Shown here: positions 1 through 64,000 of the stretch, in pieces
Layout of the letters: each line of letters opens with the position of its first letter
How positions within the stretch are numbered: position 1 is the first letter of the stretch
Origin: Paraspadella gotoi
Lineage: Eukaryota; Animalia; Chaetognatha
Length of the DNA stretch: 64,000 nucleotides
Assembly (NCBI GenBank): GCA_051294375.1
Contig: CM119269.1
Span: 19,629,936 to 19,693,935, forward strand
Direction of reading: 5' to 3'
Translations under genes and position numbers: made by a program
Notes under the pieces: generated by a model
Told to the model about the DNA's origin: nothing
The model's database searches: none
The model's input: the letters and a program-made list of their open reading frames with translations, nothing else

Positions 1-45
1 GAGAGAAAGAGAGAGACAGAGAGAGAGAGAGAGACGAGAGAAGAG

Positions 46-84
<39 letters not shown>

Positions 85-999
85 GAAGAGAGAGATAGGC
101 AGACAGCAGACACACAGACGACAGACTTACACAAAGACAGAGAGAGACACAGACAGACAAAAAAAAATATACGTTTTATTCCGCGAAGCAAAAGTTATTG
201 CATTTGGTAATTGGATAGTCCTTGCAGAAGCGAAAATCTATTTCTAAGAAAAGAGTCTGATGAGAGAAAGAAATGGAGATAGACAGTGCGAGGGAGAGGG
301 AGAGATTTTTCTATGGAGAAGCCTGGAAAAGGTTCATTCATTCCGCTTTTCATTTCCCTCTAATTTCTTTCTCGTTTTTTTTCGCTTCATATATTTTTTT
401 TTGTATTTATATTTTCCTGTTTTTCTTCTTTTTTTTTCAGTCCCCGCCATTTACAGCGCCTTTTTCTTCCTCTTATTTCTTTTCTATTTTTTTTTTCCTT
501 TTTCTTTTCTGTTGCCTTCTCTCTTTCAGTTTCATTTTCTCGGCTAATTGAATTTTTCAGTGTTTCCTGTTCCTCCTGTTCCTTCTTGATCATCCGCCTT
601 ATCCTCGTCCTCCTCCTTCTCCTCGTCCTCCTCGTCCTCCTCCTCCTCCTCCTCCTCCGATTCTTTTTCTTTCTCTTTCCCTCTACTTCCCCTTCTTTTT
701 TTCCTTCCTTTTCCCCAGAGTTCTCTTTAATTTTCTTTAATCCTTTTCCCGCTGGGCTTCCCCACTCTGCCTTACCTGTTCCTCGCTACTTACTTTTGAC
801 CATTTACTTTCTTCTCTCTCGATTTATCCGATCCTCACTCTTTTCCTCCTTCATTCCTCCCCTTTTCTTCCCCTCTTCTCCCTTCGATTGACTCAAGGAG
901 AAAAATTATCGCTTTCGTCGACGTAATGACTTCAATTCCGTCGAATCTCATCCTCTTCCTCCTCGCTGCTCCGCCCCTCCTCCGGCCCCCACTCCCCTT

Positions 1000-2460
1000 T
1001 TCGTCTTTTGTCTTTCTTCCCCACCCTCTCTTTATACCTAGCTTTTTCCGCCCCCTTTCTCCTTCCTTCAACTCCAACGCGCCCCTCCTTTTCTCTTTTC
1101 TTCTCTCCCACCTCTCTTTATCCTACTTATTTTCCCCACCTTTCTCCTTTGCCTTCAACTCCATACGCGCCCCCCTCCTTTCTCTTTTTCTTCTTTCTTC
1201 CCACTTCTTTATCCTCATCTATATTTCCCCACCCTTTCTTCCTTCTTCAACTCCAACCGCCCCGCCTCCTTTTCTCTTTTTCTTCTCTTCTCCACCTCTC
1301 TTATCCTACTTATTTCCACGCCTTTCTCCTTTTTCAACTGCCAACCGCCCCCTCCTTTTCTCTTTTTCTTCTCTTCCCACCTCTCTTTATCCTACTTATT
1401 TCCCACCCTTTCTCCTTCTTCAACTCCAACCGCCCCCCTCCTTTCTCTTTTTCTTCTCTTGCCCACCTCCTTCTTTATCCTACTTATTTCCCCACCCTTT
1501 TCCTTTCTTCAACTCCAACGCCCCCACTCCCTTTTCTCTTTTTTCTTCATCTCCCACCTCTCTTTATCCTACTTGTTTTCCCCACCTTTTCTCCTTCCTT
1601 CAACTCCAAACCGCCCCCGCTCTTTTCTCTTTTTCTCTCTCCACCTCTCTTTATCCTACTTGTTTTCCCCCCCTTTCTCCTTCTTCAACTCCACGCGCCC
1701 CCCTCCTTTTCTCTTTTTCTTCTCTCCCACCTTCTTTATCCTAACTTTTTTCCCCACCCTTTCTCCTTTCTTCAACTCCAACCGCCCCCCTCCTTTTCTC
1801 TTTTTCTTCTCTTCCCACCTCTCTTTGTTATCCTACTTGTTTCCCCACCCTTTCTCCTTCCTTCAACTCCAACCGCCCCCCTCCTTTTGCCTCTTTCTTC
1901 TCTTCCCAACGCTACTCTTATCCTATGCTTGTTCCCCACCGCTTCTCCCTTTCTCAGACTCAACACCGCGCCCCTCCTTTCTTCTCTTTTTTCTCTTCCC
2001 ACCTCTCTTTATCCTACTTATTTCCCCAACCATTGTCTCCTTCCTTCAACCTCAACCGGCCCCCTGCCTTTTCTCTTTTTTCATTTCTCTTCCCACCTGT
2101 GCTTTATCCTAGCTTGTTTTCCCCACGCCTTTCTCTTTCCTTCAACTGCAAACCGCCCCGCTCCTTTTCTCTTTTTGCTTTCTCATTCCCACCTCTCTGT
2201 GTATCCCTTACTTTTTACGCCCACCGCTTTCTCACCGTTCCTGAACTCCCCAACGCCCCCCCTCCTTTTCTCTTTTTCTTCTTTCCTTCCACCTCTTCTT
2301 TATCCTACTTGTTTTCCGGCTCACGCCTTTCTCATTCCCGTTCAACTCCAACCGCCCCCCTCCTTTTCTCTTTTTCTTCTCTTCTCACCTCTCTTTATCC
2401 TACTTATTTCCCCACCCTTTCTCCTTTCTTCAACTCCAACCGCCCCCTGCTTTTATTTCT
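1000..2460. repeat. Pyrimidine-rich minisatellite, ~88-bp unit, ~16 copies
   Basis: Recurring unit ccccaccctttctccttcttcaactccaaccgccccctccttttctctttttcttctcttcccacctctctttatcctacttgtttt; anchor motif spaced 85-91 bp apart. Confidence 0.9.
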
Positions 2461-3539
2461 CCTCCTCCATCGAATCTAGAGGCGCATAAAAATAAAGGAG
2501 TTTAATTCCAAGATTTTGACGATGAAGACGACGACGACGAAGACGAATCAACCTTATCAACAGGACTATTTGATTAGAAACAATGATACTAATTAGTCTA
2601 ACTCTATGCGATTGCTTGGAGAAAATTTTCAATTCTTTTTTTTTTTTATTTCTCTGCATCCGATCAGCTAAGAATTCTAAAGGCGTACCGAATCCTATAA
2701 AAGAATTACGTTTAATAATTTCTCTAAACTGTTAATATTTCATTTATTTTTTATTCCTTAATGACCCAACTGAGTAACAGTACTAAAGCCAAGTTTGCTA
2801 CATACTCATCGGCCTTATTCCAAGAGGAGAAGCAGAAACCTTAATATTTTGAGAGGATAAGTGAACATATTTATGAGAAAGTACTCAATAATGTGGGCCT
2901 GTGGCGAGATCTGCATCGAGACCTCATATACTCGTCCCATTTTGGAAAAACACTTCGTCGTCTCATCTCTTCTCGAAATTAAAGAAAAACCGGATTAGCC
3001 ACTTAAATTTTAAATTCAGTTTAATGAAAAACGTGAGCATTATAAAACATACTCTTTTATAATTTCTTTTGTCCCTAAAATTACTCGCTGATCGAACAAA
3101 TAATTCATTCACTAAGTTTAGCCATACGGTAATTTCGACCTCCTCTACCTCCTGCCTTCCTCCGATTTCTTTTTCTTTCCTTGCCTGATCACTTCCCCTC
3201 TTTGTTTATTCCTTCGCTTTCGCCAGATCTCTTAATTTTTTAATCCTTTCTCCCCGCTGGGGCTCCCCACTCGGCCGCTTACCTGTTCTCGGCTACTACT
3301 TGTTAACCATTTATTTCTGTGCTACTCTCGATTCATCGATCCTCACTCTTTCCTCCTTCATTCCTCCCCTTGTTCCCCTCTTCTCCCTCGATTTGACCCT
3401 CAAGAGAAAAATTATTTCGCTTTCCGTGCGAACTAATGACTTCAATTCCGTCGAATCTCATCATTTCCTCCTCTCCTCCTCCGCGAGTCGCGACCCCCTC
3501 CTGCCGACCCCTCCTGGTGGTTTCTATTTCTTCTCTTCG

Positions 3540-4690
3540 CCACCTCTCTTGGTATCCTACTTATATTCCCCACCCTTTGTCCTTTCCTTTCAACTCCACA
3601 CTCGCCCCCTCCTTTTCTCTTTTTCTTCTCTTCCCACCCTCTTTATTCCTACTCGTTTTTCCCCACCCTTTTCTCCATCCTTCAACTCCAACCGCCCCCC
3701 TCCTTTTCTCTTTTCTTCTCTTCCCACCTCTCTTTATACCTACTGTTTTCCCCACCCTTTCTCCTTCCTTCAACTCCAAGCGCCCCCTCCTTTTCTCTTT
3801 TTCTTCTCTTCCCACCCTCTCTTATATCCTACTTATTCCCCACCCCTTTCTCCTTCTTCAACTCCAGACCGCCCTCCTTTCTCTTTTTCTTCTCTTCCAC
3901 CTCTCTTTATCCTACTGTTTTCCCCACCATTTCTCCTTTCTTCAACTCCATACCGCCCCCTCCTTTTCTTCTTTTTCTTCTTCACCCTCTCTTATCCTAC
4001 TTATTTTCCCCACCCTTTCTTCCTTCCTTCAACTCCAACCGCCCCCTCCTGTTCTCTTCTTCTCTTCCCCCTCTCTTATCCCTACTGATTCCCCACCATT
4101 TCTCCTTCCTTCACTCCAAACGCCCCCCTCCTTTTCTCTTTTTCTTCTCTTTCCCACCTCTCTTTTATCCTACTTGTATTTCCACCCACCTTTCTCCTTC
4201 CTTCACTCCAACCGCCCCCCTCCTTTTCTCTTTTCTTCTCTTTTCCCACCTCTCTTTATCCTTTACTGATTTCCCCACCATTTCTCCTTCCTTCAAACGT
4301 CCAACGCCCCCCTCCTTTTCTTTTTTTTTCTCCATCCCACCTCTCTTTATGCCTACTTGTTTTCCCCACCCTTTCTCCTTCTTCAAACCCGCCAACCGCC
4401 CCCCTCCTTTCTCTTTTTCTTCTCTTTCCCACCTCATCTTTATCCTACTTGTTTTCCCCACCCTTTTTCTCCTTCCTTCAACTCCAAACCGCCCCCCTCT
4501 TTTCTCTTTTTCTTCTCTTCCCACCTCTCTTGTATCCTACTTATTTCCCCACCCTTTCTCCTTCTTCAACTCCAACCCCGCCCTCCTCCTTCTTCTTTTT
4601 CTTCTTCTTCCCACCTCTCTTGATATCCTACTTTATTTACCCACCCTTTCTCCTTTCTTCAACTCCAACCAGCCCCCTGCTTATTTCTCC
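3540..4690. repeat. Second, noisier copy of the ~88-bp minisatellite with the same flanks
   Basis: Same unit; flanks 3140-3500 and 4690-5200 match 640-1000 and 2460-2830 with many small indels. Confidence 0.85.
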
Positions 4691-6301
4691 TTCCTCATCG
4701 AATCTAAGGCGCGAATAAAATAAAGGAGTTTAATTCCAAGATTTTGACGATGAAGGACGACGACGAAGAAGACGAATCAACCTTATCAAAACAGGGAAAT
4801 ATTTGAATTAGAAGAACCAAGATACTAATATTAGTTCAGGAACTGACTATGGCAATTGGTGCAGTATGGAGGCAAGAGGGCCCAGTGGAATATCTGGTCG
4901 GGAGATTGGAGTGGCTCTTTTTTGTCTCTCCCTTTTCTCGAAATTCTTTTTTGTTGTATTTACTTACAAGGATTCGAATTTCCTTCGCCTCCGATTCTCA
5001 GTTCGGCGTTCCCTTCGACGATTCATCGACGCTAGAATTTTACGTAAGGGCCGTCGCCACGTCTAACCTAAACGTCCTACTTAACCAAGGAATTCCACGG
5101 GTATTCAATATAATTCTCTAAACTGTTAATATTCATTTATTTTTTTATTCCCTTGAACCCAACTGACATAGTAACCAGTCATAAAGCAAGTTGCTATCCG
5201 ATACTATCGTGCCGTGAATTCACCAAAAGGAAAGAGGGAAGCGAAGTATAACGCTTAGAGGATATGGATTTTGAGGATGAATTCTATTAAAGCTCAGATT
5301 GGCAATCTTTGGAATTAGTAAAACATTTTATTTTATATCTGGACATAGTAAGGAGGAAGGATTTAGAAAAATAGGCAAATTCAAGAACTACAAACGACTT
5401 TCTTTAATTGAAAAGGAAAGGAAATAATAAAGAGTAATGTGGGGGTGTGCCTTAGTGGGCTCTTAAACGGATATGGCATTACACAAATCCAGTTGGGCAT
5501 ATATGGTGAATCAAGCAAGACCTTCAATATGTCATAACTGGTTACCACTAGTGGTTAAATATATTGGCCAAGAGTTGACCTGAAAAAAGCTAAAGAAAAA
5601 GTAGAAACTCACAAGGCATTATTAGCCGCGAAGTTGGCGAATCGGGATCTGTGAGAACGCATTTGACTTTCCTACTCCCACTCGCATCTTCTCGAAACTT
5701 ACATTATTGTGAATCCGCAGATATTGACACGGGGCTTTCAACCAAAAGAAAAAACAAAAATTCCGCAGGTCAAATTTTTGGGATCAGACATTTTTAGAGT
5801 TTTTTAAGAATTAACTGTGTTTTCACCAAAATAATTTATCTATGTTTGTTTTTAGATTGGAAAACTGTGATGAGCATTTAATAGACAACATACACTTTTA
5901 TATTGATATCTCTCTTTTTGTTTCGCCCTTTAATAACTTACGTCTCTGAGTTCATGAAACAAATAATCATTCATACTAAAGTAGATTAAGTAGCATGAGC
6001 AAAAAATTCTTAGACAGTAATAAACAAATTTTTTATAGTGGCAGTTGCGGGTTGGCTAAGGTCAAAATGTAACCCATTCATCTAGCAAGAATGAAAGTAC
6101 ATTCCTAATATATATATTCTTGTTTGCAATAAGATATGCTAGTGTTACTTACAGAATGAGGAAAAAGAAAACCAAGATCGGAGAGAGTTATGAAGAAAGA
6201 GAGATTGATTAGGGATGCAAACGAGAGCATTAACATCAAGAAACTTGAAATGTGGGTCCGGGACCAGATTAGTTCTATACTTTGAAGACACGAGTGACTC
6301 A

Positions 6302-6821
6302 TGTAGTGGTATGGTATTTTTTCATGACCCCAGCTACTGGGACGTCCGGAGACAACCCTATGGCGAGGCCGGGAGGTAGGCAGCGAGGGCCTGCCTCCCC
6401 AATGAACCAAGAAGGTTTCGGCGCCCTTGGCGGTAGTCCACACAAAGGTAAAAGGGCGACGGGCGTCTAACCACTGTAGTGATCGGACCTACAGCCCGTC
6501 CGAAGTTCGGGACCTTGTGTTGCAACGGACGGTAAACGCTCGCGGGAGTCCGTCTTCCACATTGGTGAGGCCCCCACGAAACGGGGCATGGCACAGTTTT
6601 AATACACCCTCCTGCCCGGCATGTAACACAACCTCTTGCCCTCCGAACATCTGTGTGTGACCGGAAGGCTGGAATAGGGCACAAGCCCCTCCTAAGAGTG
6701 GGCTTCGGGCCACCAAACCGTGCCATACATAGCATTCCACTTGCCGGGTGGTGATTCTAGGGTGGATGTAGTTGTACGGTTAGTTTCACTACCCACTTTA
6801 CTGTCCGGATCAGGGCAAGCA
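6302..6821 (+). mobile_element. Two-LTR non-autonomous element (TRIM/retrozyme-like), family A, running into an N gap
   Basis: LTR1 TGTAGT..CCACA 6302-6561; PBS-like tTGGTGAGGCCCC from 6562; purine tract AGGGTGGA 6759-6766; second LTR starts TGTAGT at 6767 and resembles the LTR1 start; left flank CTCA. Sequence is indel-noisy. Confidence 0.7.
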
Positions 6822-7004
6822 NNNNNNNNNNNNNNNNNNNNNNNNNACTACATAATTAGTCTAATTTAGTTATTTTCTAAACATTATAAACCAGGTCATT
6901 AAGATTTTTTTAGGTCAAAGAAGACACTCTCAAACATCAAAAACTCTGAATTTGCCTCCGGGACCAGATATTATCACTTGGTTTAAAAAATAACGTTGAA
7001 CTCA

Positions 7005-7251
7005 TGTAGTAGAGTAGATATTTCCATACCCCACTACTCGTCCGAGTAATTCAGCAGCACCTATGGCGCCCGGACTGGTAGCACGAGCTCCTCCCAACCC
7101 AAGACTCGGGTTCCGCGCCCTGCTGATTCACACAAGTAAAAGCGGGACGGGGCGTCTAACCCACCTGTAGTAGGTCGGCTACAGCCCGATCCGAAAGTTC
7201 GGGACCTTGTGGTGCAACGGACGGTAAACTGCTCGCGCATCGTCTTCCGCC
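7005..7251 (+). mobile_element. Family A LTR (noisy copy) flanked by CTCA target-site duplication
   Basis: ctca|TGTAGT ... cttccgcc|ctca; contains tRNA-like head and twister core matching 14264-14490. Confidence 0.7.
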
Positions 7252-7255
7252 CTCA

Positions 7256-10200
7256 AACCTTTTTCTCGTAAAAGCTCAGTTTCTAAAATTTTTAAGTCTA
7301 CTTTTTCAAGATAAATTAATTTATCTATTAGCAGTTCATTTGAAACAAATATATTTTTATAAAAAAAAATTTTCCATTTCTGCAGTTAGAAAATAAAAAT
7401 TCACTTGTGAAAAGATCGAAGCTTGATAAAGGCTTCTTTACAAAAGCAACGACAACAAAACCCTTTGTTTGGGCGATATTCTCGCCGTTTCAAATCCGAC
7501 AGGATGTTAATAGATCATTAGCTGTCAGAGCTCGGCGTTGCCACGACGGTGCCGATTGCCGCTAACGCCAACGAACGCGAGCAAAATCGTTCCGCTGCTC
7601 TTCGCAAAAACGGATGTGCTCCATCTCTGTCTGTGTCATAGACTCGGCGCGCGCCGTATAAGAACAAATTGACAAGTGCCCAAGAGTGTTGACCAAAACT
7701 AGGAGTCAAGAAATTCATGCGGAAGAGATTCTTGTAATTCCTTTGTTTATTTGTTGTCTTTCGTAATAGATGAGTACGGCAAGTATTTGCAGTATTTTCT
7801 CAAACACAACAATTTTAATTTAACAAAGACGAAATGTTCCTGGCTCAAATCTTCCGAGCACTTCCTCAAGCGGCCAAATTAGAAGATGACAGCAATTGGA
7901 ATTTTACAACAACTGATATATTTTTAATTTGAAATACGCTCGAATATTATATTATATAGAACTCGTCCTTGACACGAGAATCTCTACTTAATACTTATAT
8001 TACAAATCCAGAGTAACTACCCACAAAATATAACTAGTACGCACCTTCTTTACGATTATAGAGCAGATCCGGATAATTATTAATGCAAAGATACTTCCAA
8101 ATTGCTGCATGCCTGTAAAAGCTCAGCATCACAATGTACCGGCTTTTTTCCATTCGCGACTCCAAAGCGCCGGACCATGGCTTACGTGATAATCGCACCG
8201 GATTGCGCGCCTTCGAAGAGAGCGTTGCAGCGAAGCAATGTAGCGGACCGCGCGTAAACAATCGATACGCGCAGCGCAGATCGCTTCCTTTTGGGACCAT
8301 CTTTTCAGCTGAAGGCTAAACAGGACAACAATAGATAATTGAGAGAGAAGAGATAGCAGAGAGAATCGAGAGAGATGAGAGAAAGAGAGAGGAGAGTAGA
8401 GAGAAGAGATCGAGAGAGAGAGAGAGACAGAGAGCACTTGAGAGAGACTGAGAGAGAGGAAACAGTAACTAAATCTGCTTGTGCAAAACAAGATAACTTT
8501 GTGGAACCGGCAGACTACTTTGTCCGCACAGGCGTACAACTTAAAACTTAACCTATAACACCACAGACGCTCACGAGGAATGCCCAGCTGCTTAACCCGC
8601 TACGGAACATATAGCCACGACGTTCCGACCATTTAGTACTAAACTCAACTACACAGCAACCAACAACACAGTTATAAAATCAGAAAATAAAAAAAATATT
8701 TCCCGTAGACGGAAAGTTTTCCCCCCGCCAAGGGTCTTCTCGGCGCGGACGAACAACAATAACTGAACAACGAAAGACCCAGTTTCTCTGTTTACGTCAC
8801 GTGATTGCGGATTGAGGAATAGTTGTAGCATAGCTATGGATAGATCTTATAGAGGACATTAGTGCATAACCTGTTGTGGAGGATTTCATTAAGATTTGAT
8901 CGAAGGTCAAAACAGTGATTATGGTGGCCATTCACGTCGGAAAAACAAAGAGACGATTAAGAAAGAAATTCGTTATTGAACGTTTAAGACTTTTGACCAT
9001 GATTTAGACCTTAGTTTTCTATAACTTGTATACTATACTATACTTTATACAATAAAAATAATACATTTTCTTTTAAAAAATCTTTTTCTCGCTCGCGACG
9101 AATCTTTTCCAAAAGGGTCCGTAATTTGCGAGGCTACCCAAAGTCATTTTCCAACGGCGCCCTGGTTGGGAAGACCTTCATTGTCTTCCATTTCTGAGAC
9201 CGTTATTGGGACGAATTTTGGGTCATGTTGGGTATCGATCAAAAAACAAAAGCGCCCCAGTTTCCCTTCTCAAGGCTGGTAAGTCTTTCGAATTCATAAC
9301 CATCATATCCACAATGTTCCTAAATCGGTCATGTCGAGTGAACCTGCTAATTAATATGCGTAACTGATATTCAGTTCGTCGAAGAGGAACAAACGAGAGA
9401 TCAGGTCCTGAAATTTCACCCTCGATGGGCAAAAGAGCCTGATGACCGATTATTTTCCGGAGGCTAATTTTGGAATTAGTGGCCGAGGATTCTTCACTGA
9501 AAAAGAACTCGAGTCGTGTTGCAGGATTTGTGATTTGTGGACTTTTAAAAAAATCACGAAATGATGAACCTTTGAAAAAAAAATTAAGATCAGAACTTGA
9601 AAATGATACGGACGACGAATTGCATCTGCCGGTACGATGTCAAACCCATTAGGACAACATAGAGAGGAGCAGAGGAGACCAGAGGACAGATGAGAGAGAG
9701 AGATGAGCTCGAGACGAGGAGGAGGGAGGAGGGAGTGAGGAGGAAGAGAGAGTATGGAACGAGAGAGACGAGAGACGGAGAGACGGAGAGACGAGACGAG
9801 AAGATAACATTATTATCAGCAGAACCGAGCCGCGACATCATCCGTACGAGGAGAGAAATGAATAACATGGCGGAGAAGGAAAACCATCTCACAAAATTGT
9901 GGAATAAGGTAATGACGAAAGGAGAGAGCGAGGGGAAAATTCGTGAATCTGGAATCGTGAGAGGGACCTTGGAAGAAGAGAGCTATGAAAAAAACGGGAG
10001 AGGAGAGAGAAATCGTGAGGGTGTTCTTGAAAAAGGGGAAGATGGTGAGGAAATGCGAAGCAATGAAAGAAAAGAAAATGAGAGGAAGGAAAATCGAAAA
10101 GGAATAAGCAAAAATAAAATAAACAAAAAAGTTTTCTTGAAAAACTGAGAGTGGGGAATTGGGAGTTGTTTACCGTCCAACGTATTATCGATTACGCGTA

Positions 10201-12702
10201 TTTCCTTCTATGTTTATCCTAGAAAATCATGATAAAAACGCGTTTAATACAGAACCAACAAACGATCACTACCTGGTGTAAGTTACCGTTAACCTAGACC
10301 AAAGAACCCCGAGAGACCTCAGTTTCCTCCATACTCAAAGATCCGCGCACCGTAGCAATATGGAACTCGGAACGCGCCGAGTTGCGTCGTTCTTCGCGTG
10401 TTAATTGATGTTGAATCTGCAGAAGTTGGACGAAATGTTGTCGTTCGAAGCGGACAAACGAGCTTATTACTCTTTGCTATTTTTGATGCAAAAACAGAAT
10501 ATTTCAGAAGAAAACGCGCGACAACTGAACGTTCACCTCCCCGGGGGGTTTTTCTCTCGTTTCTTTTTTTTTTTTTTAATATCATCGATCAATTCTATAC
10601 TTCCGTCTTGATTGGAGGGTCTCGAGAATAATCCGGCTAAGTGGTAACGACCTCCCAACGTCTATAAATTTTATACAAAAAATACAAGTTTATTTAAGTG
10701 ACCGAGAAGAGAGGGCCGCCATCCCCCACAGAAGGCCTTCTGACGTTGTGACTCCTTCCCCCCTCAAGAACGCTCACTAAGCTGACAGATTTGCCACTTT
10801 TATCTCCCGTCAGCTTGCTTTTCGCTTGCGTGCGGAATAACAAGATTATTTCATAATAAAAACGTGCGGGTTATATCTATACAATAAATATAAAATTAAT
10901 AAAAAAAATGGAGGAGGAAAACAAAACACCACCAGAATTCGAACTCCTACACTCGCTGGGACGCGAGTGGTCCCCAAAAAAGGAAAGAGGATTAACTCTC
11001 TCATTAATGTATGGAGGCTAACATCCTTTACTATTATAAAATTTGAAATCAAGTTTTGTCTGCAATTCTATAACCTACAATTAGTTTCAGTGTAATGATT
11101 TAAAAGCAGAATATAAAGAAGAAAAAAAAATAAAAAAAAAAAAAACTACTATTTCTCACATAAAGGCAAAATTCCTTCCATATGATAAGACAACTACATT
11201 AATAACTTCAAACTGCTACAAGACTAGAATATTATCACGGAAAACGTCCTCTGACGATAAATCTCTGACCTGCTAGCATATTCCTCTAAAAAGTCTCTCC
11301 AACAGGATTTGACGTCCTTCATACTAAACCGGATCGTTGACTCCCTCCTCTTCTGCCATAAAGATTTGCCCCGAGATCCCCAAAAAATGGAGCGCCTCCC
11401 CAAGTTATAAATTTCAATACCAGAGACAACCAAAAATAAAGCCTAAAATAAAACACCCGCGGAACAAAAAAAAACGAGGGAAAAAATACAAAATAATACA
11501 CAATTCAAACCAACCAACAATACCAACAAAGTTGAAACTCCGAAAGCAAACAAAAGGGAAAGAACGTGAGGAAGATAAATGAATCGGGCCTCTATATATA
11601 TAAAAATCGTTATTGTCCGTGGACTTGTAACTTGAGGAAAAAAATATATTGGTATATTGGGTGGGTTACTTATCTGAGACAAAGAGACGAGGATAGTGTG
11701 AGGAGATGTGAGAGAGGGGAAAAGATGACCTACTGCGGGAGGATGAGAAGCGAGAGCAGATTTAACCGTTGAGTGCACCCACCAGAAGCGGGAAAAAAAA
11801 AGAAAAAAAAAGAGAGCTAAGAGAAGGGCAACGGAATAGAAACATAAAATGAAAGAAAAAAACGCCAGGAGGGCGTGGGACACAGCCGCCACGAGTGACG
11901 TAGTGTACATGAGACGAGACGGAGAAAGAGACTGGAGAAGTAGAGAGGCAATCGAGGGAAATCGGGGCGAGGAAAGGACGAGAGACGATGAAGGAAGAGA
12001 AGAGAGACGGAGAACGAGAGACGAGAGAGAGAGCGAAGGTAAGAGAGATGACGCAGAGAAAGCCACACGTGCCATGCCGTAACTAGACTATTAGGAGGGA
12101 CAATGGAAATTCATTTCCCATTTTCCTTGTCGCAATTTTATTTCAGCCGAATTGACAACAGCCACCTTGCGGTTGCCAGGAGCTTTCGTTCCTCGCGACT
12201 TAAATAAAATATTTCTTTCTACCTTTATAGTAAATTAATTGTATATTGTTTCCTCACTTGTACTAACTATCTTATTTGCTTCACCTATTAGGAATTTAAA
12301 ACTGGGCGTAGCGTATTTCCCCATGACACATCTTTTAACAAAATTCTTATTCACGTCTTAGCAAATTTAAAAAAAAATTTTTCCGGCTTTTTTTCGACAA
12401 ATAGAAGACCGATTCTGACAAAAAACAATACACAAAGAAAAAATGGTTATTCATAAGAAAAAGGGGATTGAGGCTCCGCCGTTTTTTACTGCAGTCGTAA
12501 AGATTATGATTCTCCCCAACTGATATCTCTTTCTCTCTCTCCTCTCCTCTTTCTACTCTCTTCTTCTCTCTCTCTCTCTCTGCTCTCTCTCTCTTATCTT
12601 CTCCTCTCCTCTCTCTCTCTCTCTCTCTCTTCTCCCTGCTTTAGGTCGATTTCCAGAAGAAGAAAGTAACGTCCGAGATGCTGGACGCCTTGCGTTTCTC
12701 TC

Positions 12703-12742
<40 letters not shown>

Positions 12743-14250
12743 TCTCTTCTCTCTCTCTCTCTCTTCTCTCTCTCCTCTCTCTCTCTCTCTCTCTACTCTC
12801 TCCCTCTCTCCTGCTCATATTGTTTCTCGTTTCTGCCTTTATTACGATCGCGACGTTCCGTTTCCCATCACAGGTTATTCGGGTAAAGTGTATATTGATC
12901 CTTCTCACCAGAAACAATATAAAACAGCTCATAATGTTGTCCCTATTAAACGTGAATACTTTAAAATCTTCTCTTTTCGTGTAAGTTAGCTATATTGTTA
13001 GCTTGTTAGATTCCGTTATTGCGTATTGTGATCTTATTTTTTATTCCTGCTATCCCCCCCACACAAATTCTTCGATCTCTCGCACTCTCTCCTCACAACT
13101 CCCCCCCCACTAATCTTCTCGCTCTTCCTGTCTTCCCCCCCCTCAACATCAGGACACTGATAAGAATCCATACCGCGAGTGAATTCCTCGTTGGGACGGG
13201 GAATTTCCATTGAACGAACTGGAACCGGAATTCGAGTAATAAAACTCACGTTCCATTGATTTCCAGTTTTCGCCGACGGAGCTTCGAGGCGGGGGTTCGA
13301 ACCCGGGCCTCAATGATTAGAGAACCAGGGGGGAGAGACGAGAGAGAGGAGAGAGAAGAATGCAGAGGAATGAGAGAGACTGATAGAGATGAGACGGAGA
13401 GGAGAGAGAGAGAGAGAAAATCAGCATTGAGAAAGAAAATGAAAAAGGGTTGATGCGAGAGATGGAAGTTTAAGCAAATGTAAAGTAAAAATATCAGTTA
13501 AAATTATAATAGTGAATTGAGTTTTAGAGAAAACAAACGTTTTACAAACAACCGATTTTTTATGTATTAAAACAAGAGCACGAAATTCCAAATGTGTCGT
13601 GCCCCTCACGTGACTTTCTTAGCCTGTCTATTATTCTTTATAGTTCTTTTAAGATTTCCTAGAGCGGCGCTAGCAGCCACTTAGCTATTTGAAGTCTTCT
13701 CATGTCTTCTACAAATGTGCAAACGAGCTACTACCGACCGCCGACATACTAGACACCCGACCAGACCGACAGATCGAACGAAAATATGTCTTATTAGCGC
13801 TGCGCGTGAACTAATAAAACGCCATGTTTCGACTCTACTCTATGTTTTGCACTCTTTATCACGAAGTCAAAGACTCACAAAGAATGGAGAGTCGAAAACT
13901 CACAGAATGGTAATAAGCGAGATTGGTTATTAGAGAAGGTTTGCAAATTTCGGCCATAAGATTTCTAGAGTCTGCGAACGGTTTCGAGTCTAAAATGAAA
14001 AAGAAAAAAGAAGTTGAGAAAAGGAGAAGAGCAAAGAAAATAAAAGGGAGCAATTTTGGATGCGAAAGAAAGAAGCGGTATATCTGGCGTGATCCCTGCG
14101 ATATAATATATATATATAAATTAAAAAGAAAAAAATAGGAGAGAAAGAAGAAAGGAGTTGGATAAAGATTACGATATGAGCAATATGCAGAGGATGAAAT
14201 AAGAATCCATGGATGAATAGGTTTACAGATACAAATACAAAAAATTTAGC
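7256..14250. other. Near-duplicate of 14490-21570 (partly also 23750-24970); probable haplotig or long-read gap-fill redundancy
   Basis: Collinear match of unique sequence with frequent 1-2 nt indels; the second copy is broken by N gaps at microsatellites. Confidence 0.8.
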
Positions 14251-14263
14251 TTCTCTTCGTTTT

Positions 14264-14490
14264 TATTTCATACCCCACTACTCGTCCGAGATTCAGCAGC
14301 ACCTTTTGGCGCCGGAGGTAGCACGAGCTCCTCCCAACACAAAGGACTCGGGTTCGCGCCCTGCTGATTCACACAAGTAAAAGCGGGACGGGGCGTCTAA
14401 CCCACCTGTAGTGTCGGACTACAGCCCGATCCGAAGTTCGGGACCTTGTGTGCAACGGACGGTAAACTGCTCGCGGCATCGTCTTCCACA
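14264..14490 (+). mobile_element. Family A LTR, 5'-clipped at an apparent assembly junction, followed by CTCA
   Basis: A-box-like TGGCGCCGGAGG, B-box-like GGTTCGCGCC, twister core, ends CCACA|ctca. Confidence 0.8.
14370..14452 (+). ncRNA. Type-P5 twister ribozyme (family A)
   Basis: P5 CACACAAG/CTTGTGTG; L1 GA-CGG; cleavage motif U^AA at 14398/14399; P3 TGTAG/CTACA; P4 CCCGA/TCGGG; L4 TCCGAAGT; pseudoknots CCG:CGG and AC:GT. P1 and P2 are short. Confidence 0.8.
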
Positions 14491-14657
14491 CTCAAACCTT
14501 TTTCTCGTAAAAGCTCAGTTCTAAAATTTTAAGTCTACTTATTTTCAAGATAAAACTAATTTTATCATTAGCAGTTCATTTGAAACAATATATTTTTTTT
14601 AAAAAAACATTTTCCATTTCTGTCAGAAAAATACAATTCACTTGAAAAATGAAGCTT

Positions 14658-14912
14658 TATGGCAACAGCCGGGTTGCCTGTGATGCCCATTGGGATGGGG
14701 CATCTCACTGTTGGCTTTGGGGGCTTCCGACCCTCAGTGACGCCTCCAGTCACTGGCGCGGTTACCCTAGGACGGTCTCGCTTTGCCAACGCAGAGGGAA
14801 GTCGTTAGGACTGTGGATGGAACACTACGCTTGGGATGGTGTGTTCCCCCTCTGAGCCAATGGATTTGGCTGAAGGATGATGGACGTGAGGCGGTGTGAA
14901 TATACCGCCACA
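14658..14912 (-). mobile_element. Family B solo LTR, 255 bp, GCTT TSD
   Basis: Minus strand TGTGGCGG...GCCATA; gctt at 14654-14657 and 14913-14916; nearly identical to 51506-51760. Confidence 0.9.
14710..14790 (-). ncRNA. Type-P5 twister ribozyme (family B, core intact)
   Basis: Minus strand: GTTGGC aaa GCG a GA CCG tcctaggg TAA cCGC GC c AGTGAC..GTCACT ga GGG TCGGAAGC CCC ccaaa-like linker GCCAAC; pseudoknots CGG:CCG and GC:GC. Confidence 0.8.
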
Positions 14913-16276
14913 GCTTCGTGTTTGATCGTGTTGATTTTCACAATTCTTTCTATCGCCACCGCCGAAGAGTAAGTGGTTATACTTATATTGATCCTTTTTT
15001 TTTTAAATTTATACAAAGCATTCATCCAACAATGACTTATTTATATCTTATTATGAAATTAAAGTAATACTGATTATTTTCCCTTTACAATTCATTATTC
15101 ATTTGGCCCAACGAAGTTAAGTAAAAGATAAGCTGTTTTTAAGGTTTGAGAATGTTTTAATAATACAAAAAACTATTTTAGGCATCTCTTGTCGTTGAAA
15201 AAAATTATTATTATATTTTTCTTGAATTTGAAATTCAATCATAAGATAAGATACGGACAAAACCTCTGAAACGTCCATCGCATCATTTCATCAAAACATA
15301 GCAACCATCGATAAGTGCGAAGAAAAATGTTTGTTGCGAGGAACTTGCGAAGGTAAGTACGACAATTTCCGAGGGCATAAATATATAGTATAAATATAAA
15401 TATATAGTATAAATATATAGCCATAATATTTAGTTTTAATGTCCTCTTTTCCCCTCTCGACCGCGCATAAAGGCTTCCTTTACAAAAGCAACGAACAACT
15501 TTGTGGAATCTACGCCGTTCCAATCGACACGGATGTTATGATCATTGCGCCAGAGCTCGGCGTCTGCACGACGGGCGATTGCCGCAACGCCAACCGAAAG
15601 CGAGAAATTTCGCTGCTCAAAAGGATCTTATTATCTCTTCTGTCATAGACTCGGCGAAGAAAAATAAAGTGGCCAAGAGTCTTGACCAAAACTAGGGGTC
15701 AAGAAATTATGCGGAAGAGATTATGTGTAATTCCTTTCTTTTTTGTTGTTTTTGTATAGAGAGACAGTTTGAGTATTTTTGCAACAACAATTTAATTTAA
15801 CAATGGACGAACATGTTTCGGCTCAAATTCGAGCCTTCCTCAGCGCCAAATTAGAGATGAAGAGATTGGAATTTACAAACAACTGATATATTTTTTTATT
15901 TGTAAATAGGAAATTTTTATATAGAATCTCCTTGAAGATTCTCATTCATAATTTATATTTACAAATAGAGTTTTAACTACCCACAAAATATATACTAGTA
16001 CGTATTCTTTACATATTATAAGCGATCGGATAATTCTAAGCAATACTTCCAAATTGTCATGCCTGTAAAGACTCAGCGACTCTCAATGTCCGCCATTTTT
16101 TCATTCGCGACATGCCAAGCCCGACCATGCTTTACTGAAACGCACCGATGCGCGCCTTCGAGAGAGAGCGTTGAGCGAACAATGTAGCCGACCGCGCGTA
16201 AACAATCGAACGCGCATGCGCAGATTTCGCTTCTTTTGGGACCATTTTTCAGCTGAAGGCTAAACAGAAAAGAGTA

Positions 16277-16392
<116 letters not shown>

Positions 16393-17446
16393 TGTTGTGC
16401 AAACAAATAACTTTGTGAAACCGGAGACGACTTTGTCCGCAAGCGTCAATAAAACTAACTATAACAACAACGCTCACGAGGATGCCAGCTTAACCCGCTA
16501 GAACATATAGCACGAGTTACAATTTATATCAAACTCAACTACAAGCAAAACAACAATTAAATCAGAAAATAAAAAAAATATTCCCGTAGACGGAAAGTTT
16601 TCAGTCGGCGGAGAAAAAATAACAACAACAAAGACCAGTTTCTCTGTTTACGTCACGTGATTCGGGATTGAGGGAATAGGTAGATACATGATAGATTTTA
16701 GAGAATTATGTCATAACTGTTGTGGAGGATTTCATAAGATTTGATCGAGGCAAAAACGTGATTTATGTGGCCATTCAGTCGAAAAACAAGAGAGTTTAAA
16801 GAAAGAAATTCGTTTTTAAAACGTTAAGATTCAGACATGATTTAGACCTTAGTTTCTATACTTTATACTATACTATACTTTATACAATAAAAATAATACA
16901 TTTCTTTTAAAAAATCTTTTCTCGCTCGCGACGAATTTTTCCAAGCGTCCAAGAAATTTGAAAGGCTACCCAAAGTATTTTCAACGGCGCCCGTTGGGAA
17001 AGCCTTCATTGCTTCCACTATTGAGACAGTTATGGGAATAATTTTGGGTCATGTTGGGTATCGATCAAAAAACAAAAGCACCCAGTTTCCCCTCTCAAGC
17101 GGTAAACTTCGAATCATAACATCATATCAAATGTTCCTAAAATTCGGAGTCGAGGAACCTTGCTAATTAATTGGGTAATGATATTCAGTTCGGTCGAAGA
17201 GACAAACGAGAGATCAGGTCGAAATTTCCCCTCGATGGGCAAAGAGCCTGATGACGATTATTTTTCCGGAGGGAATTTGGAATGAGTGGCCGAGGATTCT
17301 TCACTGAAAGACTCGAGCGTTTTGCGATTTGTGATTTGTGACTTAAAAAAAATCACGAAAATGATGAACCTTTAAAAAAAAATAAGATCAGAGCTGAAAA
17401 TGACGGACGACGATGCATCGGTAACGATGTCACCCATTAGGACAAC

Positions 17447-17559
<113 letters not shown>

Positions 17560-20500
17560 ACTTATTATCAGCAGAACCGAAGCCAGCGACATCCCGTACG
17601 AGAGAGAAATGATAAATGGCGGAGAAGGAAAAACCATCTCACAGAAATGTGAATAAGGAAGACGAAAGGGAGAGAGGAGGGGAAAATTGTGAATCTGGAA
17701 TCGTGAGAGGGAGCCTTGGGAGAAGAGAGTATAAAAAACGGGAGAGGGAGAGAGAAATCGTGAGGGGTTCTTGAAAAGGGGAAGAGGTGAGGGAAAGCGA
17801 AAGCAATGAAAGAAAAGAAAAATGAGAGGAAGGAAAATGAAAAGGAATAAGCAAAAATAAATAAACAAAAAAAGTTTTCTTGAAAAACGAGAGTTGGGGA
17901 ATTGGGAGTTGTTTACCGTCCAACGTTATGATCGAAATACGCGCTATTTCGAGGATTCTGTAGGGTTGCTTTTTATCTTTAAATTGCGTTTAAAAAAATC
18001 ATTTATTTAAAAATAAAACGGTAATAACAGANNNNNNNNNNNNNNNNNNNNNNNNNNNNNNNNNNNNNNNNNNNNNNNNNNNNNNNNNNNNNNNNNNNNN
18101 NNNNNNNNNNNNNNNNNNNNNNNNNNNNNNNNNNNNNNNNNNNNNNNNNNNNNNNNNNNNNNNNNNNNNNNNNNNNNNNNNNNNNNNNNNNNNNNNNNNN
18201 NNNNNNNNNNNNNNNNNNNNNNNNNNNNNNNNNNNNNNNNNNNNNCGTTCCAACTCAAATCGCGCACCGTAACAGCAAATGGAACAGAACGCGCGGTTGC
18301 GTCGTCGTAATTGATGTCTGAATCTGCAGAAGTTGGACGAAATGTTGTCGTTCGAAGCGGAACAAACGAGCTTATTTACTTTTGCTATTTTGATGCAAAA
18401 CGAGGAATAGTTTCAGAAAGAAAACGCACAAACTACGTTCACCTCCCGGGGGTTTTTTCTCTCGTTTTTTTTTTTTGAAATATAATCGATAATTCTATAC
18501 TTCGTTGATTGGAAGGTCTCTAAGAATAATCTTGCTAAGGTAAACGACCCAACGTCTATAATTATAAAAAAATACAAGTTTATAAGTGAGCGAGAAGAGA
18601 GGGGGTCGCCATCCCCCACAGAGGCCTCTGACGTTGTGGACTCCTCCCCCCCTAAGAACGCTCACTAAGGTGGGACAGAATTTGTCACTTTTTATCTCCG
18701 TCAGTTGCTTTGCTTTGCTTGCTGATAAATTTTTAAAAAATATATAAATAAATAAAAAAAGGAAAACAAAACAGAAACTTCGATCACAATGAATGAGTCC
18801 TTTAAAAGAATTAACTCCAATTTATTTAGCTAATATCCTTTACTATTCATAAATTTGAAATCAAGTTTTTGTGCAATTTTTACCTACAATTATTTCAGTG
18901 TTTAATTAAAACCAGAATAAAAAAAAAAACTATTAATTTCTCATAAAGCAAAATCTTCATATGATAAATAACTAGATAATAACTTAAACTGCTAAAAGAC
19001 TTATATTACGGAAACGTTTCTGACGAAAATTCTGACGCTAGCATATCTCTAAAAAGTCTCTCCTAAAGATTGCTCCTTCAATAAAGGATGGTTTCTCTCT
19101 CTTCTGCCATAAAGATTGCCCCGAGTCCCAAAAAAATGGAGCGCCTCCCCAGTTATAAATTTCAATACAGAGAAAACAAAAAATAAAGCTAAAATAAAAA
19201 CCGGAAAAACGAGGGAAAAATACAAATAAAACAACAACAGCAACAACAACAACAATGAAACTCCGAAAGCAAACAAAAGGGAAAGAACGTGAGGGAGTAA
19301 GATGAATCGGCTCAGTTTCTGTCAAAAAAGAGTCTGACATTAACATTGAGGGAAAAAAAGAGGGAGATAGAGAGAAGAGAGATGGAGAGAGAGTGAGAGA
19401 GGGAAAAGAGATATGGGGAGGAAGAGAGAGATTAACGTTGAGTGCCCCAAAANNNNNNNNNNNNNNNNNNNNNNNNNNNNNNNNNNNNNNNNNNNNNNNN
19501 NNNNNNNNNNNNNNNNNNNNNNNNNNNNNNNNNNNNNNNNNNNNNNNNNNNNNNNNNNNNNNNNNNNNNNNNNNNNNNNNNNNNNNNNNNNNNNNNNNNN
19601 NNNNNNNNNNNNNNNNNNNNNNNNNNNNNNNNNNNNNNNNNNNNNNNNNNNNNNNNNNNNNNNNNNNNNNNNNNNNNNNNNNNNNNNNNNNNNNNGATGC
19701 GTAGACTATAGGAGGGACAATGGAACATCATTTCCATTTTCCTGCGCAATTTTTATTTCAGCCGTTGGACAACAGCCATTGGTTGCCAGGAGTTTCGTTC
19801 TCGCGCTTAAAAAAGATATTTCTTTTAAGTAATGTAATGTATATTGTTTCCTCACTTGACTAACTATTTTTGTCTACTTATTAGGAATTAAAACTGGCGT
19901 TTTTCCGATCTTTAAAAATTCTATTCACGTTTAACCAATAAAAAAAGTAAAAAAAGTTTTGGTTTTTCGAAATAGAAACCGATTCTGAACAAAAACAATA
20001 ACAAAGACAAAAATGGTTATTCAATAAAGAAAAAGGGGATTGAGGCTCCGCGTTTACTGCAGTCGTAAGTTATGATTCTCCCCACTGATATCTCNNNNNN
20101 NNNNNNNNNNNNNNNNNNNNNNNNNNNNNNNNNNNNNNNNNNNNNNNNNNNNNNNNNNNNNNNNNNNNNNNNNNNNNNNNNNNNNNNNNNNNNNNNNNNN
20201 NNNNNNNNNNNNNNNNNNNNNNNNNNNNNNNNNNNNNNNNNNNNNNNNNNNNNNNNNNNNNNNNNNNNNNNNNNNNNNNNNNNNNNNNNNNNNNNNNNNN
20301 NNNNNNNNNNNNNNNNNNNNNNNNNNNNNNNNNNNNNNNNNNNNNNNNNNNNNNNNNNNNCTTTATTACGATCGCAGGGTTTCCGTTCCCATCACAGGTT
20401 ATCGTAAAGTTATATTTTCCTTCTCACAGAAAACAGATAAAACAGCGGTTNNNNNNNNNNNNNNNNNNNNNNNNNNNNNNNNNNNNNNNNNNNNNNNNNN

Positions 20501-22800
20501 NNNNNNNNNNNNNNNNNNNNNNNNNNNNNNNNNNNNNNNNNNNNNNNNNNNNNNNNNNNNNNNNNNNNNNNNNNNNNNNNNNNNNNNNNNNNNNNNNNNN
20601 NNNNNNNNNNNNNNNNNNNNNNNNNNNNNNNNNNNNNNNNNNNNNNNNNNNNNNNNNNNNNNNNNNNNNNNNNNNNNNNNNNNNNNNNNNNNNNNNNNNN
20701 NNNNNNNNNNNNNNNNNNNNNNNNNNNNNNNNNNNNNNNNNNNNNNNNNNNNNNGGACGGAAATTTCCATGGAACCGAATGGAACCGGAATTCGGTAATA
20801 AAACTCACGTCATTGANNNNNNNNNNAACAAAGTTGACAAACAACGATTTTTTTGTTAAAACAAGAGCGGAAATTCAATTGTGTGTCGCGCCGCAGTGAC
20901 TTTCTTAGCCTGTCTTTTATTCTTTATAGTTTTATGATTTCCTGAAGGCGGCGCTAGCAGCCACTTAGATTTGAAGTTTTTTCCTGTCTTTACAAATGTG
21001 CAAACGAGCTACTACCGACCGACCGACATACTGACCGACAGACCGACAGATCGAACGAAAATTGTCTCATAGGTTGCGGCGTAACTAATAAAACGGCCAT
21101 GTTTCGACTCTTCTATGTTTGCGACTCTTCATCAGCAAAAGTCATAACACAAAGAATGGAGAGGAAAATCAACAAGAAATGTACTNNNNNNNNNNNNNNN
21201 NNNNNNNNNNNNNNNNNNNNNNNNNNNNNNNNNNNNNNNNNNNNNNNNNNNNNNNNNNNNNNNNNNNNNNNNNNNNNNNNNNNNNNNNNNNNNNNNNNNN
21301 NNNNNNNNNNNNNNNNNNNNNNNNNNNNNNNNNNNNNNNNNNNNNNNNNNNNNNNNNNNNNNNNNNNNNNNNNNNNNTGGAAAGAAAAGAAGGGGAATTA
21401 TGGCTGGAAGCTTCACGACGGGATCCCTGGAGAGAATATTGGAAAGAAGGTAAAGAAAAAAAAGAGAGAAAAAGAAAAGAGAGTTGGATAAAGATTTACG
21501 AATATGAGCAATATGAGAGATGAAAAATTAGAAAATATGGATGGTAATAGGTTTACAATACAAATACAAAAAATTAAAACCTGGGAAAACAAAAGAAACA
21601 CTTAAAATTATTCCAAAATCTACAGAAATACGGATTGCGATTCCCTAATCGTTCGAGAAAGAGTAAAAGAGGATCCGATATTGAATCCTGTCCCGTCAAA
21701 CGTCAAGTTTTCCCGCCATTTTGTAAATGATTTTTATTTTTTGGCGCGATATTCGAAATATCGTAGGGGCCAATCATCGACGTTTTCGTTTTGTTCGTCT
21801 TTACGATCGACAGAAATGTTTTTTTTTTTCTATTAAAAAAATGAATCAATTTACAATTACAATCTTAATACGCAATACAAATAAATGACTTTCAAAAAAG
21901 AAACAAAGACAATGACGTTGGGACAACGACGACAACGAACTAAGCGAAAATATTTGATTCAAGTACCTTGGTCGTAAATAGGCTCAAGTCAATCTAGATT
22001 TCCTGCCAAATCATCAAAGAAGACGGCGATGATCATAACCACGACGACGACGACGACGACGACGACGAAGAGAGGTTATATGTCACAACTTGTGGCGACA
22101 GCAGATTGGAACGAATCGACCGAGACGGGTTAAAGGTTAAGGAGCTTAAAGTTAATCAATGAAACTAGTCCAAAATCATAATTTCGAAATCAATGCGTAA
22201 ACAGTCATGAAATGTGCGGAAAAAGGGATTCTTATTTACGCTACTAAGTGATTATTTTTTTTTTTATTTAAATAACAAGAAACAAAGGAAAAAAAAAATC
22301 GTAGTACATAATTAATCTGAATGACATGGAAAAAATATGGAGCAGAAATAGATCATGGATGAAAAGAACAAAATTTGAGGAGCGACGCTGCGAAGTGATG
22401 AGTTAACGAGCAGAGCCGAGGGGGATAGGAGTGAAGGGGCGGGGGGGAATAGTTGAGGGGGCGGAGAGATTTGGCGGCGTCGACCCGAATTGAGCGTCGA
22501 ACGTCGATGACTTTCTATTTCTGACCAGAGCGACGACACTCGGCGTCGTCGCTGTCGTCGTCGTCGTCTTAGTCGCTGTCAGCGCCTTCGAGGTCGGCCG
22601 AAGTCTTCGAAAGAAAATAAGATCGCAAAAAAAAAAGATAAAGTTGACGTTTAATGTCGGAGATGACGATGGACGACGACGATATCGAAGACGACGACGT
22701 AGACGACGACGTCGAGGAATGTAGACAATTTTTAAAAATTCAACTAAACGTCTGGCTTGGTGGACAAAAACAAACAAATTATTTAACGTGTGCAATAAAC

Positions 22801-22975
22801 ATTAGAGTGGAGCACTCAAGAACAAAACAATTATTTGAATGATCGAATAAGGATATTTAGATGTGAGATAGTATGATAAGCTAGTACAAAAAATATTTTG
22901 TTCATATTGTCTCGGGAACAGAATAGTAAAATATAATACATTTGTAGTAATATTCTTATTTAAAATTTAAAATTT
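22801..22975. repeat. Dispersed repeat, reverse complement of ~44165-44338 (AT-rich MITE end)
   Basis: attagagtggagcactcaagaacaaaa...tctcgggaaca matches the minus strand of 44214-44338. Confidence 0.7.
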
Positions 22976-25900
22976 AATAATTACATGTCCATAGGCAGCA
23001 AAAAAATAATGTTCAACCACTCAATCTTTTCATCACTCCACCCTAATAAACATACGTAAACAAATTAATGAAAAAAGGGGAAAAACGGCGAAAAATGACG
23101 AGGATGATAATGATATTTGATGTCAGTGTTGTCGTTGTTATTGTTGTTGTTGTTGATGATGATGATGATGATAATGATGATAATGATGATGATGATGATG
23201 ATGATGATGACGATTAGCTTATTTTAACGTCAATTTTCATCTCAGCTAAATGTTTTCAAATCATTATTTCTTCTTTCTTTCCGTCGTAATTTCTAATCTT
23301 TGAATTTGTTTCTTGTGATCTTCATATTGTAATTTCATTACATCATTGTATCAATCAAATGTTGCCCCAGTTTGTCATATTTTTCTCTGACTGTCTCCTT
23401 CTCTATATTTTCTTGCGGCCGTCTCGGTCTCTCTCTTTTCCCTTGACTGTCTCCTTCTCTGTCTTTTCCCCCCATCTTCCCATTTAAACAGAAATTCTGA
23501 GTCTCGCGAGAGGGAGAGGCGTAGGAATACAAATCGAGGTCAGTCAAAATCTACCCTTACCTTGGAACGAAGAAGTTTCTCTCTCTCTCTCTCTCTCTTT
23601 TTATTACTCTTCCTTTCTCTCTCTTCCCAGGACCTCTCTCACTTTTTCATATTCACTTCTATCCTTCTTCCTACAACCGGCTTGGAAACTCTCTCTCTCT
23701 CTCTCTCTCTTACTCTCTCTCTCTCTCTCCCTCTCTCTCTCCATCTTTTTTCTCTTTCTCCCTTATTACGATCGCAGGGTTTCCGTTCCATCACAGGTTA
23801 TCGTAAAGTTTATATTTTCCTTCTCACAGAAACAGATAAAACAGCGGTTAAGTTGTCCTATTAAACGTGAATACTTTAAAATCTTCTCTTTTCTTCAAGT
23901 TAGTTTGTTAGCTTGTTAGTTTCCGTTATTGTATTGTGATCTTATTTTTCATTCCTCTATCCCCCCACACAAATCTTTCGATCTCCTCGCACTCTTCCCT
24001 CACAACTTTCCCCCCCCTAATCTTCTGCTCTTCCTGTTTCCCCCCCCTCAACATCAGACACTGATTAAGGAATCTCGCGATGAATTCCTCGTTGGACGGA
24101 AATTTCCATGGAACCGAATGGAACCGGAATTCGTAATAAACTCACGTTATATGATTTTCCATTTTCGCCCGCACGGAGCTTCGAGGCGGGGTTCGATACC
24201 CAGGCCTCAATGAATTAGATGAAGGGGGAGAGAGAGAGGAGAGAGAGAGAGAAGGAAAGAGGAATACGAGAGAAGAGAAGATAACAGCATTCGGAGAGAA
24301 AAGTAAAAAAGGTTGGATGCGAGAGATTGGAAGTTAAGCAAATGTAAGAAAAAATCAGTTAAAACATATATGATGAATTGAGTTTTAGAGAAAACAAAGT
24401 TTAGAAACAACGATTTTTTTGGTTAAAACAAGAGCGGAAATTCAATTTGTGGTCGCGCCGCCCCAGTGACTTTCTTAGCCTGTCTTTTATTCTTGATATT
24501 TTAATGTTCCTGAAGGCGGCTGCTAGCAGCCACTTAGATTTGAAGTTTTTTTCCTGTCATTTACAAATGGGATGCACAAACGAGCTTACTACCCGACCGG
24601 ACATACTGACCGACAGACCGACAGATGAACGAAAATTCGTCTTCATAGGTTGCGGGGCGGCGAAACTAATAAACGGCCATGTTTCGACTCTCTATGTTTG
24701 CGACTCTTCATCAGCAAAAGTCATAACGAAAAGAATGGAGAGGAAAATAAACAAAGCAAATGTCTAAGGAGATCGGGTTTATTAGAGAGGGTTCAAAATT
24801 TCGGCATAGATTTCTAGTTGCAAGGTTTCAGTAAAATGAAAAAAAAATAAGTAGAAAAGAGAAGAGCAAAGAAAATAAAAGGAGAATTTTTGGATGGAAA
24901 GAAAAAGAAGGGGAATTATGGCTGGATAGCTTCACGCGGATCCCTGGAAGACGATATTGGAAAGAAGGTAANNNNNNNNNNNNNNNNNNNNNNNNNTTTC
25001 TGCCTTGTGAGGGCGAGAAGAAAATTTAGAGCGAAGTCAGTCGGAACCCATTAAACCGAAAGAAAGTACAGGCGAGGTTAGAGTCTGGCAAATACCGAAA
25101 GCTCCATGAAGTTTGATTGAAGAATCGAAAAAGCTAAAAACAAGAATTTTTTGCTTTTTTTAACAATTTCTTCAAACGATATTAATAAAGAACGAAAGGT
25201 AATTCAGAGCTATTGCGGCACATTGACCATCTCTTTATAAGAGTGAAAGAATATTATATATATATATATATTATATATATTGTACCAATTTCATAAAAAA
25301 ATAACTCTTCTTTTATTCGCTAAGTATTGGTTAAAAGAACAAAATTCCGTACTTTAATCTCAATTGACTTTCGGTTTGAGAAACTGAATTCGTAATTTAT
25401 TGGTATTAAACATTATAGGTTATATGTTATAAGGGTTTAAAATACAGGATANNNNNNNNNNNNNNNNNNNNNNNNNNNNNNNNNNNNNNNNNNNNNNNNN
25501 NNNNNNNNNNNNNNNNNNNNNNNNNNNNNNNNNNNNNNNNNNNNNNNNNNNNNNNNNNNNNNNNNNNNNNNNNNNNNNNNNNNNNNNNNNNNNNNNNNNN
25601 NNNNNNNNNNNNNNNNNNNNNNNNNNNNNNNNNNNNNNNNNNNNNNNNNNNNNNNNNNNNNNNNNNNNAGAGAGAGAGAAAGTGGGAGAGAGAGGGACTT
25701 TCTGAGCCAAAAACTGAGCCATTAGGGGAAATGCGATTCTCTCGTGACTTCATAGAAAATTTTCGTGTCAATGATCTCCCATCAAAATAGGCGGAAGTGG
25801 GTCGTCGTCGTCGTCAACGTTGTTGTTGTTGTCGTTTGCGTCATCGTTATCAACACAAAGCTCGCCGAGTGGATGAGGTCATTGTCGTAGTCGTCAGGCT

Positions 25901-26593
25901 AAATGAGATTCATATTGTCAGAGTTGTCATCGTTTCTCGCTTCGAGCTTTTCTTTGCAGGTAAATGTATCTCGTAGTAAGTGTCGTCCAGTCTGTTGTCT
26001 TTTCAAATTAGGACAGTGACTCAAAAAATGGCGGAGCTTAAAATTCAATGCCCGATAAAAATTTACTTTTTTTTTTTTTGTGGGTCATTTCCAAAATTGG
26101 AATTTCAGGTTGAGTTAGAACGGCGAAGACGACGATGATGATGATAACTTTTTAGACGATAATAACGACGATTCCGATTATCGAGATGACGGCGACGACG
26201 ACAACGATGATGATGATCATCATTATTTTAAGCATTATCTTGATTATTACGATGATTATACCTTAACGAAAAACACAGATGATGAAACCCAGGGATTTTC
26301 TCTCTCCAATTCATCTTTAAAATCTTTTCCTTTCTTCCAAAATCATTTTCCGACTCAATCGTTCCTTCCTTTTTCATTTTTCCACCGACCAAAAAAAAAA
26401 ACCTGTGACCCCTCCCCTTCCATGCTCCCACCTTTACACCCCGCCGTTTCCCCTTCCCCTTCCATCTCCCACTTTTACACCCCCGCTACCAAAACCCAAC
26501 GACTTGGCGATGGTATGGATTCTTGACCATTTTTCATTCGCGTCGGAAGGAACAATTCGATACGAGCAGAGAGAATTCTCTCTCTCTCTTCTC

Positions 26594-26626
<33 letters not shown>

Positions 26627-27470
26627 TCTCTCTCTCTCCTCTCTCTCTTTCTCTCTTTTTCTCTCTCTTTTTCTATCTCTCTTTTTCTTTCTTTTTCTCT
26701 CTCTGTTTCTTCTCCTTTCTCTCTGCTCGCGAACGAATGATTTGTGGAGGGGAGAAAAAATATCTGCCTGAAAAAAAAAAAAAACGAAATTGAAAACTGT
26801 CGAAAGGTTTTTTTTTAATTATTACTTTCTTTATTCTGAATTAAAGGCTCATCTTGTTTACAACCTCGTTTACAAATTCGTTAGTTTTTTTAAATACATT
26901 TTCTCTTTTAGATTTTAAAGAGTAATTATTTTATTAATATTTTATTAAAATATTTTTTTAAATTAAATTTAAATTGATATTTATATATATTACATGCTTG
27001 CAGTTTTACCGAACTCAGAAGTAAAGCATATTTTAAATGTTTTAAATCGATTTGGACAATTTTTTTTATTTTGTATAAAACTTTTTAGAAGTTTTTGATA
27101 AATAAATTATTTTTCTTGTAACTTAGCGGCGGCTCCTTGGATTTAGAAATGGTATTACATCGTACGCCAAAGACTAATGATAATTACTGTATTGGTTATT
27201 GCCAATTGTACAAAATTCATAACGGTTAGTATGTAAGGTACTGTGTCAAGACGAGGAGAGAGGAGAACTGAGGAGAGAGAACGGAGAGAGAAGGAAGACG
27301 GAGGAGAGACAGGACCCTGGGAACAAAAGAAGTAAACTCAGGGATAAGGTCCACTGACAAGGGAATCAAGATCGGAAGGAAAGAATTAAGAAAATGGCGG
27401 CCGGCGGAGAAAATCCTTGTGCAAAGATTGAGAGAGAGAGAGAGAGAGAGAAAAGAGAGAGAAAAGAGAG

Positions 27471-27524
<54 letters not shown>

Positions 27525-28564
27525 CGAGAGAGAGAGCGAGAGAGAGAGGATTAGGGGAGAAAACGAGGATTTGGAGACGGGCAACACGAGCAGTCTGATT
27601 AAAGGATGCGAATAAAGCAAAGAGAGAGAAAAAAAGAAAAAGAAAAGAAAAACACTCATATTGTTTAAAATATATTAAAGTCTTTTTAATTACGTCGCAT
27701 TTTTTTATCAAACGCTCAGTGCAACAAAAATCGAATAATCAAAAAATACAAGAAACGAAAACCAATAAATATTTCTGCGTAAAATGCTATGGCAACAAAA
27801 TTTGTTATAAATTAGTACATTATAGTAGAGAAGTACAGTACAGTATAGCATAGTATAGTATATTAGAGTATAATATAGTAAAAAAGGAAGTTAGTTAAAA
27901 ATCTCAAGAGGATCTCAAGCAGCTGACACTGAAACAACGGACCAAAGTTACGTTGCCCCGTTCCCGGGCCTTTCATTCATTTGCCATTTTTATGCTGATG
28001 TCATCTCACTTGTTTTCAATTTTTTCACTTTTCAAACATAATCTTTTCTCTTTTTATTATTTCTACTCTTCCTATTTCTTCTTTCACACAATGCACAAAT
28101 ATGAAATGTAAAATCATCAAAACATTTAATAAATAAGCTACTTTGGTTATGGTGGTTTAACGCCTCCCCAGTACTTAGCTACTATAAAATGTATTGCACT
28201 CCGAACTAACATCAAAATACAAGGAGCTCAATTTCACGAAATTGGTTCAATCAATATAAAATTCTCCCTTTATTTAATGATAATAATAATTATCCTTTTA
28301 ACCTCCTCGCTTTCCCTCTTTCCCTATTCCTCTCTTCTTTCCTTCCTCCAATTCTCTCTCCTCTCAGCTTTCGATCCTCGCTCCTCCCCAATTTGTTTTT
28401 CCAGTTGAGGTCAAAATGTTATCGGATCCCATTCTTTACGTCTTCTCCCTCACAATGGCTGGACTTTCCCCGTTCTCTGTATTCCTATTCTCTTTCTCTC
28501 TTTATATTCTTTCCTCACTAAACTGTAAACATCGTTCCCCTAGTTCTCAACTCGCTATCTTCTG

Positions 28565-28636
<72 letters not shown>
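28565..28636. repeat. (TATC)n microsatellite
   Basis: Read directly from the sequence. Confidence 0.95.
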
Positions 28637-30302
28637 ACACTTCTCAGGTCTACTTCACCTCCTCTTTATCTCGTCTTTACTCTCTTCCCTCAGGTGCCCC
28701 GCAAGTTACAGGGTGATTTTTCTTGGGGAAGAAAAAAGAAATAAAATTAAATAGTGATTAAGTTGAATTAGAAAAAAATAGAATTTTTCAAAAAATTATA
28801 TAGTTATAAAACAGATAATAAATGCCAAAATCTGTAGAAAATCAAGACATTTATGATTTCGGGGGTTAAGAGAGAATCCAGTCTTTTTTCATTAAATATG
28901 ACAGATACATATCATTGTTATCGATCTGTAAGAGAGTCGCACCTGATGAATTTCAGTCAAAAAAACCTCGGGAGGAGAAATGATTTTAATCTCCACGCTT
29001 TCGCGAGCAAGCGTCATCCTTTCAGTTTTCAAGGTTTTAAAAGTTTTCTGAATTACATACTTTTTTAATAATAATATAAACTAAACTATCTTCGCTAATA
29101 TCTCTGCGAATTTTCAAAAGGTCCAACCCCAAAAGCGGCTCAACTATAGAAAACAAAAATACTCGAACCTACATTATCCTTCCTTCCGTCCTTCTCTTCC
29201 TCGGATGTCACCTTCGTTATTCTTCGTCGTCGTCGTCGTCGTCGTCGTCTTTTACCTCTTCCTCCTCCGCCTCCTCCTCCTCTTCCTTCACTCGTCGCGA
29301 ACAGAAAAAGTCTCGAATTTATGGCCGCAATTTACTCACTATTTTTGGGGTCCATGTCAGCGAGGATGTCAGGGACGATTTCTTTTCTCTTTCCCGCCAT
29401 TTCCTTTTCACCCTCTCCTAATATCGATACGGTCCTAAACGCACTCCCAGTCATTTTTTCCTTTCCCACGCTTTACCCTTATCGCTGACGTCCTCCCTTT
29501 CTCTTACCAAGTTCATTTTCCTATTCAGGACTTCTTTGTAAATCGTATTCCTTCTCGGAAGTTCTCCAATTCCTTTATAATAAAAGTTGTTCCACGATTA
29601 AAATATAAAAATCATAAAACTAACTAAAAATCATAAAATTTAAAAGAATTGAAAAAACTGAATAAGGAAACGAATCAAGAAATGGTTAGTAAATGAATTG
29701 ATCTTACAAAGATAATAGGCTTTGTAAACCGATGTGAATTATTTTTAATGATATTTCAAAAAATCAGTAATGAATCGGGATCGGACGCGATTAGCCGCCA
29801 ACGAAATACTGGACAAACAAGTTATGAACACTAAGCTGCCTTTCAATAACGCGCGAAAAAAAAACATCAATGAGCAACAAATCCTCTAATTCAATATTTG
29901 TCCTTCACCTTTGATGGAACAAATTCAAACTTATCGTGTTTTTCTCGCTGTCACGTGCGTTAGTCTTTTTTTTGTTTTCTCTCTGTCTCTCTACCACTTT
30001 TAACTTTTAGTGTTTTTGACGATATCTTCCTTCCTAACTATGCAGTATGATTAAAGATAATCCTGATTCGTTTATTGACCTCAATATTGTTTTTTTTTTT
30101 CAATCTTATTTGTTGTGTTTTGTTTTGTAAAAAACCGTTTCTATTTTCCCCGCCATTTTGTTTTTTCTCCGTCGAAACTCGCGCCCTCTCTCTGCGCCCC
30201 GCTGTTTTATCTCGCGAGAGAGCAGTGATTAATGTTTTTGCTCTTTTGTCTCAGTCTGTTGTCTGATTCACAAAATAGATAAAACTCTGCGGGAGCGGGA
30301 GT

Positions 30303-30346
<44 letters not shown>

Positions 30347-31018
30347 GCAACTTCGGATAATGGATTCTCTCTATTCTCTAATCTTTCCGCGTTTTTTTCC
30401 GGATGATCATCTCCCATTACGTTTGATGTTAGCAATTTTTTACTGACACTGAACTTGCGAAACTAAGATAACAAAAGATGAACGTCTGAGAGATTGGAAA
30501 TAATTGATTAAGGGGTTTTTATTTTCCAAAAGAAATATAAAAGATTATGTTCAAAACAGTAAAAACCAAAGAGAGTATATAGCAATTGATTATTAAACAA
30601 AATTGTTTTAAAAACGGAGATAAAAAGTGAAAAAAATTAATTTTACGAACGGAAAAACTCAAGGACTCAATGTGTCCGTTTATCACTTCTTAAAAAGATG
30701 TGAATCTTATGAAAAATTTTTTTATAAAATTCACTTTTTTGATGTTATGAAAATATATTAAATTTAAACGAATTATGTGGCGATCAAGAAAATTTGAAAC
30801 AATTCTAACTCAGAACTTTTGGGCATTGATTTCATTCCTTCACTATTGAATGACAGAAAAACTTTTTTATGTTAATTAGATCATGAATAGCACTTTTATT
30901 CAAGTTTTGCTCAACACATAATTTAAATTAATATTTTAATATAAGGCATAAACGACAGTTTTATGCCCGATCTACGTATTCGTCCCAGATTTCTCGGCAT
31001 CGATTTCTGATTCTTCAA

Positions 31019-31578
31019 TTAAGTTTGGCTGGTGTCTTCAGGGTCGAGGCAGATGCCCGCCGCGCAAAAACCGGAACAACAAGCCGTATCTTCTTCGCAA
31101 TCCTCCTCGTTATCAGCGCAGCGCTGCAATGAAAATAAAAAGGTCAGCAATAGAATTAAAATGTTGATATATTCATATTCATTTTAGCTTAAAGTTTGTT
31201 TTTGTTTTTGTTTTTTTTGCACAATTTTGATTAGAAAAATTAGGGAAAAAAACACTATTCGGTAGAATATATTTTAAGATATACAGATACTAATACTTTT
31301 GACTTTTTCCTCACCTTCTGCGCAAGCAAACTCTCAAATTCCTCCCGCAAGAGACGAATCAATGAACGTTTAAGAACGTTCACTTCTCCGATCTCCTTCT
31401 TCTGGTTGATTGGGAAAATATAATAGAGAGATCACATTTTATTGCGCGAATGATATGAAATATAAAAAATCAATATTTACGGTATGACAATATTATTTCT
31501 TTTACTCACTTTTTTGATAGTAGAGGCCTCTGCCATTACTACCATCATCACGATGGTCAAGAAAATAAAAAACTTCAT
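31019..31578 (-). CDS. Secreted inhibitor-cystine-knot (knottin/conotoxin-like) prepropeptide, 86 aa, 3 exons
   Basis: Exons 31578-31510, 31401-31315 and 31123-31019, GT-AG, all phase 0: MKFFIFLTIVMMVVMAEASTIKK/KKEIGEVNVLKRSLIRLLREEFESLLAQK/RCADNEEDCEEDTACCSGFCAAGICLDPEDTSQT*. Signal peptide, KR site, C-C-CC-C-C. Confidence 0.88.
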
Positions 31579-32752
31579 TGTTTTTTTTTTTTTTTGTGAA
31601 TGTGTGTGTGTGTGTTTGTGTTTGACCTAAAAAAATAGTTTCGCTAATCAGATAATTGTTTTTACTGCTTAATACGTATACGATTAATGAATATAAATCT
31701 CTTATTAGTTTTTTGAGTGTTCAAAACTGTCCATCCATTTCTTGAGTAGTTTTTTAAACAACATTGACAAAGTTATATTTAAAAAATGAGATAAGTTTTT
31801 TTCAAAAATTCTCAGAAAAGAAATTGTAAAAAAAAAATACTTACTTTTTAAAGATTTTGGAAGTCGTAGGAAAGAAATTGAATGCCAAAATTATCTCTCC
31901 CTGATTTTTTCTTCTTTTATGTAGAGATTTAATTCGAGCATGACATAGGTCACGTTTTAAGATGTTGAAAATCAAGATTTGTTTCGCCTATCCTCGAAAA
32001 CAATCAAGCTATTTTTGAATAAATTTTAAAAAATTATTTAAAGTAGTAAAAATTAAAATATTTTTTTGAAAATAGGTATAATTATAAAAGAATGTATCAA
32101 AAATATATTTCCATCATTGTAAGCCTTATTAGCAAATAACAATCTCACTAAATGACTTCCAAAGGAAGCATAGACTTTTATAACTGCGCACAGGTCAAGA
32201 AAGTAATCTAATTTTGCGCAACAAAAACTGACGTATCGCGTTAAAATGTTCATTTTACCATTATCTTAATATCTTAAAGTTTTTGATCAACGACTGAAAG
32301 CTAAGATCTTGAAGTTTCTAAAATGTTTTCGGTTTTAATCTACATGTGACCGTTTTCAAGTAATAAAGGCCAAAAGTTATTCTCAAAATAGCTCGAAGAC
32401 CCTGTAAAACTTGATAATATATGATGTCAAAAATAAATTAAACTAGAAGTACGTATGATGCATATTTTCATTATTTTCAGATTAATCCTTGAGAGTTTAA
32501 GACAAGACTTTCTGTATAAGAATCCACCATAACTATGTTAACAAGAGATAAGAAGACCGAGGTTAACGGGGTACTGATAGAGGACAGTGATCCTAGAAAA
32601 AAGGGATGGCTAATGAGTAAGGAAGTCAATTCAAACAATATTAATGAAAACAAGGGCAGGGATAACCTGTGAAGCATCTATGACTAGAAAAGTTATAAAA
32701 ATTTATAAGGTAGATAAAAACTGTTATGTTCGTCTTATAATTATTATTTTTA

Positions 32753-32754
<2 letters not shown>

Positions 32755-32824
<70 letters not shown>
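32755..32824. repeat. (ATT)n microsatellite
   Basis: Read directly from the sequence. Confidence 0.95.
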
Positions 32825-32828
<4 letters not shown>

Positions 32829-33650
32829 TAATAATGGCATTATTATTATTCCGAGACACAGAATCCGATTCCGAGTAGTTAAAATTTCTGAAACCAAAAT
32901 GTGTTGTCGTTTTGTTTTTTAAGTTTTCGCTCTTTTCCGCGAGATGTCCACAGCGCTCGGGACTCAGTCTCTGTCCGACTGAAAACTGAAGGAGGAAGAC
33001 TTCCTGACGACGACGACAACGACAACGACGCTGCTGCTTAAGACTGAAAAGCCATCGCCGCATCGTGAGATGGTGCGAGCGCCCGTTATATATCTCCCTC
33101 TCGTTTTTTCTTTCCTTATCCCATGACCCCCGTAAGTTATCGTGTTAATTACCATCATTTTTTTGGTATTTTTCCTCGCAGGACAGAAAAACCGAAGGAT
33201 GATTTCGGTTTCGTCTCAAAGAGAAGTTGTTTTCGCTTTGATCGCCGCCGTTTCGTCGTGAGGATCTTGTGTCGCGGCGACGATGAACTAAATTCACGGT
33301 GAAAACGTTACTTGAAAAAACTGCGGACACTATCGTCGGGCGATTCGGCAATTTCGTGACGGCACTCCCGTATCGACGGCAACGGTGGCATCCGCCGGGC
33401 GTACGGACGAGGAACAACTCCTACCCCTCCAGGAGCGCCACCCAGAGGCTAGTGAAAATGATATAGTTGGGAGAGAGGTTAGAATTCAATGTAACGTTAA
33501 ACGTTAGAGAGAAATTTCATTGGTTTGTGTAAAGCCCGCAGTCTTTGAATCTGTACCTAAGGCTAAATATAAAAGCGTTTAGGATGCTTACAAAAATTTA
33601 AAAAATAAAACCTCGGCCTTTTAAGTAAAATCCTCTCTTTCTTTTCTTAG

Positions 33651-36600
33651 GGGGAGGGGGAGGAGGAGGAGGGGGAAGGGGGCGAAGACGGTGACGCCGG
33701 AGACGATCCTATCCGTGGCGCCAAATCCACCGTTGCCGCCGTCGACATCTCCGATCGCGCCCAGGCTTCGAAGACGTCGTCCTCCTCCAAGAATCAGCAT
33801 CTTTCCGTCAACGCCGCGACGTCCAAGGGCGGAGTAGGGATTCCTAAAGCAGCGGCCAGCGGCGCCGGGAAAAAAGCGGGTGGCGCCAGCGCAGATTCAC
33901 CGGAGGATCAGACTATCGAGGCGACTCCGGTCACCCCAATTTTCAAAGTATTCGCTGATAAGGTAAGATCTCCCTTTCGGTGTCGGCTGTACCACGTAAT
34001 TACAGTATTCTTATCTTCGACCAACTGTTTGTTCTACTTTTGTCGCAGGAACTTTCCCCCCAGCGCCTTCCTCTTCTGGGCTCCGCCACTGAATCTAATC
34101 TCGCCATGGCCGAAGTCCCCAATGGCACGGCGGGGCGCGTCCCTCAGACGACGCCGACGAAGATAATGAGCCTGCCGCCACCAACGCCGCTTCGGCCACC
34201 GCCGTAACAAACCGTTGCCAAAGAGAAACCTAACGGAAACGGCGCAGTGCAGACTCTCGGAACCTCGGAATCGAAGACGGAGGCGAAGACGGAGGCTACG
34301 AAGGCGACGGAGCGGACGCAGACGACACGTGATGTCAACGGCACCCTTCGCGCCAGCGAGACCGTCGTCTCTAGCACGCCCGCTGCAAAGGCCAAAGATC
34401 GAGCGCCCGTTGGAAGCAGACCCTCTTCCAGGGGACAGGACAGGTTCGGAGTGCCATTATTTCGAATTTACATAGAATTTTGCTTTATGGTTATACTCTT
34501 CAGTCGTTTTTGCTTGCCGGTGTACTCGCACAGCAAAGTCAACTCTAACCGTTCTGCGAATATTCTGAATAGAATCTATACTTTTAGCCTATGTTTCGCA
34601 GAACTAATCAAAACACCGAGCGCCATCACACTGGGGGGCGCGCCGAAGATTCGGTAGCGGGGCATCAGTCAGGAAGTCGGGCGGCCTCACGGACGACGAC
34701 GGGAAGCTCAAACGTTCTCATGGTGAGATATATGTATTTTATTCTTCTTTATCAAAATAACTTTGATTCGTGATGATGGAGTCTAATACGGGGTGTTATT
34801 TTGTAGTCATTTAGAATAAAGACCAAGATGCTATTTTAGAAATCACGTAAAGAATATTCGTGAAATTTTAGTTCCTTTCGACAATACTTGTCTACTTCTC
34901 AAAGGTCGGCCCTAATTTTCGCGTCGGAAAGAAAATCGGTTGCGGAAACTTTGGCGAATTGCGGCTCGGCAAAAACTTGTACAGCAACGAACACGTCGCC
35001 ATTAAGCTGGAGCCAATGAAAAGCCGGGCGCCTCAACTACACCTCGAGTACAGGTAAGAAAGAGTTGTAGAGACGGACAGAGAGTTGGGAAAAGCTTGAG
35101 TACATCGATCGCTGCTCTCTTTCAGATTCTACAAGCAGCTGGGAATGAGCGAAGGATTGCCACAAGTTCATTACTTCGGACCCTGCGGCCGGTACAACGC
35201 GCTAGTCCTCGAATTGTTGGGTCCATCGTTGGAAGACCTTTTTGATCTCTGCGACCGGAAGTTCTCGCTGAAAACTGTCCTCATGATCGCGATTCAGGTA
35301 TGAACATCATCTCAGTTCTGTCTAATAGTGAAGATTTGTCAGTCAAAATGGAAAGTTTGTTCCCCAAAACAGTGAAATCGTGTTGTGGTACGATTGTCCT
35401 GATAACTCTTGTGATGAGTTCGTTGATTAGGTTTTCATTTGTGACGGTGTTTGTGTTGTGTTGTGTTTTCACTGGTAATTGTTTAGCTTCTCATCGCGCC
35501 CTTTCAATTTCAGCTTCTCGATCGCCTCGAGTACGTCCACTCAAAGCATTTGATTTATCGAGACGTGAAACCAGAGAACTTTCTAATCGGACGACAATCG
35601 ACAAAAAAGGACAAGTGTATCCACATCATAGATTTTGGATTAGCCAAAGAATACATCGGTAAGTGATATAACGGTTTGGTTATAAATATTGAACTTATGA
35701 TATACGGTACTTGGAATACTTTTTAACATTTAATCTTGATGCGTTAATCCTTTCTTTTTCGTTGTTCATAGGTATTAGAGAGAGCAAAGAATTATGCTGA
35801 TGAAGGCTTGAAATAAGCAAGCCGAAACATGTCCAACTACTAATAAAAAATCGTTGTTAAATTCAAAATTCTTTGCTCTCTCTAAAACATTTAATCTTGT
35901 ATTTCCCGATGATATCACTGTACTTACTACTTAGTCTTATTACCATTTTATATTTTATTCTCAAAGATCCCGAAACGAATAAGCACATTCCTTACCGGGA
36001 ACACAAGAGCCTTACTGGAACGGCTCGATACATGAGTATTAATACTCACCTGGGTAAGTTTAGCATTTTGATTACTGTTGCGTGTAGGGCACTGATGTTT
36101 AATTGTCTATTTGAAAATTTTGGGGATTATTGTTCCTGTTATCGTTTAGAATTTTTTTCAAATAGCATTATTTAAAATCATACTGATATTGAGTGAAAGT
36201 GTATGAGCATCGATAAATAATAAAACTATAAAATCTATGCGTAGGGAAAGAGCAAAGTCGTCGGGACGATCTGGAAGCCCTTGGTCACATGTTCATGTAT
36301 TTCTTGAGAGGGTCCCTTCCTTGGCAAGGCCTGAAAGCGGACACTCTGAAAGAGCGTTATCAAAAGATTGGAGACACCAAGAGAGCCACACCCATTGAGG
36401 TAATCGAGTGAGTGAGTGAGTGAAGTGAAGTGAGTGTGAGTCAAGTAAGAGTCTTACGACAATACGTTTTCGGATTTTCGCAGGTTTTGTGCGATTCCTA
36501 TCCCGAAGAAATGGCCGTTTATCTTCGCTACGTGAGACGGTTGGACTTTTTCGAGACTCCGGACTACGACTACCTGAGGAAATTGTTCACGGACCTGTTA

Positions 36601-37200
36601 GAGAGAAAAAACTTGGACAACAACCAAGTTTTTGACTGGACGGGCAAGAGTTTGACGACTCCAATGGGGTGAGTCAACCTGGGAGGAAAGACTTTGCCAT
36701 GTTCTCACCATCATAATTACTTTCATTATTTACACTATACACTTGTACAATGAAGTTTATTTAATTCGTCAATTTTCAATTTTTTCAGAACCTCTCACGC
36801 CACTGGCGGCGGCGGAGGCGTCGGTGCAGATGCCGCCGGCAAGGACGGCGCCGGGGCCGACGGCGGCGCGGCCACGGGCACTCCAGTTCACCACCACCAC
36901 CACCATGACCGCGTCCGCCACCCAGCCCAGCCCGGCGCAACGAACAATCATAACAAAGCCGATCGAGCCGGCTACAACACGGGAACGCCGCTCATCAGCC
37001 CTGGGGGCGGGCACCATCACCACGGCGGCGGGCACCACGCCGAGACGGGAGCCGTGGCCTCTACTGCCGGGGGCATCGAGAGCGACCATACCCCTATCCA
37101 TCCCAACCCCGCCACAGTCTCCATCCACTCCTCGTCCCAGTGCTGCGGATTTTTCCGGCGAAGGAGAAAAAAGCAAAAATCCCCGACGCGCCGGCCGTAG
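33651..37200 (+). CDS. CSNK1G: Casein kinase I gamma (gilgamesh-like), multi-exon; true start uncertain
   Basis: Exons 34602-34721, 34905-35053, 35126-35297, 35514-35658, 35967-36053, 36245-36399, 36484-36668 and 36789-37200 give [51 protein letters not shown] and a C-terminal [12 protein letters not shown] palmitoylation-type motif. Upstream exons 33651-33962 and 34049-34443 have compatible splice phases. Confidence 0.93.
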
Positions 37201-40200
37201 TCGGGAAGAAGGGGAAGAAAGGTGGGGAGAGCGGAGGAAAGATGGAGGGAAGAATGGAAGAGATATGGGATAGAAGCGGAGTAAATTCAAGGTGCTGCGA
37301 AGTTTATATAAGAATAAATGGGAGGAGGAAGGTTTTCGTTTTCAATTCTTACCCCCTCATCCTTCCTTTCTATTATTTCTAAAGATTGAGGTGGGGGCGA
37401 AAGGAAGACGAAAGGTGACTTACCTCTTTTTTCTTTCCTCAAATCGCTCCCAGACTCCTCCCCTGAAAGTCCACTGTCGATAGAGGAAAATAATAACCGA
37501 TGAAAAACTCTACATAGTGCAAATTTTCCTGGTCGTCGTATTAGATTATTGGATGTTTTTCTTTGCTCTATTTTATTCTTCCTTCGTCCCTTCCCATCTG
37601 GTCTTACTTACTTTTTTGCTCTGGTCCTTTTAACCCCTACCCCCCATACTTTTAAACCTCACTCCGCATCTCTCCTCTTATCGTCCTTTCTGGTTGACCG
37701 TCAAAGTTGCCCTCCCTTTTCTTCCAATTTTTCCAATTCTTTAAATTCAAAAATCTCGTTGAGAAACAAATACAAATATATAAAACAAAAAATAACGTTC
37801 TAGATATTTTTTTTCTCATCATAAATTTAAAACTGCGTTTCACCAACTAAATAATTACTATTATTAAGTTTTTTTTTTATATCGTGAACATGTACAAAAA
37901 TATGTTTGTAATTTGACAAAAAAGATGACCACGATCCCTCCTTCGCGCGCACTGGTTTTAATCGTTGATTTTTTTTATGACAGGTACTGTTTTTTTTTTT
38001 TTTTTTGATGCCGTAATGTTTTTTTCTTTTTTTTTCTCAGTTTGGTTTTCTTCCCTACTTTTTTTGTGCCAGTGGATAAGATTTGAATTAGGTTTTTTAC
38101 TTGGCAAAAGAATCCAATAAACCAAAACTTTTGTCTCTATCTTTTTTCAATTTTATGTACTGATCGAAAAAAATTTACTTCAATTAAAGACTACCTCTCA
38201 CTTTGTTTCCGTTACATGCGTAACCATCCTGATAAAAAATAACACAAAAAAATTCATGTCTTAAGCTTTACGAATGTATTTATTTTTATTTTTTTTTGTC
38301 AAGGTTGCAGAAGCAAGAATGTGTTTAGCCTCTAGGTTCCTATAAAAACGTGTAAAAGATTCTTTTGTTTTAGTTCCTTGTATCATTGTCGAAAAAGGGA
38401 CATGAAAAATCGATCAGAAAACGCCTATCAATTTATGATGATTGCCCGACCTTGCTTCGTCTCATATCAATTTAAGTTTGAGGTAAAATTTCTGGCTTCC
38501 ATTAAAAAAAAAATCGTTAAAAAAAGCCTCCACCTCTTCCCGATTGTCACATGGCATAGCTAACTACGACAAAAAGTTTCAATTCCAAAAATCGTACTAC
38601 TAGTCCATAATTTTTTCTACTTTACCAGAGCAAATTCTTCACAAAAACATGACGACAAATAGCGCCTATTGTGTATTTAGGTTTTTTGGTATAAGGATGG
38701 AATCATCTTGATTTTGCTGTCTCGGAAGTTAATGAACATTTACCTTTTGAGAGCTTTCATGGTCTACGATTTGTGAGTTTGTACCGCTACTGCTGCCATT
38801 TAATATGGTTTCATTATTCCTCAATTATACTTTGTTTAAGAAAATTATAATATTAGCTGAATAAGTTTGATCCGCCAGTTTAGTTCCGGGGTTAGATAAT
38901 AAGATATGCATTGATGAAAACTCCGGTGGAAGAACGATATAAAACTACAGGGACTTCATCTAGACTGACAAGAAAAAACTAGTTATTTAATCCAAACGAA
39001 GAGCAATCGGGTTATAAAATTGTATTATACTTATAGAAAAAAAATTCTTCTACCAATTCATAACATAATAGCGAGGATTCTGGCTATGTTATAGATATTT
39101 TCCTCAGGGTAAATTTCTGAAAAAGCAGAATTTTTAATAGGATTTTATTATCAATCCTTCAATTCCTATTAAAACGATTTTTTTTTCACGCTTCATTTTT
39201 TTTATTATTAAGATACTGTAGTATATGTATCACAAACCAGATTAAATTTTTTTTGTATAATATGAATACTTGATAATAATCATTACGTTTTACTCTTAAA
39301 ATCTATTAAAAATAAATATTTTAGTTTGGGGGGAAAATTATGGAAGACGACTTTGTTCATAATTAATAATAGGGGTAGCCCCACTAAATGGGGTTAGTCA
39401 AAAATTTAGAATGATTACATGCTAAAACGAAAATTTTTACATTTTGAAGTATACTTTCAATGGACAAAACATTTCCTATGTGGCTCTATACCCAAAAATT
39501 TAATTTTTTAATATTTATTTATAAATGGGATAAGCCAAAATTTTTTTGATAATTTCTAAATTTTAACATTAGATTCAGATAGCTCATAAAAAGTTGTCGA
39601 CACAAAGTATAATTCTTTTTTAAATATTTTCATGATAAGTGAGTCAAAAATAAGAAAAACCGTAAAAAATCATCATCATCATCATCTTTCGATGATTTTA
39701 TCATTTTTTAATATTTTCACATAGAAAACGTAAGTATTTTTAAAAGCTGTAATTATATTTCCAAGGTGTTGCGCCGCATTATTTTTCTTTTTACTTTTTA
39801 TTTCTTATTATTATTACTTATTTCTTTAAAAACAAAAGGCGGCGCCAGTAGTCGCTTAGATTTTATTTTTAACAAATGAACAATAAACTATAGGCAAGTT
39901 ATAAGCGTTTTTAACGTAAGTGGGAAAGACCGACGGACCGACCAACCGAAAAGTAAGCACTCGCGAGTAATCGCGGCGTAACTAAATAAAGAAAAGTGAT
40001 TCCGCGCTTGACACCAACTGGGATTATACTATGAGGAAATTTGAATATTTTTAGCTCAATGGTGATGGCTCGCCTATACCTGGATATTGGGATTAAAGAG
40101 CCGAAATCCATGAAGGGTATAGGTTCCCAACTGATGACCTTCCCATTGTATAAAAATAAAAGATAAAAAATATTCAAAAAAGAAACAATTAAAAAGTAGA

Positions 40201-42147
40201 ATAAAGAAAAAATATAACTTTAAAATTATATTCATGACATAAAGGTGCCCCTATAGACCTTTCCCCGGTATGTATCCCTATCAGAACATACAATTCTACA
40301 TGGTAGTCTTATCCCTATTGGTAAAAAAAAAAAATCATATATAACTTTGGTCACCCCTCAAAAAATTATCCATTCCCACCCCTTTCTGTTCAGCCTCTTA
40401 GATATTATGATTTTTCATTAATGACTTTCTAACAGAAATGATGTGTGATATCTATTAGAAAACTAGGACAGATAGTAATCTAACCTTGTGTTGTATAGAT
40501 GCTCCCTCTATTTCCAGAAGACAACACTGACTTCCCCTTCCCAAATTGAATTATTAGATAAATAAAACATTTTTAAGAAAGAAAGCAATATATATTTGAA
40601 TAAATAATAAGATTAAATACTAAATCCTTCATAAAATATAAAAATAGAAAATAGTGAAACAAGTAATTTGCAAATTTTCATAAACGTCAAGTAATTTTAT
40701 AACTAATAAATATTATAAAAGTAATATACAGTGAAAGATTTACGAGTTTAATCAAGTCTTTTCGTATCGGTACAGATTGATGTCCCTGTAATAAAACAAA
40801 GAATACCTAGTTAATATGAATACACTAGTTAAATTGGACTTGCGTCATGACTGAATCTCGTTTTATAGGCAAAAAGGCTTAGTAGAACACACACCAAAAA
40901 AAATTCTCCGCATTTATTTCTAAAATTATTTTTCGCTGTCGTATCTGTAAAACAAACAATTTGACTACAAACGTAATAATGGTAATATTAAAACATATTT
41001 TAGTTTCATAACAACATTCTCAGAGGATTGACGAACATTACAAATTCTTTATTCTGGTGCCGAATTCTAATAAGGCAAATAACATAATATTGAATCATTT
41101 TTTTAGCCGGATCTGCTTACAGCAGATTCCTGCTCTATAATTCACTTTGTCGGTCCTCCCCCCAATCTTGTCGGGCATTCACTTATATCATGTCAGAATA
41201 TCGAATTATGATAAATTATGCAAAAAAATGTCCGTCTGTCCGTCCATCCGTCCCACCTTAGCAAAAAACACCAATTATTCGTGATTTGATGGATGGATTG
41301 GAATGAAATTTGTGTGTGGGTAGGAAAGTGTGTGATTGAGCTGGAAATCAAGTTTCGATAGAATTGTCCGAGTGGAAATGAGTTAAAATGGAAAAACAAA
41401 AAAATATATTTCACTATTTGAACGCCAATTACTCATGAGTGAATGGGCGATTGACTGATGGAATCGTCCAAGTGGAAATGAGATAAAATTGAAAAATCAA
41501 ACAATCTGTTTCACTATTTGATTATGCTTTTTTTATTTTATATTAAATGTAAATTCAAGCTGCATTATTTAATTATTAATAAATAATTAATTATTAATTG
41601 TAATTAATTAATTTTCTGATCGAGATTGTTGTTTTGTGATTGATAGGCGAGACAAAGTGGAAAACGATTTTGACATAAATTTAAAAAAATTAATATTAAT
41701 TAATTAATTAATTAACTAAAGTTCGTGGGCAGATCCGGCATTGTTTGCTCAAACTTGTTTAAATATGAAAGCATATTTTTTGATGAAGGCAAAGTCTAAT
41801 TGTAATTCTGATTAAAAAACTTCTCCCAAATCATTTTCTCTGTCTTTTTTCTTCTTTTTGTCTTCCACTCCGAAGTCTAAAAAAAAATAATAATAAAAAG
41901 CATATGAGGTTAAAACCACTTCATATTGACTGCAATGCATATATTTTGAAGCAAGCAATATTCTAACATACTACCAATTGACATTCTGGCGAATATTCTT
42001 TTTGACTCTTGTTTCTCTGTTGCTCATGACATTTCAAAATATTTTTTTATCTCGGAAACCTCATGTATCTATATATATATCTTTATCTATTTGCCCTCCT
42101 AATATAAGTAAGTCTCTCTGGTAATCAAAATGAATTAATCTTCTTCG

Positions 42148-43465
42148 TTAACATCGATCTGATCTCAACGACGCTCCATAAATGAAGACTGACCTTAAGT
42201 CATTTTTGTACGCACCCGAAGATTCAGAATCGTTTCCCTCAACCACGAATACCTCTTGACTTCCGCCTGATTGAGAAAGGAATGCAGTATGTCAACAATA
42301 ATTATCTTTTGCTAGTTGCAAGAAAGAGCTCAGTGAAGAGACAGTAATTATTGTTATATGTTCAACCGTTCAAGCAGTCCCTGAGCTTCGGATCAGGCTG
42401 TAACACCGTGTTACAGGCGGGTTAAGAGCCCCGTCCCACTTAACTGCTAGGCGGCCACCGGGCTAGAACCCCGGACCTTTGGGCTGGGAGGCGAATGACT
42501 TGCCTCCGGCACCAATGACCGCTGATGAACGGTTGGTGGATTTTAGTCCACCATATCAAATTTTTTTTATGGGGGGTTCGACAATTTATTACTTTTCATC
42601 CTAATATATATGTCATATTATTTAATAGTTTTCCTAACCACAAACTGCGTAATTTGCCGTATCAACAGCGAAAGCTTGACTACAATTCGAATCTCCATTC
42701 ACCATAACTGCTGAGCGTAGATCCCTCGTCCATCGGCGTTGTCGATCGCGAAGACATCGGCCGCCGCGGCGCAGCCAGCGTCTCTGGCGCCGCTGAGTTA
42801 ATTCGCTTATTCTCCTTCAGCAAAACGTTTTTAACGTCGGCGTGCAGACCCGGGATCGGCAGCTCCGTGTTGAGCACTTCGAGGATGGCGCCGTCCGGGA
42901 GTCTGGAAGGGGAACGTAATAAAATTAATTATTCGTAAGTAGTTGGTTCTATTTGTTTCTAAAAACTAAAAAGGATATTTTCAGATATACACTCTAAATT
43001 TAACAATTAGCAATCTAATTTGTGGTTACTTTTACTTTCGCCGACCAGGGTTAGGGAGGGGTTAGGGTTAAGGGCGGTTTAAGGTTAGGGGTAATTAGGG
43101 TTTAGAGTGTTTAGGGTTAGGGTAATTAAATAATATTTTTTTATACTTTTTTTTAAAAACAAATATTTTTAAATAGTTTTTTGAAAGCCGCCAAAACCGC
43201 GATCGGCGAATGTAAAATTTGGCCCTAATTTTGATCATTAGACCCCCAACACTGGTTTTACTTTCCTTTTTGACTGTCAGCTATTAACTTATTAACTATT
43301 TTAAGCTAAGTTAAATACCACCAACGGAATAGATCTTAGTTGGGCTCGTCCCCTTCACGAATCAGCAGCAAACAGACGAATCACAGACCCGACGTGAGCC
43401 TCCGACTGACCATTGACCGACGGAGGGATCGACGGTAGTTTTAATGTTATCTCATGTCAAATCTT

Positions 43466-43514
<49 letters not shown>

Positions 43515-46500
43515 ACTTTTATCTCTGTGACTCACTAATCAGCTGTCAAATCTCAGACTACGACTAGTACGACTACTTTATTCGATTTCGTCTTCAAAAA
43601 AAAATCAAAAATAAATTTTTTTTCGCGTCAAAAATGACTTCGGCAAGTTGCTCATCAACCAATACCAAAAGTAAAGGTTGTATGTAAAAATACTTCTTTT
43701 TTGTTGCCATGCGCAGAAGGGTGGAGTGATGAAAAGATTGAGTGATTGAACATTATTTTTTTGCTGCTTATGGATATGTAATTAATAAATTTTAAATCCT
43801 TTTAAAAATCTTTTTAGTATAATAGTATAGTAAATTCAATTATTTATGTAGTAATATCCTTATAAAATCGTAACTTTTTTTATTTTTAAGAACAGATTTG
43901 GATCCGCTGTAAAAAATTAAGAAATTTTTATAAAATATGTTATATGATATTTTAATGTTTGGATCACAAAAAATGATTAAAACATTTTAACATATATAAG
44001 TTTCTATTACAAAGAATAAAAAAAATTATAAATTTTCACCTTTTTTCCCGTTTTAAACACTGAAGATGATATAATTTTTGATAACATGTTTTATATTTTT
44101 GATTCAACTTTTTATGAAAAATCTGAATCTTTAATAAAAGTTTTAAAAAAAAAAATTTTAAAATTTATTATTTTATAAGAATATTATTACAAAGATATTA
44201 TATTTTATTATTTTGTTCCCGAGATAATATGAACAAAATATTTTTTGTACTAGTTGATCATATTATCTCGCATTTAAAATTAAATATCCTTGTTCGATCA
44301 TTCAAATAATGTTTTTGTTCTTGAGTGCTCCACTCTAATGCGCAGTGCTTGGCATGTATACTTACAGGAAGTGATTTATTTACTTTGAATGATTGTTTGA
44401 TTGATTCGGCCCTTGTCTAGCTAGCAAGGTAACGAAAAAAAGTAATGTTTTAATAATTTTTTCTCTTATCATTTATGTATTGACAAAAAACTGTTCAATG
44501 TGGGCATTTACGGACTGCTTTATGGACCAATACTTTTTTGTCACTATCTCCATCGATGTAACATTTTTTTGAAAAAAAAGGGGAAAAAATTGAAAGCCAA
44601 AACAAAATATTCTAAAACTTTACGTAGGATATTATTATTAAAATTATAGATGCTAAACTCATGCCACAGTAATCTGCTACTCTACAAAAATTTAATGAGA
44701 TCCTAAACTAGCGGTAGTATTTCATACCCTGCTACTCGTCCGAGAATCAGCAGCACCTATGGCGCCGGAGGTCTCCCAAACCAAAGGACTCAGGTTCGCG
44801 CCCTGCTGATTCACACAAGTAAAAGCGGGACGGGGCCTCTAACCCACCTGTAGTGACGGACTACAGCCCGATCCGAAGTTCGGGACCTTGTGTGCAACGG
44901 ACGGTAAACTGCTCGCGGCATCGTCTTCCACAGACGGGCACTTTTAATCCACACCTAATTGATTGTTCAATATTATCTTTTCTTTTCTGTCAATATATTT
45001 TTCTATAAGTATAAGTTGAATATCAGAGTAAGTAAACGATATTTACTTTTCCTCCAGCTCAAGCGCCAACACCAACACCACCTTCTAAAGGCTGGACTGG
45101 CGTTGCCATCGGCGCTGGCGCACTCGTTGCTACCTGCGGGGTCTTCAGCGCCTTATAGTCCGCCGGCGCCGTGGGTATCGGCGTCGCCGGTAACGCGGTC
45201 ATCGGTGGGACCGGCGCCGTGACTGGTGCTGGGATCACCGCGGGCGCTGCCAAATTGGCCAAGTGGTGGAAGAGCAGAGTAAAAAAATCAAGCAAAGAAG
45301 ACGAAAGCACTGAAGACGAAAGCACTGAAGACGAAAATGAAGGAAGCGATCTCGAAGATGACCAAAGTAAAAAAGGAGGTGACGGCGGAAAAAAAAAGAA
45401 ATGATTTTTGGTTAAAAAATTTCGAAATCGTGAAAAAGTTCAATTCGATCAATGTGCAAGTTGTACTCGAAAAATTATTCGCTATCAAAGTTTTGTTACT
45501 ATCTTTCTAATTCATGATATTAAATTTTAAAGTAATTATTTTGTTTTGTTGTGTTTTATTTTTAAAGTTAATTCAATTTTCAGTTATTATTTTCTGCTAT
45601 TATTATTTACAAAGCCGTAAAAGACCGATGGGCCACATTTTAAAACAAGATGGCCACGTCAATAGATTTAAATTTGATGAATCAATTCGAGAAGTTTGGG
45701 ACTCTCTACCTATTGCTTTCTCTGAAAAGGTATCCTAACCGGAAGTAAAGTGACGAGAATGCGGGAAACTAATATATTGACGGAAGGAAAATCTATACTG
45801 AGACAAAAATGAGGGTAAAGAAAGGGAGAGAAACGAGTAGGAGAAGAGAGAAAGGTGAACTGCATCTCGTGAACGCGGCCCCGAATCCCTGGGAGGAGGA
45901 TGAAGAGGAGGTGAATGAGAAGGAGGAGGTAATAGACCCGCGTCTGTCTATCACCTTATATACTGGCTTTTTACGTAAAAGTTTAGTTTTTTTGCGTTTT
46001 TGTCCTCTCTTGAAAGAAAACTTGAAAGAAATCGCGATCGCACTTTGTTTGAATTCGCGAGGGACTTGATTTGCAGAAGCTGTTCCTCAGTTTCTTGGAT
46101 CAACTCATATCAGTATTTAATTATTAGTAATATTAGTACTTTGAGCGACGCGACGTCCAGACGCAAAACTCTACGTTTTCTTTCATTTCTTTCGGTTTCT
46201 TTTTGAGCTCCACTCGGTCTCACCTCAAAAACTGTCGGTGCAATTCTCTGAATCCGTCGAGATAAAGAGTGTGAATGGAGACGTGGGACGTTACTTCTTG
46301 CGCGGCGCTGCTGCGTCCAACGCTGCCACGCCTGACTACGCCCAGCTCCTCCTCGTCCCAAACATAATCGTAGACGGTGACTTTTCGACGTTCTCCTTCG
46401 TCGCCGCGCCATTGTTCGGCTCGTCTGTATATAACAATTAGTTATCTTGTATCTTGTAAAACCTTTTGGAGCTAGCGCCAAGAGCGAAAACAATTTTTTT

Positions 46501-49500
46501 TTGTTAAATTTAAAATATGCATGCTGGTAAAAGATTAAATTTTCATGTTTAAATGAATTAAAACCTGCAAATGAAAGAAAGTTCTTGAAGGGATAGTTCC
46601 AAATCAAACGGGACGAAAAAGTCGTCGTTGTCTCCCGTCAAACGATGGTAAACGTCCATCAGCCTTAAATAGGATTTGAACGTAGTAGAGTAAGCAGCTT
46701 TTATTGTTGCAGTAGTAGTAGTAGTTTACTTCAGTTTTCACTTAGTTTTCTGATAGTCATTTGATATGAGCCAACTGAAATGATCTCTGTTACCTGATAC
46801 CTATTACTTATTTGTTGCGATATGATTCTTTCTTTTTCGTTACGTTTGTAGATTTAGTAAAAAGTTTTTAATTGTTCTGTAACGATTTATTTATCCCTCA
46901 CCACTGTATCAGTTAAAATTTTATTTTTCACTTTTATACTCTACACATTAATTTATTAATTAATTTATTAATTTAATAAGTTAATTGTTAAAAATTTAAA
47001 ATTAGTTTAAATTTTTTTTTCTTTGTTGTACATAACCCATTGCATCAATCTATCATTGACTAAGCTTCTCTCCCTCTCTCTCCCCTACTCTCTCTTTGAC
47101 CATTTTCACTTCTTTTTAAAACTCACCCTTTCTGTCCTTAACTTTAATCTGTCCTCACCATTAACCACTGTCCTTTCTCAGAACAATTAAAATACTTATT
47201 TGTTGTATTACAATCTCCAATCCCCAATCCTAATAGTTTATATAATATACCTTCCGTTATTGTGAAGTCTCAAAAAGTAAATGTAGACGAGGAACGCCCC
47301 AAGAAATACTGTGAAAGTGTAGAGGAAGACCGTGATGAAGACGCCGTAGAGGCCCGTACCTTCGCTGCCCACAAAATGCCACCACAGTTTGGCGGCGTCG
47401 GCAATCTCGCGCGTTGACTCGGTGTGGGTAAAACGCTGGAGGGGGGCAAGAAGATAAATTTAAAAAAGTGAGGGAAAATGTAAATGGGGCGCAAAATTTT
47501 AAATTTAGAGTGGCTACAAAGTCATAGATTTGTGGGACAACCATCTCGTGCTCCATTGGTTAGAAAACGGACCGAACGATTGCGACCGAAATCGCCCATC
47601 CCACGGTCTTGAACCCGGGACTCCAAGCGAAGGTCTCTTTTGTTTACCATGGGCATCGTGGCGTCGACTGCGAGGATGAGGAGCGGATCCAATGCCGCTT
47701 GGAGTCCGAAGGCGAGAACAAATTTAGAGAGAATGCTGGGGAAAACGCCTGTGGAAAGAGTCAGACGTGTTTGAGAAGGTTTCAGAAAGTAGGAGGCTTT
47801 AGATGATTACTGCTTCGTTTGGTAAATAAAATTCGGGGTTTGATTTCTAGTTATACCTAATAACTTTTGTACGGCGAAAGAGACCAACAGAAGGACAACA
47901 AAAGCTCCGATGACAACCAGTGGCCCCGCGAGTGTCACGTAGACGACTTCACGAGTGAAACCGAGAGACGAAGATTGATAGTTCACTATTGCCGTGTAGC
48001 CATAAAGTTCGAACCTTTAAGTAAAAAAACGTTTGAGCCAATACGAAATTTTGACAAAAATATGCAAGAAATCATGCAGAATAAATGTCAATACATCCAG
48101 TATTCACTATTTAGTATATTTTAGCTAACTCACTTTAAAACTCTGTATTTTCTCTTTATTGTCTAATCTCTAACTAACTACTAAGAGAAGAGACGTCTCG
48201 TCGTCTTTAACTAATTATTAAAATAAAGTATTTTTAAGAAAAAGTAAAAGGTATACTTTTTAATGTTTCTTTTGCTAATTTTTCAGTAGATATACATAAA
48301 GATGTAACGAGTAATGTAAAAGTAAAGTAAAAGAAACTAATAAACGAAATATAACTAAAGGAAATCTTTCAAACCATTTAATTAGCTCGTCTTCTCCTTA
48401 GGAGACAAAAAAATCGCCAAATTTCAACCCTGCACCTCCAAAGTTAATCGTTCGATGCGAATACGAACTCTTTTCACATTTTCACCAATGGCGGCGCCAA
48501 ACTCTTGACCTTCCCCTTGGACATTTCGAGAATCCGATCGCTGTCCGCCAACGTTTCGGGTCTGTGCGCGATCGTCAGGACGGTGCACTCTTTAAACTCT
48601 GTCCGTATCGTCTCCTGGATCCGTTTGTCCGTCTCAAAATCGACGTTGGCCGTTGCCTCGTCGATGCAAAGGATTCGCGTCCGTTTGACGACGGCGCGCG
48701 CCAAGCAGAGCAGCTGCTTCTGCCCGACGGAGAAGCAGGAGCCGCCCTCGGCGACGGGGGCATCTAGACCGCCCAGCTCGGTGACCCGCTCTTCAAGGTG
48801 ACATTTTTTTAGCGCCGACCAGAGGTGGGCGGTATCAGTCGGACCGTCGTCGAAGGCGCTGTCAACGACGAGGTTCTCTCGAACGGTTCCACTAAAGACG
48901 TAAGGATCCTGTGGAGATAAAAGAACTGATAGATAAACTTTTTTTTAACGATTTGATTTTTTTTAAGCTTAAATTTCCCCGACTTTTTTTAAAGTTTAAT
49001 TTAAATAGAAACATATTGATTGATTGATTGTTTATGTTTAATATCCACATTTATTGATTGATTAAAGAATAACTTAGGTTTATCCCCCGGCCATAACAAA
49101 TAATATCTACTTTCCTGGGGAATGACTGCGAGACGCGATCTTAACAGACGTCGACTGATCCTTGATGCGTCAACCCCGTCGATGACGACCCTCCCGCCCT
49201 CCAGCGTCTCCACTCTGAAGAGAACGTTGAAGAGCGAGCTTTTCCCGCTCCCCGTGCGACCGACGATGCCGACCTTCTCCGCCGGCGCCGTTTCGAAGCT
49301 CACGTCCTCCAGCGCCGGTTCCAGGTCGGCGCGGTAGCGAAGGGTGACGCCATTGAAGGCGACGACGCCGCGATCGGGCCATGACTCAGGAACGGAAGCG
49401 TCGTCGAAGGTCTAAACGAATTAGTGGGGAATTTTAGGAGTTTCTGTTCCTGTTAAGGCTTGTGAATTGGAAAATACGGTTAAAAAATTCCTTTTTTTCT

Positions 49501-52500
49501 CGGTATTCTTCTATTTTTTCTTTCTTTCTTTCCCTTTTTTATTCCTATCTTTCTTTATTACTTTCTTTATTTTGTTTGTTTTCTACCTCTCTTCGACTTT
49601 TTCTTACTTTCTTCCTCTCTTTACTACTCCCTTCTCCTCTTTCTTCTTTTCCTTTCTAATAACGAATTTTTATTTTTTTTCATCGGTTTCTTTCTTCTCT
49701 TCCCTTTCCTTCCTTTTTCCCAACACCTCCCCATGGTTCCCAATCCCCAAAAATAACCTCATCTTCATCTTCCTCCAGCGGTGTTTTCGTCGAGTATTCC
49801 AGGATCCTCTCAACGCCCACCATCATCTTCTCCAGCCAAGTGAAGTGCTGCACGACAGAGTTGGCCAACCAGCTGACCTGTAGCGCGTAGGTGATTGTGA
49901 GGCCGACGAAGCCGGCCGCGCCAGTCTGACCGCGCAGCACCGCGGAGAGAGCGACGCCGCCGATTACGAGGAAGTTGGCGAAGCCAAGGTAGATCTTGTG
50001 ATGGGAAGTGACATTAAAGGATAAGAATTTTGATAAGGATAAGGATATTAAAAGTTGTTTCACCTCGAGCCAACCCGAAACGGCGTATGAGTTAAACTCT
50101 GCCCTAGCCTTTGCCTCTATGCGCGCAAGGCTGGTGGTGACGAAGCGGCGCTCGTCTCTCATGGCGCGGATGACGACCGCCCCGTTGAGGCAGTCGGAGA
50201 AATGAGAAAAGATCGGGGATTTCGTTATGGACTCAATCCGCTTCAGTTCCCGCGAGGTGCGCCTGTAGATCAGCTGGAGGCGGTAAAGAGGGAGTAGAGC
50301 GGAGTGAAGGTAATTAGTTATAGGAAGATTAAATCAGATAGAAGATAAATGTGATTCAACAATGTGACTCTATTAACAAACAGTTTTTTCTTTTTTAGTT
50401 TAAATTTGAAAATAAATCTCTTTTACCTGAAATACGAAATAGAGCAAGAATGCGGGAACAAGAGCTAAAACGAGCCATGGAAATCCGTAGCAGATTACGA
50501 CCATCGCCATCAGCAGATTGAAGACGTCCTGCAAGAGCATGCTGAAGAGATTGGCCAGATGGTCGTCGATGTCGGCCAAGTCGCTCGAGAACCGGTTGAT
50601 AATCCTGAAAGGTTAGTGTCATTAACGAAGCTTTAAAAAAACCAAACTGTTGTCCTCAGTCTAAGAGACTTTCAACATTTTCTTTTTTGACGGAAGAAAA
50701 AAGAATAATAAAAAGTAAAACCACTGGCCATACCTCCCAACAGGCGTCGCAGTGAAAAAGCGCAGCGGCGCAGCCATAATTCGTTCCAGCAGAGCGGAGT
50801 GGATGCCGCGCGCCGATTGAATGCCAGCGCGGATGAAGACGAAAGTAAGAACGCAGGATGTGGCGAACTGACAGACGAAGAAAGCGCAGTAGACGCCGAG
50901 ATAAAAAGTAAGGTTGTCCGAGGCCTCGCGAAGGGGGATCCAAGGGGTGGTGGCGGTGGTTGCCGCGAAGGAGTTGTCGTCCGTCTTCCAAGCGGTGACG
51001 TTGACATCCTCTTCGACCCTCCGTGCCTCCACCCTTGTGTCGTTAGTGACGGTCGCATTGGGATAAGGATGAGTGTTGTTGATCCACACCGTCATCCAGA
51101 TGTCCATGCCCCTGACGAAGAGATATAGCAAGGCCACACAGAGGACGATGAAAGCCCCGACGGCACGCCCCGTGTAGGACAAGTAGGCCCAGTAGACTTT
51201 GGGGTCGACGAAGCCAACCATCTTCGTCTCTTCCTCCACCAGTTTGTCGTTGCCCGACGCCGGTTCGTCGGCGGCGGCGTCGGCGGCGCTTTTTAGCCGC
51301 TCGCGGTGGGAAGATTCGACGGCGTCGAGGAGGGCAGCATCGAAGATCTCCTAGCGGTCGAGGGGAGAAATGTCGATTGCTCTTTTATTTACAATCAATG
51401 TTTTTAAATTGTGGAATTGAATATTTCTATGATATTTACATGAATTTTTGTTTTTTAATTTTTTTAAATATTTTTTTTTCTCGAGAATTAGTAAAAGTGT
51501 AAAACTATGGCAACAGCCGGGTTGCCTGTGATGCCCATTGGGATGGGGCATCTCACTGTTGGCTTTGGGGGCTTCCGACCCTCAGTGACGCCTCCAGTCA
51601 CTGGCGCGGTTACCCTAGGACGGCCTCGCTTTGCCAACGCAGAGGGAAGTCGTTAGGACTGTGGATGGAACACTACGCCTGGGATGGTGTGTTCCCCCTC
51701 TGAGCCAACGGATTTGGCTGACGGATGGTGGACGTGAGGCGGTGTGAATATACCGCCACAAAACGATAATATATTATGGTTCATGCTTCAAACGCCGTTT
51801 AATAATAAATCAAAATAATTATTTTGACAATTTGCCTATAAACCCCTTACCTCAGGCTCTCCCACCCTCGCGATCCTTCCTTTTTCCATCACGACGATTC
51901 GGTCCGCCGACCGCAGAAATTTCCCATGATGCGTGCAGAGCACTCTCGTCTTATTCTTCAATACTCCGACCACGCACTGGAGTTAATATGTAAGAAAACA
52001 GATTCAATCAATCAATCAATAAATAAATAAACCGGTTAATACAATTTTAAAATGAATAAAAAAAAACCGATCGAAGATATGAATCAATTAATTAATCAAA
52101 TTCTCAACAACAACCTGTCGAAAAAGCTTTTCGGCGACTGCGGGATCCACCGCGGCGAATGGATCGTCGATGACGTAGACATCCGCGTTGGCGTAAACCG
52201 CCCGCGCCAACGCCACGCGCGCCTTTTGTCCCCCGCTCAGAGTGACGCCGTTCTCGCCGACCTCTGTGTCGACGCCGGCGGGGAATTCGGCGACGTCTTC
52301 GGCGAGTTGACAGGCGGCGACGACGGCGTCGAACCAATCGGGATCGAAGGCGCGCCCGAAGAGGATGTTTTCCTTTGGGTTTGGGGAAAATCCAACTGAT
52401 TGTCTCATTTTCAAGACGCCTGCATTTCCGTCATGAAATAGTTTTAGTTTCTCTCATTCTTCTTCTTCTCTTTCCGCCATCCGTTTTTCTTTATAAATAT

Positions 52501-55500
52501 AACTATATACTAGAGTGATGTGAAAATGATAAAATTTTAGAAAATTAAAATTTAGCATATAAAACATGAACATAAAAACCAAAAAAAATATTTTGATAAA
52601 TTCATTTTTTAATTTTATACATTAGTGGGTACCAGTGAGCTATATTTCTATATAGTAATAAGTATATAATAGGCTAAAATTTCAAAATACAAATTTTTAA
52701 ATTTTAAGATCGGATTTGGATTCCTTGCAAAAAGTTATTATAAGAAAGTACAATTCTTTTTTAAAAATTCTTTCATTAAGTTAGTCAAAAATGTAAAAAA
52801 CTATATTTAAGACGCTGAGTTTAAATTTCCAGCTTAAAAATATAGTTTTTTATAATTTTAACCTACTTAATGACATAATTTTTGAAAAAGATTTATACTT
52901 TCTTTTATTAACTTTTAACGAGGAATCTGAATCTGTTCTCAGAATTAAAAAAAACCATTTTAAAATTTTGACATTATATAAGGGTAGTACTATATACAAA
53001 ATAAGCTGACTGGGCTACTATATTTATAACAAAAAAAATAATTACAGATTAGTATTCACTAATATGATAGTTTTCAAGATATAACTGCTAAATTTTGATT
53101 CCAAACTTTCACTTCACCCTACTATATACAGTAGTAGCAAATTTACCATTATTTTTTTTTTTAACGCCCCCTGCCTACCTTAATGGAAACTTGTTGCAAC
53201 CACGGTTCTTGCGGCAGCACGCAGACGGTCCTCTCCCGCCATTTTCGACTCCAACTGACGCGACCGCTGCAGAGAGTCAGGTCACCCAACAGCGCAGCGA
53301 GGAGAGAACTTTTTCCGCTGCCTACGACGCCGATGACGCCGACCAACTCGCCAGGCTTCAGAGAAAAACTGATGTTAGATATGACGGGTTTTTCTATTAC
53401 ATGCGAATCGACCGGGTTTTCGGTGCCGTTAGATGTGACCGAGATTTCATTATCATCAGAAGTGGCGGGTCCTTGAATTTCATCGGCAGTGGATGTATTC
53501 TCGTTATTTTGGGTGGAAGCGTTTAAAAAGTTAGAAGAAGGAAGAGCTTGATCAGTAAGTTCGCCCTCGTCCTTCCTCTCGTCGTCTTTCTTTTTTTCTT
53601 TCTTCTCTTTCTCCTTCTCTTTATCTCCCTCTTTATTGATCTCTTTATAATCTACTCCGTCGTCAATGTCCCAAGAAAAGTCGGCCTCTTCGATGGAGAC
53701 GAGCGTCTCCTCTTCCTCCTCCTCCCCTTCCTCCTCCTCCTCCTCCAAAAGAGCGAAGAACTTCTTCAGACGATCGTAAGAGACTTTGGCCTCGATCAAC
53801 ACCCCGGCCGCGATGGGGATCATGAGGAGAGGTTCCACCAGGGCGAGGATGAGGGAGATTGCGGTGAAGATGCGGGCGGCGGTGAGTTGACCGCCAAGGA
53901 GAGAGTAAGCCACGATGGTGAGGAACGCCATCACGGAGGGCGTCACGTTGAAGAAGACAAAAGCGCAACCGTCGTAGACTTTGATCTTGAAAAGAATCGC
54001 GAAACTCAAGATTCGGCTTTGTTCATTATTTATATTAACATTTATTAGTGGTTCGAATATAAAACAATTCCACTTTTTTTTTTAACGTCATTTAATTCAC
54101 AGTTAATATAATGATAGTGATGAAAACGTTCAATCTCATAATGGAGTGCAGTGGAAGAAACAAAGAAAATTAATAATTTTCCATATATTTCGACATACGT
54201 ATATGTTTCTATGTGATCTTCAGTGGATGTAAGAGAAAAAAAAACTTTTACAAAATATGAAAGAGAGAGATAATGAGAGAGAGAGACAATAACAAAGAAA
54301 ATGTCTGTGATGTTATCATGTCTGATATTGCGTATGCTTTTCTTGTGAATGCTTGCATTGGTAGTGGTTGATGGCTGTTATGAGATTTTGGGTTCTTCTG
54401 ACCACTTTAAGATAATTTAACCTTTGATTGTTATTGTCTCTCTCTCATTATGTCTCTCTTTCTTATTTTGTAGAAGTTGTTTGCTTGTTAATTTTATTAC
54501 TTCCACTCAACATGACATAGAAACATATGTCGAAATACATGGAAAATTATGACCTTTTTTTTTGCACTGCACTCCATTATGATATTGAATGTTTTAATCA
54601 TTTTCAATTTCATATTTTCATAATTTAAAAAAAATTCATATTTCTCATACATAATTTAATTTAATTTTTTTTTTTATATTTATGCCTGTCAATAACATGT
54701 TGTCACGATTCTTTTTCCTTTTTGAGGAACTTTAATTCAAGGTCGCGAATTTCCGTTATTTTCCGTTTGAACGATTCTTCCCATGATTGGAATTTTATGA
54801 CTTTTATGCCCGTCAGTACTTCCCTGTAAATTAGGAATAAATCAATGTTCAATAATCAACACGTATTCAATGAATCATTCACTCAATCAATTTACTATTA
54901 ACTAAAATCACCTGATCATCTTGATCCTTTTATCCTTCTGCGACATGTTCTGGTCCCCGAACTTGTACCACCCACTAGCCATAAAGTGACCCAGCGGGGC
55001 GGCCAGCACCATGAACCCCACACAAGCCAGAAAGGCCCAGCCAAGTAGAAGGTAGAGCAAGTAGAAGATCTGGATCACGAGCAATGGAGTGATCCAGACG
55101 TCATGAAAAAAGTAGACCGCGCTTTCGATTCGGTTCACATCTGTGGACATCAAATTGAGGGTAGTACCGCTGGTAAATTTGGATCGAGAGGGTGTCTTCA
55201 GTCGCAACAGCTTGCGGAAGACAAGGACGCACAAGGAGCTACGGATCTGTAGGGAGGGGTGTGGGATGGCATAGAATGGGTGCATCGTTGGGTGCTTGGA
55301 AAGAGATACTGTCACAACAAAGCTAAAATTTCACGGTAGTTCCCCAGATCTCTAACCTTGATGCTTAGTTTACGCGCAAAGTAGTGATAGTGAGTGTAGA
55401 AAAAGGCGCTTGACAACTCTCCGAAGCACAGCAGGGCACCGAAGGCGGCACCGCGAAGCCGTGACGTCGGCGAAAAGATCGACGAAGACTCCGATTCTGG

Positions 55501-58500
55501 CTGCTGCATCCACGACAGCAGCAAATTCTGCGCCAAAGGGCCCAACAGCTGTAGAACGCAGTAGCAAAGAAAGCGCAAGAGGCCGAGAAAGAGAAACTGA
55601 AGACCGAAGATGCGAAAGAAAACGCGCAAAAAATTGGGCGTGGAGGTGAAGCGGCGTCCTTTTCGATCCGAGACGTCTGCGTCGTTTTCGGCGACGCCGG
55701 TTAAGATCGGCGCCGCGCTCCGCTTCTTGGCGAATTCGGTCGACATCCGCTGATCGATCCTTCGGAGGTCGATGTCCTCGGGAAGATGGAAGACGTCGTC
55801 TAAATTGTCCAAACTTTGACCGCGGCGCAGAAGAGGATGGAGCCAGGAAAAGACGAGGTAACCGAAGGTCGTCGTATCTTCCGCTTTGATTGTGGAGGAA
55901 GAGGAAACGAGGGCGCCGTCTTCATCGTCGTCGTCGCGGGCGAGTGGCAACGTCAAGTACCCTTCGGCACGACCGGCGCGCAAAAGCGGCGCTCTTTCTC
56001 CGGCGTCCGGCGATTCGTTGATGGCGATTGCTCTCGTTTCTGTAAATAGTGGTGATTTTTTAAGAGCTTTTTTTACTTTACAAACCTTTACATTTGTTTT
56101 TATTATGGGTTTTTATATTTTTTATAAAAAATTAATTAAATGAAAATTTAACATAGTAAATTGATAAGTAAATGAAAGTCAAGTCACCTTCAAAGGATCT
56201 TCTTCTCCTTATCCTTCTCCTCTTCCACTTCCTCCTTCCGCAACTGACGCAGGCGACGTAGACGTCGACGACCACAGCGACGCCGTAAGCGCACAACAGC
56301 GCCGCCGCAAGATTATTCGGCTCCGCCCAAGACTCTGCGGCGTCGTAGTCACGTACGCCCGAGCGAAGCAAGACGACGCCGGAACCAAACCACGTCAAAT
56401 AGGCGACGAGCGGCGTTCCAGGAGGGCAACGACGCAGAATTACGCCCACCGACGCCGTCAGGGCGAAGGCGGCGACGACGGCGCCGACGACCAGAGCCGG
56501 AGTTAAATCTTCGACGCCGGATAGAAAGTAGAGGACAGCTGGACGGAGGAGGAGGAAGAGAACGAGCAAGGGGCGGAGAATCCATCGGAGGACAGAAGGA
56601 CGGAATGAGGAGGAAGAGGAGGAAGAAGGAGGAAAAGACTGTCTGACGCAGCAGGACAGCAGGGCGACGAGGAAGAGCAGCAGCGGCGGGGTGGGGACGA
56701 CGACCAGGGCGGAGAAGCAGGGCGAGAAGTCGGTGGCGTTGGAATCCCAGACGATGAAGTCGAAGGAGGAGGAGGAAGAGGAGTTGATCGGTCGACATAG
56801 AAAAGAGATGAGTTCAGAGGAGGGAGATGATGTCATGGTGGACAGTTGGGCGAGGTCGGTGATTGGAGAAAATATTTCTCAACCACGAATAAGAGGTGGT
56901 TGCTGTAAGGGATGATTTTAGATTTAATAAATTGAAATACAGTTTATAAAATTGAAATAAAAAGATACGATTCTAAATATATTAAAAAACTGAAATAATT
57001 TATGACATTTCATGATTAAACTAAGTCGAAGATAAACTGAGAAATTTGTTCGACAATTAAATATAAAAAAAAAAGATTGCGTCTACTTACGAGAATAGCC
57101 GACTAAACGATTACGCAAGAACAGGTTTTGTTGACTGTTCGACTGTTATCGACCAAAGAGAGGTAGGTTCCGAGGTAAGGGTGATGCGCGCTGCGCATTT
57201 GTTTGAAAATCCAACTTAAAAAGCTCTCGATGAAAAGAGATGTCAATGCACGCCGTCGATAAGAGTAGCGGTTGTTACAGTGAGATAGTCTAATAATCAT
57301 TAAATTAAATATTTATCTGTTTCTACGCGACGCAAATTTCGAGCCTGAATTAGGTCCTAGACTTCGACTGACTCAACAGTCAACAAATTAAACCACGACA
57401 TGCAAAGTAGAAAAGATGTTCTTTTGTTGCTCTTAAGATTTCAGAATTGTTAACCGACGGTGATAACCATATGAAATCTCGAAACTGTAAAATACGCGAA
57501 ACCCATTTAAAAATTAATTAATAATTTTGGCTAAAGTTGTTTTAAATAGCTAGAAATTTAATAGCCAAGCTATCAAACTACCTTCTTGACTAATCTATCC
57601 TAAATCTATCCTATATTAAAATATAATTAGCCAGTAAAAAAAAACGCCACCAACCAACAGTAAGCAACTGTATTCACTCGCACCCCTTTCAATCTCTCTC
57701 ACTTGTTCCACGGTTTCCTCATGGCCATGAGCACGAGGAATTGCCCGCCATAGTGAACGGCTACTCGGAGGAGGAACGTAAAGAAGATCATGAGCACCAT
57801 GGCCCAGAAGTCGGGCGTCCGCCACTGCGAGAGGCCCAGTTCAGAGAGCAATTGACGCCTGGCGTAGGAGGCCCGTTCCCAGGCTGGTTCGCCTGTCGAC
57901 GGGGTACAAGAAATAGCTGAGGGGAACTTTTTTTATATTTCATTTTTTTAAAATTGTTGTTTACTTATTTATTTATTTATTTAATCTCATCTCTTCTCAG
58001 TTCTCACTAACCTAAGCTTCTTTTCTCAGAAAATGGGGGTTTAACGGCGAATTCGTGATGCTCCAGCTGCTGCAGATGCGTCAACCGTCGTTGCGGCTGT
58101 TGACGTCGCTGCAACATCATTGTCTTAGGAAGAAGCGCAAACCTGAAAATAGAAACCGTAAATAAAATAAAAAAATATATAAATTTAAAGTAAAGACGAA
58201 TACTCCATATATCCTCACAAGATCGTTCTATCACATCTCTTCATTCACTCACATTTTATTCTGGTAAATGTCGACGGGATTGAGTAGGTGGCGCTTGTAG
58301 TACATTCCTGTCTGACCTTTGACCGGAAGGAAACTCTCATCGACGTCGTCGTCGTTGGCTGGAACGAGCCGCTTTTTGTCGTCATCGTCGTCGTCGTCGT
58401 CGTCTTCGCTGGAATCATCACTTTGGGCAACGAAGAGTTTTTTGCCGAAACTTCGGCTTCCGATTGTCGTCATGGGTCGACCTCTGCCTCTTCCGCCGCA

Positions 58501-61500
58501 GCCGTCGGCCCCACCGCCGCTTAAGACGGACGAATCGGCGACTTTGTTGTTCTTCGTCTTTCGACCCAAAATGGCTTTTCCCTTATAGGGTCTTCGTCGT
58601 TTCGGTTCCGTCGAAATCAATGAATCTTCCGAACTCGATTTGAGTCTTGTGAGCGCCGCGAGTCCCGCCGGCGTCGCGGTCAGCGCCGGCGACGCCGCCC
58701 CTTGCAGCGCCAAGGAAGACGAAGATCCTAGAAGCGGCGTTCTGAACGACAAGAAATTCAATTTTTTTTTAAAAAAAATGAAAACATATCTAAGAATAAC
58801 AAAACATCGAAAATACTATTAATACCGCTTAAAAAAATATCTTCAAAAGTTAACGCCCACTTTCCTACGCTGTTTCCTGTTGATGTTTATTTTACGTTTT
58901 TACGGCAAAACAGACGGAAGCGAGAGTCAATCGGCCTCGCTCCGACAGACCGAGGTCCCGATATTTGTCTCTTACCCGCCACGTGGCGTCTCCACCGGCG
59001 TTGGAATGACGTCAGAGACGGTCGATCCGGCGCCGATTTCCGGTTCTTCGCCGTCGCGCGACGCCTCGGCGCCGACGACGCGATCCGGGTGACCGAGAAG
59101 GGAGGAGGTGAAGTTGATCTCCACCTCGAACTCCTTTTGGCCACCGAGGTATCTGGTGGTGGTTGAAGAGTTTGTTGAGGTTTGGCGCGATTTAGAAAGG
59201 GGTCGCGCATATAGTTGTCATTGTGGCAACAGCCGGGTTGCCTGCGATGCCCATTGGGATGGGGCATCTAATTTTTGGCTTTGGGGAGCTTTCTACCCTC
59301 AGTGACGCCTCCTGCCACTGGCGCGGTTACCCTAGGACGGTCTCGCTTTGCCAAAACAGTGAGAAGTCACACATTGAGCGCCACTCTAAGGTCGGGTAAG
59401 GCTGACTCGGGGGAAAAAACTAATAAAACGCTGGACGGGAGAGGGCTGGTGAGAGAAAAAAGAGAGAGAAAGCGTGAAAGAAACCCTAACCCTGGCCTCG
59501 GCCCTGGATCTCCGGGAGGAGGGGGAGGAGGATGAAAGAGAAATGAAGAGGAAACGTTGCATGCTGACGAAGCCAATCGGATCTTTCGGATCCAATCGGA
59601 TGGAACGTAACGCTTAGAATGGTGCGTTCCCCCTCCGAGCCAAGGGGATTGGCTGAACGATGGTGGATGTGAGGCGGTGTGAATATACCACCACATCATT
59701 GTAATATTGATAATACTAATACTACTTCACCATATCAATAAATAAAGTACTATTTCTTGATCCAGACCCACGCCCTATCATCAACCTTCCCCTCCTGACC
59801 TCGGCAGCCTAACGACTTCGAAGTAAAAATTGCAGAGCCAATTGTCGATGTCCTCGTTGATGATTTCCTCCAACTTTTGATGCTTTTCGATCCGCGGGTC
59901 CATCTCTCCGCGGAGCATCGGGCACTTGTATTTTCCTTGTTAAAAAACGAAAAAAAACAAAAAAAACATGCTTTCAAAAAAAAAATCGGTAATTACCGTT
60001 AAATTATCGTATGTAGTGCTTGAAGTGGTTTGAGATTAAATCTAACCTTTCAATTAGTGAAAGTATAGAGGGCACTGCCCGTGTTTAATCAAACAATCAA
60101 TCAATTGAACGATTGATCGATTTTTAACCGTTGATCATTTATTCAATAATTAAAATTATATTCGTAAATGAAGAATGAAAATAAACTAATTACTCAATCA
60201 ATCATTCAAGGAAGAATCAATCGATCAATCTCTTCGTCGTCCACCTTCTATGATGTTGAAGTCCGAGTTGGAGATGGGAAAGCATCCCCACGCGACGACC
60301 CTGTCCGTGTTGACGACGGCGCCTCTCAACAAAAAGACCTCGAAGACAAGGATCATCCCAGGACGGACGTCCGGTTTTGACGGACAGACAGTGAAGACGG
60401 ATTGATTGATCTGTGAGTCGGGCGGAGTTTGGCAGATATAAGATAAAAAAAAAAAAAAAGAACAAAAACAACAATAACAGAAGCAGAGAGCAGCAACAAA
60501 CCCCGCGCCTTTTCCCCGTCTCACCTTGATCTCGACGTCGTGAAACCTCCCCGCGTGCGTGACGGGCAGCGACGCCCCTCCCCACTGTTGCCCCTTGAGT
60601 TTGGACCAGCGGAGGACGTTGCCCCCGAGTCGGTTGTAGAGCGACGCCATGACGACGTAGCGGCCGCGGGGGAGTTTGTCGCGGACACCGCGAAGGCATT
60701 TTAGACTGGGAACGATTTGGATTTGATGTAGGATAAATGCAAGTATTGTAGTCGGGCATTGCTTACTGCTAAGGTTCACACCGCCTATAGGCATGACACC
60801 TTCAGTTGTGACCCGGTGGCTCATTGAGTAAAGCCATCAGCTCATGACCACTAGGTACCGGGTTCAATCCTAACTTATCCTGCGGGAAGCGTGAGAACGG
60901 CCGTAAACCACCTTGGGGCGTGGAAAACCCTCAAGCCCGATTCCAAGCCCAGGACATGTTCCATTGCTGCTGCGGGGGCACAGAAGATACGGAAAGAAGT
61001 CTTCAGCCCACTTAGCGCCTTATTCACAGGAAAATTATTTTAGGAATGAGTAAATGAGCGCATAAATGAATTAATGCAAGGATAAATGATTTATTTGATT
61101 GATTGATAGTTATGAGTGTTAAATTATCAGCGTAAAATTAGGAATGAAAGGAAATACAAACTAAAAAATAAAAAACCCGCCAAAATTAAAAAACATAAAT
61201 AATTAATTAAAAACAAAAAAGGCTAATAAGCCCACAAAAAATACTTACCAAACCCACTCCACTTACCGAATCTGCACCGGCTGCGGCGTCTTCTCCCACT
61301 CCACCTTCCATCTCCTTCCTTTGGCCCCTCCGTATTCGCCGTCGGCCAAAGTCAAGTCTCCGTACATCGTCTCCACCTCTGGGAAATAAATTACCCTTAT
61401 GTCGATTTCTTCATACCATAGTATTTTTTAAACATCACACTGTGGCATCAAACTCCGGCTTCCATGTTTTTCTCACCGGCTTTCCTGTGCCGGAGAGCCC

Positions 61501-63522
61501 AGAGCAGTTGGCTCTCGGCCCTCTTGAAGGCGTTGTGGAGGATCTCCAAGTGCATCCTGTCTCGATGTCGAAGGGCAGACTTCTCCCATTTGATCTTCGC
61601 CAACTGCCTTTTCGCTTCGGCGACGACGCGACGTTTCGCGGACTCTTCCTGAGGGGGCGGGGGCGGAGAGGGGTAGGGAAATGGTAAGGTAGTGAAAAAG
61701 TAAGAACTTTAAAGGTAGAAATCGGAGTTAATGCGAGAGAAGCAAGAAATGGCTGCACGGGAAGGTCGTCTGCGTCCTCGACTTCCCTCATTTAACTTGG
61801 GGCAATTGATTATAATCACTGGCCAAGTTGTCAACTTTTGTTGTACGCATCAAGACAAATTTAATCAAATGTTTTTAATATATTATTCTAAAAATCTAAT
61901 GTTATGTTGATTTTTAATATATTTATAACATAATCGATTTTGGATAAAAAAAAGTTTTTTAGCTCTTCTCTCAACCCTCACCCCAGCTTCCTACCTGCAG
62001 CATCAGCAGCTGCTGCCTCTTGATGATCAACTCGGCCTCCTTCGCCACCCGCCGCACCCTCCCTTCTCTGTAGGCCTTCTCCTCTTCCTCCAACTCCTCC
62101 GCCGTCCGAACTCTCGTCAACTGATCCGCGACTTGACGCTCGAAGTCGCGTAGCGCGTCGTCGTCCTCGTCGTCGTCGACGTTTTGGCGAAGCGTGGCTC
62201 GGAGATCGGCGATCTCGGCGTAGGTGGGAACGTTGTTGGCGTGACTGAAGAGGTTGGGGAAGTCGGAGGCGTCGGTGGGAGCTGGGAGGGGATGAGAAGG
62301 AAGGAGGATCACGAGGGGAAGCCGGCCGAGGAGCTGCGTGTACTCGGCTAAAAACACTGGGTGTACATTGAAAAATAAAAACGAACTGCACGGTGCACAA
62401 ATTAAACCATTAAATCGAGAGAATAGAGAACAGAAATCGGAGAATACTACCTAAAAAATAGAAAATGGAATAAAAAGTAATCGGGAATTAAAAAATAACT
62501 TTTTATATTTTATTTCAATTTATGTTAACCTGCTCGAGCTAACGTCTCGGATTCCGTTGAGTCTTCCAGGCGAAACGTTTCTAGTTCGTCAGCCTACCAT
62601 GAAAAAGTAACCTTTTTTATTGTTGTATTGACATCGCGTGCACAGTTTATTTATTATATTTTTTTGTGAATTAAAATTTAACGCATGAAACGCTAATATT
62701 AGAAGAAAATTTATTAGTGAATTTTACAATGGCAATTTTATTGGGGTTTTTTTTGGCCAATATTTCGATTTACATAGAGAAATCTTTTTTCAATATAGCC
62801 TTGAAAAATGATTTTTCCATGTAAATCGAAAAATTGGCCAAAAAAAACAAACAAACAAACAAACAAAAACAATAAATTGCACCCACTGACATTTTTTTAT
62901 TTTTTTACTTTTTACAATATTATTTTAACATTTAATACAAAATTAATTATTTACTTATTTAGTATCGAACCTGAAAGGACTGGTTCTCAAGCTCGGCCAG
63001 CATCTCATAGAGTTTCTTCATTTGGTCCAAAGATTTTTCTGGCGTCGAAGTCAGGTCTAAATCGTCGGGGGATTCGAAATCGCTCGGACTCCCGAAAGAA
63101 AACTGAAATCGACGGTTGATATAAAATTTATAGGTTGTTTATTCTTTTATGTACATATATATAAATTACTGTCTCCTAAAATTAAACGTACTTGATATAT
63201 TTGTACGTATACGTGGAATACAAAAAATATTTATTTTCTGCAATTCCGGTACGAAACGTAAAGATAATGTTATTAAGGACATTGAGAAAATTTTAGCATC
63301 TATTTTGGCACATTTGTCAGTACATATGAGAAAACGACTCAACGCTAAAACGCTAATTTTTATCCGCTCTATCACTGTCACAATCATTTGAAATCTTGTT
63401 ACATATTCTTTTACAACGAATACTACTCACTTGGGAGCCAGTCAGCGAAGACTAATAAGAAAATAGAAAGAAATCATTCGACATCATTCAAATCATCTCT
63501 CTCTCTCTCTCTCTCTCTCTCA

Positions 63523-63604
<82 letters not shown>

Positions 63605-64000
63605 CTCTCTCACTAAGCTCACTAACCTTAGAATCCACTCGTTCTTCCGTCGAAAGGCCCCCGATTTCTGCTTCCATGACATCTTCAGTCCCTTGCAAAT
63701 CCAACTGCAAATCGGCTTGAAAATCAGGCGGTCGCTCCCTCAGTGAATCTGGCAGTGAATCGGATTGTGACTCCGGTTGTGGCTCCCGCAATGACTGTGA
63801 CTGCAGCTCCATAGGTTCCGATTGCATTTCCGGCCGAATCTCCGTTTCGGACTCGGTTTTCGAAACTGTTTCCAAAACAGTTAAAGAATCACTTTTTTTT
63901 CCTATTTTGATTTCGGGAACCTCGATGATTTGAGAATCTGAAGGCACTTGGGAAGAGTAAGTTGACGATACTTGTCTATATCCATCGCCGTGTTTTTCCT
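42148..64000 (-). CDS. OFCC1: OFCC1-like multi-pass membrane protein, many exons, 5' end uncertain or beyond the window
   Basis: Phase-compatible exons giving PQPVQIR|[114 protein letters not shown]|LPDGAILEV; last exon 42266-42148. One apparent frameshift near 57782. Family recognised from memory of OFCC1 motifs; exons above ~62350 are tentative. Confidence 0.78.
42361..42555 (-). mobile_element. Divergent family (A2) element: 5' hairpin, tRNA-Gly-like head, twister
   Basis: Minus strand: TATGGTGGA..TCCACCA hairpin; A box TGGTGCCGGAGG; CTCCCAG anticodon-like loop; B box GGTTCTAGCC; CAACCGTTCA/TGAACGGTTG encloses head plus ribozyme. No TSD found. Confidence 0.7.
42373..42448 (-). ncRNA. Type-P5 twister ribozyme (family A2)
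   Basis: P5 AGCAGT/ACTGCT; GA-CGG; TAA CCC GC C; P3 TGTAAC/GTTACA; P4 CCTGA/TCAGG; L4 TCCGAAGC. Stem changes relative to family A preserve pairing. Confidence 0.82.
43024..43224. mobile_element. MITE with ~22-bp TIRs and internal TTAGGG-like repeats
   Basis: GGTTACTTTTACTTTCGCCGA versus reverse complement of the end GGCCAAATTTTACATTCGCCGA; flanks ctaatttgt / ctaattttg form an imperfect 9-bp TSD. Confidence 0.6.
44709..44956 (+). mobile_element. Family A LTR (clipped ends) plus fragment of the internal region
   Basis: Matches 14264-14490; head closed by GAATCAGCAG/CTGCTGATTC; after CCACA continues gacgggcacttttaat, similar to 6581-6603. Confidence 0.8.
44812..44894 (+). ncRNA. Type-P5 twister ribozyme (family A)
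   Basis: Same fold as 14370-14452; the two differences fall in loop or linker positions; predicted cut at 44840/44841. Confidence 0.8.
48474..56836 (-). CDS. ABCC10: ABC transporter subfamily C, ABCC10/MRP7-like, multi-exon
   Basis: TMD0-like first exon; NBD1 GVVGSGKSS and [19 protein letters not shown]; NBD2 [42 protein letters not shown]. Confidence 0.88.
51506..51760 (-). mobile_element. Family B solo LTR, 255 bp, AAAC TSD, in an ABCC10 intron; twister at 51558-51638
   Basis: aaac at 51502-51505 and 51761-51764; A box TGGCTCAGAGG, B box GTTCCATCC; twister L1 GA changed to GG. Confidence 0.9.
52623..53020. mobile_element. AT-rich palindromic MITE in an ABCC10 intron
   Basis: Imperfect inverted arms of ~190 bp centred near 52822 (e.g. 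aaaaaactatattt / aaatatagtttttt). Confidence 0.65.
54116..54602. mobile_element. Foldback/MITE with ~180-bp inverted arms in an ABCC10 intron
   Basis: tcataatggagtgcagtg / cactgcactccattatga; catatatttcgacata / tatgtcgaaatacatg; gagagagagacaataacaa / ttgttattgtctctctctc. Confidence 0.75.
59222..59695 (-). mobile_element. Family B long variant, 474 bp, TGTGG..CCACA, TCAT TSD; degenerate twister at 59273-59356
   Basis: tcat at 59218-59221 and 59696-59699; P5 covaries to TTTTGGC/GCCAAAA; L4 mutated to TAGAAAGC; ~220 bp extra between B box and ribozyme. Confidence 0.88.
60747..61028 (+). mobile_element. Family C: tRNA-Met-like head plus degenerate twister-like domain; boundaries approximate
   Basis: A box TGGCTCATTGAG 60817-60828; B box GGTTCAATCC 60861-60870; TAA ACCACC TTGGGG..CCTCAA GCCCGA TTCCAAGC CCAGG; shares TTCACACCGCCT with the family B 5' end. 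Confidence 0.55.

What the first reader, a model, noticed from the sequence alone, without database searches (positions are those of the whole stretch)
6302..6821. Candidate twister-ribozyme LTR retrozyme (TRIM) in an animal genome
Seen: LTR (TG..CA), TGG-starting PBS-like site, ~205-bp non-coding interior, purine tract, then the start of a second LTR. CTCA lies on the left here and follows the family A LTR ends at 7252 and 14491. Family A LTRs hold a tRNA-like promoter and a type-P5 twister; the second LTR here is cut by the gap before its ribozyme. Known: plant LTR retrozymes have this layout with 4-bp TSDs but use hammerheads, and described animal retrozymes are non-LTR tandem hammerhead repeats. 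Inference: LTR-to-LTR transcripts would be cut at both twisters into a ~450-nt monomer with 5'-OH and 2',3'-cyclic phosphate ends, which could circularise and be mobilised by a Gypsy-type partner. I do not know of a described twister-based LTR retrozyme.
Basis: partly seen in the sequence, partly recalled or inferred. Interest (0 to 1): 0.95.

Follow-up and report, generated by a model that had tools for sequence, protein, structure and literature searches.

The report
Animal mini-retrotransposon with twister-ribozyme LTRs
This likely animal genome carries several families of small non-coding jumping elements whose end repeats hold a tRNA-type promoter and a conserved twister self-cutting RNA fold; in the one two-repeat copy seen, the pair would likely cut out a ~450-base RNA that could circularise, a design I found described only for plant elements with a different ribozyme.

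Summary
6302-6821 reads CTCA, a TG..CA LTR, a tRNA-Trp-like primer site, a 205-nt GC-rich interior, a short purine tract and the first 55 nt of a second LTR, cut by a 25-N gap. It is one noisy read, and no other interior copy lies in the window. The LTR-plus-twister design is much better supported than this copy. The window holds four different LTR families (9 LTRs reaching the ribozyme) with tRNA boxes followed by a type-P5 twister fold. Catalytic G and A are kept and both pseudoknots change in compensated pairs. Four solo LTRs have 4-bp target duplications. Rfam does not recognise the motif. Helix P1 is reduced to a 6-8-nt linker, self-complementary in 3 of 4 families, which suggests cleavage as a two-LTR pair, like dimeric hammerheads. 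Cleavage, Pol III transcription, circles and the Gypsy partner are all untested. New variant of a known kind; not found in nine literature searches.

The parts
6298..6301 (+). left target-site duplication candidate (CTCA)
   Evidence: same 4-mer flanks the solo LTR at 7005 on both sides and follows 14490
6302..6561 (+). 5' LTR, family A, noisy read (260 nt; the other near-complete copy is 247 nt)
6361..6425 (+). tRNA-like A box to B box, degraded by read errors; clean version at 14307-14361 with 44-nt spacing
6435..6522 (+). type-P5 twister fold in LTR1; predicted cut between 6468 and 6469
   Evidence: 48.6 bits, model not trained on this copy
6562..6577 (+). primer-binding site resembling the tRNA-Trp PBS of Helenus-2_SyJa and Gypsy-32_NVi
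   Evidence: score reached by 6 of 500 shuffles; 2-nt insertion, 1 mismatch
6562..6766 (+). non-coding interior, 57% GC like the LTR (flanks 23-32%)
6759..6766 (+). short purine tract abutting LTR2 (weak)
6767..6821 (+). first 55 nt of the 3' LTR, ended by the N gap
7005..7251 (+). family A solo LTR between CTCA and CTCA, same insertion site; twister cut predicted at 7157/7158
14264..14490 (+). clean family A LTR lacking its first ~14 nt, followed by CTCA; may be the rest of the 3' LTR; cut predicted at 14398/14399
44714..44932 (+). independent family A LTR, intact twister core, damaged 5' end, no TSD found
14658..14912 (-). family B solo LTR (TG..TA), TSD AAGC, twister with inverted T1
51506..51760 (-). 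family B solo LTR (TG..TA), TSD GTTT; differs at the conserved A next to the general base
59222..59695 (-). family B solo LTR (TG..CA) with ~205 extra nt inside, TSD ATGA, altered L4
60747..61010 (+). family C LTR-like copy, tRNA boxes, decayed twister; 3' end uncertain, no TSD at the termini
42335..42560 (-). family D LTR-like copy, tRNA boxes, intact twister core; ends uncertain, no TSD found

Best explanation
This is a short non-coding LTR retroelement whose LTRs carry tRNA-type promoter boxes followed by a type-P5 twister fold, and it likely works as a retrozyme: predicted RNA polymerase III transcripts would be cut at both LTR twisters into a ~450-nt monomer that would be circularised and then likely copied by a Gypsy partner. 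Shown in sequence: LTR ends, TSDs, boxes, twister core with compensated pairs, layout of the two-LTR copy. [quoted passage not shown] More speculative: the two twisters pair their palindromic P1 linkers and cut as a swapped pair, so that solo-LTR RNA and the closed circle, each with one twister, resist cutting. My odds: LTR element with a real twister fold 0.9; two-LTR copy real 0.8; whole circle route 0.55; pair-dependent cutting 0.4.
For: A strict twister descriptor gives 4 hits, all in these LTRs, against a mean of 0.05 in 40 shuffles; a relaxed one gives 6 against 0.17 in 30. Departures from the Rfam consensus are compensated in the intact copies: T1, T2 and the P4 closing pair, and P3 and P5 differ between families yet pair. 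A model trained only on 13 phage type-P5 twisters ranks the family D copy first in 64 kb (E 0.016). Rfam gives a weak twister-P1 match on family B (E 1.7). Family B has 4-bp TSDs in 3 of 3 copies and the 7005 copy has CTCA on both sides. A-to-B box spacing is 44 nt in families A, C and D. The interior starts exactly at CA with a PBS like that of a Helenus and a Gypsy family and ends exactly at TG. Linker self-complementary through its centre in families A (2 of 3 copies tested), B and C, versus 14-25-nt hairpins in 12 of 13 phage twisters, the 13th misparsed. Axolotl hammerheads with a one-pair stem and palindromic tetraloop cut better as dimers, and RtcB circularises such monomers (PMC7229834). 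Plant retrozymes lose R and are proposed to use the circle (PMC4918200).
Against: Only one two-LTR copy, in noisy sequence beside a gap, with its second twister missing. Its own twister fails both descriptors, which were written after I had seen the motifs. No Rfam hit at gathering score in the window and no twister hit at E up to 10 on family A. The phage-trained model misses families A and B in the whole-window search (3.8 bits on 14385-14441). Folding z-scores are modest (-0.7 to -2.0 for A, B, D; +0.6 for C; interior -1.1). No TSD for the 44714, C and D copies. The palindrome fails in family D and in the 44714 copy, and P1 is dispensable in twisters, so monomers may cut alone. A T4 run at 6597 could stop Pol III. 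Family B has no standard B box by my pattern. No retroelement protein in the 35 of 91 ORFs scanned.
Confidence: 0.55

Rival explanations
1. Linear TRIMp3 with a ribozyme as 3'-end former. The twister replaces the T-run terminator: the transcript keeps its 5' end, is cut only in the second LTR, retains a ~95-nt terminal repeat and goes through ordinary LTR strand transfer with no circle.
For: Helenus LTRs in the supplement part I read mostly have a T-rich run just after the B box and end soon after (by eye); here the twister takes that place and clean LTRs have no T4 run downstream of the boxes. Slow or context-dependent cutting of the first copy is plausible with a minimal P1.
Against: Both LTRs of a TRIM carry the same sequence, so selective cutting of the second needs a special mechanism; pairing through the palindrome would cut both. 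Plant and animal retrozymes with tandem ribozymes do give circles.
Confidence: 0.2
2. Passenger module. A tRNA-headed, twister-containing SINE or Penelope-type piece entered an ancestral LTR, and the fold is a relic or serves short solo-LTR transcripts, not the replication cycle.
For: Kojima proposes SINE capture as the origin of TRIMp3. Twisters occur at non-LTR element ends (PMC8501958). Earlier unchecked notes report similar short-P1 type-P5 twisters in Naiad elements. Solo LTRs dominate this window.
Against: Four families with little sequence identity outside the core keep the catalytic bases, position in the LTR (cut at 149-158 where the 5' end is intact) and compensated pairs, which points to selection during element replication.
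Confidence: 0.12
3. Assembly or read artefact. Only solo LTRs exist; the interior and the repeat at 6767 come from a chimeric gap-filling read.
For: Noisy sequence, 25-N gap, nearby large duplications (7019-14246 repeats 14264-21575), no second interior, and the flanks left of 6302 and 7005 agree for only about 70 nt.
Against: A chimera would have to join at both LTR boundaries exactly, with a known PBS type at one and a purine tract at the other; the interior has LTR-like GC; solo LTRs with TSDs imply two-LTR parents in any case.
Confidence: 0.1

Closest known systems
Helenus (TRIMp3), Kojima 2024, PMC10886601
   Same: Short non-coding TRIM, tRNA-like A and B boxes in the LTR, PBS and purine tract, 4-bp TSD in animals, tRNA-Trp PBS in one wasp family, many solo LTRs, Gypsy partner inferred.
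   Different: No ribozyme is described: 'ribozyme' occurs once, in a reference title, and 'twister' never. Twelve terms searched in its supplement, seven of them twister L4 motifs, showed no twister-like hit in an LTR among the 8 passages returned (line breaks can hide motifs). Here about 130-150 nt with a twister follow the B box.
Plant LTR retrozymes (Cervera et al. 2016, PMC4918200)
   Same: Non-autonomous LTR element, one ribozyme per LTR, 4-bp TSD, PBS and PPT like Gypsy, predicted monomer without R.
   Different: Type III hammerhead, tRNA-Met PBS, 600-1000-nt RNA, plants; no tRNA-type promoter in the passages I read. Circles are shown there and untested here.
Metazoan non-LTR retrozymes (Cervera and de la Pena 2020, PMC7229834)
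   Same: Animal host, small size, and in amphibians a ribozyme helix cut down to one pair with a palindromic tetraloop that works as a dimer.
   Different: Type I hammerheads in tandem repeats without LTR, PBS or PPT; linked to Penelope-like elements (bioRxiv 10.64898/2026.07.22.740005).
Type-P5 twister ribozyme (Rfam RF02684)
   Same: Order of parts, GA and UAA at the active site, 10-nt L4 geometry, both pseudoknots.
   Different: P1 is a 6-8-nt linker instead of a long hairpin, P3 and a closed P5 are present, T1 and T2 letters differ; below Rfam detection.
T-variant twisters of Schistosoma Perere-3 (PMC8501958)
   Same: Twister with a weakened P1 in an animal retroelement.
   Different: Non-LTR element, one ribozyme at the 5' end, P1-type topology.

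Membership tests
TRIM / Helenus (TRIMp3) | Two LTRs with TG..CA ends, total under about 1 kb, non-coding | tested here: inconclusive
   LTR1 complete, LTR2 only 55 nt before the gap; implied length about 700 nt; no Pfam hit in the two overlapping ORFs
TRIM / Helenus (TRIMp3) | tRNA-derived A and B boxes in the LTR | tested here: met
   Boxes 44 nt apart in A, C, D with GGTTC; B box atypical in family B; ARAGORN finds no tRNA gene
TRIM / Helenus (TRIMp3) | PBS next to the 5' LTR and purine tract next to the 3' LTR | tested here: met
   tRNA-Trp-like PBS with read errors; purine tract weak
TRIM / Helenus (TRIMp3) | 4-bp TSD (animal type) | tested here: met
   4 of 7 single LTRs examined (B x3, A 7005); none for A 44714, C, D; CTCA also brackets 6302..14490
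TRIM / Helenus (TRIMp3) | Pol III transcription | not testable with these tools
   no RNA run listed; also unproven for Helenus
LTR retrozyme | Hammerhead type III in each LTR | tested here: not met
   no Rfam hit in the window; the motif is twister-type
LTR retrozyme | Self-cleaving motif in both LTRs of one element | tested here: inconclusive
   present in LTR1; LTR2 ends at the gap before it, though 14264-14490 may be its continuation
LTR retrozyme | Circular monomeric RNA in vivo | not testable with these tools
   no reads available
Twister ribozyme type P5 | General base G, following A, and U^AA at L1 | tested here: met
   7 of 8 copies tabulated keep GA (51506 copy reads GG); all 8 keep UAA
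Twister ribozyme type P5 | Pseudoknots T1 and T2, stems P2 and P4 | tested here: met
   full T1 and T2 in A 14264, A 44714, D and B 14658; partial in A 7005 (read error) and C (decayed)
Twister ribozyme type P5 | P1 closed as a hairpin | tested here: not met
   6-8-nt linker with no stable hairpin; P1 is reported dispensable
Twister ribozyme type P5 | Rfam RF02684 gathering score | tested here: not met
Twister ribozyme type P5 | Self-cleavage | not testable with these tools
   bench assay needed

The most novel reading that the evidence does not exclude
A diversified animal lineage of Pol III-driven LTR retrozymes that uses a domain-swapped double twister: the two LTR ribozymes pair through palindromic P1 linkers, so only full-length transcripts are cut and the resulting circle is protected. 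It would be the first LTR retrozyme outside plants, the first with a twister, and a natural dimeric twister, the counterpart of the double hammerhead.
Probability: 0.3. Interest if true: 0.92.

Novelty: new variant of a known kind. Interest (0 to 1): 0.8.

Why it matters
LTR retrozymes are described as mainly plant elements with type III hammerheads, and animal retrozymes as non-LTR tandem repeats. A twister-based LTR form in an animal would show that ribozyme-cut, probably circular, replication arose again on a different scaffold with a different ribozyme and promoter. It would give type-P5 twisters a eukaryotic role and show that standard Rfam scans miss a whole set of them. The palindromic P1 makes a clear, cheap prediction: one copy cuts poorly, two cut well.

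Tried and rejected
No whole genome is held, so copy number and other two-LTR copies could not be counted. No sequencing run was listed; this is no evidence either way. Family patterns found nothing in viral contigs; the single metagenome and genome hits are one coding stretch; looser viral patterns gave 18 loci with no twister by eye, and the 13 of them scanned with Rfam gave no ribozyme. A first loose descriptor gave 11 sites against 1-10 in shuffles and does not discriminate. MAFFT misaligned families B and C against A and D, so cross-family pairs were read from anchored positions. Three coordinates were off by one or a few bases (7006, 44710, 59694/59234); the TSD tests were redone. A weak antisense twister-like hit in the interior (6740-6698, E 0.41) was rejected: it is the complement of a UUCG-type hairpin on the plus strand and lacks the other parts. 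The Atlas search did not place the host. The supplement of PMC11662667, which lists tested twisters, could not be read and might hold related motifs. Earlier-findings look-ups by sequence and place were empty.

Full report
Observation. The window has CTCA at 6298-6301, an LTR from TG at 6302 to CA at 6561, TTGG at 6562, a 205-nt interior, TG at 6767 and an N run at 6822-6846. The 55 nt after 6767 are a family A LTR start: the five best-scoring tiles elsewhere in the window are all family A starts, and the score against the 14264 copy (39) exceeds all 500 shuffles. The sequence is noisy. The 3' half of LTR1 differs from the 14264 copy by 1 mismatch and 14 indels, while the two clean copies differ by 2 mismatches and no indel; the 5' half is 66% identical. 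The interior is 57% GC like the LTR, against 23-32% in the flanks, and has no second copy in the window. The primer site resembles the tRNA-Trp site printed for Helenus-2_SyJa and Gypsy-32_NVi, with a 2-nt insertion and one mismatch; 6 of 500 shuffles and 0 of 5190 window tiles reach its score, though the tiling may not have framed every site. The purine tract is weak.

Assembly context. 7019-14246 duplicates 14264-21575 at 75-89% identity with an 807-nt indel. The flanks left of 6302 and 7005 agree for about 70 nt (score 52, shuffle maximum 29) and not beyond. The LTR at 7005-7251 has CTCA on both sides, and CTCA also follows 14490. My inference is that a two-LTR form and a solo-LTR form of one insertion, from two haplotypes or duplicates, were placed side by side, and that 14264-14490 may be the rest of LTR2. 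This cannot be proven without reads: no genome is held and no run was listed.

The ribozyme. Rfam finds nothing at gathering score and no twister at E up to 10 on family A. To get a real comparison I fetched 36 phage loci by two patterns, scanned 20 of them, and read the Rfam twister consensus from the hits. The window motif has the type-P5 order with the general-base G, the next A, U^AA and a 10-nt L4. Where it departs from the consensus in intact copies, the partner changes too: T1 is CGG/CCG in families A and D and CCG/CGG in B; T2 is AC/GU in A and GC/GC in B and D; the P4 closing pair is A-U in A and D; the first P2 pair is U-A in C; P3 and P5 differ between families and still pair (read by eye). 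On the four A and D copies, 96.9% of 96 cells pair and 4 of 24 pairs change on both sides (7 of 500 shuffles; effectively a two-family comparison). A strict descriptor gives 4 hits against 0.05 in 40 shuffles and a relaxed one 6 against 0.17 in 30; both were written after I saw the motifs. More independent: a model from 13 phage twisters ranks the D copy first of 6 hits in 64 kb (E 0.016) but does not list A or B; the window-trained model finds the 6302 copy (48.6 bits) and family C (19.6 bits) and, among 41 loci, ranks phage twisters at the top; Rfam twister-P1 scores 15.2 bits on family B. High-throughput tests show that twisters tolerate flaws in P1, P2 and P4 but not in the pseudoknots or catalytic bases (PMC11662667 section 32), which is the pattern kept here.

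Four families. Besides family A (6302, 7005, 14264, 44714, plus the 6767 stub), the window holds family B (three copies), C and D. All have tRNA-like boxes followed by the twister, with the predicted cut at position 149-158 where the 5' end is intact; A-to-B spacing is 44 nt in A, C and D. All 3 family B copies have distinct 4-bp TSDs; those 4-mers have background frequencies of 0.003-0.007, and 14-28 end pairs were tried per copy. No TSD was found for 44714, C or D. Solo LTRs with TSDs imply two-LTR parents and an integrase (established knowledge of LTR elements). One host exon matches animal ABCC10 proteins best by identity, so the host is probably an animal; the phylum is not resolved. No retroelement domain was found in 35 of the 91 ORFs of 120 aa or more.

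A reduced, palindromic P1. Between T1 and the cut there are only 6 nt (A, C, D) or 8 nt (B), with no stable hairpin, against 14-25-nt hairpins in 12 of 13 phage twisters, one misparsed. The linker is self-complementary through its centre in A (7005 and 14264, which may be one locus; not 44714), B and C, and not in D. Given the outer pairs, chance is 0.14 per family, so 3 of 4 is suggestive, about 0.01 if families were independent, which they are not fully. It mirrors axolotl hammerheads, whose one-pair stem with a palindromic tetraloop works better as a dimer (PMC7229834 passages). P1 is also reported to be dispensable (PMC5408937 parts 1-2), so monomer cutting stays possible.

Mechanism. Inferred: Pol III starts at the boxes in LTR1 and reads to LTR2 (only one T4 run, at 6597, lies between). 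Cuts at both twisters release a unit equal to the LTR start-to-start distance, 465 nt as read and probably somewhat less given insertion errors. It contains each LTR base once and no terminal repeat, so normal strand transfer fails, and circularisation solves this as proposed for plant retrozymes (PMC4918200 passages). RtcB circularises animal retrozyme monomers in vitro. tRNA-Trp priming and a Gypsy partner follow from the PBS and TSD, as argued for animal Helenus. The main rival is a linear cycle in which the twister only forms the 3' end.

Comparison with print. Kojima 2024 (PMC10886601; main text parts 1-4 of 6, supplement parts 1, 7, 10 of 11 and two motif searches) describes the scaffold and no ribozyme. 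LTR retrozymes are described as hammerhead type III and mainly plant; animal ones as non-LTR (passages of PMC7761336; bioRxiv 10.64898/2026.07.22.740005). Twisters are tied to non-LTR Perere-3 (PMC8501958 passages) and to viroid-like circles (bioRxiv 10.1101/2022.07.19.500677 passages). Nine searches listed no twister-bearing TRIM or LTR retrozyme; I saw only listings for most hits, the library lacks most subscription papers and Repbase, and one relevant supplement was unreadable.

Verdict. A real LTR-plus-twister design, probably a real two-LTR copy, and an untested circle pathway. It meets the Helenus features that could be tested, fails the hammerhead criterion of LTR retrozymes, and most likely works like one. 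New variant of a known kind; interest 0.8.

Noticed in passing
window 14658-14912, 51506-51760, 59222-59695 (minus): Family B solo LTRs, each with a different 4-bp TSD; two end in TA, one in CA; the third holds about 205 extra nt of unknown origin between the B-box region and the twister.
   Followed up: yes
window 60747-61010 (plus) and 42335-42560 (minus): Two further LTR-like families with the same boxes-then-twister order; ends not fixed.
   Followed up: partly
window 6847-14246 versus 14264-21575, and 12698-14093 versus 23634-24927: Large noisy duplications at 75-89% identity with an 807-nt indel; probably a raw long read of a second haplotype or duplicate placed beside the scaffold. The 25-N gap is recalled as a gap-filler mark, not checked.
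   Followed up: partly
window 930-2490 and 3400-4720: Two arrays of a pyrimidine-rich ~90-nt tandem repeat, perhaps the same array entered twice.
   Followed up: no
window 48400-56900 (minus): Multi-exon ABCC10/MRP7-like gene; one exon is 58-61% identical to mollusc, echinoderm and hemichordate proteins, with no close relative among the 120 listed of 4174 hits. The family B LTR at 51506-51760 appears to lie in one of its introns.
   Followed up: partly
first 30-40 nt of families A, B, D LTRs: A 5'-terminal hairpin of different sequence in each family; role unexplained.
   Followed up: no
window 6740-6698 (minus): Weak twister-like score in the interior (E 0.41); most likely the complement of a UUCG-type hairpin, but worth rechecking in accurate sequence because viroid-like RNAs carry ribozymes on both strands.
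   Followed up: partly
L020:59-115 and 298-359: A phage contig with two Rfam type-P5 twisters about 240 nt apart, each followed by a probable ribosome site and start codon.
   Followed up: no

What the first reader, a model, noticed from the sequence alone, without database searches (positions are those of the whole stretch)
44744..44812. tRNA-derived Pol III promoter embedded inside an LTR, directly upstream of the ribozyme
All families show A- and B-box-like motifs just 5' of the twister. A/A2 resemble tRNA-Gly (CTCCCA loop) and C resembles tRNA-Met (CTCATGA), so heads may have been swapped or captured independently. This is analogous to Cassandra TRIMs, which carry 5S promoters in their LTRs. 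Self-cleavage would remove the 5' head, but a monomer would regain it from the 3' LTR. Caveat: a T4 run at 6597 and 44942 might terminate Pol III early.
Basis: partly seen in the sequence, partly recalled or inferred. Interest (0 to 1): 0.75.

Follow-up and report, generated by a model that had tools for sequence, protein, structure and literature searches.

The report
Twister-ribozyme LTR element with tRNA promoter
This is a tRNA-derived sequence inside the terminal repeat of an abundant, non-coding jumping element in an animal genome, directly followed by a predicted self-cutting (twister) RNA, so the element likely uses RNA polymerase III and self-cleavage to make the RNA it would copy back into the genome.

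Summary
44744-44812 is a tRNA-derived head inside a 224-nt, highly repeated LTR (44709-44932). A type-P5 twister-like fold starts at 44812, 10 nt after the B box, with a predicted cut after 44840. Four diverged families in the window (A, A2, B, C) share this order on one strand. Intact heads match 16-17 of 19 invariant tRNA positions. Between A and A2 the boxes are conserved, the stems and LTR flanks are not. The twister's pseudoknots change in compensatory fashion between families. The quoted copy is a poor example: it lacks 11 nt, and family A has C at B-box position 58. tRNA heads in LTRs are already known (Helenus, Kojima 2024). My searches found no Helenus with a ribozyme, no twister in an LTR and no animal LTR retrozyme. 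Best reading: a Helenus-like element that likely cycles like a plant retrozyme. Pol III use, cleavage and circles are untested. A T4 after the primer site and twister-less variants argue for caution. The very short P1 is self-complementary in three of four families, which hints at cleavage as a dimer of the two LTRs.

The parts
44709..44932 (+). Family A LTR (first TG missing, ends CCACA; no TSD found)
   Evidence: Loose ends at 44709 and 44932; summed contig depth 11,000-48,000 against 33-36 on the flanks in run X1
44744..44812 (+). tRNA-derived head with closing stem (the finding); lacks 11 nt after 44772
   Evidence: loose ends at 44772/44773
44760..44771 (+). A box (tRNA positions 8-19; C at 14)
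44773..44779 (+). Anticodon-loop remnant, CCC triplet
   Evidence: positions 32-38 in the intact copy
44793..44803 (+). B box (C at position 58; no variant of 10% or more listed at 44799)
44812..44894 (+). Type-P5 twister-like fold with P3; predicted cut between 44840 and 44841
   Evidence: descriptor hit with perfect T1 and T2, 0 hits in 30 shuffles; P3, P4, P5 in the MFE fold
44834..44839 (+). Minimal P1 linker; most copies have G at 44837, which makes it self-complementary over 6 nt
44933..44955 (+). Probable remnant of the internal region with T4 at 44942-44945; primer site mostly lost
   Evidence: aligns to the internal region of the 6.3-kb copy, 2 of 1000 shuffles
14264..14490 (+). Family A LTR with intact head (position 8 at 14307) and twister 14370-14452; followed by CTCA
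7005..7251 (+). Noisy second assembly of the same family A locus; TGTAG start preceded by CTCA (4-bp TSD together with the 14.3-kb copy)
6302..6561 (+). Noisy family A 5' LTR of the only full-length-like copy (TGTAG..CCACA)
6562..6766 (+). Internal region: TTGGTG primer-site-like start, T4 at 6597, short purine tract ending at 6766
6767..6821 (+). Start of a second LTR, cut by an N gap
   Evidence: aligns to LTR starts, 21 and 29 of 1000 shuffles; gap at 6822
42373..42521 (-). Family A2 head (position 8 at 42514, CCC triplet) plus twister 42448-42373; cut after 42424; LTR ends not fixed
14658..14912 (-). Family B solo LTR, TSD GCTT; boxes 36 nt apart; twister 14790-14710
51506..51760 (-). Family B solo LTR, TSD AAAC, in sense within an intron of an ABCC10-like gene; twister 51638-51558
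59222..59695 (-). Family B solo LTR, TSD TCAT, decayed, with about 243 nt inserted at 59354-59598
60747..61028 (+). Family C LTR; head position 8 at 60817, CAT triplet; decayed twister at about 60881-60960 whose pairings are intact in most other copies; no TSD found

Best explanation
The stretch is a tRNA-derived head inside the LTR of a non-coding, highly repeated LTR element, placed directly before a predicted type-P5 twister ribozyme; it likely serves as an internal RNA polymerase III promoter, and self-cleavage in both LTRs would release a unit-length RNA that likely circularises and is copied by a helper LTR retrotransposon. Shown: the head, the LTR ends, 4-bp TSDs, the twister-like fold with covarying pseudoknots, and the same order and strand in four families. 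Inferred cycle: Pol III starts near 44753 in the 5' LTR and must read through a T4 after the primer site. The twister cuts at the same U|AA in each LTR, which gives the RNA its 3' end without a terminator and removes the 88-nt 5' head. The monomer keeps the 3' LTR's head at its 3' end but has no terminal repeat. P5, P2 and T1 span the cut, so its two ends can re-pair and be ligated. A tRNA-primed reverse transcriptase running round the circle rebuilds both LTRs, and a Gypsy-type integrase inserts them with a 4-bp duplication.
For: Head: 17/19, 17/19 and 16/19 invariant tRNA positions in A, A2 and C (0, 0, 1 of 300 shuffles). Cloverleaf stems are lost (anticodon stem 1/5, 3/5, 2/5) while the boxes are kept, the pattern Kojima reports for Helenus. 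Twister: 5 perfect descriptor hits in 64 kb, all in these LTRs, 0 in 30 shuffles. T1 is CCG/CGG in A and A2 and CGG/CCG in B; T2 is AC/GU in A and GC/GC in A2 and B; P3, P4 and P5 differ in sequence yet pair. In C the majority letters in public contigs restore T1, T2, P4 and the B box (60896G, 60910G, 60938T, 60940G, 60871C). The B box ends 10-13 nt (A, A2, C) or 25 nt (B) before P5. No sense-strand T4 lies between the A box and the LTR end in the 6 uninterrupted copies scanned (44.7-kb, 14.3-kb, A2, C and two B copies); the 59-kb B copy has T runs only in its insertion. LTR nature: 4-bp TSD in 3 of 3 B copies and at the 7.0/14.3-kb A locus; primer-site-like start, purine tract and a second LTR start in the 6.3-kb copy. 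Animal Helenus make 4-bp TSDs and are proposed to use Gypsy. The circle model is that of plant retrozymes. A Pol III SINE with a hammerhead that ends up with its promoter at the 3' end is known in Schistosoma.
Against: Nothing here shows transcription, polymerase, cleavage or circles. Family A amplified with C at positions 14 and 58 of its boxes, although the same B-box letters occur in published Helenus-1_PolSpa. A T4 follows the primer site in both copies where that region is seen (6597, 44942). Rfam scores neither tRNA nor twister here. P1 has only 1-2 pairs and P2 needs a bulge or mismatch; a review passage says changes in P2 length may disturb the active site. Contigs that skip the family C twister exist, one at summed depth 507 in run X5, and the C head is laid about 7-9 times deeper than its twister half, so the ribozyme may be dispensable. 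Only one full-length-like copy was seen; it is noisy and its second LTR is cut by a gap. No TSD was found for the 44.7-kb, A2 or C copies.
Confidence: 0.55

Rival explanations
1. Helenus-type linear cycle with the twister as a 3'-end maker. Pol III transcripts in which only the 3'-LTR ribozyme cuts keep an 88-nt terminal repeat (start to cut) and are reverse-transcribed by ordinary strand transfer; no circle is needed.
For: The twister sits where several published Helenus LTRs have a T run after the B box (Helenus-2_CGi, Helenus-1_LiLo, ULTR-1_NVi, Helenus-1_TheEle). Weak P1 and P2 could make cleavage slow. Twister-less variants exist.
Against: Both LTRs carry the same ribozyme, and the 5' copy is made first and has longer to cut. 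Other Helenus LTRs (LTR-11_DR, Helenus-1_CGi, Helenus-1_PolSpa) have no T4 after the head, so a terminator there is not required.
Confidence: 0.2
2. The head is a relic or a structural module. The RNA comes from Pol II (a U3 promoter or host read-through) and the twister frees it, as ribozymes do for other retroelements.
For: C at position 58 in family A, shortened spacing in B and in the quoted copy, and the T4 after the primer site. Plant retrozyme LTRs have promoter activity upstream of the ribozyme without a reported tRNA head in the passages read.
Against: The boxes, not the stems, are what stays conserved between A and A2, and all four families keep both boxes in sense.
Confidence: 0.13
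3. An ordinary Helenus whose twister-like segment no longer cleaves, or serves only as a folded recognition signal.
For: P1 of 1-2 pairs, imperfect P2, no Rfam hit; twister-less variants.
Against: The catalytic letters (UAA, GA, U-NNN-AA) and both pseudoknots are kept through compensatory changes across families. Three phage Twister-P5 above Rfam's threshold also have a 3-nt P2 strand. Twister keeps activity without P1.
Confidence: 0.09
4. A tRNA-derived SINE with a ribozyme, not an LTR element.
For: tRNA head plus ribozyme is the layout of Schistosoma SINE-like repeats; most copies in the window are single units.
Against: The repeat starts about 44 nt upstream of the head, has TG..CA-type ends and 4-bp TSDs, and one copy shows a primer site, purine tract and second LTR. 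No simple-repeat tail.
Confidence: 0.03

Closest known systems
Helenus (TRIMp3; Kojima 2024, PMC10886601)
   Same: tRNA-like sequence with A and B boxes inside a short LTR, no functional cloverleaf, primer site and purine tract, 4-bp TSD in animals, many solo LTRs, Pol III use inferred but not shown.
   Different: A twister-like fold follows the head. The main text never mentions twister and has 'ribozyme' only in one reference title. Twister-core motifs searched in the supplement gave no twister layout in the places shown (3 of 6 'tccgaag' and 3 of 6 'tcccgag' places were shown, and FASTA line breaks can hide motifs).
Plant LTR retrozymes (Cervera 2016, PMC4918200)
   Same: Non-coding LTR element with a self-cleaving ribozyme in the LTR, primer site, purine tract and 4-bp TSD; promoter upstream of the cut.
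   Different: Twister type P5 instead of type III hammerhead; animal host; tRNA-derived head. A 2020 review says metazoan retrozymes lack LTR, PBS and PPT. Circular RNA not shown here.
Schistosoma SINE-like repeats with Pol III promoter and hammerhead (review PMC6765202)
   Same: Pol III promoter plus ribozyme; after cleavage the promoter lies at the 3' end of the monomer.
   Different: Non-LTR tandem repeats, hammerhead; single copies lose the ability to spread, whereas an LTR element would rebuild both ends.
Twister ribozyme type P5 (Rfam RF02684); twister variants of Perere-3 (PMC8501958)
   Same: UAA and GA of L1, L4, T1, T2, P3 and P4 in the P5 permutation; P3 resembles the Schistosoma one.
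   Different: P1 is 1-2 pairs on a 6-8-nt linker, T1 letters differ, P2 is imperfect, no Rfam score. Perere-3 is a non-LTR element with type-P1 ribozymes.
Cassandra and Ajax
   Same: Small-RNA-derived Pol III promoter inside a TRIM LTR.
   Different: 5S rRNA-derived, no ribozyme reported in the passages read.

Membership tests
Helenus (TRIMp3) | tRNA-like sequence with A and B boxes inside the LTR | tested here: met
   GGTTC in A, A2, C, TGTTC in B
Helenus (TRIMp3) | LTR ends of TG..CA type and 4-bp TSD | tested here: met
   3 of 3 B copies (one end reads TG..CA, the other TG or TA) and the 7.0/14.3-kb A locus; not found for the 44.7-kb, A2 and C copies
Helenus (TRIMp3) | Two LTRs around a short internal region with PBS and PPT | tested here: inconclusive
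   one noisy copy, second LTR cut by a gap, 21 and 29 of 1000 shuffles
Helenus (TRIMp3) | Short and non-coding; head is not a functional tRNA | tested here: met
   LTRs 224-282 nt, internal 205 nt; ARAGORN 0; stems broken
Helenus (TRIMp3) | Pol III transcription | not testable with these tools
   also unvalidated for published Helenus
Helenus (TRIMp3) | Descent from a published Helenus lineage | not tested
   supplement sequences were read by eye only; the author considers Helenus to have several origins
Twister ribozyme type P5 | L1 UAA and GA; L4 U-NNN-AA-NN | tested here: met
   the 51.6-kb B copy has GG for GA
Twister ribozyme type P5 | Pseudoknots T1 (3 bp) and T2 (2 bp) | tested here: met
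   perfect in 5 copies with compensatory changes between families; restored by majority letters in C
Twister ribozyme type P5 | P4, and P5 closing the ends | tested here: met
   P4 3-5 bp, P5 6-8 bp
Twister ribozyme type P5 | P2 of four Watson-Crick pairs | tested here: inconclusive
   3 pairs with a bulge or mismatch; three Rfam-positive phage examples have a 3-nt P2 strand
Twister ribozyme type P5 | P1 of at least two pairs | tested here: not met
   1 pair in A and A2, 2 in B; the forced hairpin is unfavourable in all, C included; P1 is dispensable in a mini-twister
Twister ribozyme type P5 | Scores against Rfam twister models | tested here: not met
   positive control found 3 hits in 17 phage loci
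Twister ribozyme type P5 | Self-cleavage at U|A | not testable with these tools
   needs an in vitro assay
LTR retrozyme | Hammerhead ribozyme in the LTR | tested here: not met
   the fold is twister-like; Rfam finds no hammerhead
LTR retrozyme | Ribozyme in both LTRs of a full element | tested here: inconclusive
   second LTR is cut before the ribozyme
LTR retrozyme | Circular RNA accumulates | not testable with these tools
   only assembled contigs were available
tRNA-derived SINE | Element begins at the tRNA head and ends in a simple-repeat tail | tested here: not met
   repeat starts at 44709, head at about 44753; ends CCACA

The most novel reading that the evidence does not exclude
An animal LTR retrozyme built on a twister that works as a dimer. 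Its P1 is too short to fold alone but is self-complementary, so the ribozymes of the 5' and 3' LTR pair through P1 and cut only once a full-length Pol III transcript exists. That would spare solo-LTR and host intron transcripts and deliver both ends ready to close into a circle. P1 is the best self-pairing k-mer of the whole LTR in B (1 of 248) and C (1 of 277), 11 of 219 in A and 28 of 211 in A2; against permutations of its own letters only B stands out (30 of 1680; A 24 of 60, C 7 of 20, A2 31 of 90). Palindromic, dimer-cleaving hammerheads are known in Penelope-like elements.
Probability: 0.22. Interest if true: 0.88.

Novelty: new variant of a known kind. Interest (0 to 1): 0.72.

Why it matters
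It joins two systems so far described apart: Pol III-promoter TRIMs and ribozyme-driven LTR retrozymes. It would put an LTR retrozyme in an animal, where the passages I read say ribozyme repeats lack LTR, PBS and PPT, and give twister a role in an LTR element. It makes two open questions cheap to test: whether tRNA heads in LTRs really drive Pol III, and how such a transcript gets its 3' end. Standard tools (Rfam, ARAGORN) miss both modules, so similar elements may be overlooked elsewhere. If P1-mediated dimer cleavage holds, it would be a twister that senses a full-length transcript.

Tried and rejected
ARAGORN and Rfam found no tRNA or twister in the window or in three 351-nt stretches. No genome is held for this window, so host tRNAs, clean full-length copies and the helper element could not be examined. 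No RNA holder listed; run X9 is only guessed to be RNA. MAFFT did not align the twisters of family B structurally, so I used a descriptor. That descriptor is strict: it recovered only 1 of the 3 Rfam-positive phage twisters among 137 loci and misses the decayed C copy. Pattern scans found no relatives in metagenome contigs or viral contigs. No earlier findings. An early guess that the GC-rich flanks were an endogenous virus was dropped: they are host exons, including an ABCC10-like gene 50-61% identical to proteins of many animal phyla with no close match, so the phylum is unresolved. A functional tRNA was rejected (stems broken). A 6-bp TSD for family B fits only 1 of 3 copies exactly; 4 bp fits 3 of 3.

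Full report
Setting. The window is animal DNA: intron-split exons include an ABCC10-like gene whose best matches are spread over many phyla at about 50-61% identity. No whole genome is held. The left part is a noisy assembly in which 7.0-14.2 kb is repeated at 14.3-21.6 kb, so the family A copies at 6.3, 7.0 and 14.3 kb probably represent one locus; the 5' flanks of the first two align (0 of 1000 shuffles).

The element. Public contigs laid on 44500-45100 show a repeat from 44709 to 44932, with loose ends at both places and summed depth of 11,000-48,000 against 33-36 on the flanks in run X1 (the tool warns this is not a copy number). Families B (14658-14912, 51506-51760, 59222-59695, minus strand) and C (60747-61028) reach about 440,000 against about 18. 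B copies have exact 4-bp TSDs in 3 of 3 cases, and the 7.0/14.3-kb A locus has CTCA on both sides; the 44.7-kb, A2 and C copies show none. The noisy 6.3-kb copy continues after CCACA with TTGGTG, 205 nt of internal sequence, a short purine tract and a second LTR start cut by a gap. These are LTRs of a short non-coding element.

The head. ARAGORN and Rfam miss it. Scoring 19 invariant tRNA positions (recalled), the two best sites in the window are the A and A2 heads, at exact canonical spacing. Against shuffles of the LTR segment, A and A2 score 17/19 (0 of 300 each) and C 16/19 (1 of 300). B fails this test but has both boxes 36 nt apart (14/15, 0 of 500). The two noisy A copies are not significant. 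The quoted copy lacks 11 nt, so it scores 13/19, but keeps both boxes 34 nt apart (13/15, 9 of 500). The cloverleaf is not kept. Between A and A2 the A box (11/12), B box (7/9), anticodon loop (6/7) and positions 39-52 (10/14) are conserved, positions 1-7, 20-31 and 62-72 are not (2/7, 4/12, 4/11), and U3 and U5 show no similarity. That is the pattern expected of an internal promoter. Against it, family A has C at positions 14 and 58. Gly and Met are read from the triplet alone.

The ribozyme. I built a descriptor from the domain table in PMC8501958 and the review PMC5408937. It gives 5 perfect hits in the window, all inside these LTRs, and none in 30 shuffles; with two mismatches allowed it adds the decayed 59-kb copy and one chance-level hit (null mean 0.33). 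The ends lie in P5. T1, T2, P3, P4 and P5 differ in sequence between families yet pair. In the decayed C copy the majority letters of public contigs restore T1, T2 and P4. Departures: P1 has 1-2 pairs and P2 three pairs with a bulge or mismatch. Three phage Twister-P5 found as a positive control also have a 3-nt P2 strand but long P1 stems. Activity is predicted, not shown. The B box ends 10-13 nt before P5 in A, A2 and C, and 25 nt in B.

P1. The linker between T1 and the cut cannot form a stable hairpin (forced energies +2.7 to +5.6 kcal/mol) but pairs with a second copy of itself: -11.0 (B), -10.7 (C), -6.3 (A majority), -2.7 (A2). It is the best self-pairing k-mer in the B and C LTRs, but only B beats permutations of its own letters. 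I noticed this after the fact, so it is a lead. Penelope-like hammerheads with a palindromic short stem cleave as dimers; twister can also work without P1, which weakens the need for a dimer.

Mechanism. Shown: anatomy and conservation. Inferred: Pol III starts near 44753; cleavage after 44840 removes 88 nt; the same cut in the 3' LTR ends the RNA. The monomer then has no terminal repeat, which in plant retrozymes is solved by circularisation before tRNA-primed reverse transcription. The P5 permutation lets the two ends re-pair across the cut. No T4 lies between the A box and the LTR end in the six uninterrupted copies scanned. But 44933-44955 aligns to the start of the internal region (2 of 1000), so the T4 runs at 6597 and 44942 are probably one conserved site after the primer site, and Pol III would have to read through it. 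Several published Helenus also have T runs after the head, so read-through may be general. Contigs that skip the C twister, one at depth 507 in X5, and a C head laid about 7-9 times deeper than its twister half suggest twister-less relatives, or simply reflect this copy's decay.

Comparison and novelty. tRNA heads inside LTRs are Helenus (PMC10886601; I read parts 1-4 of 6 of the text, a term search, and passages of the supplement). Ribozymes in LTRs are plant retrozymes (passages of PMC4918200 and PMC9695139). Passages of PMC7761336 say metazoan retrozymes lack LTR, PBS and PPT and place twister in RTE-type elements. Passages of PMC6765202 describe Pol III SINEs with hammerheads in Schistosoma. 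For PMC8501958 I read passages and one section, for PMC5408937 and PMC7215508 passages. Nine searches of the open library (listings only, apart from the papers named) showed no twister in an LTR element, no Helenus with a ribozyme and no dimeric twister; subscription papers and Repbase entries were not searched. It fits Helenus in anatomy, works likely like a retrozyme, and is not a retrozyme by ribozyme class.

Verdict. Observation confirmed; interpretation partly supported. tRNA-derived head plus twister-like fold in an LTR: about 0.93. Full Pol III, double-cut, circle model: 0.55. New variant of a known kind; interest 0.72.

Noticed in passing
window 60866-60988 (joints): Contigs skip the whole family C twister (depth 507 in X5, 36 in X9, 12 in X6, none in X1); another joint 60874-60975 in X1 and X6. 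Possible twister-less Helenus-like subfamily.
   Followed up: partly
window 44772-44806 (loose ends in X5 and X9): A contig shares the family A head but has a different A-box side and continues into a T4 instead of the twister. In X9 the bins 44773-44814 are about 5-10 times deeper than the twister bins; which contig causes this is not shown, and X9 is only guessed to be RNA.
   Followed up: no
window 44932 to 44709 (joints): A joint from LTR end back to LTR start in X9 only (depth 87, letters between not known): could be a tandem LTR, a full element or a circle.
   Followed up: no
window 48474-56878, minus strand: Intron-split ABCC10-like transporter gene; a family B solo LTR with its twister lies in sense within an intron (51506-51760).
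   Followed up: partly
window 59800-60706 (X9 record 27): One X9 contig joins three exon-like pieces, so X9 holds spliced sequence; the gene is unidentified.
   Followed up: no
window 59354-59598: About 243 nt inserted in a family B LTR; part of it (59470-59533) is itself repeated in DNA runs.
   Followed up: no
window 13294-13304 and 24190-24200: Canonical B-box sequence at a duplicated locus, not followed by a twister; possibly another tRNA-derived repeat.
   Followed up: no
window 52599-53043 and 62746-62848: Long inverted repeats, possibly MITE-like; 22800-23044 also matches 44340-43718 in reverse.
   Followed up: no
window 970-4700: Pyrimidine-rich tandem array with a unit of about 90 nt.
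   Followed up: no
window 7019-21575: About 7 kb assembled twice at 75-89% identity with N gaps; copy counts in this part are unreliable.
   Followed up: partly
L006 139-197 and L007 111-189: Two Twister-P5 ribozymes about 1.9 kb apart on one viral contig (IMGVR_UViG_3300037486_000364), both with a 3-nt P2 strand.
   Followed up: no
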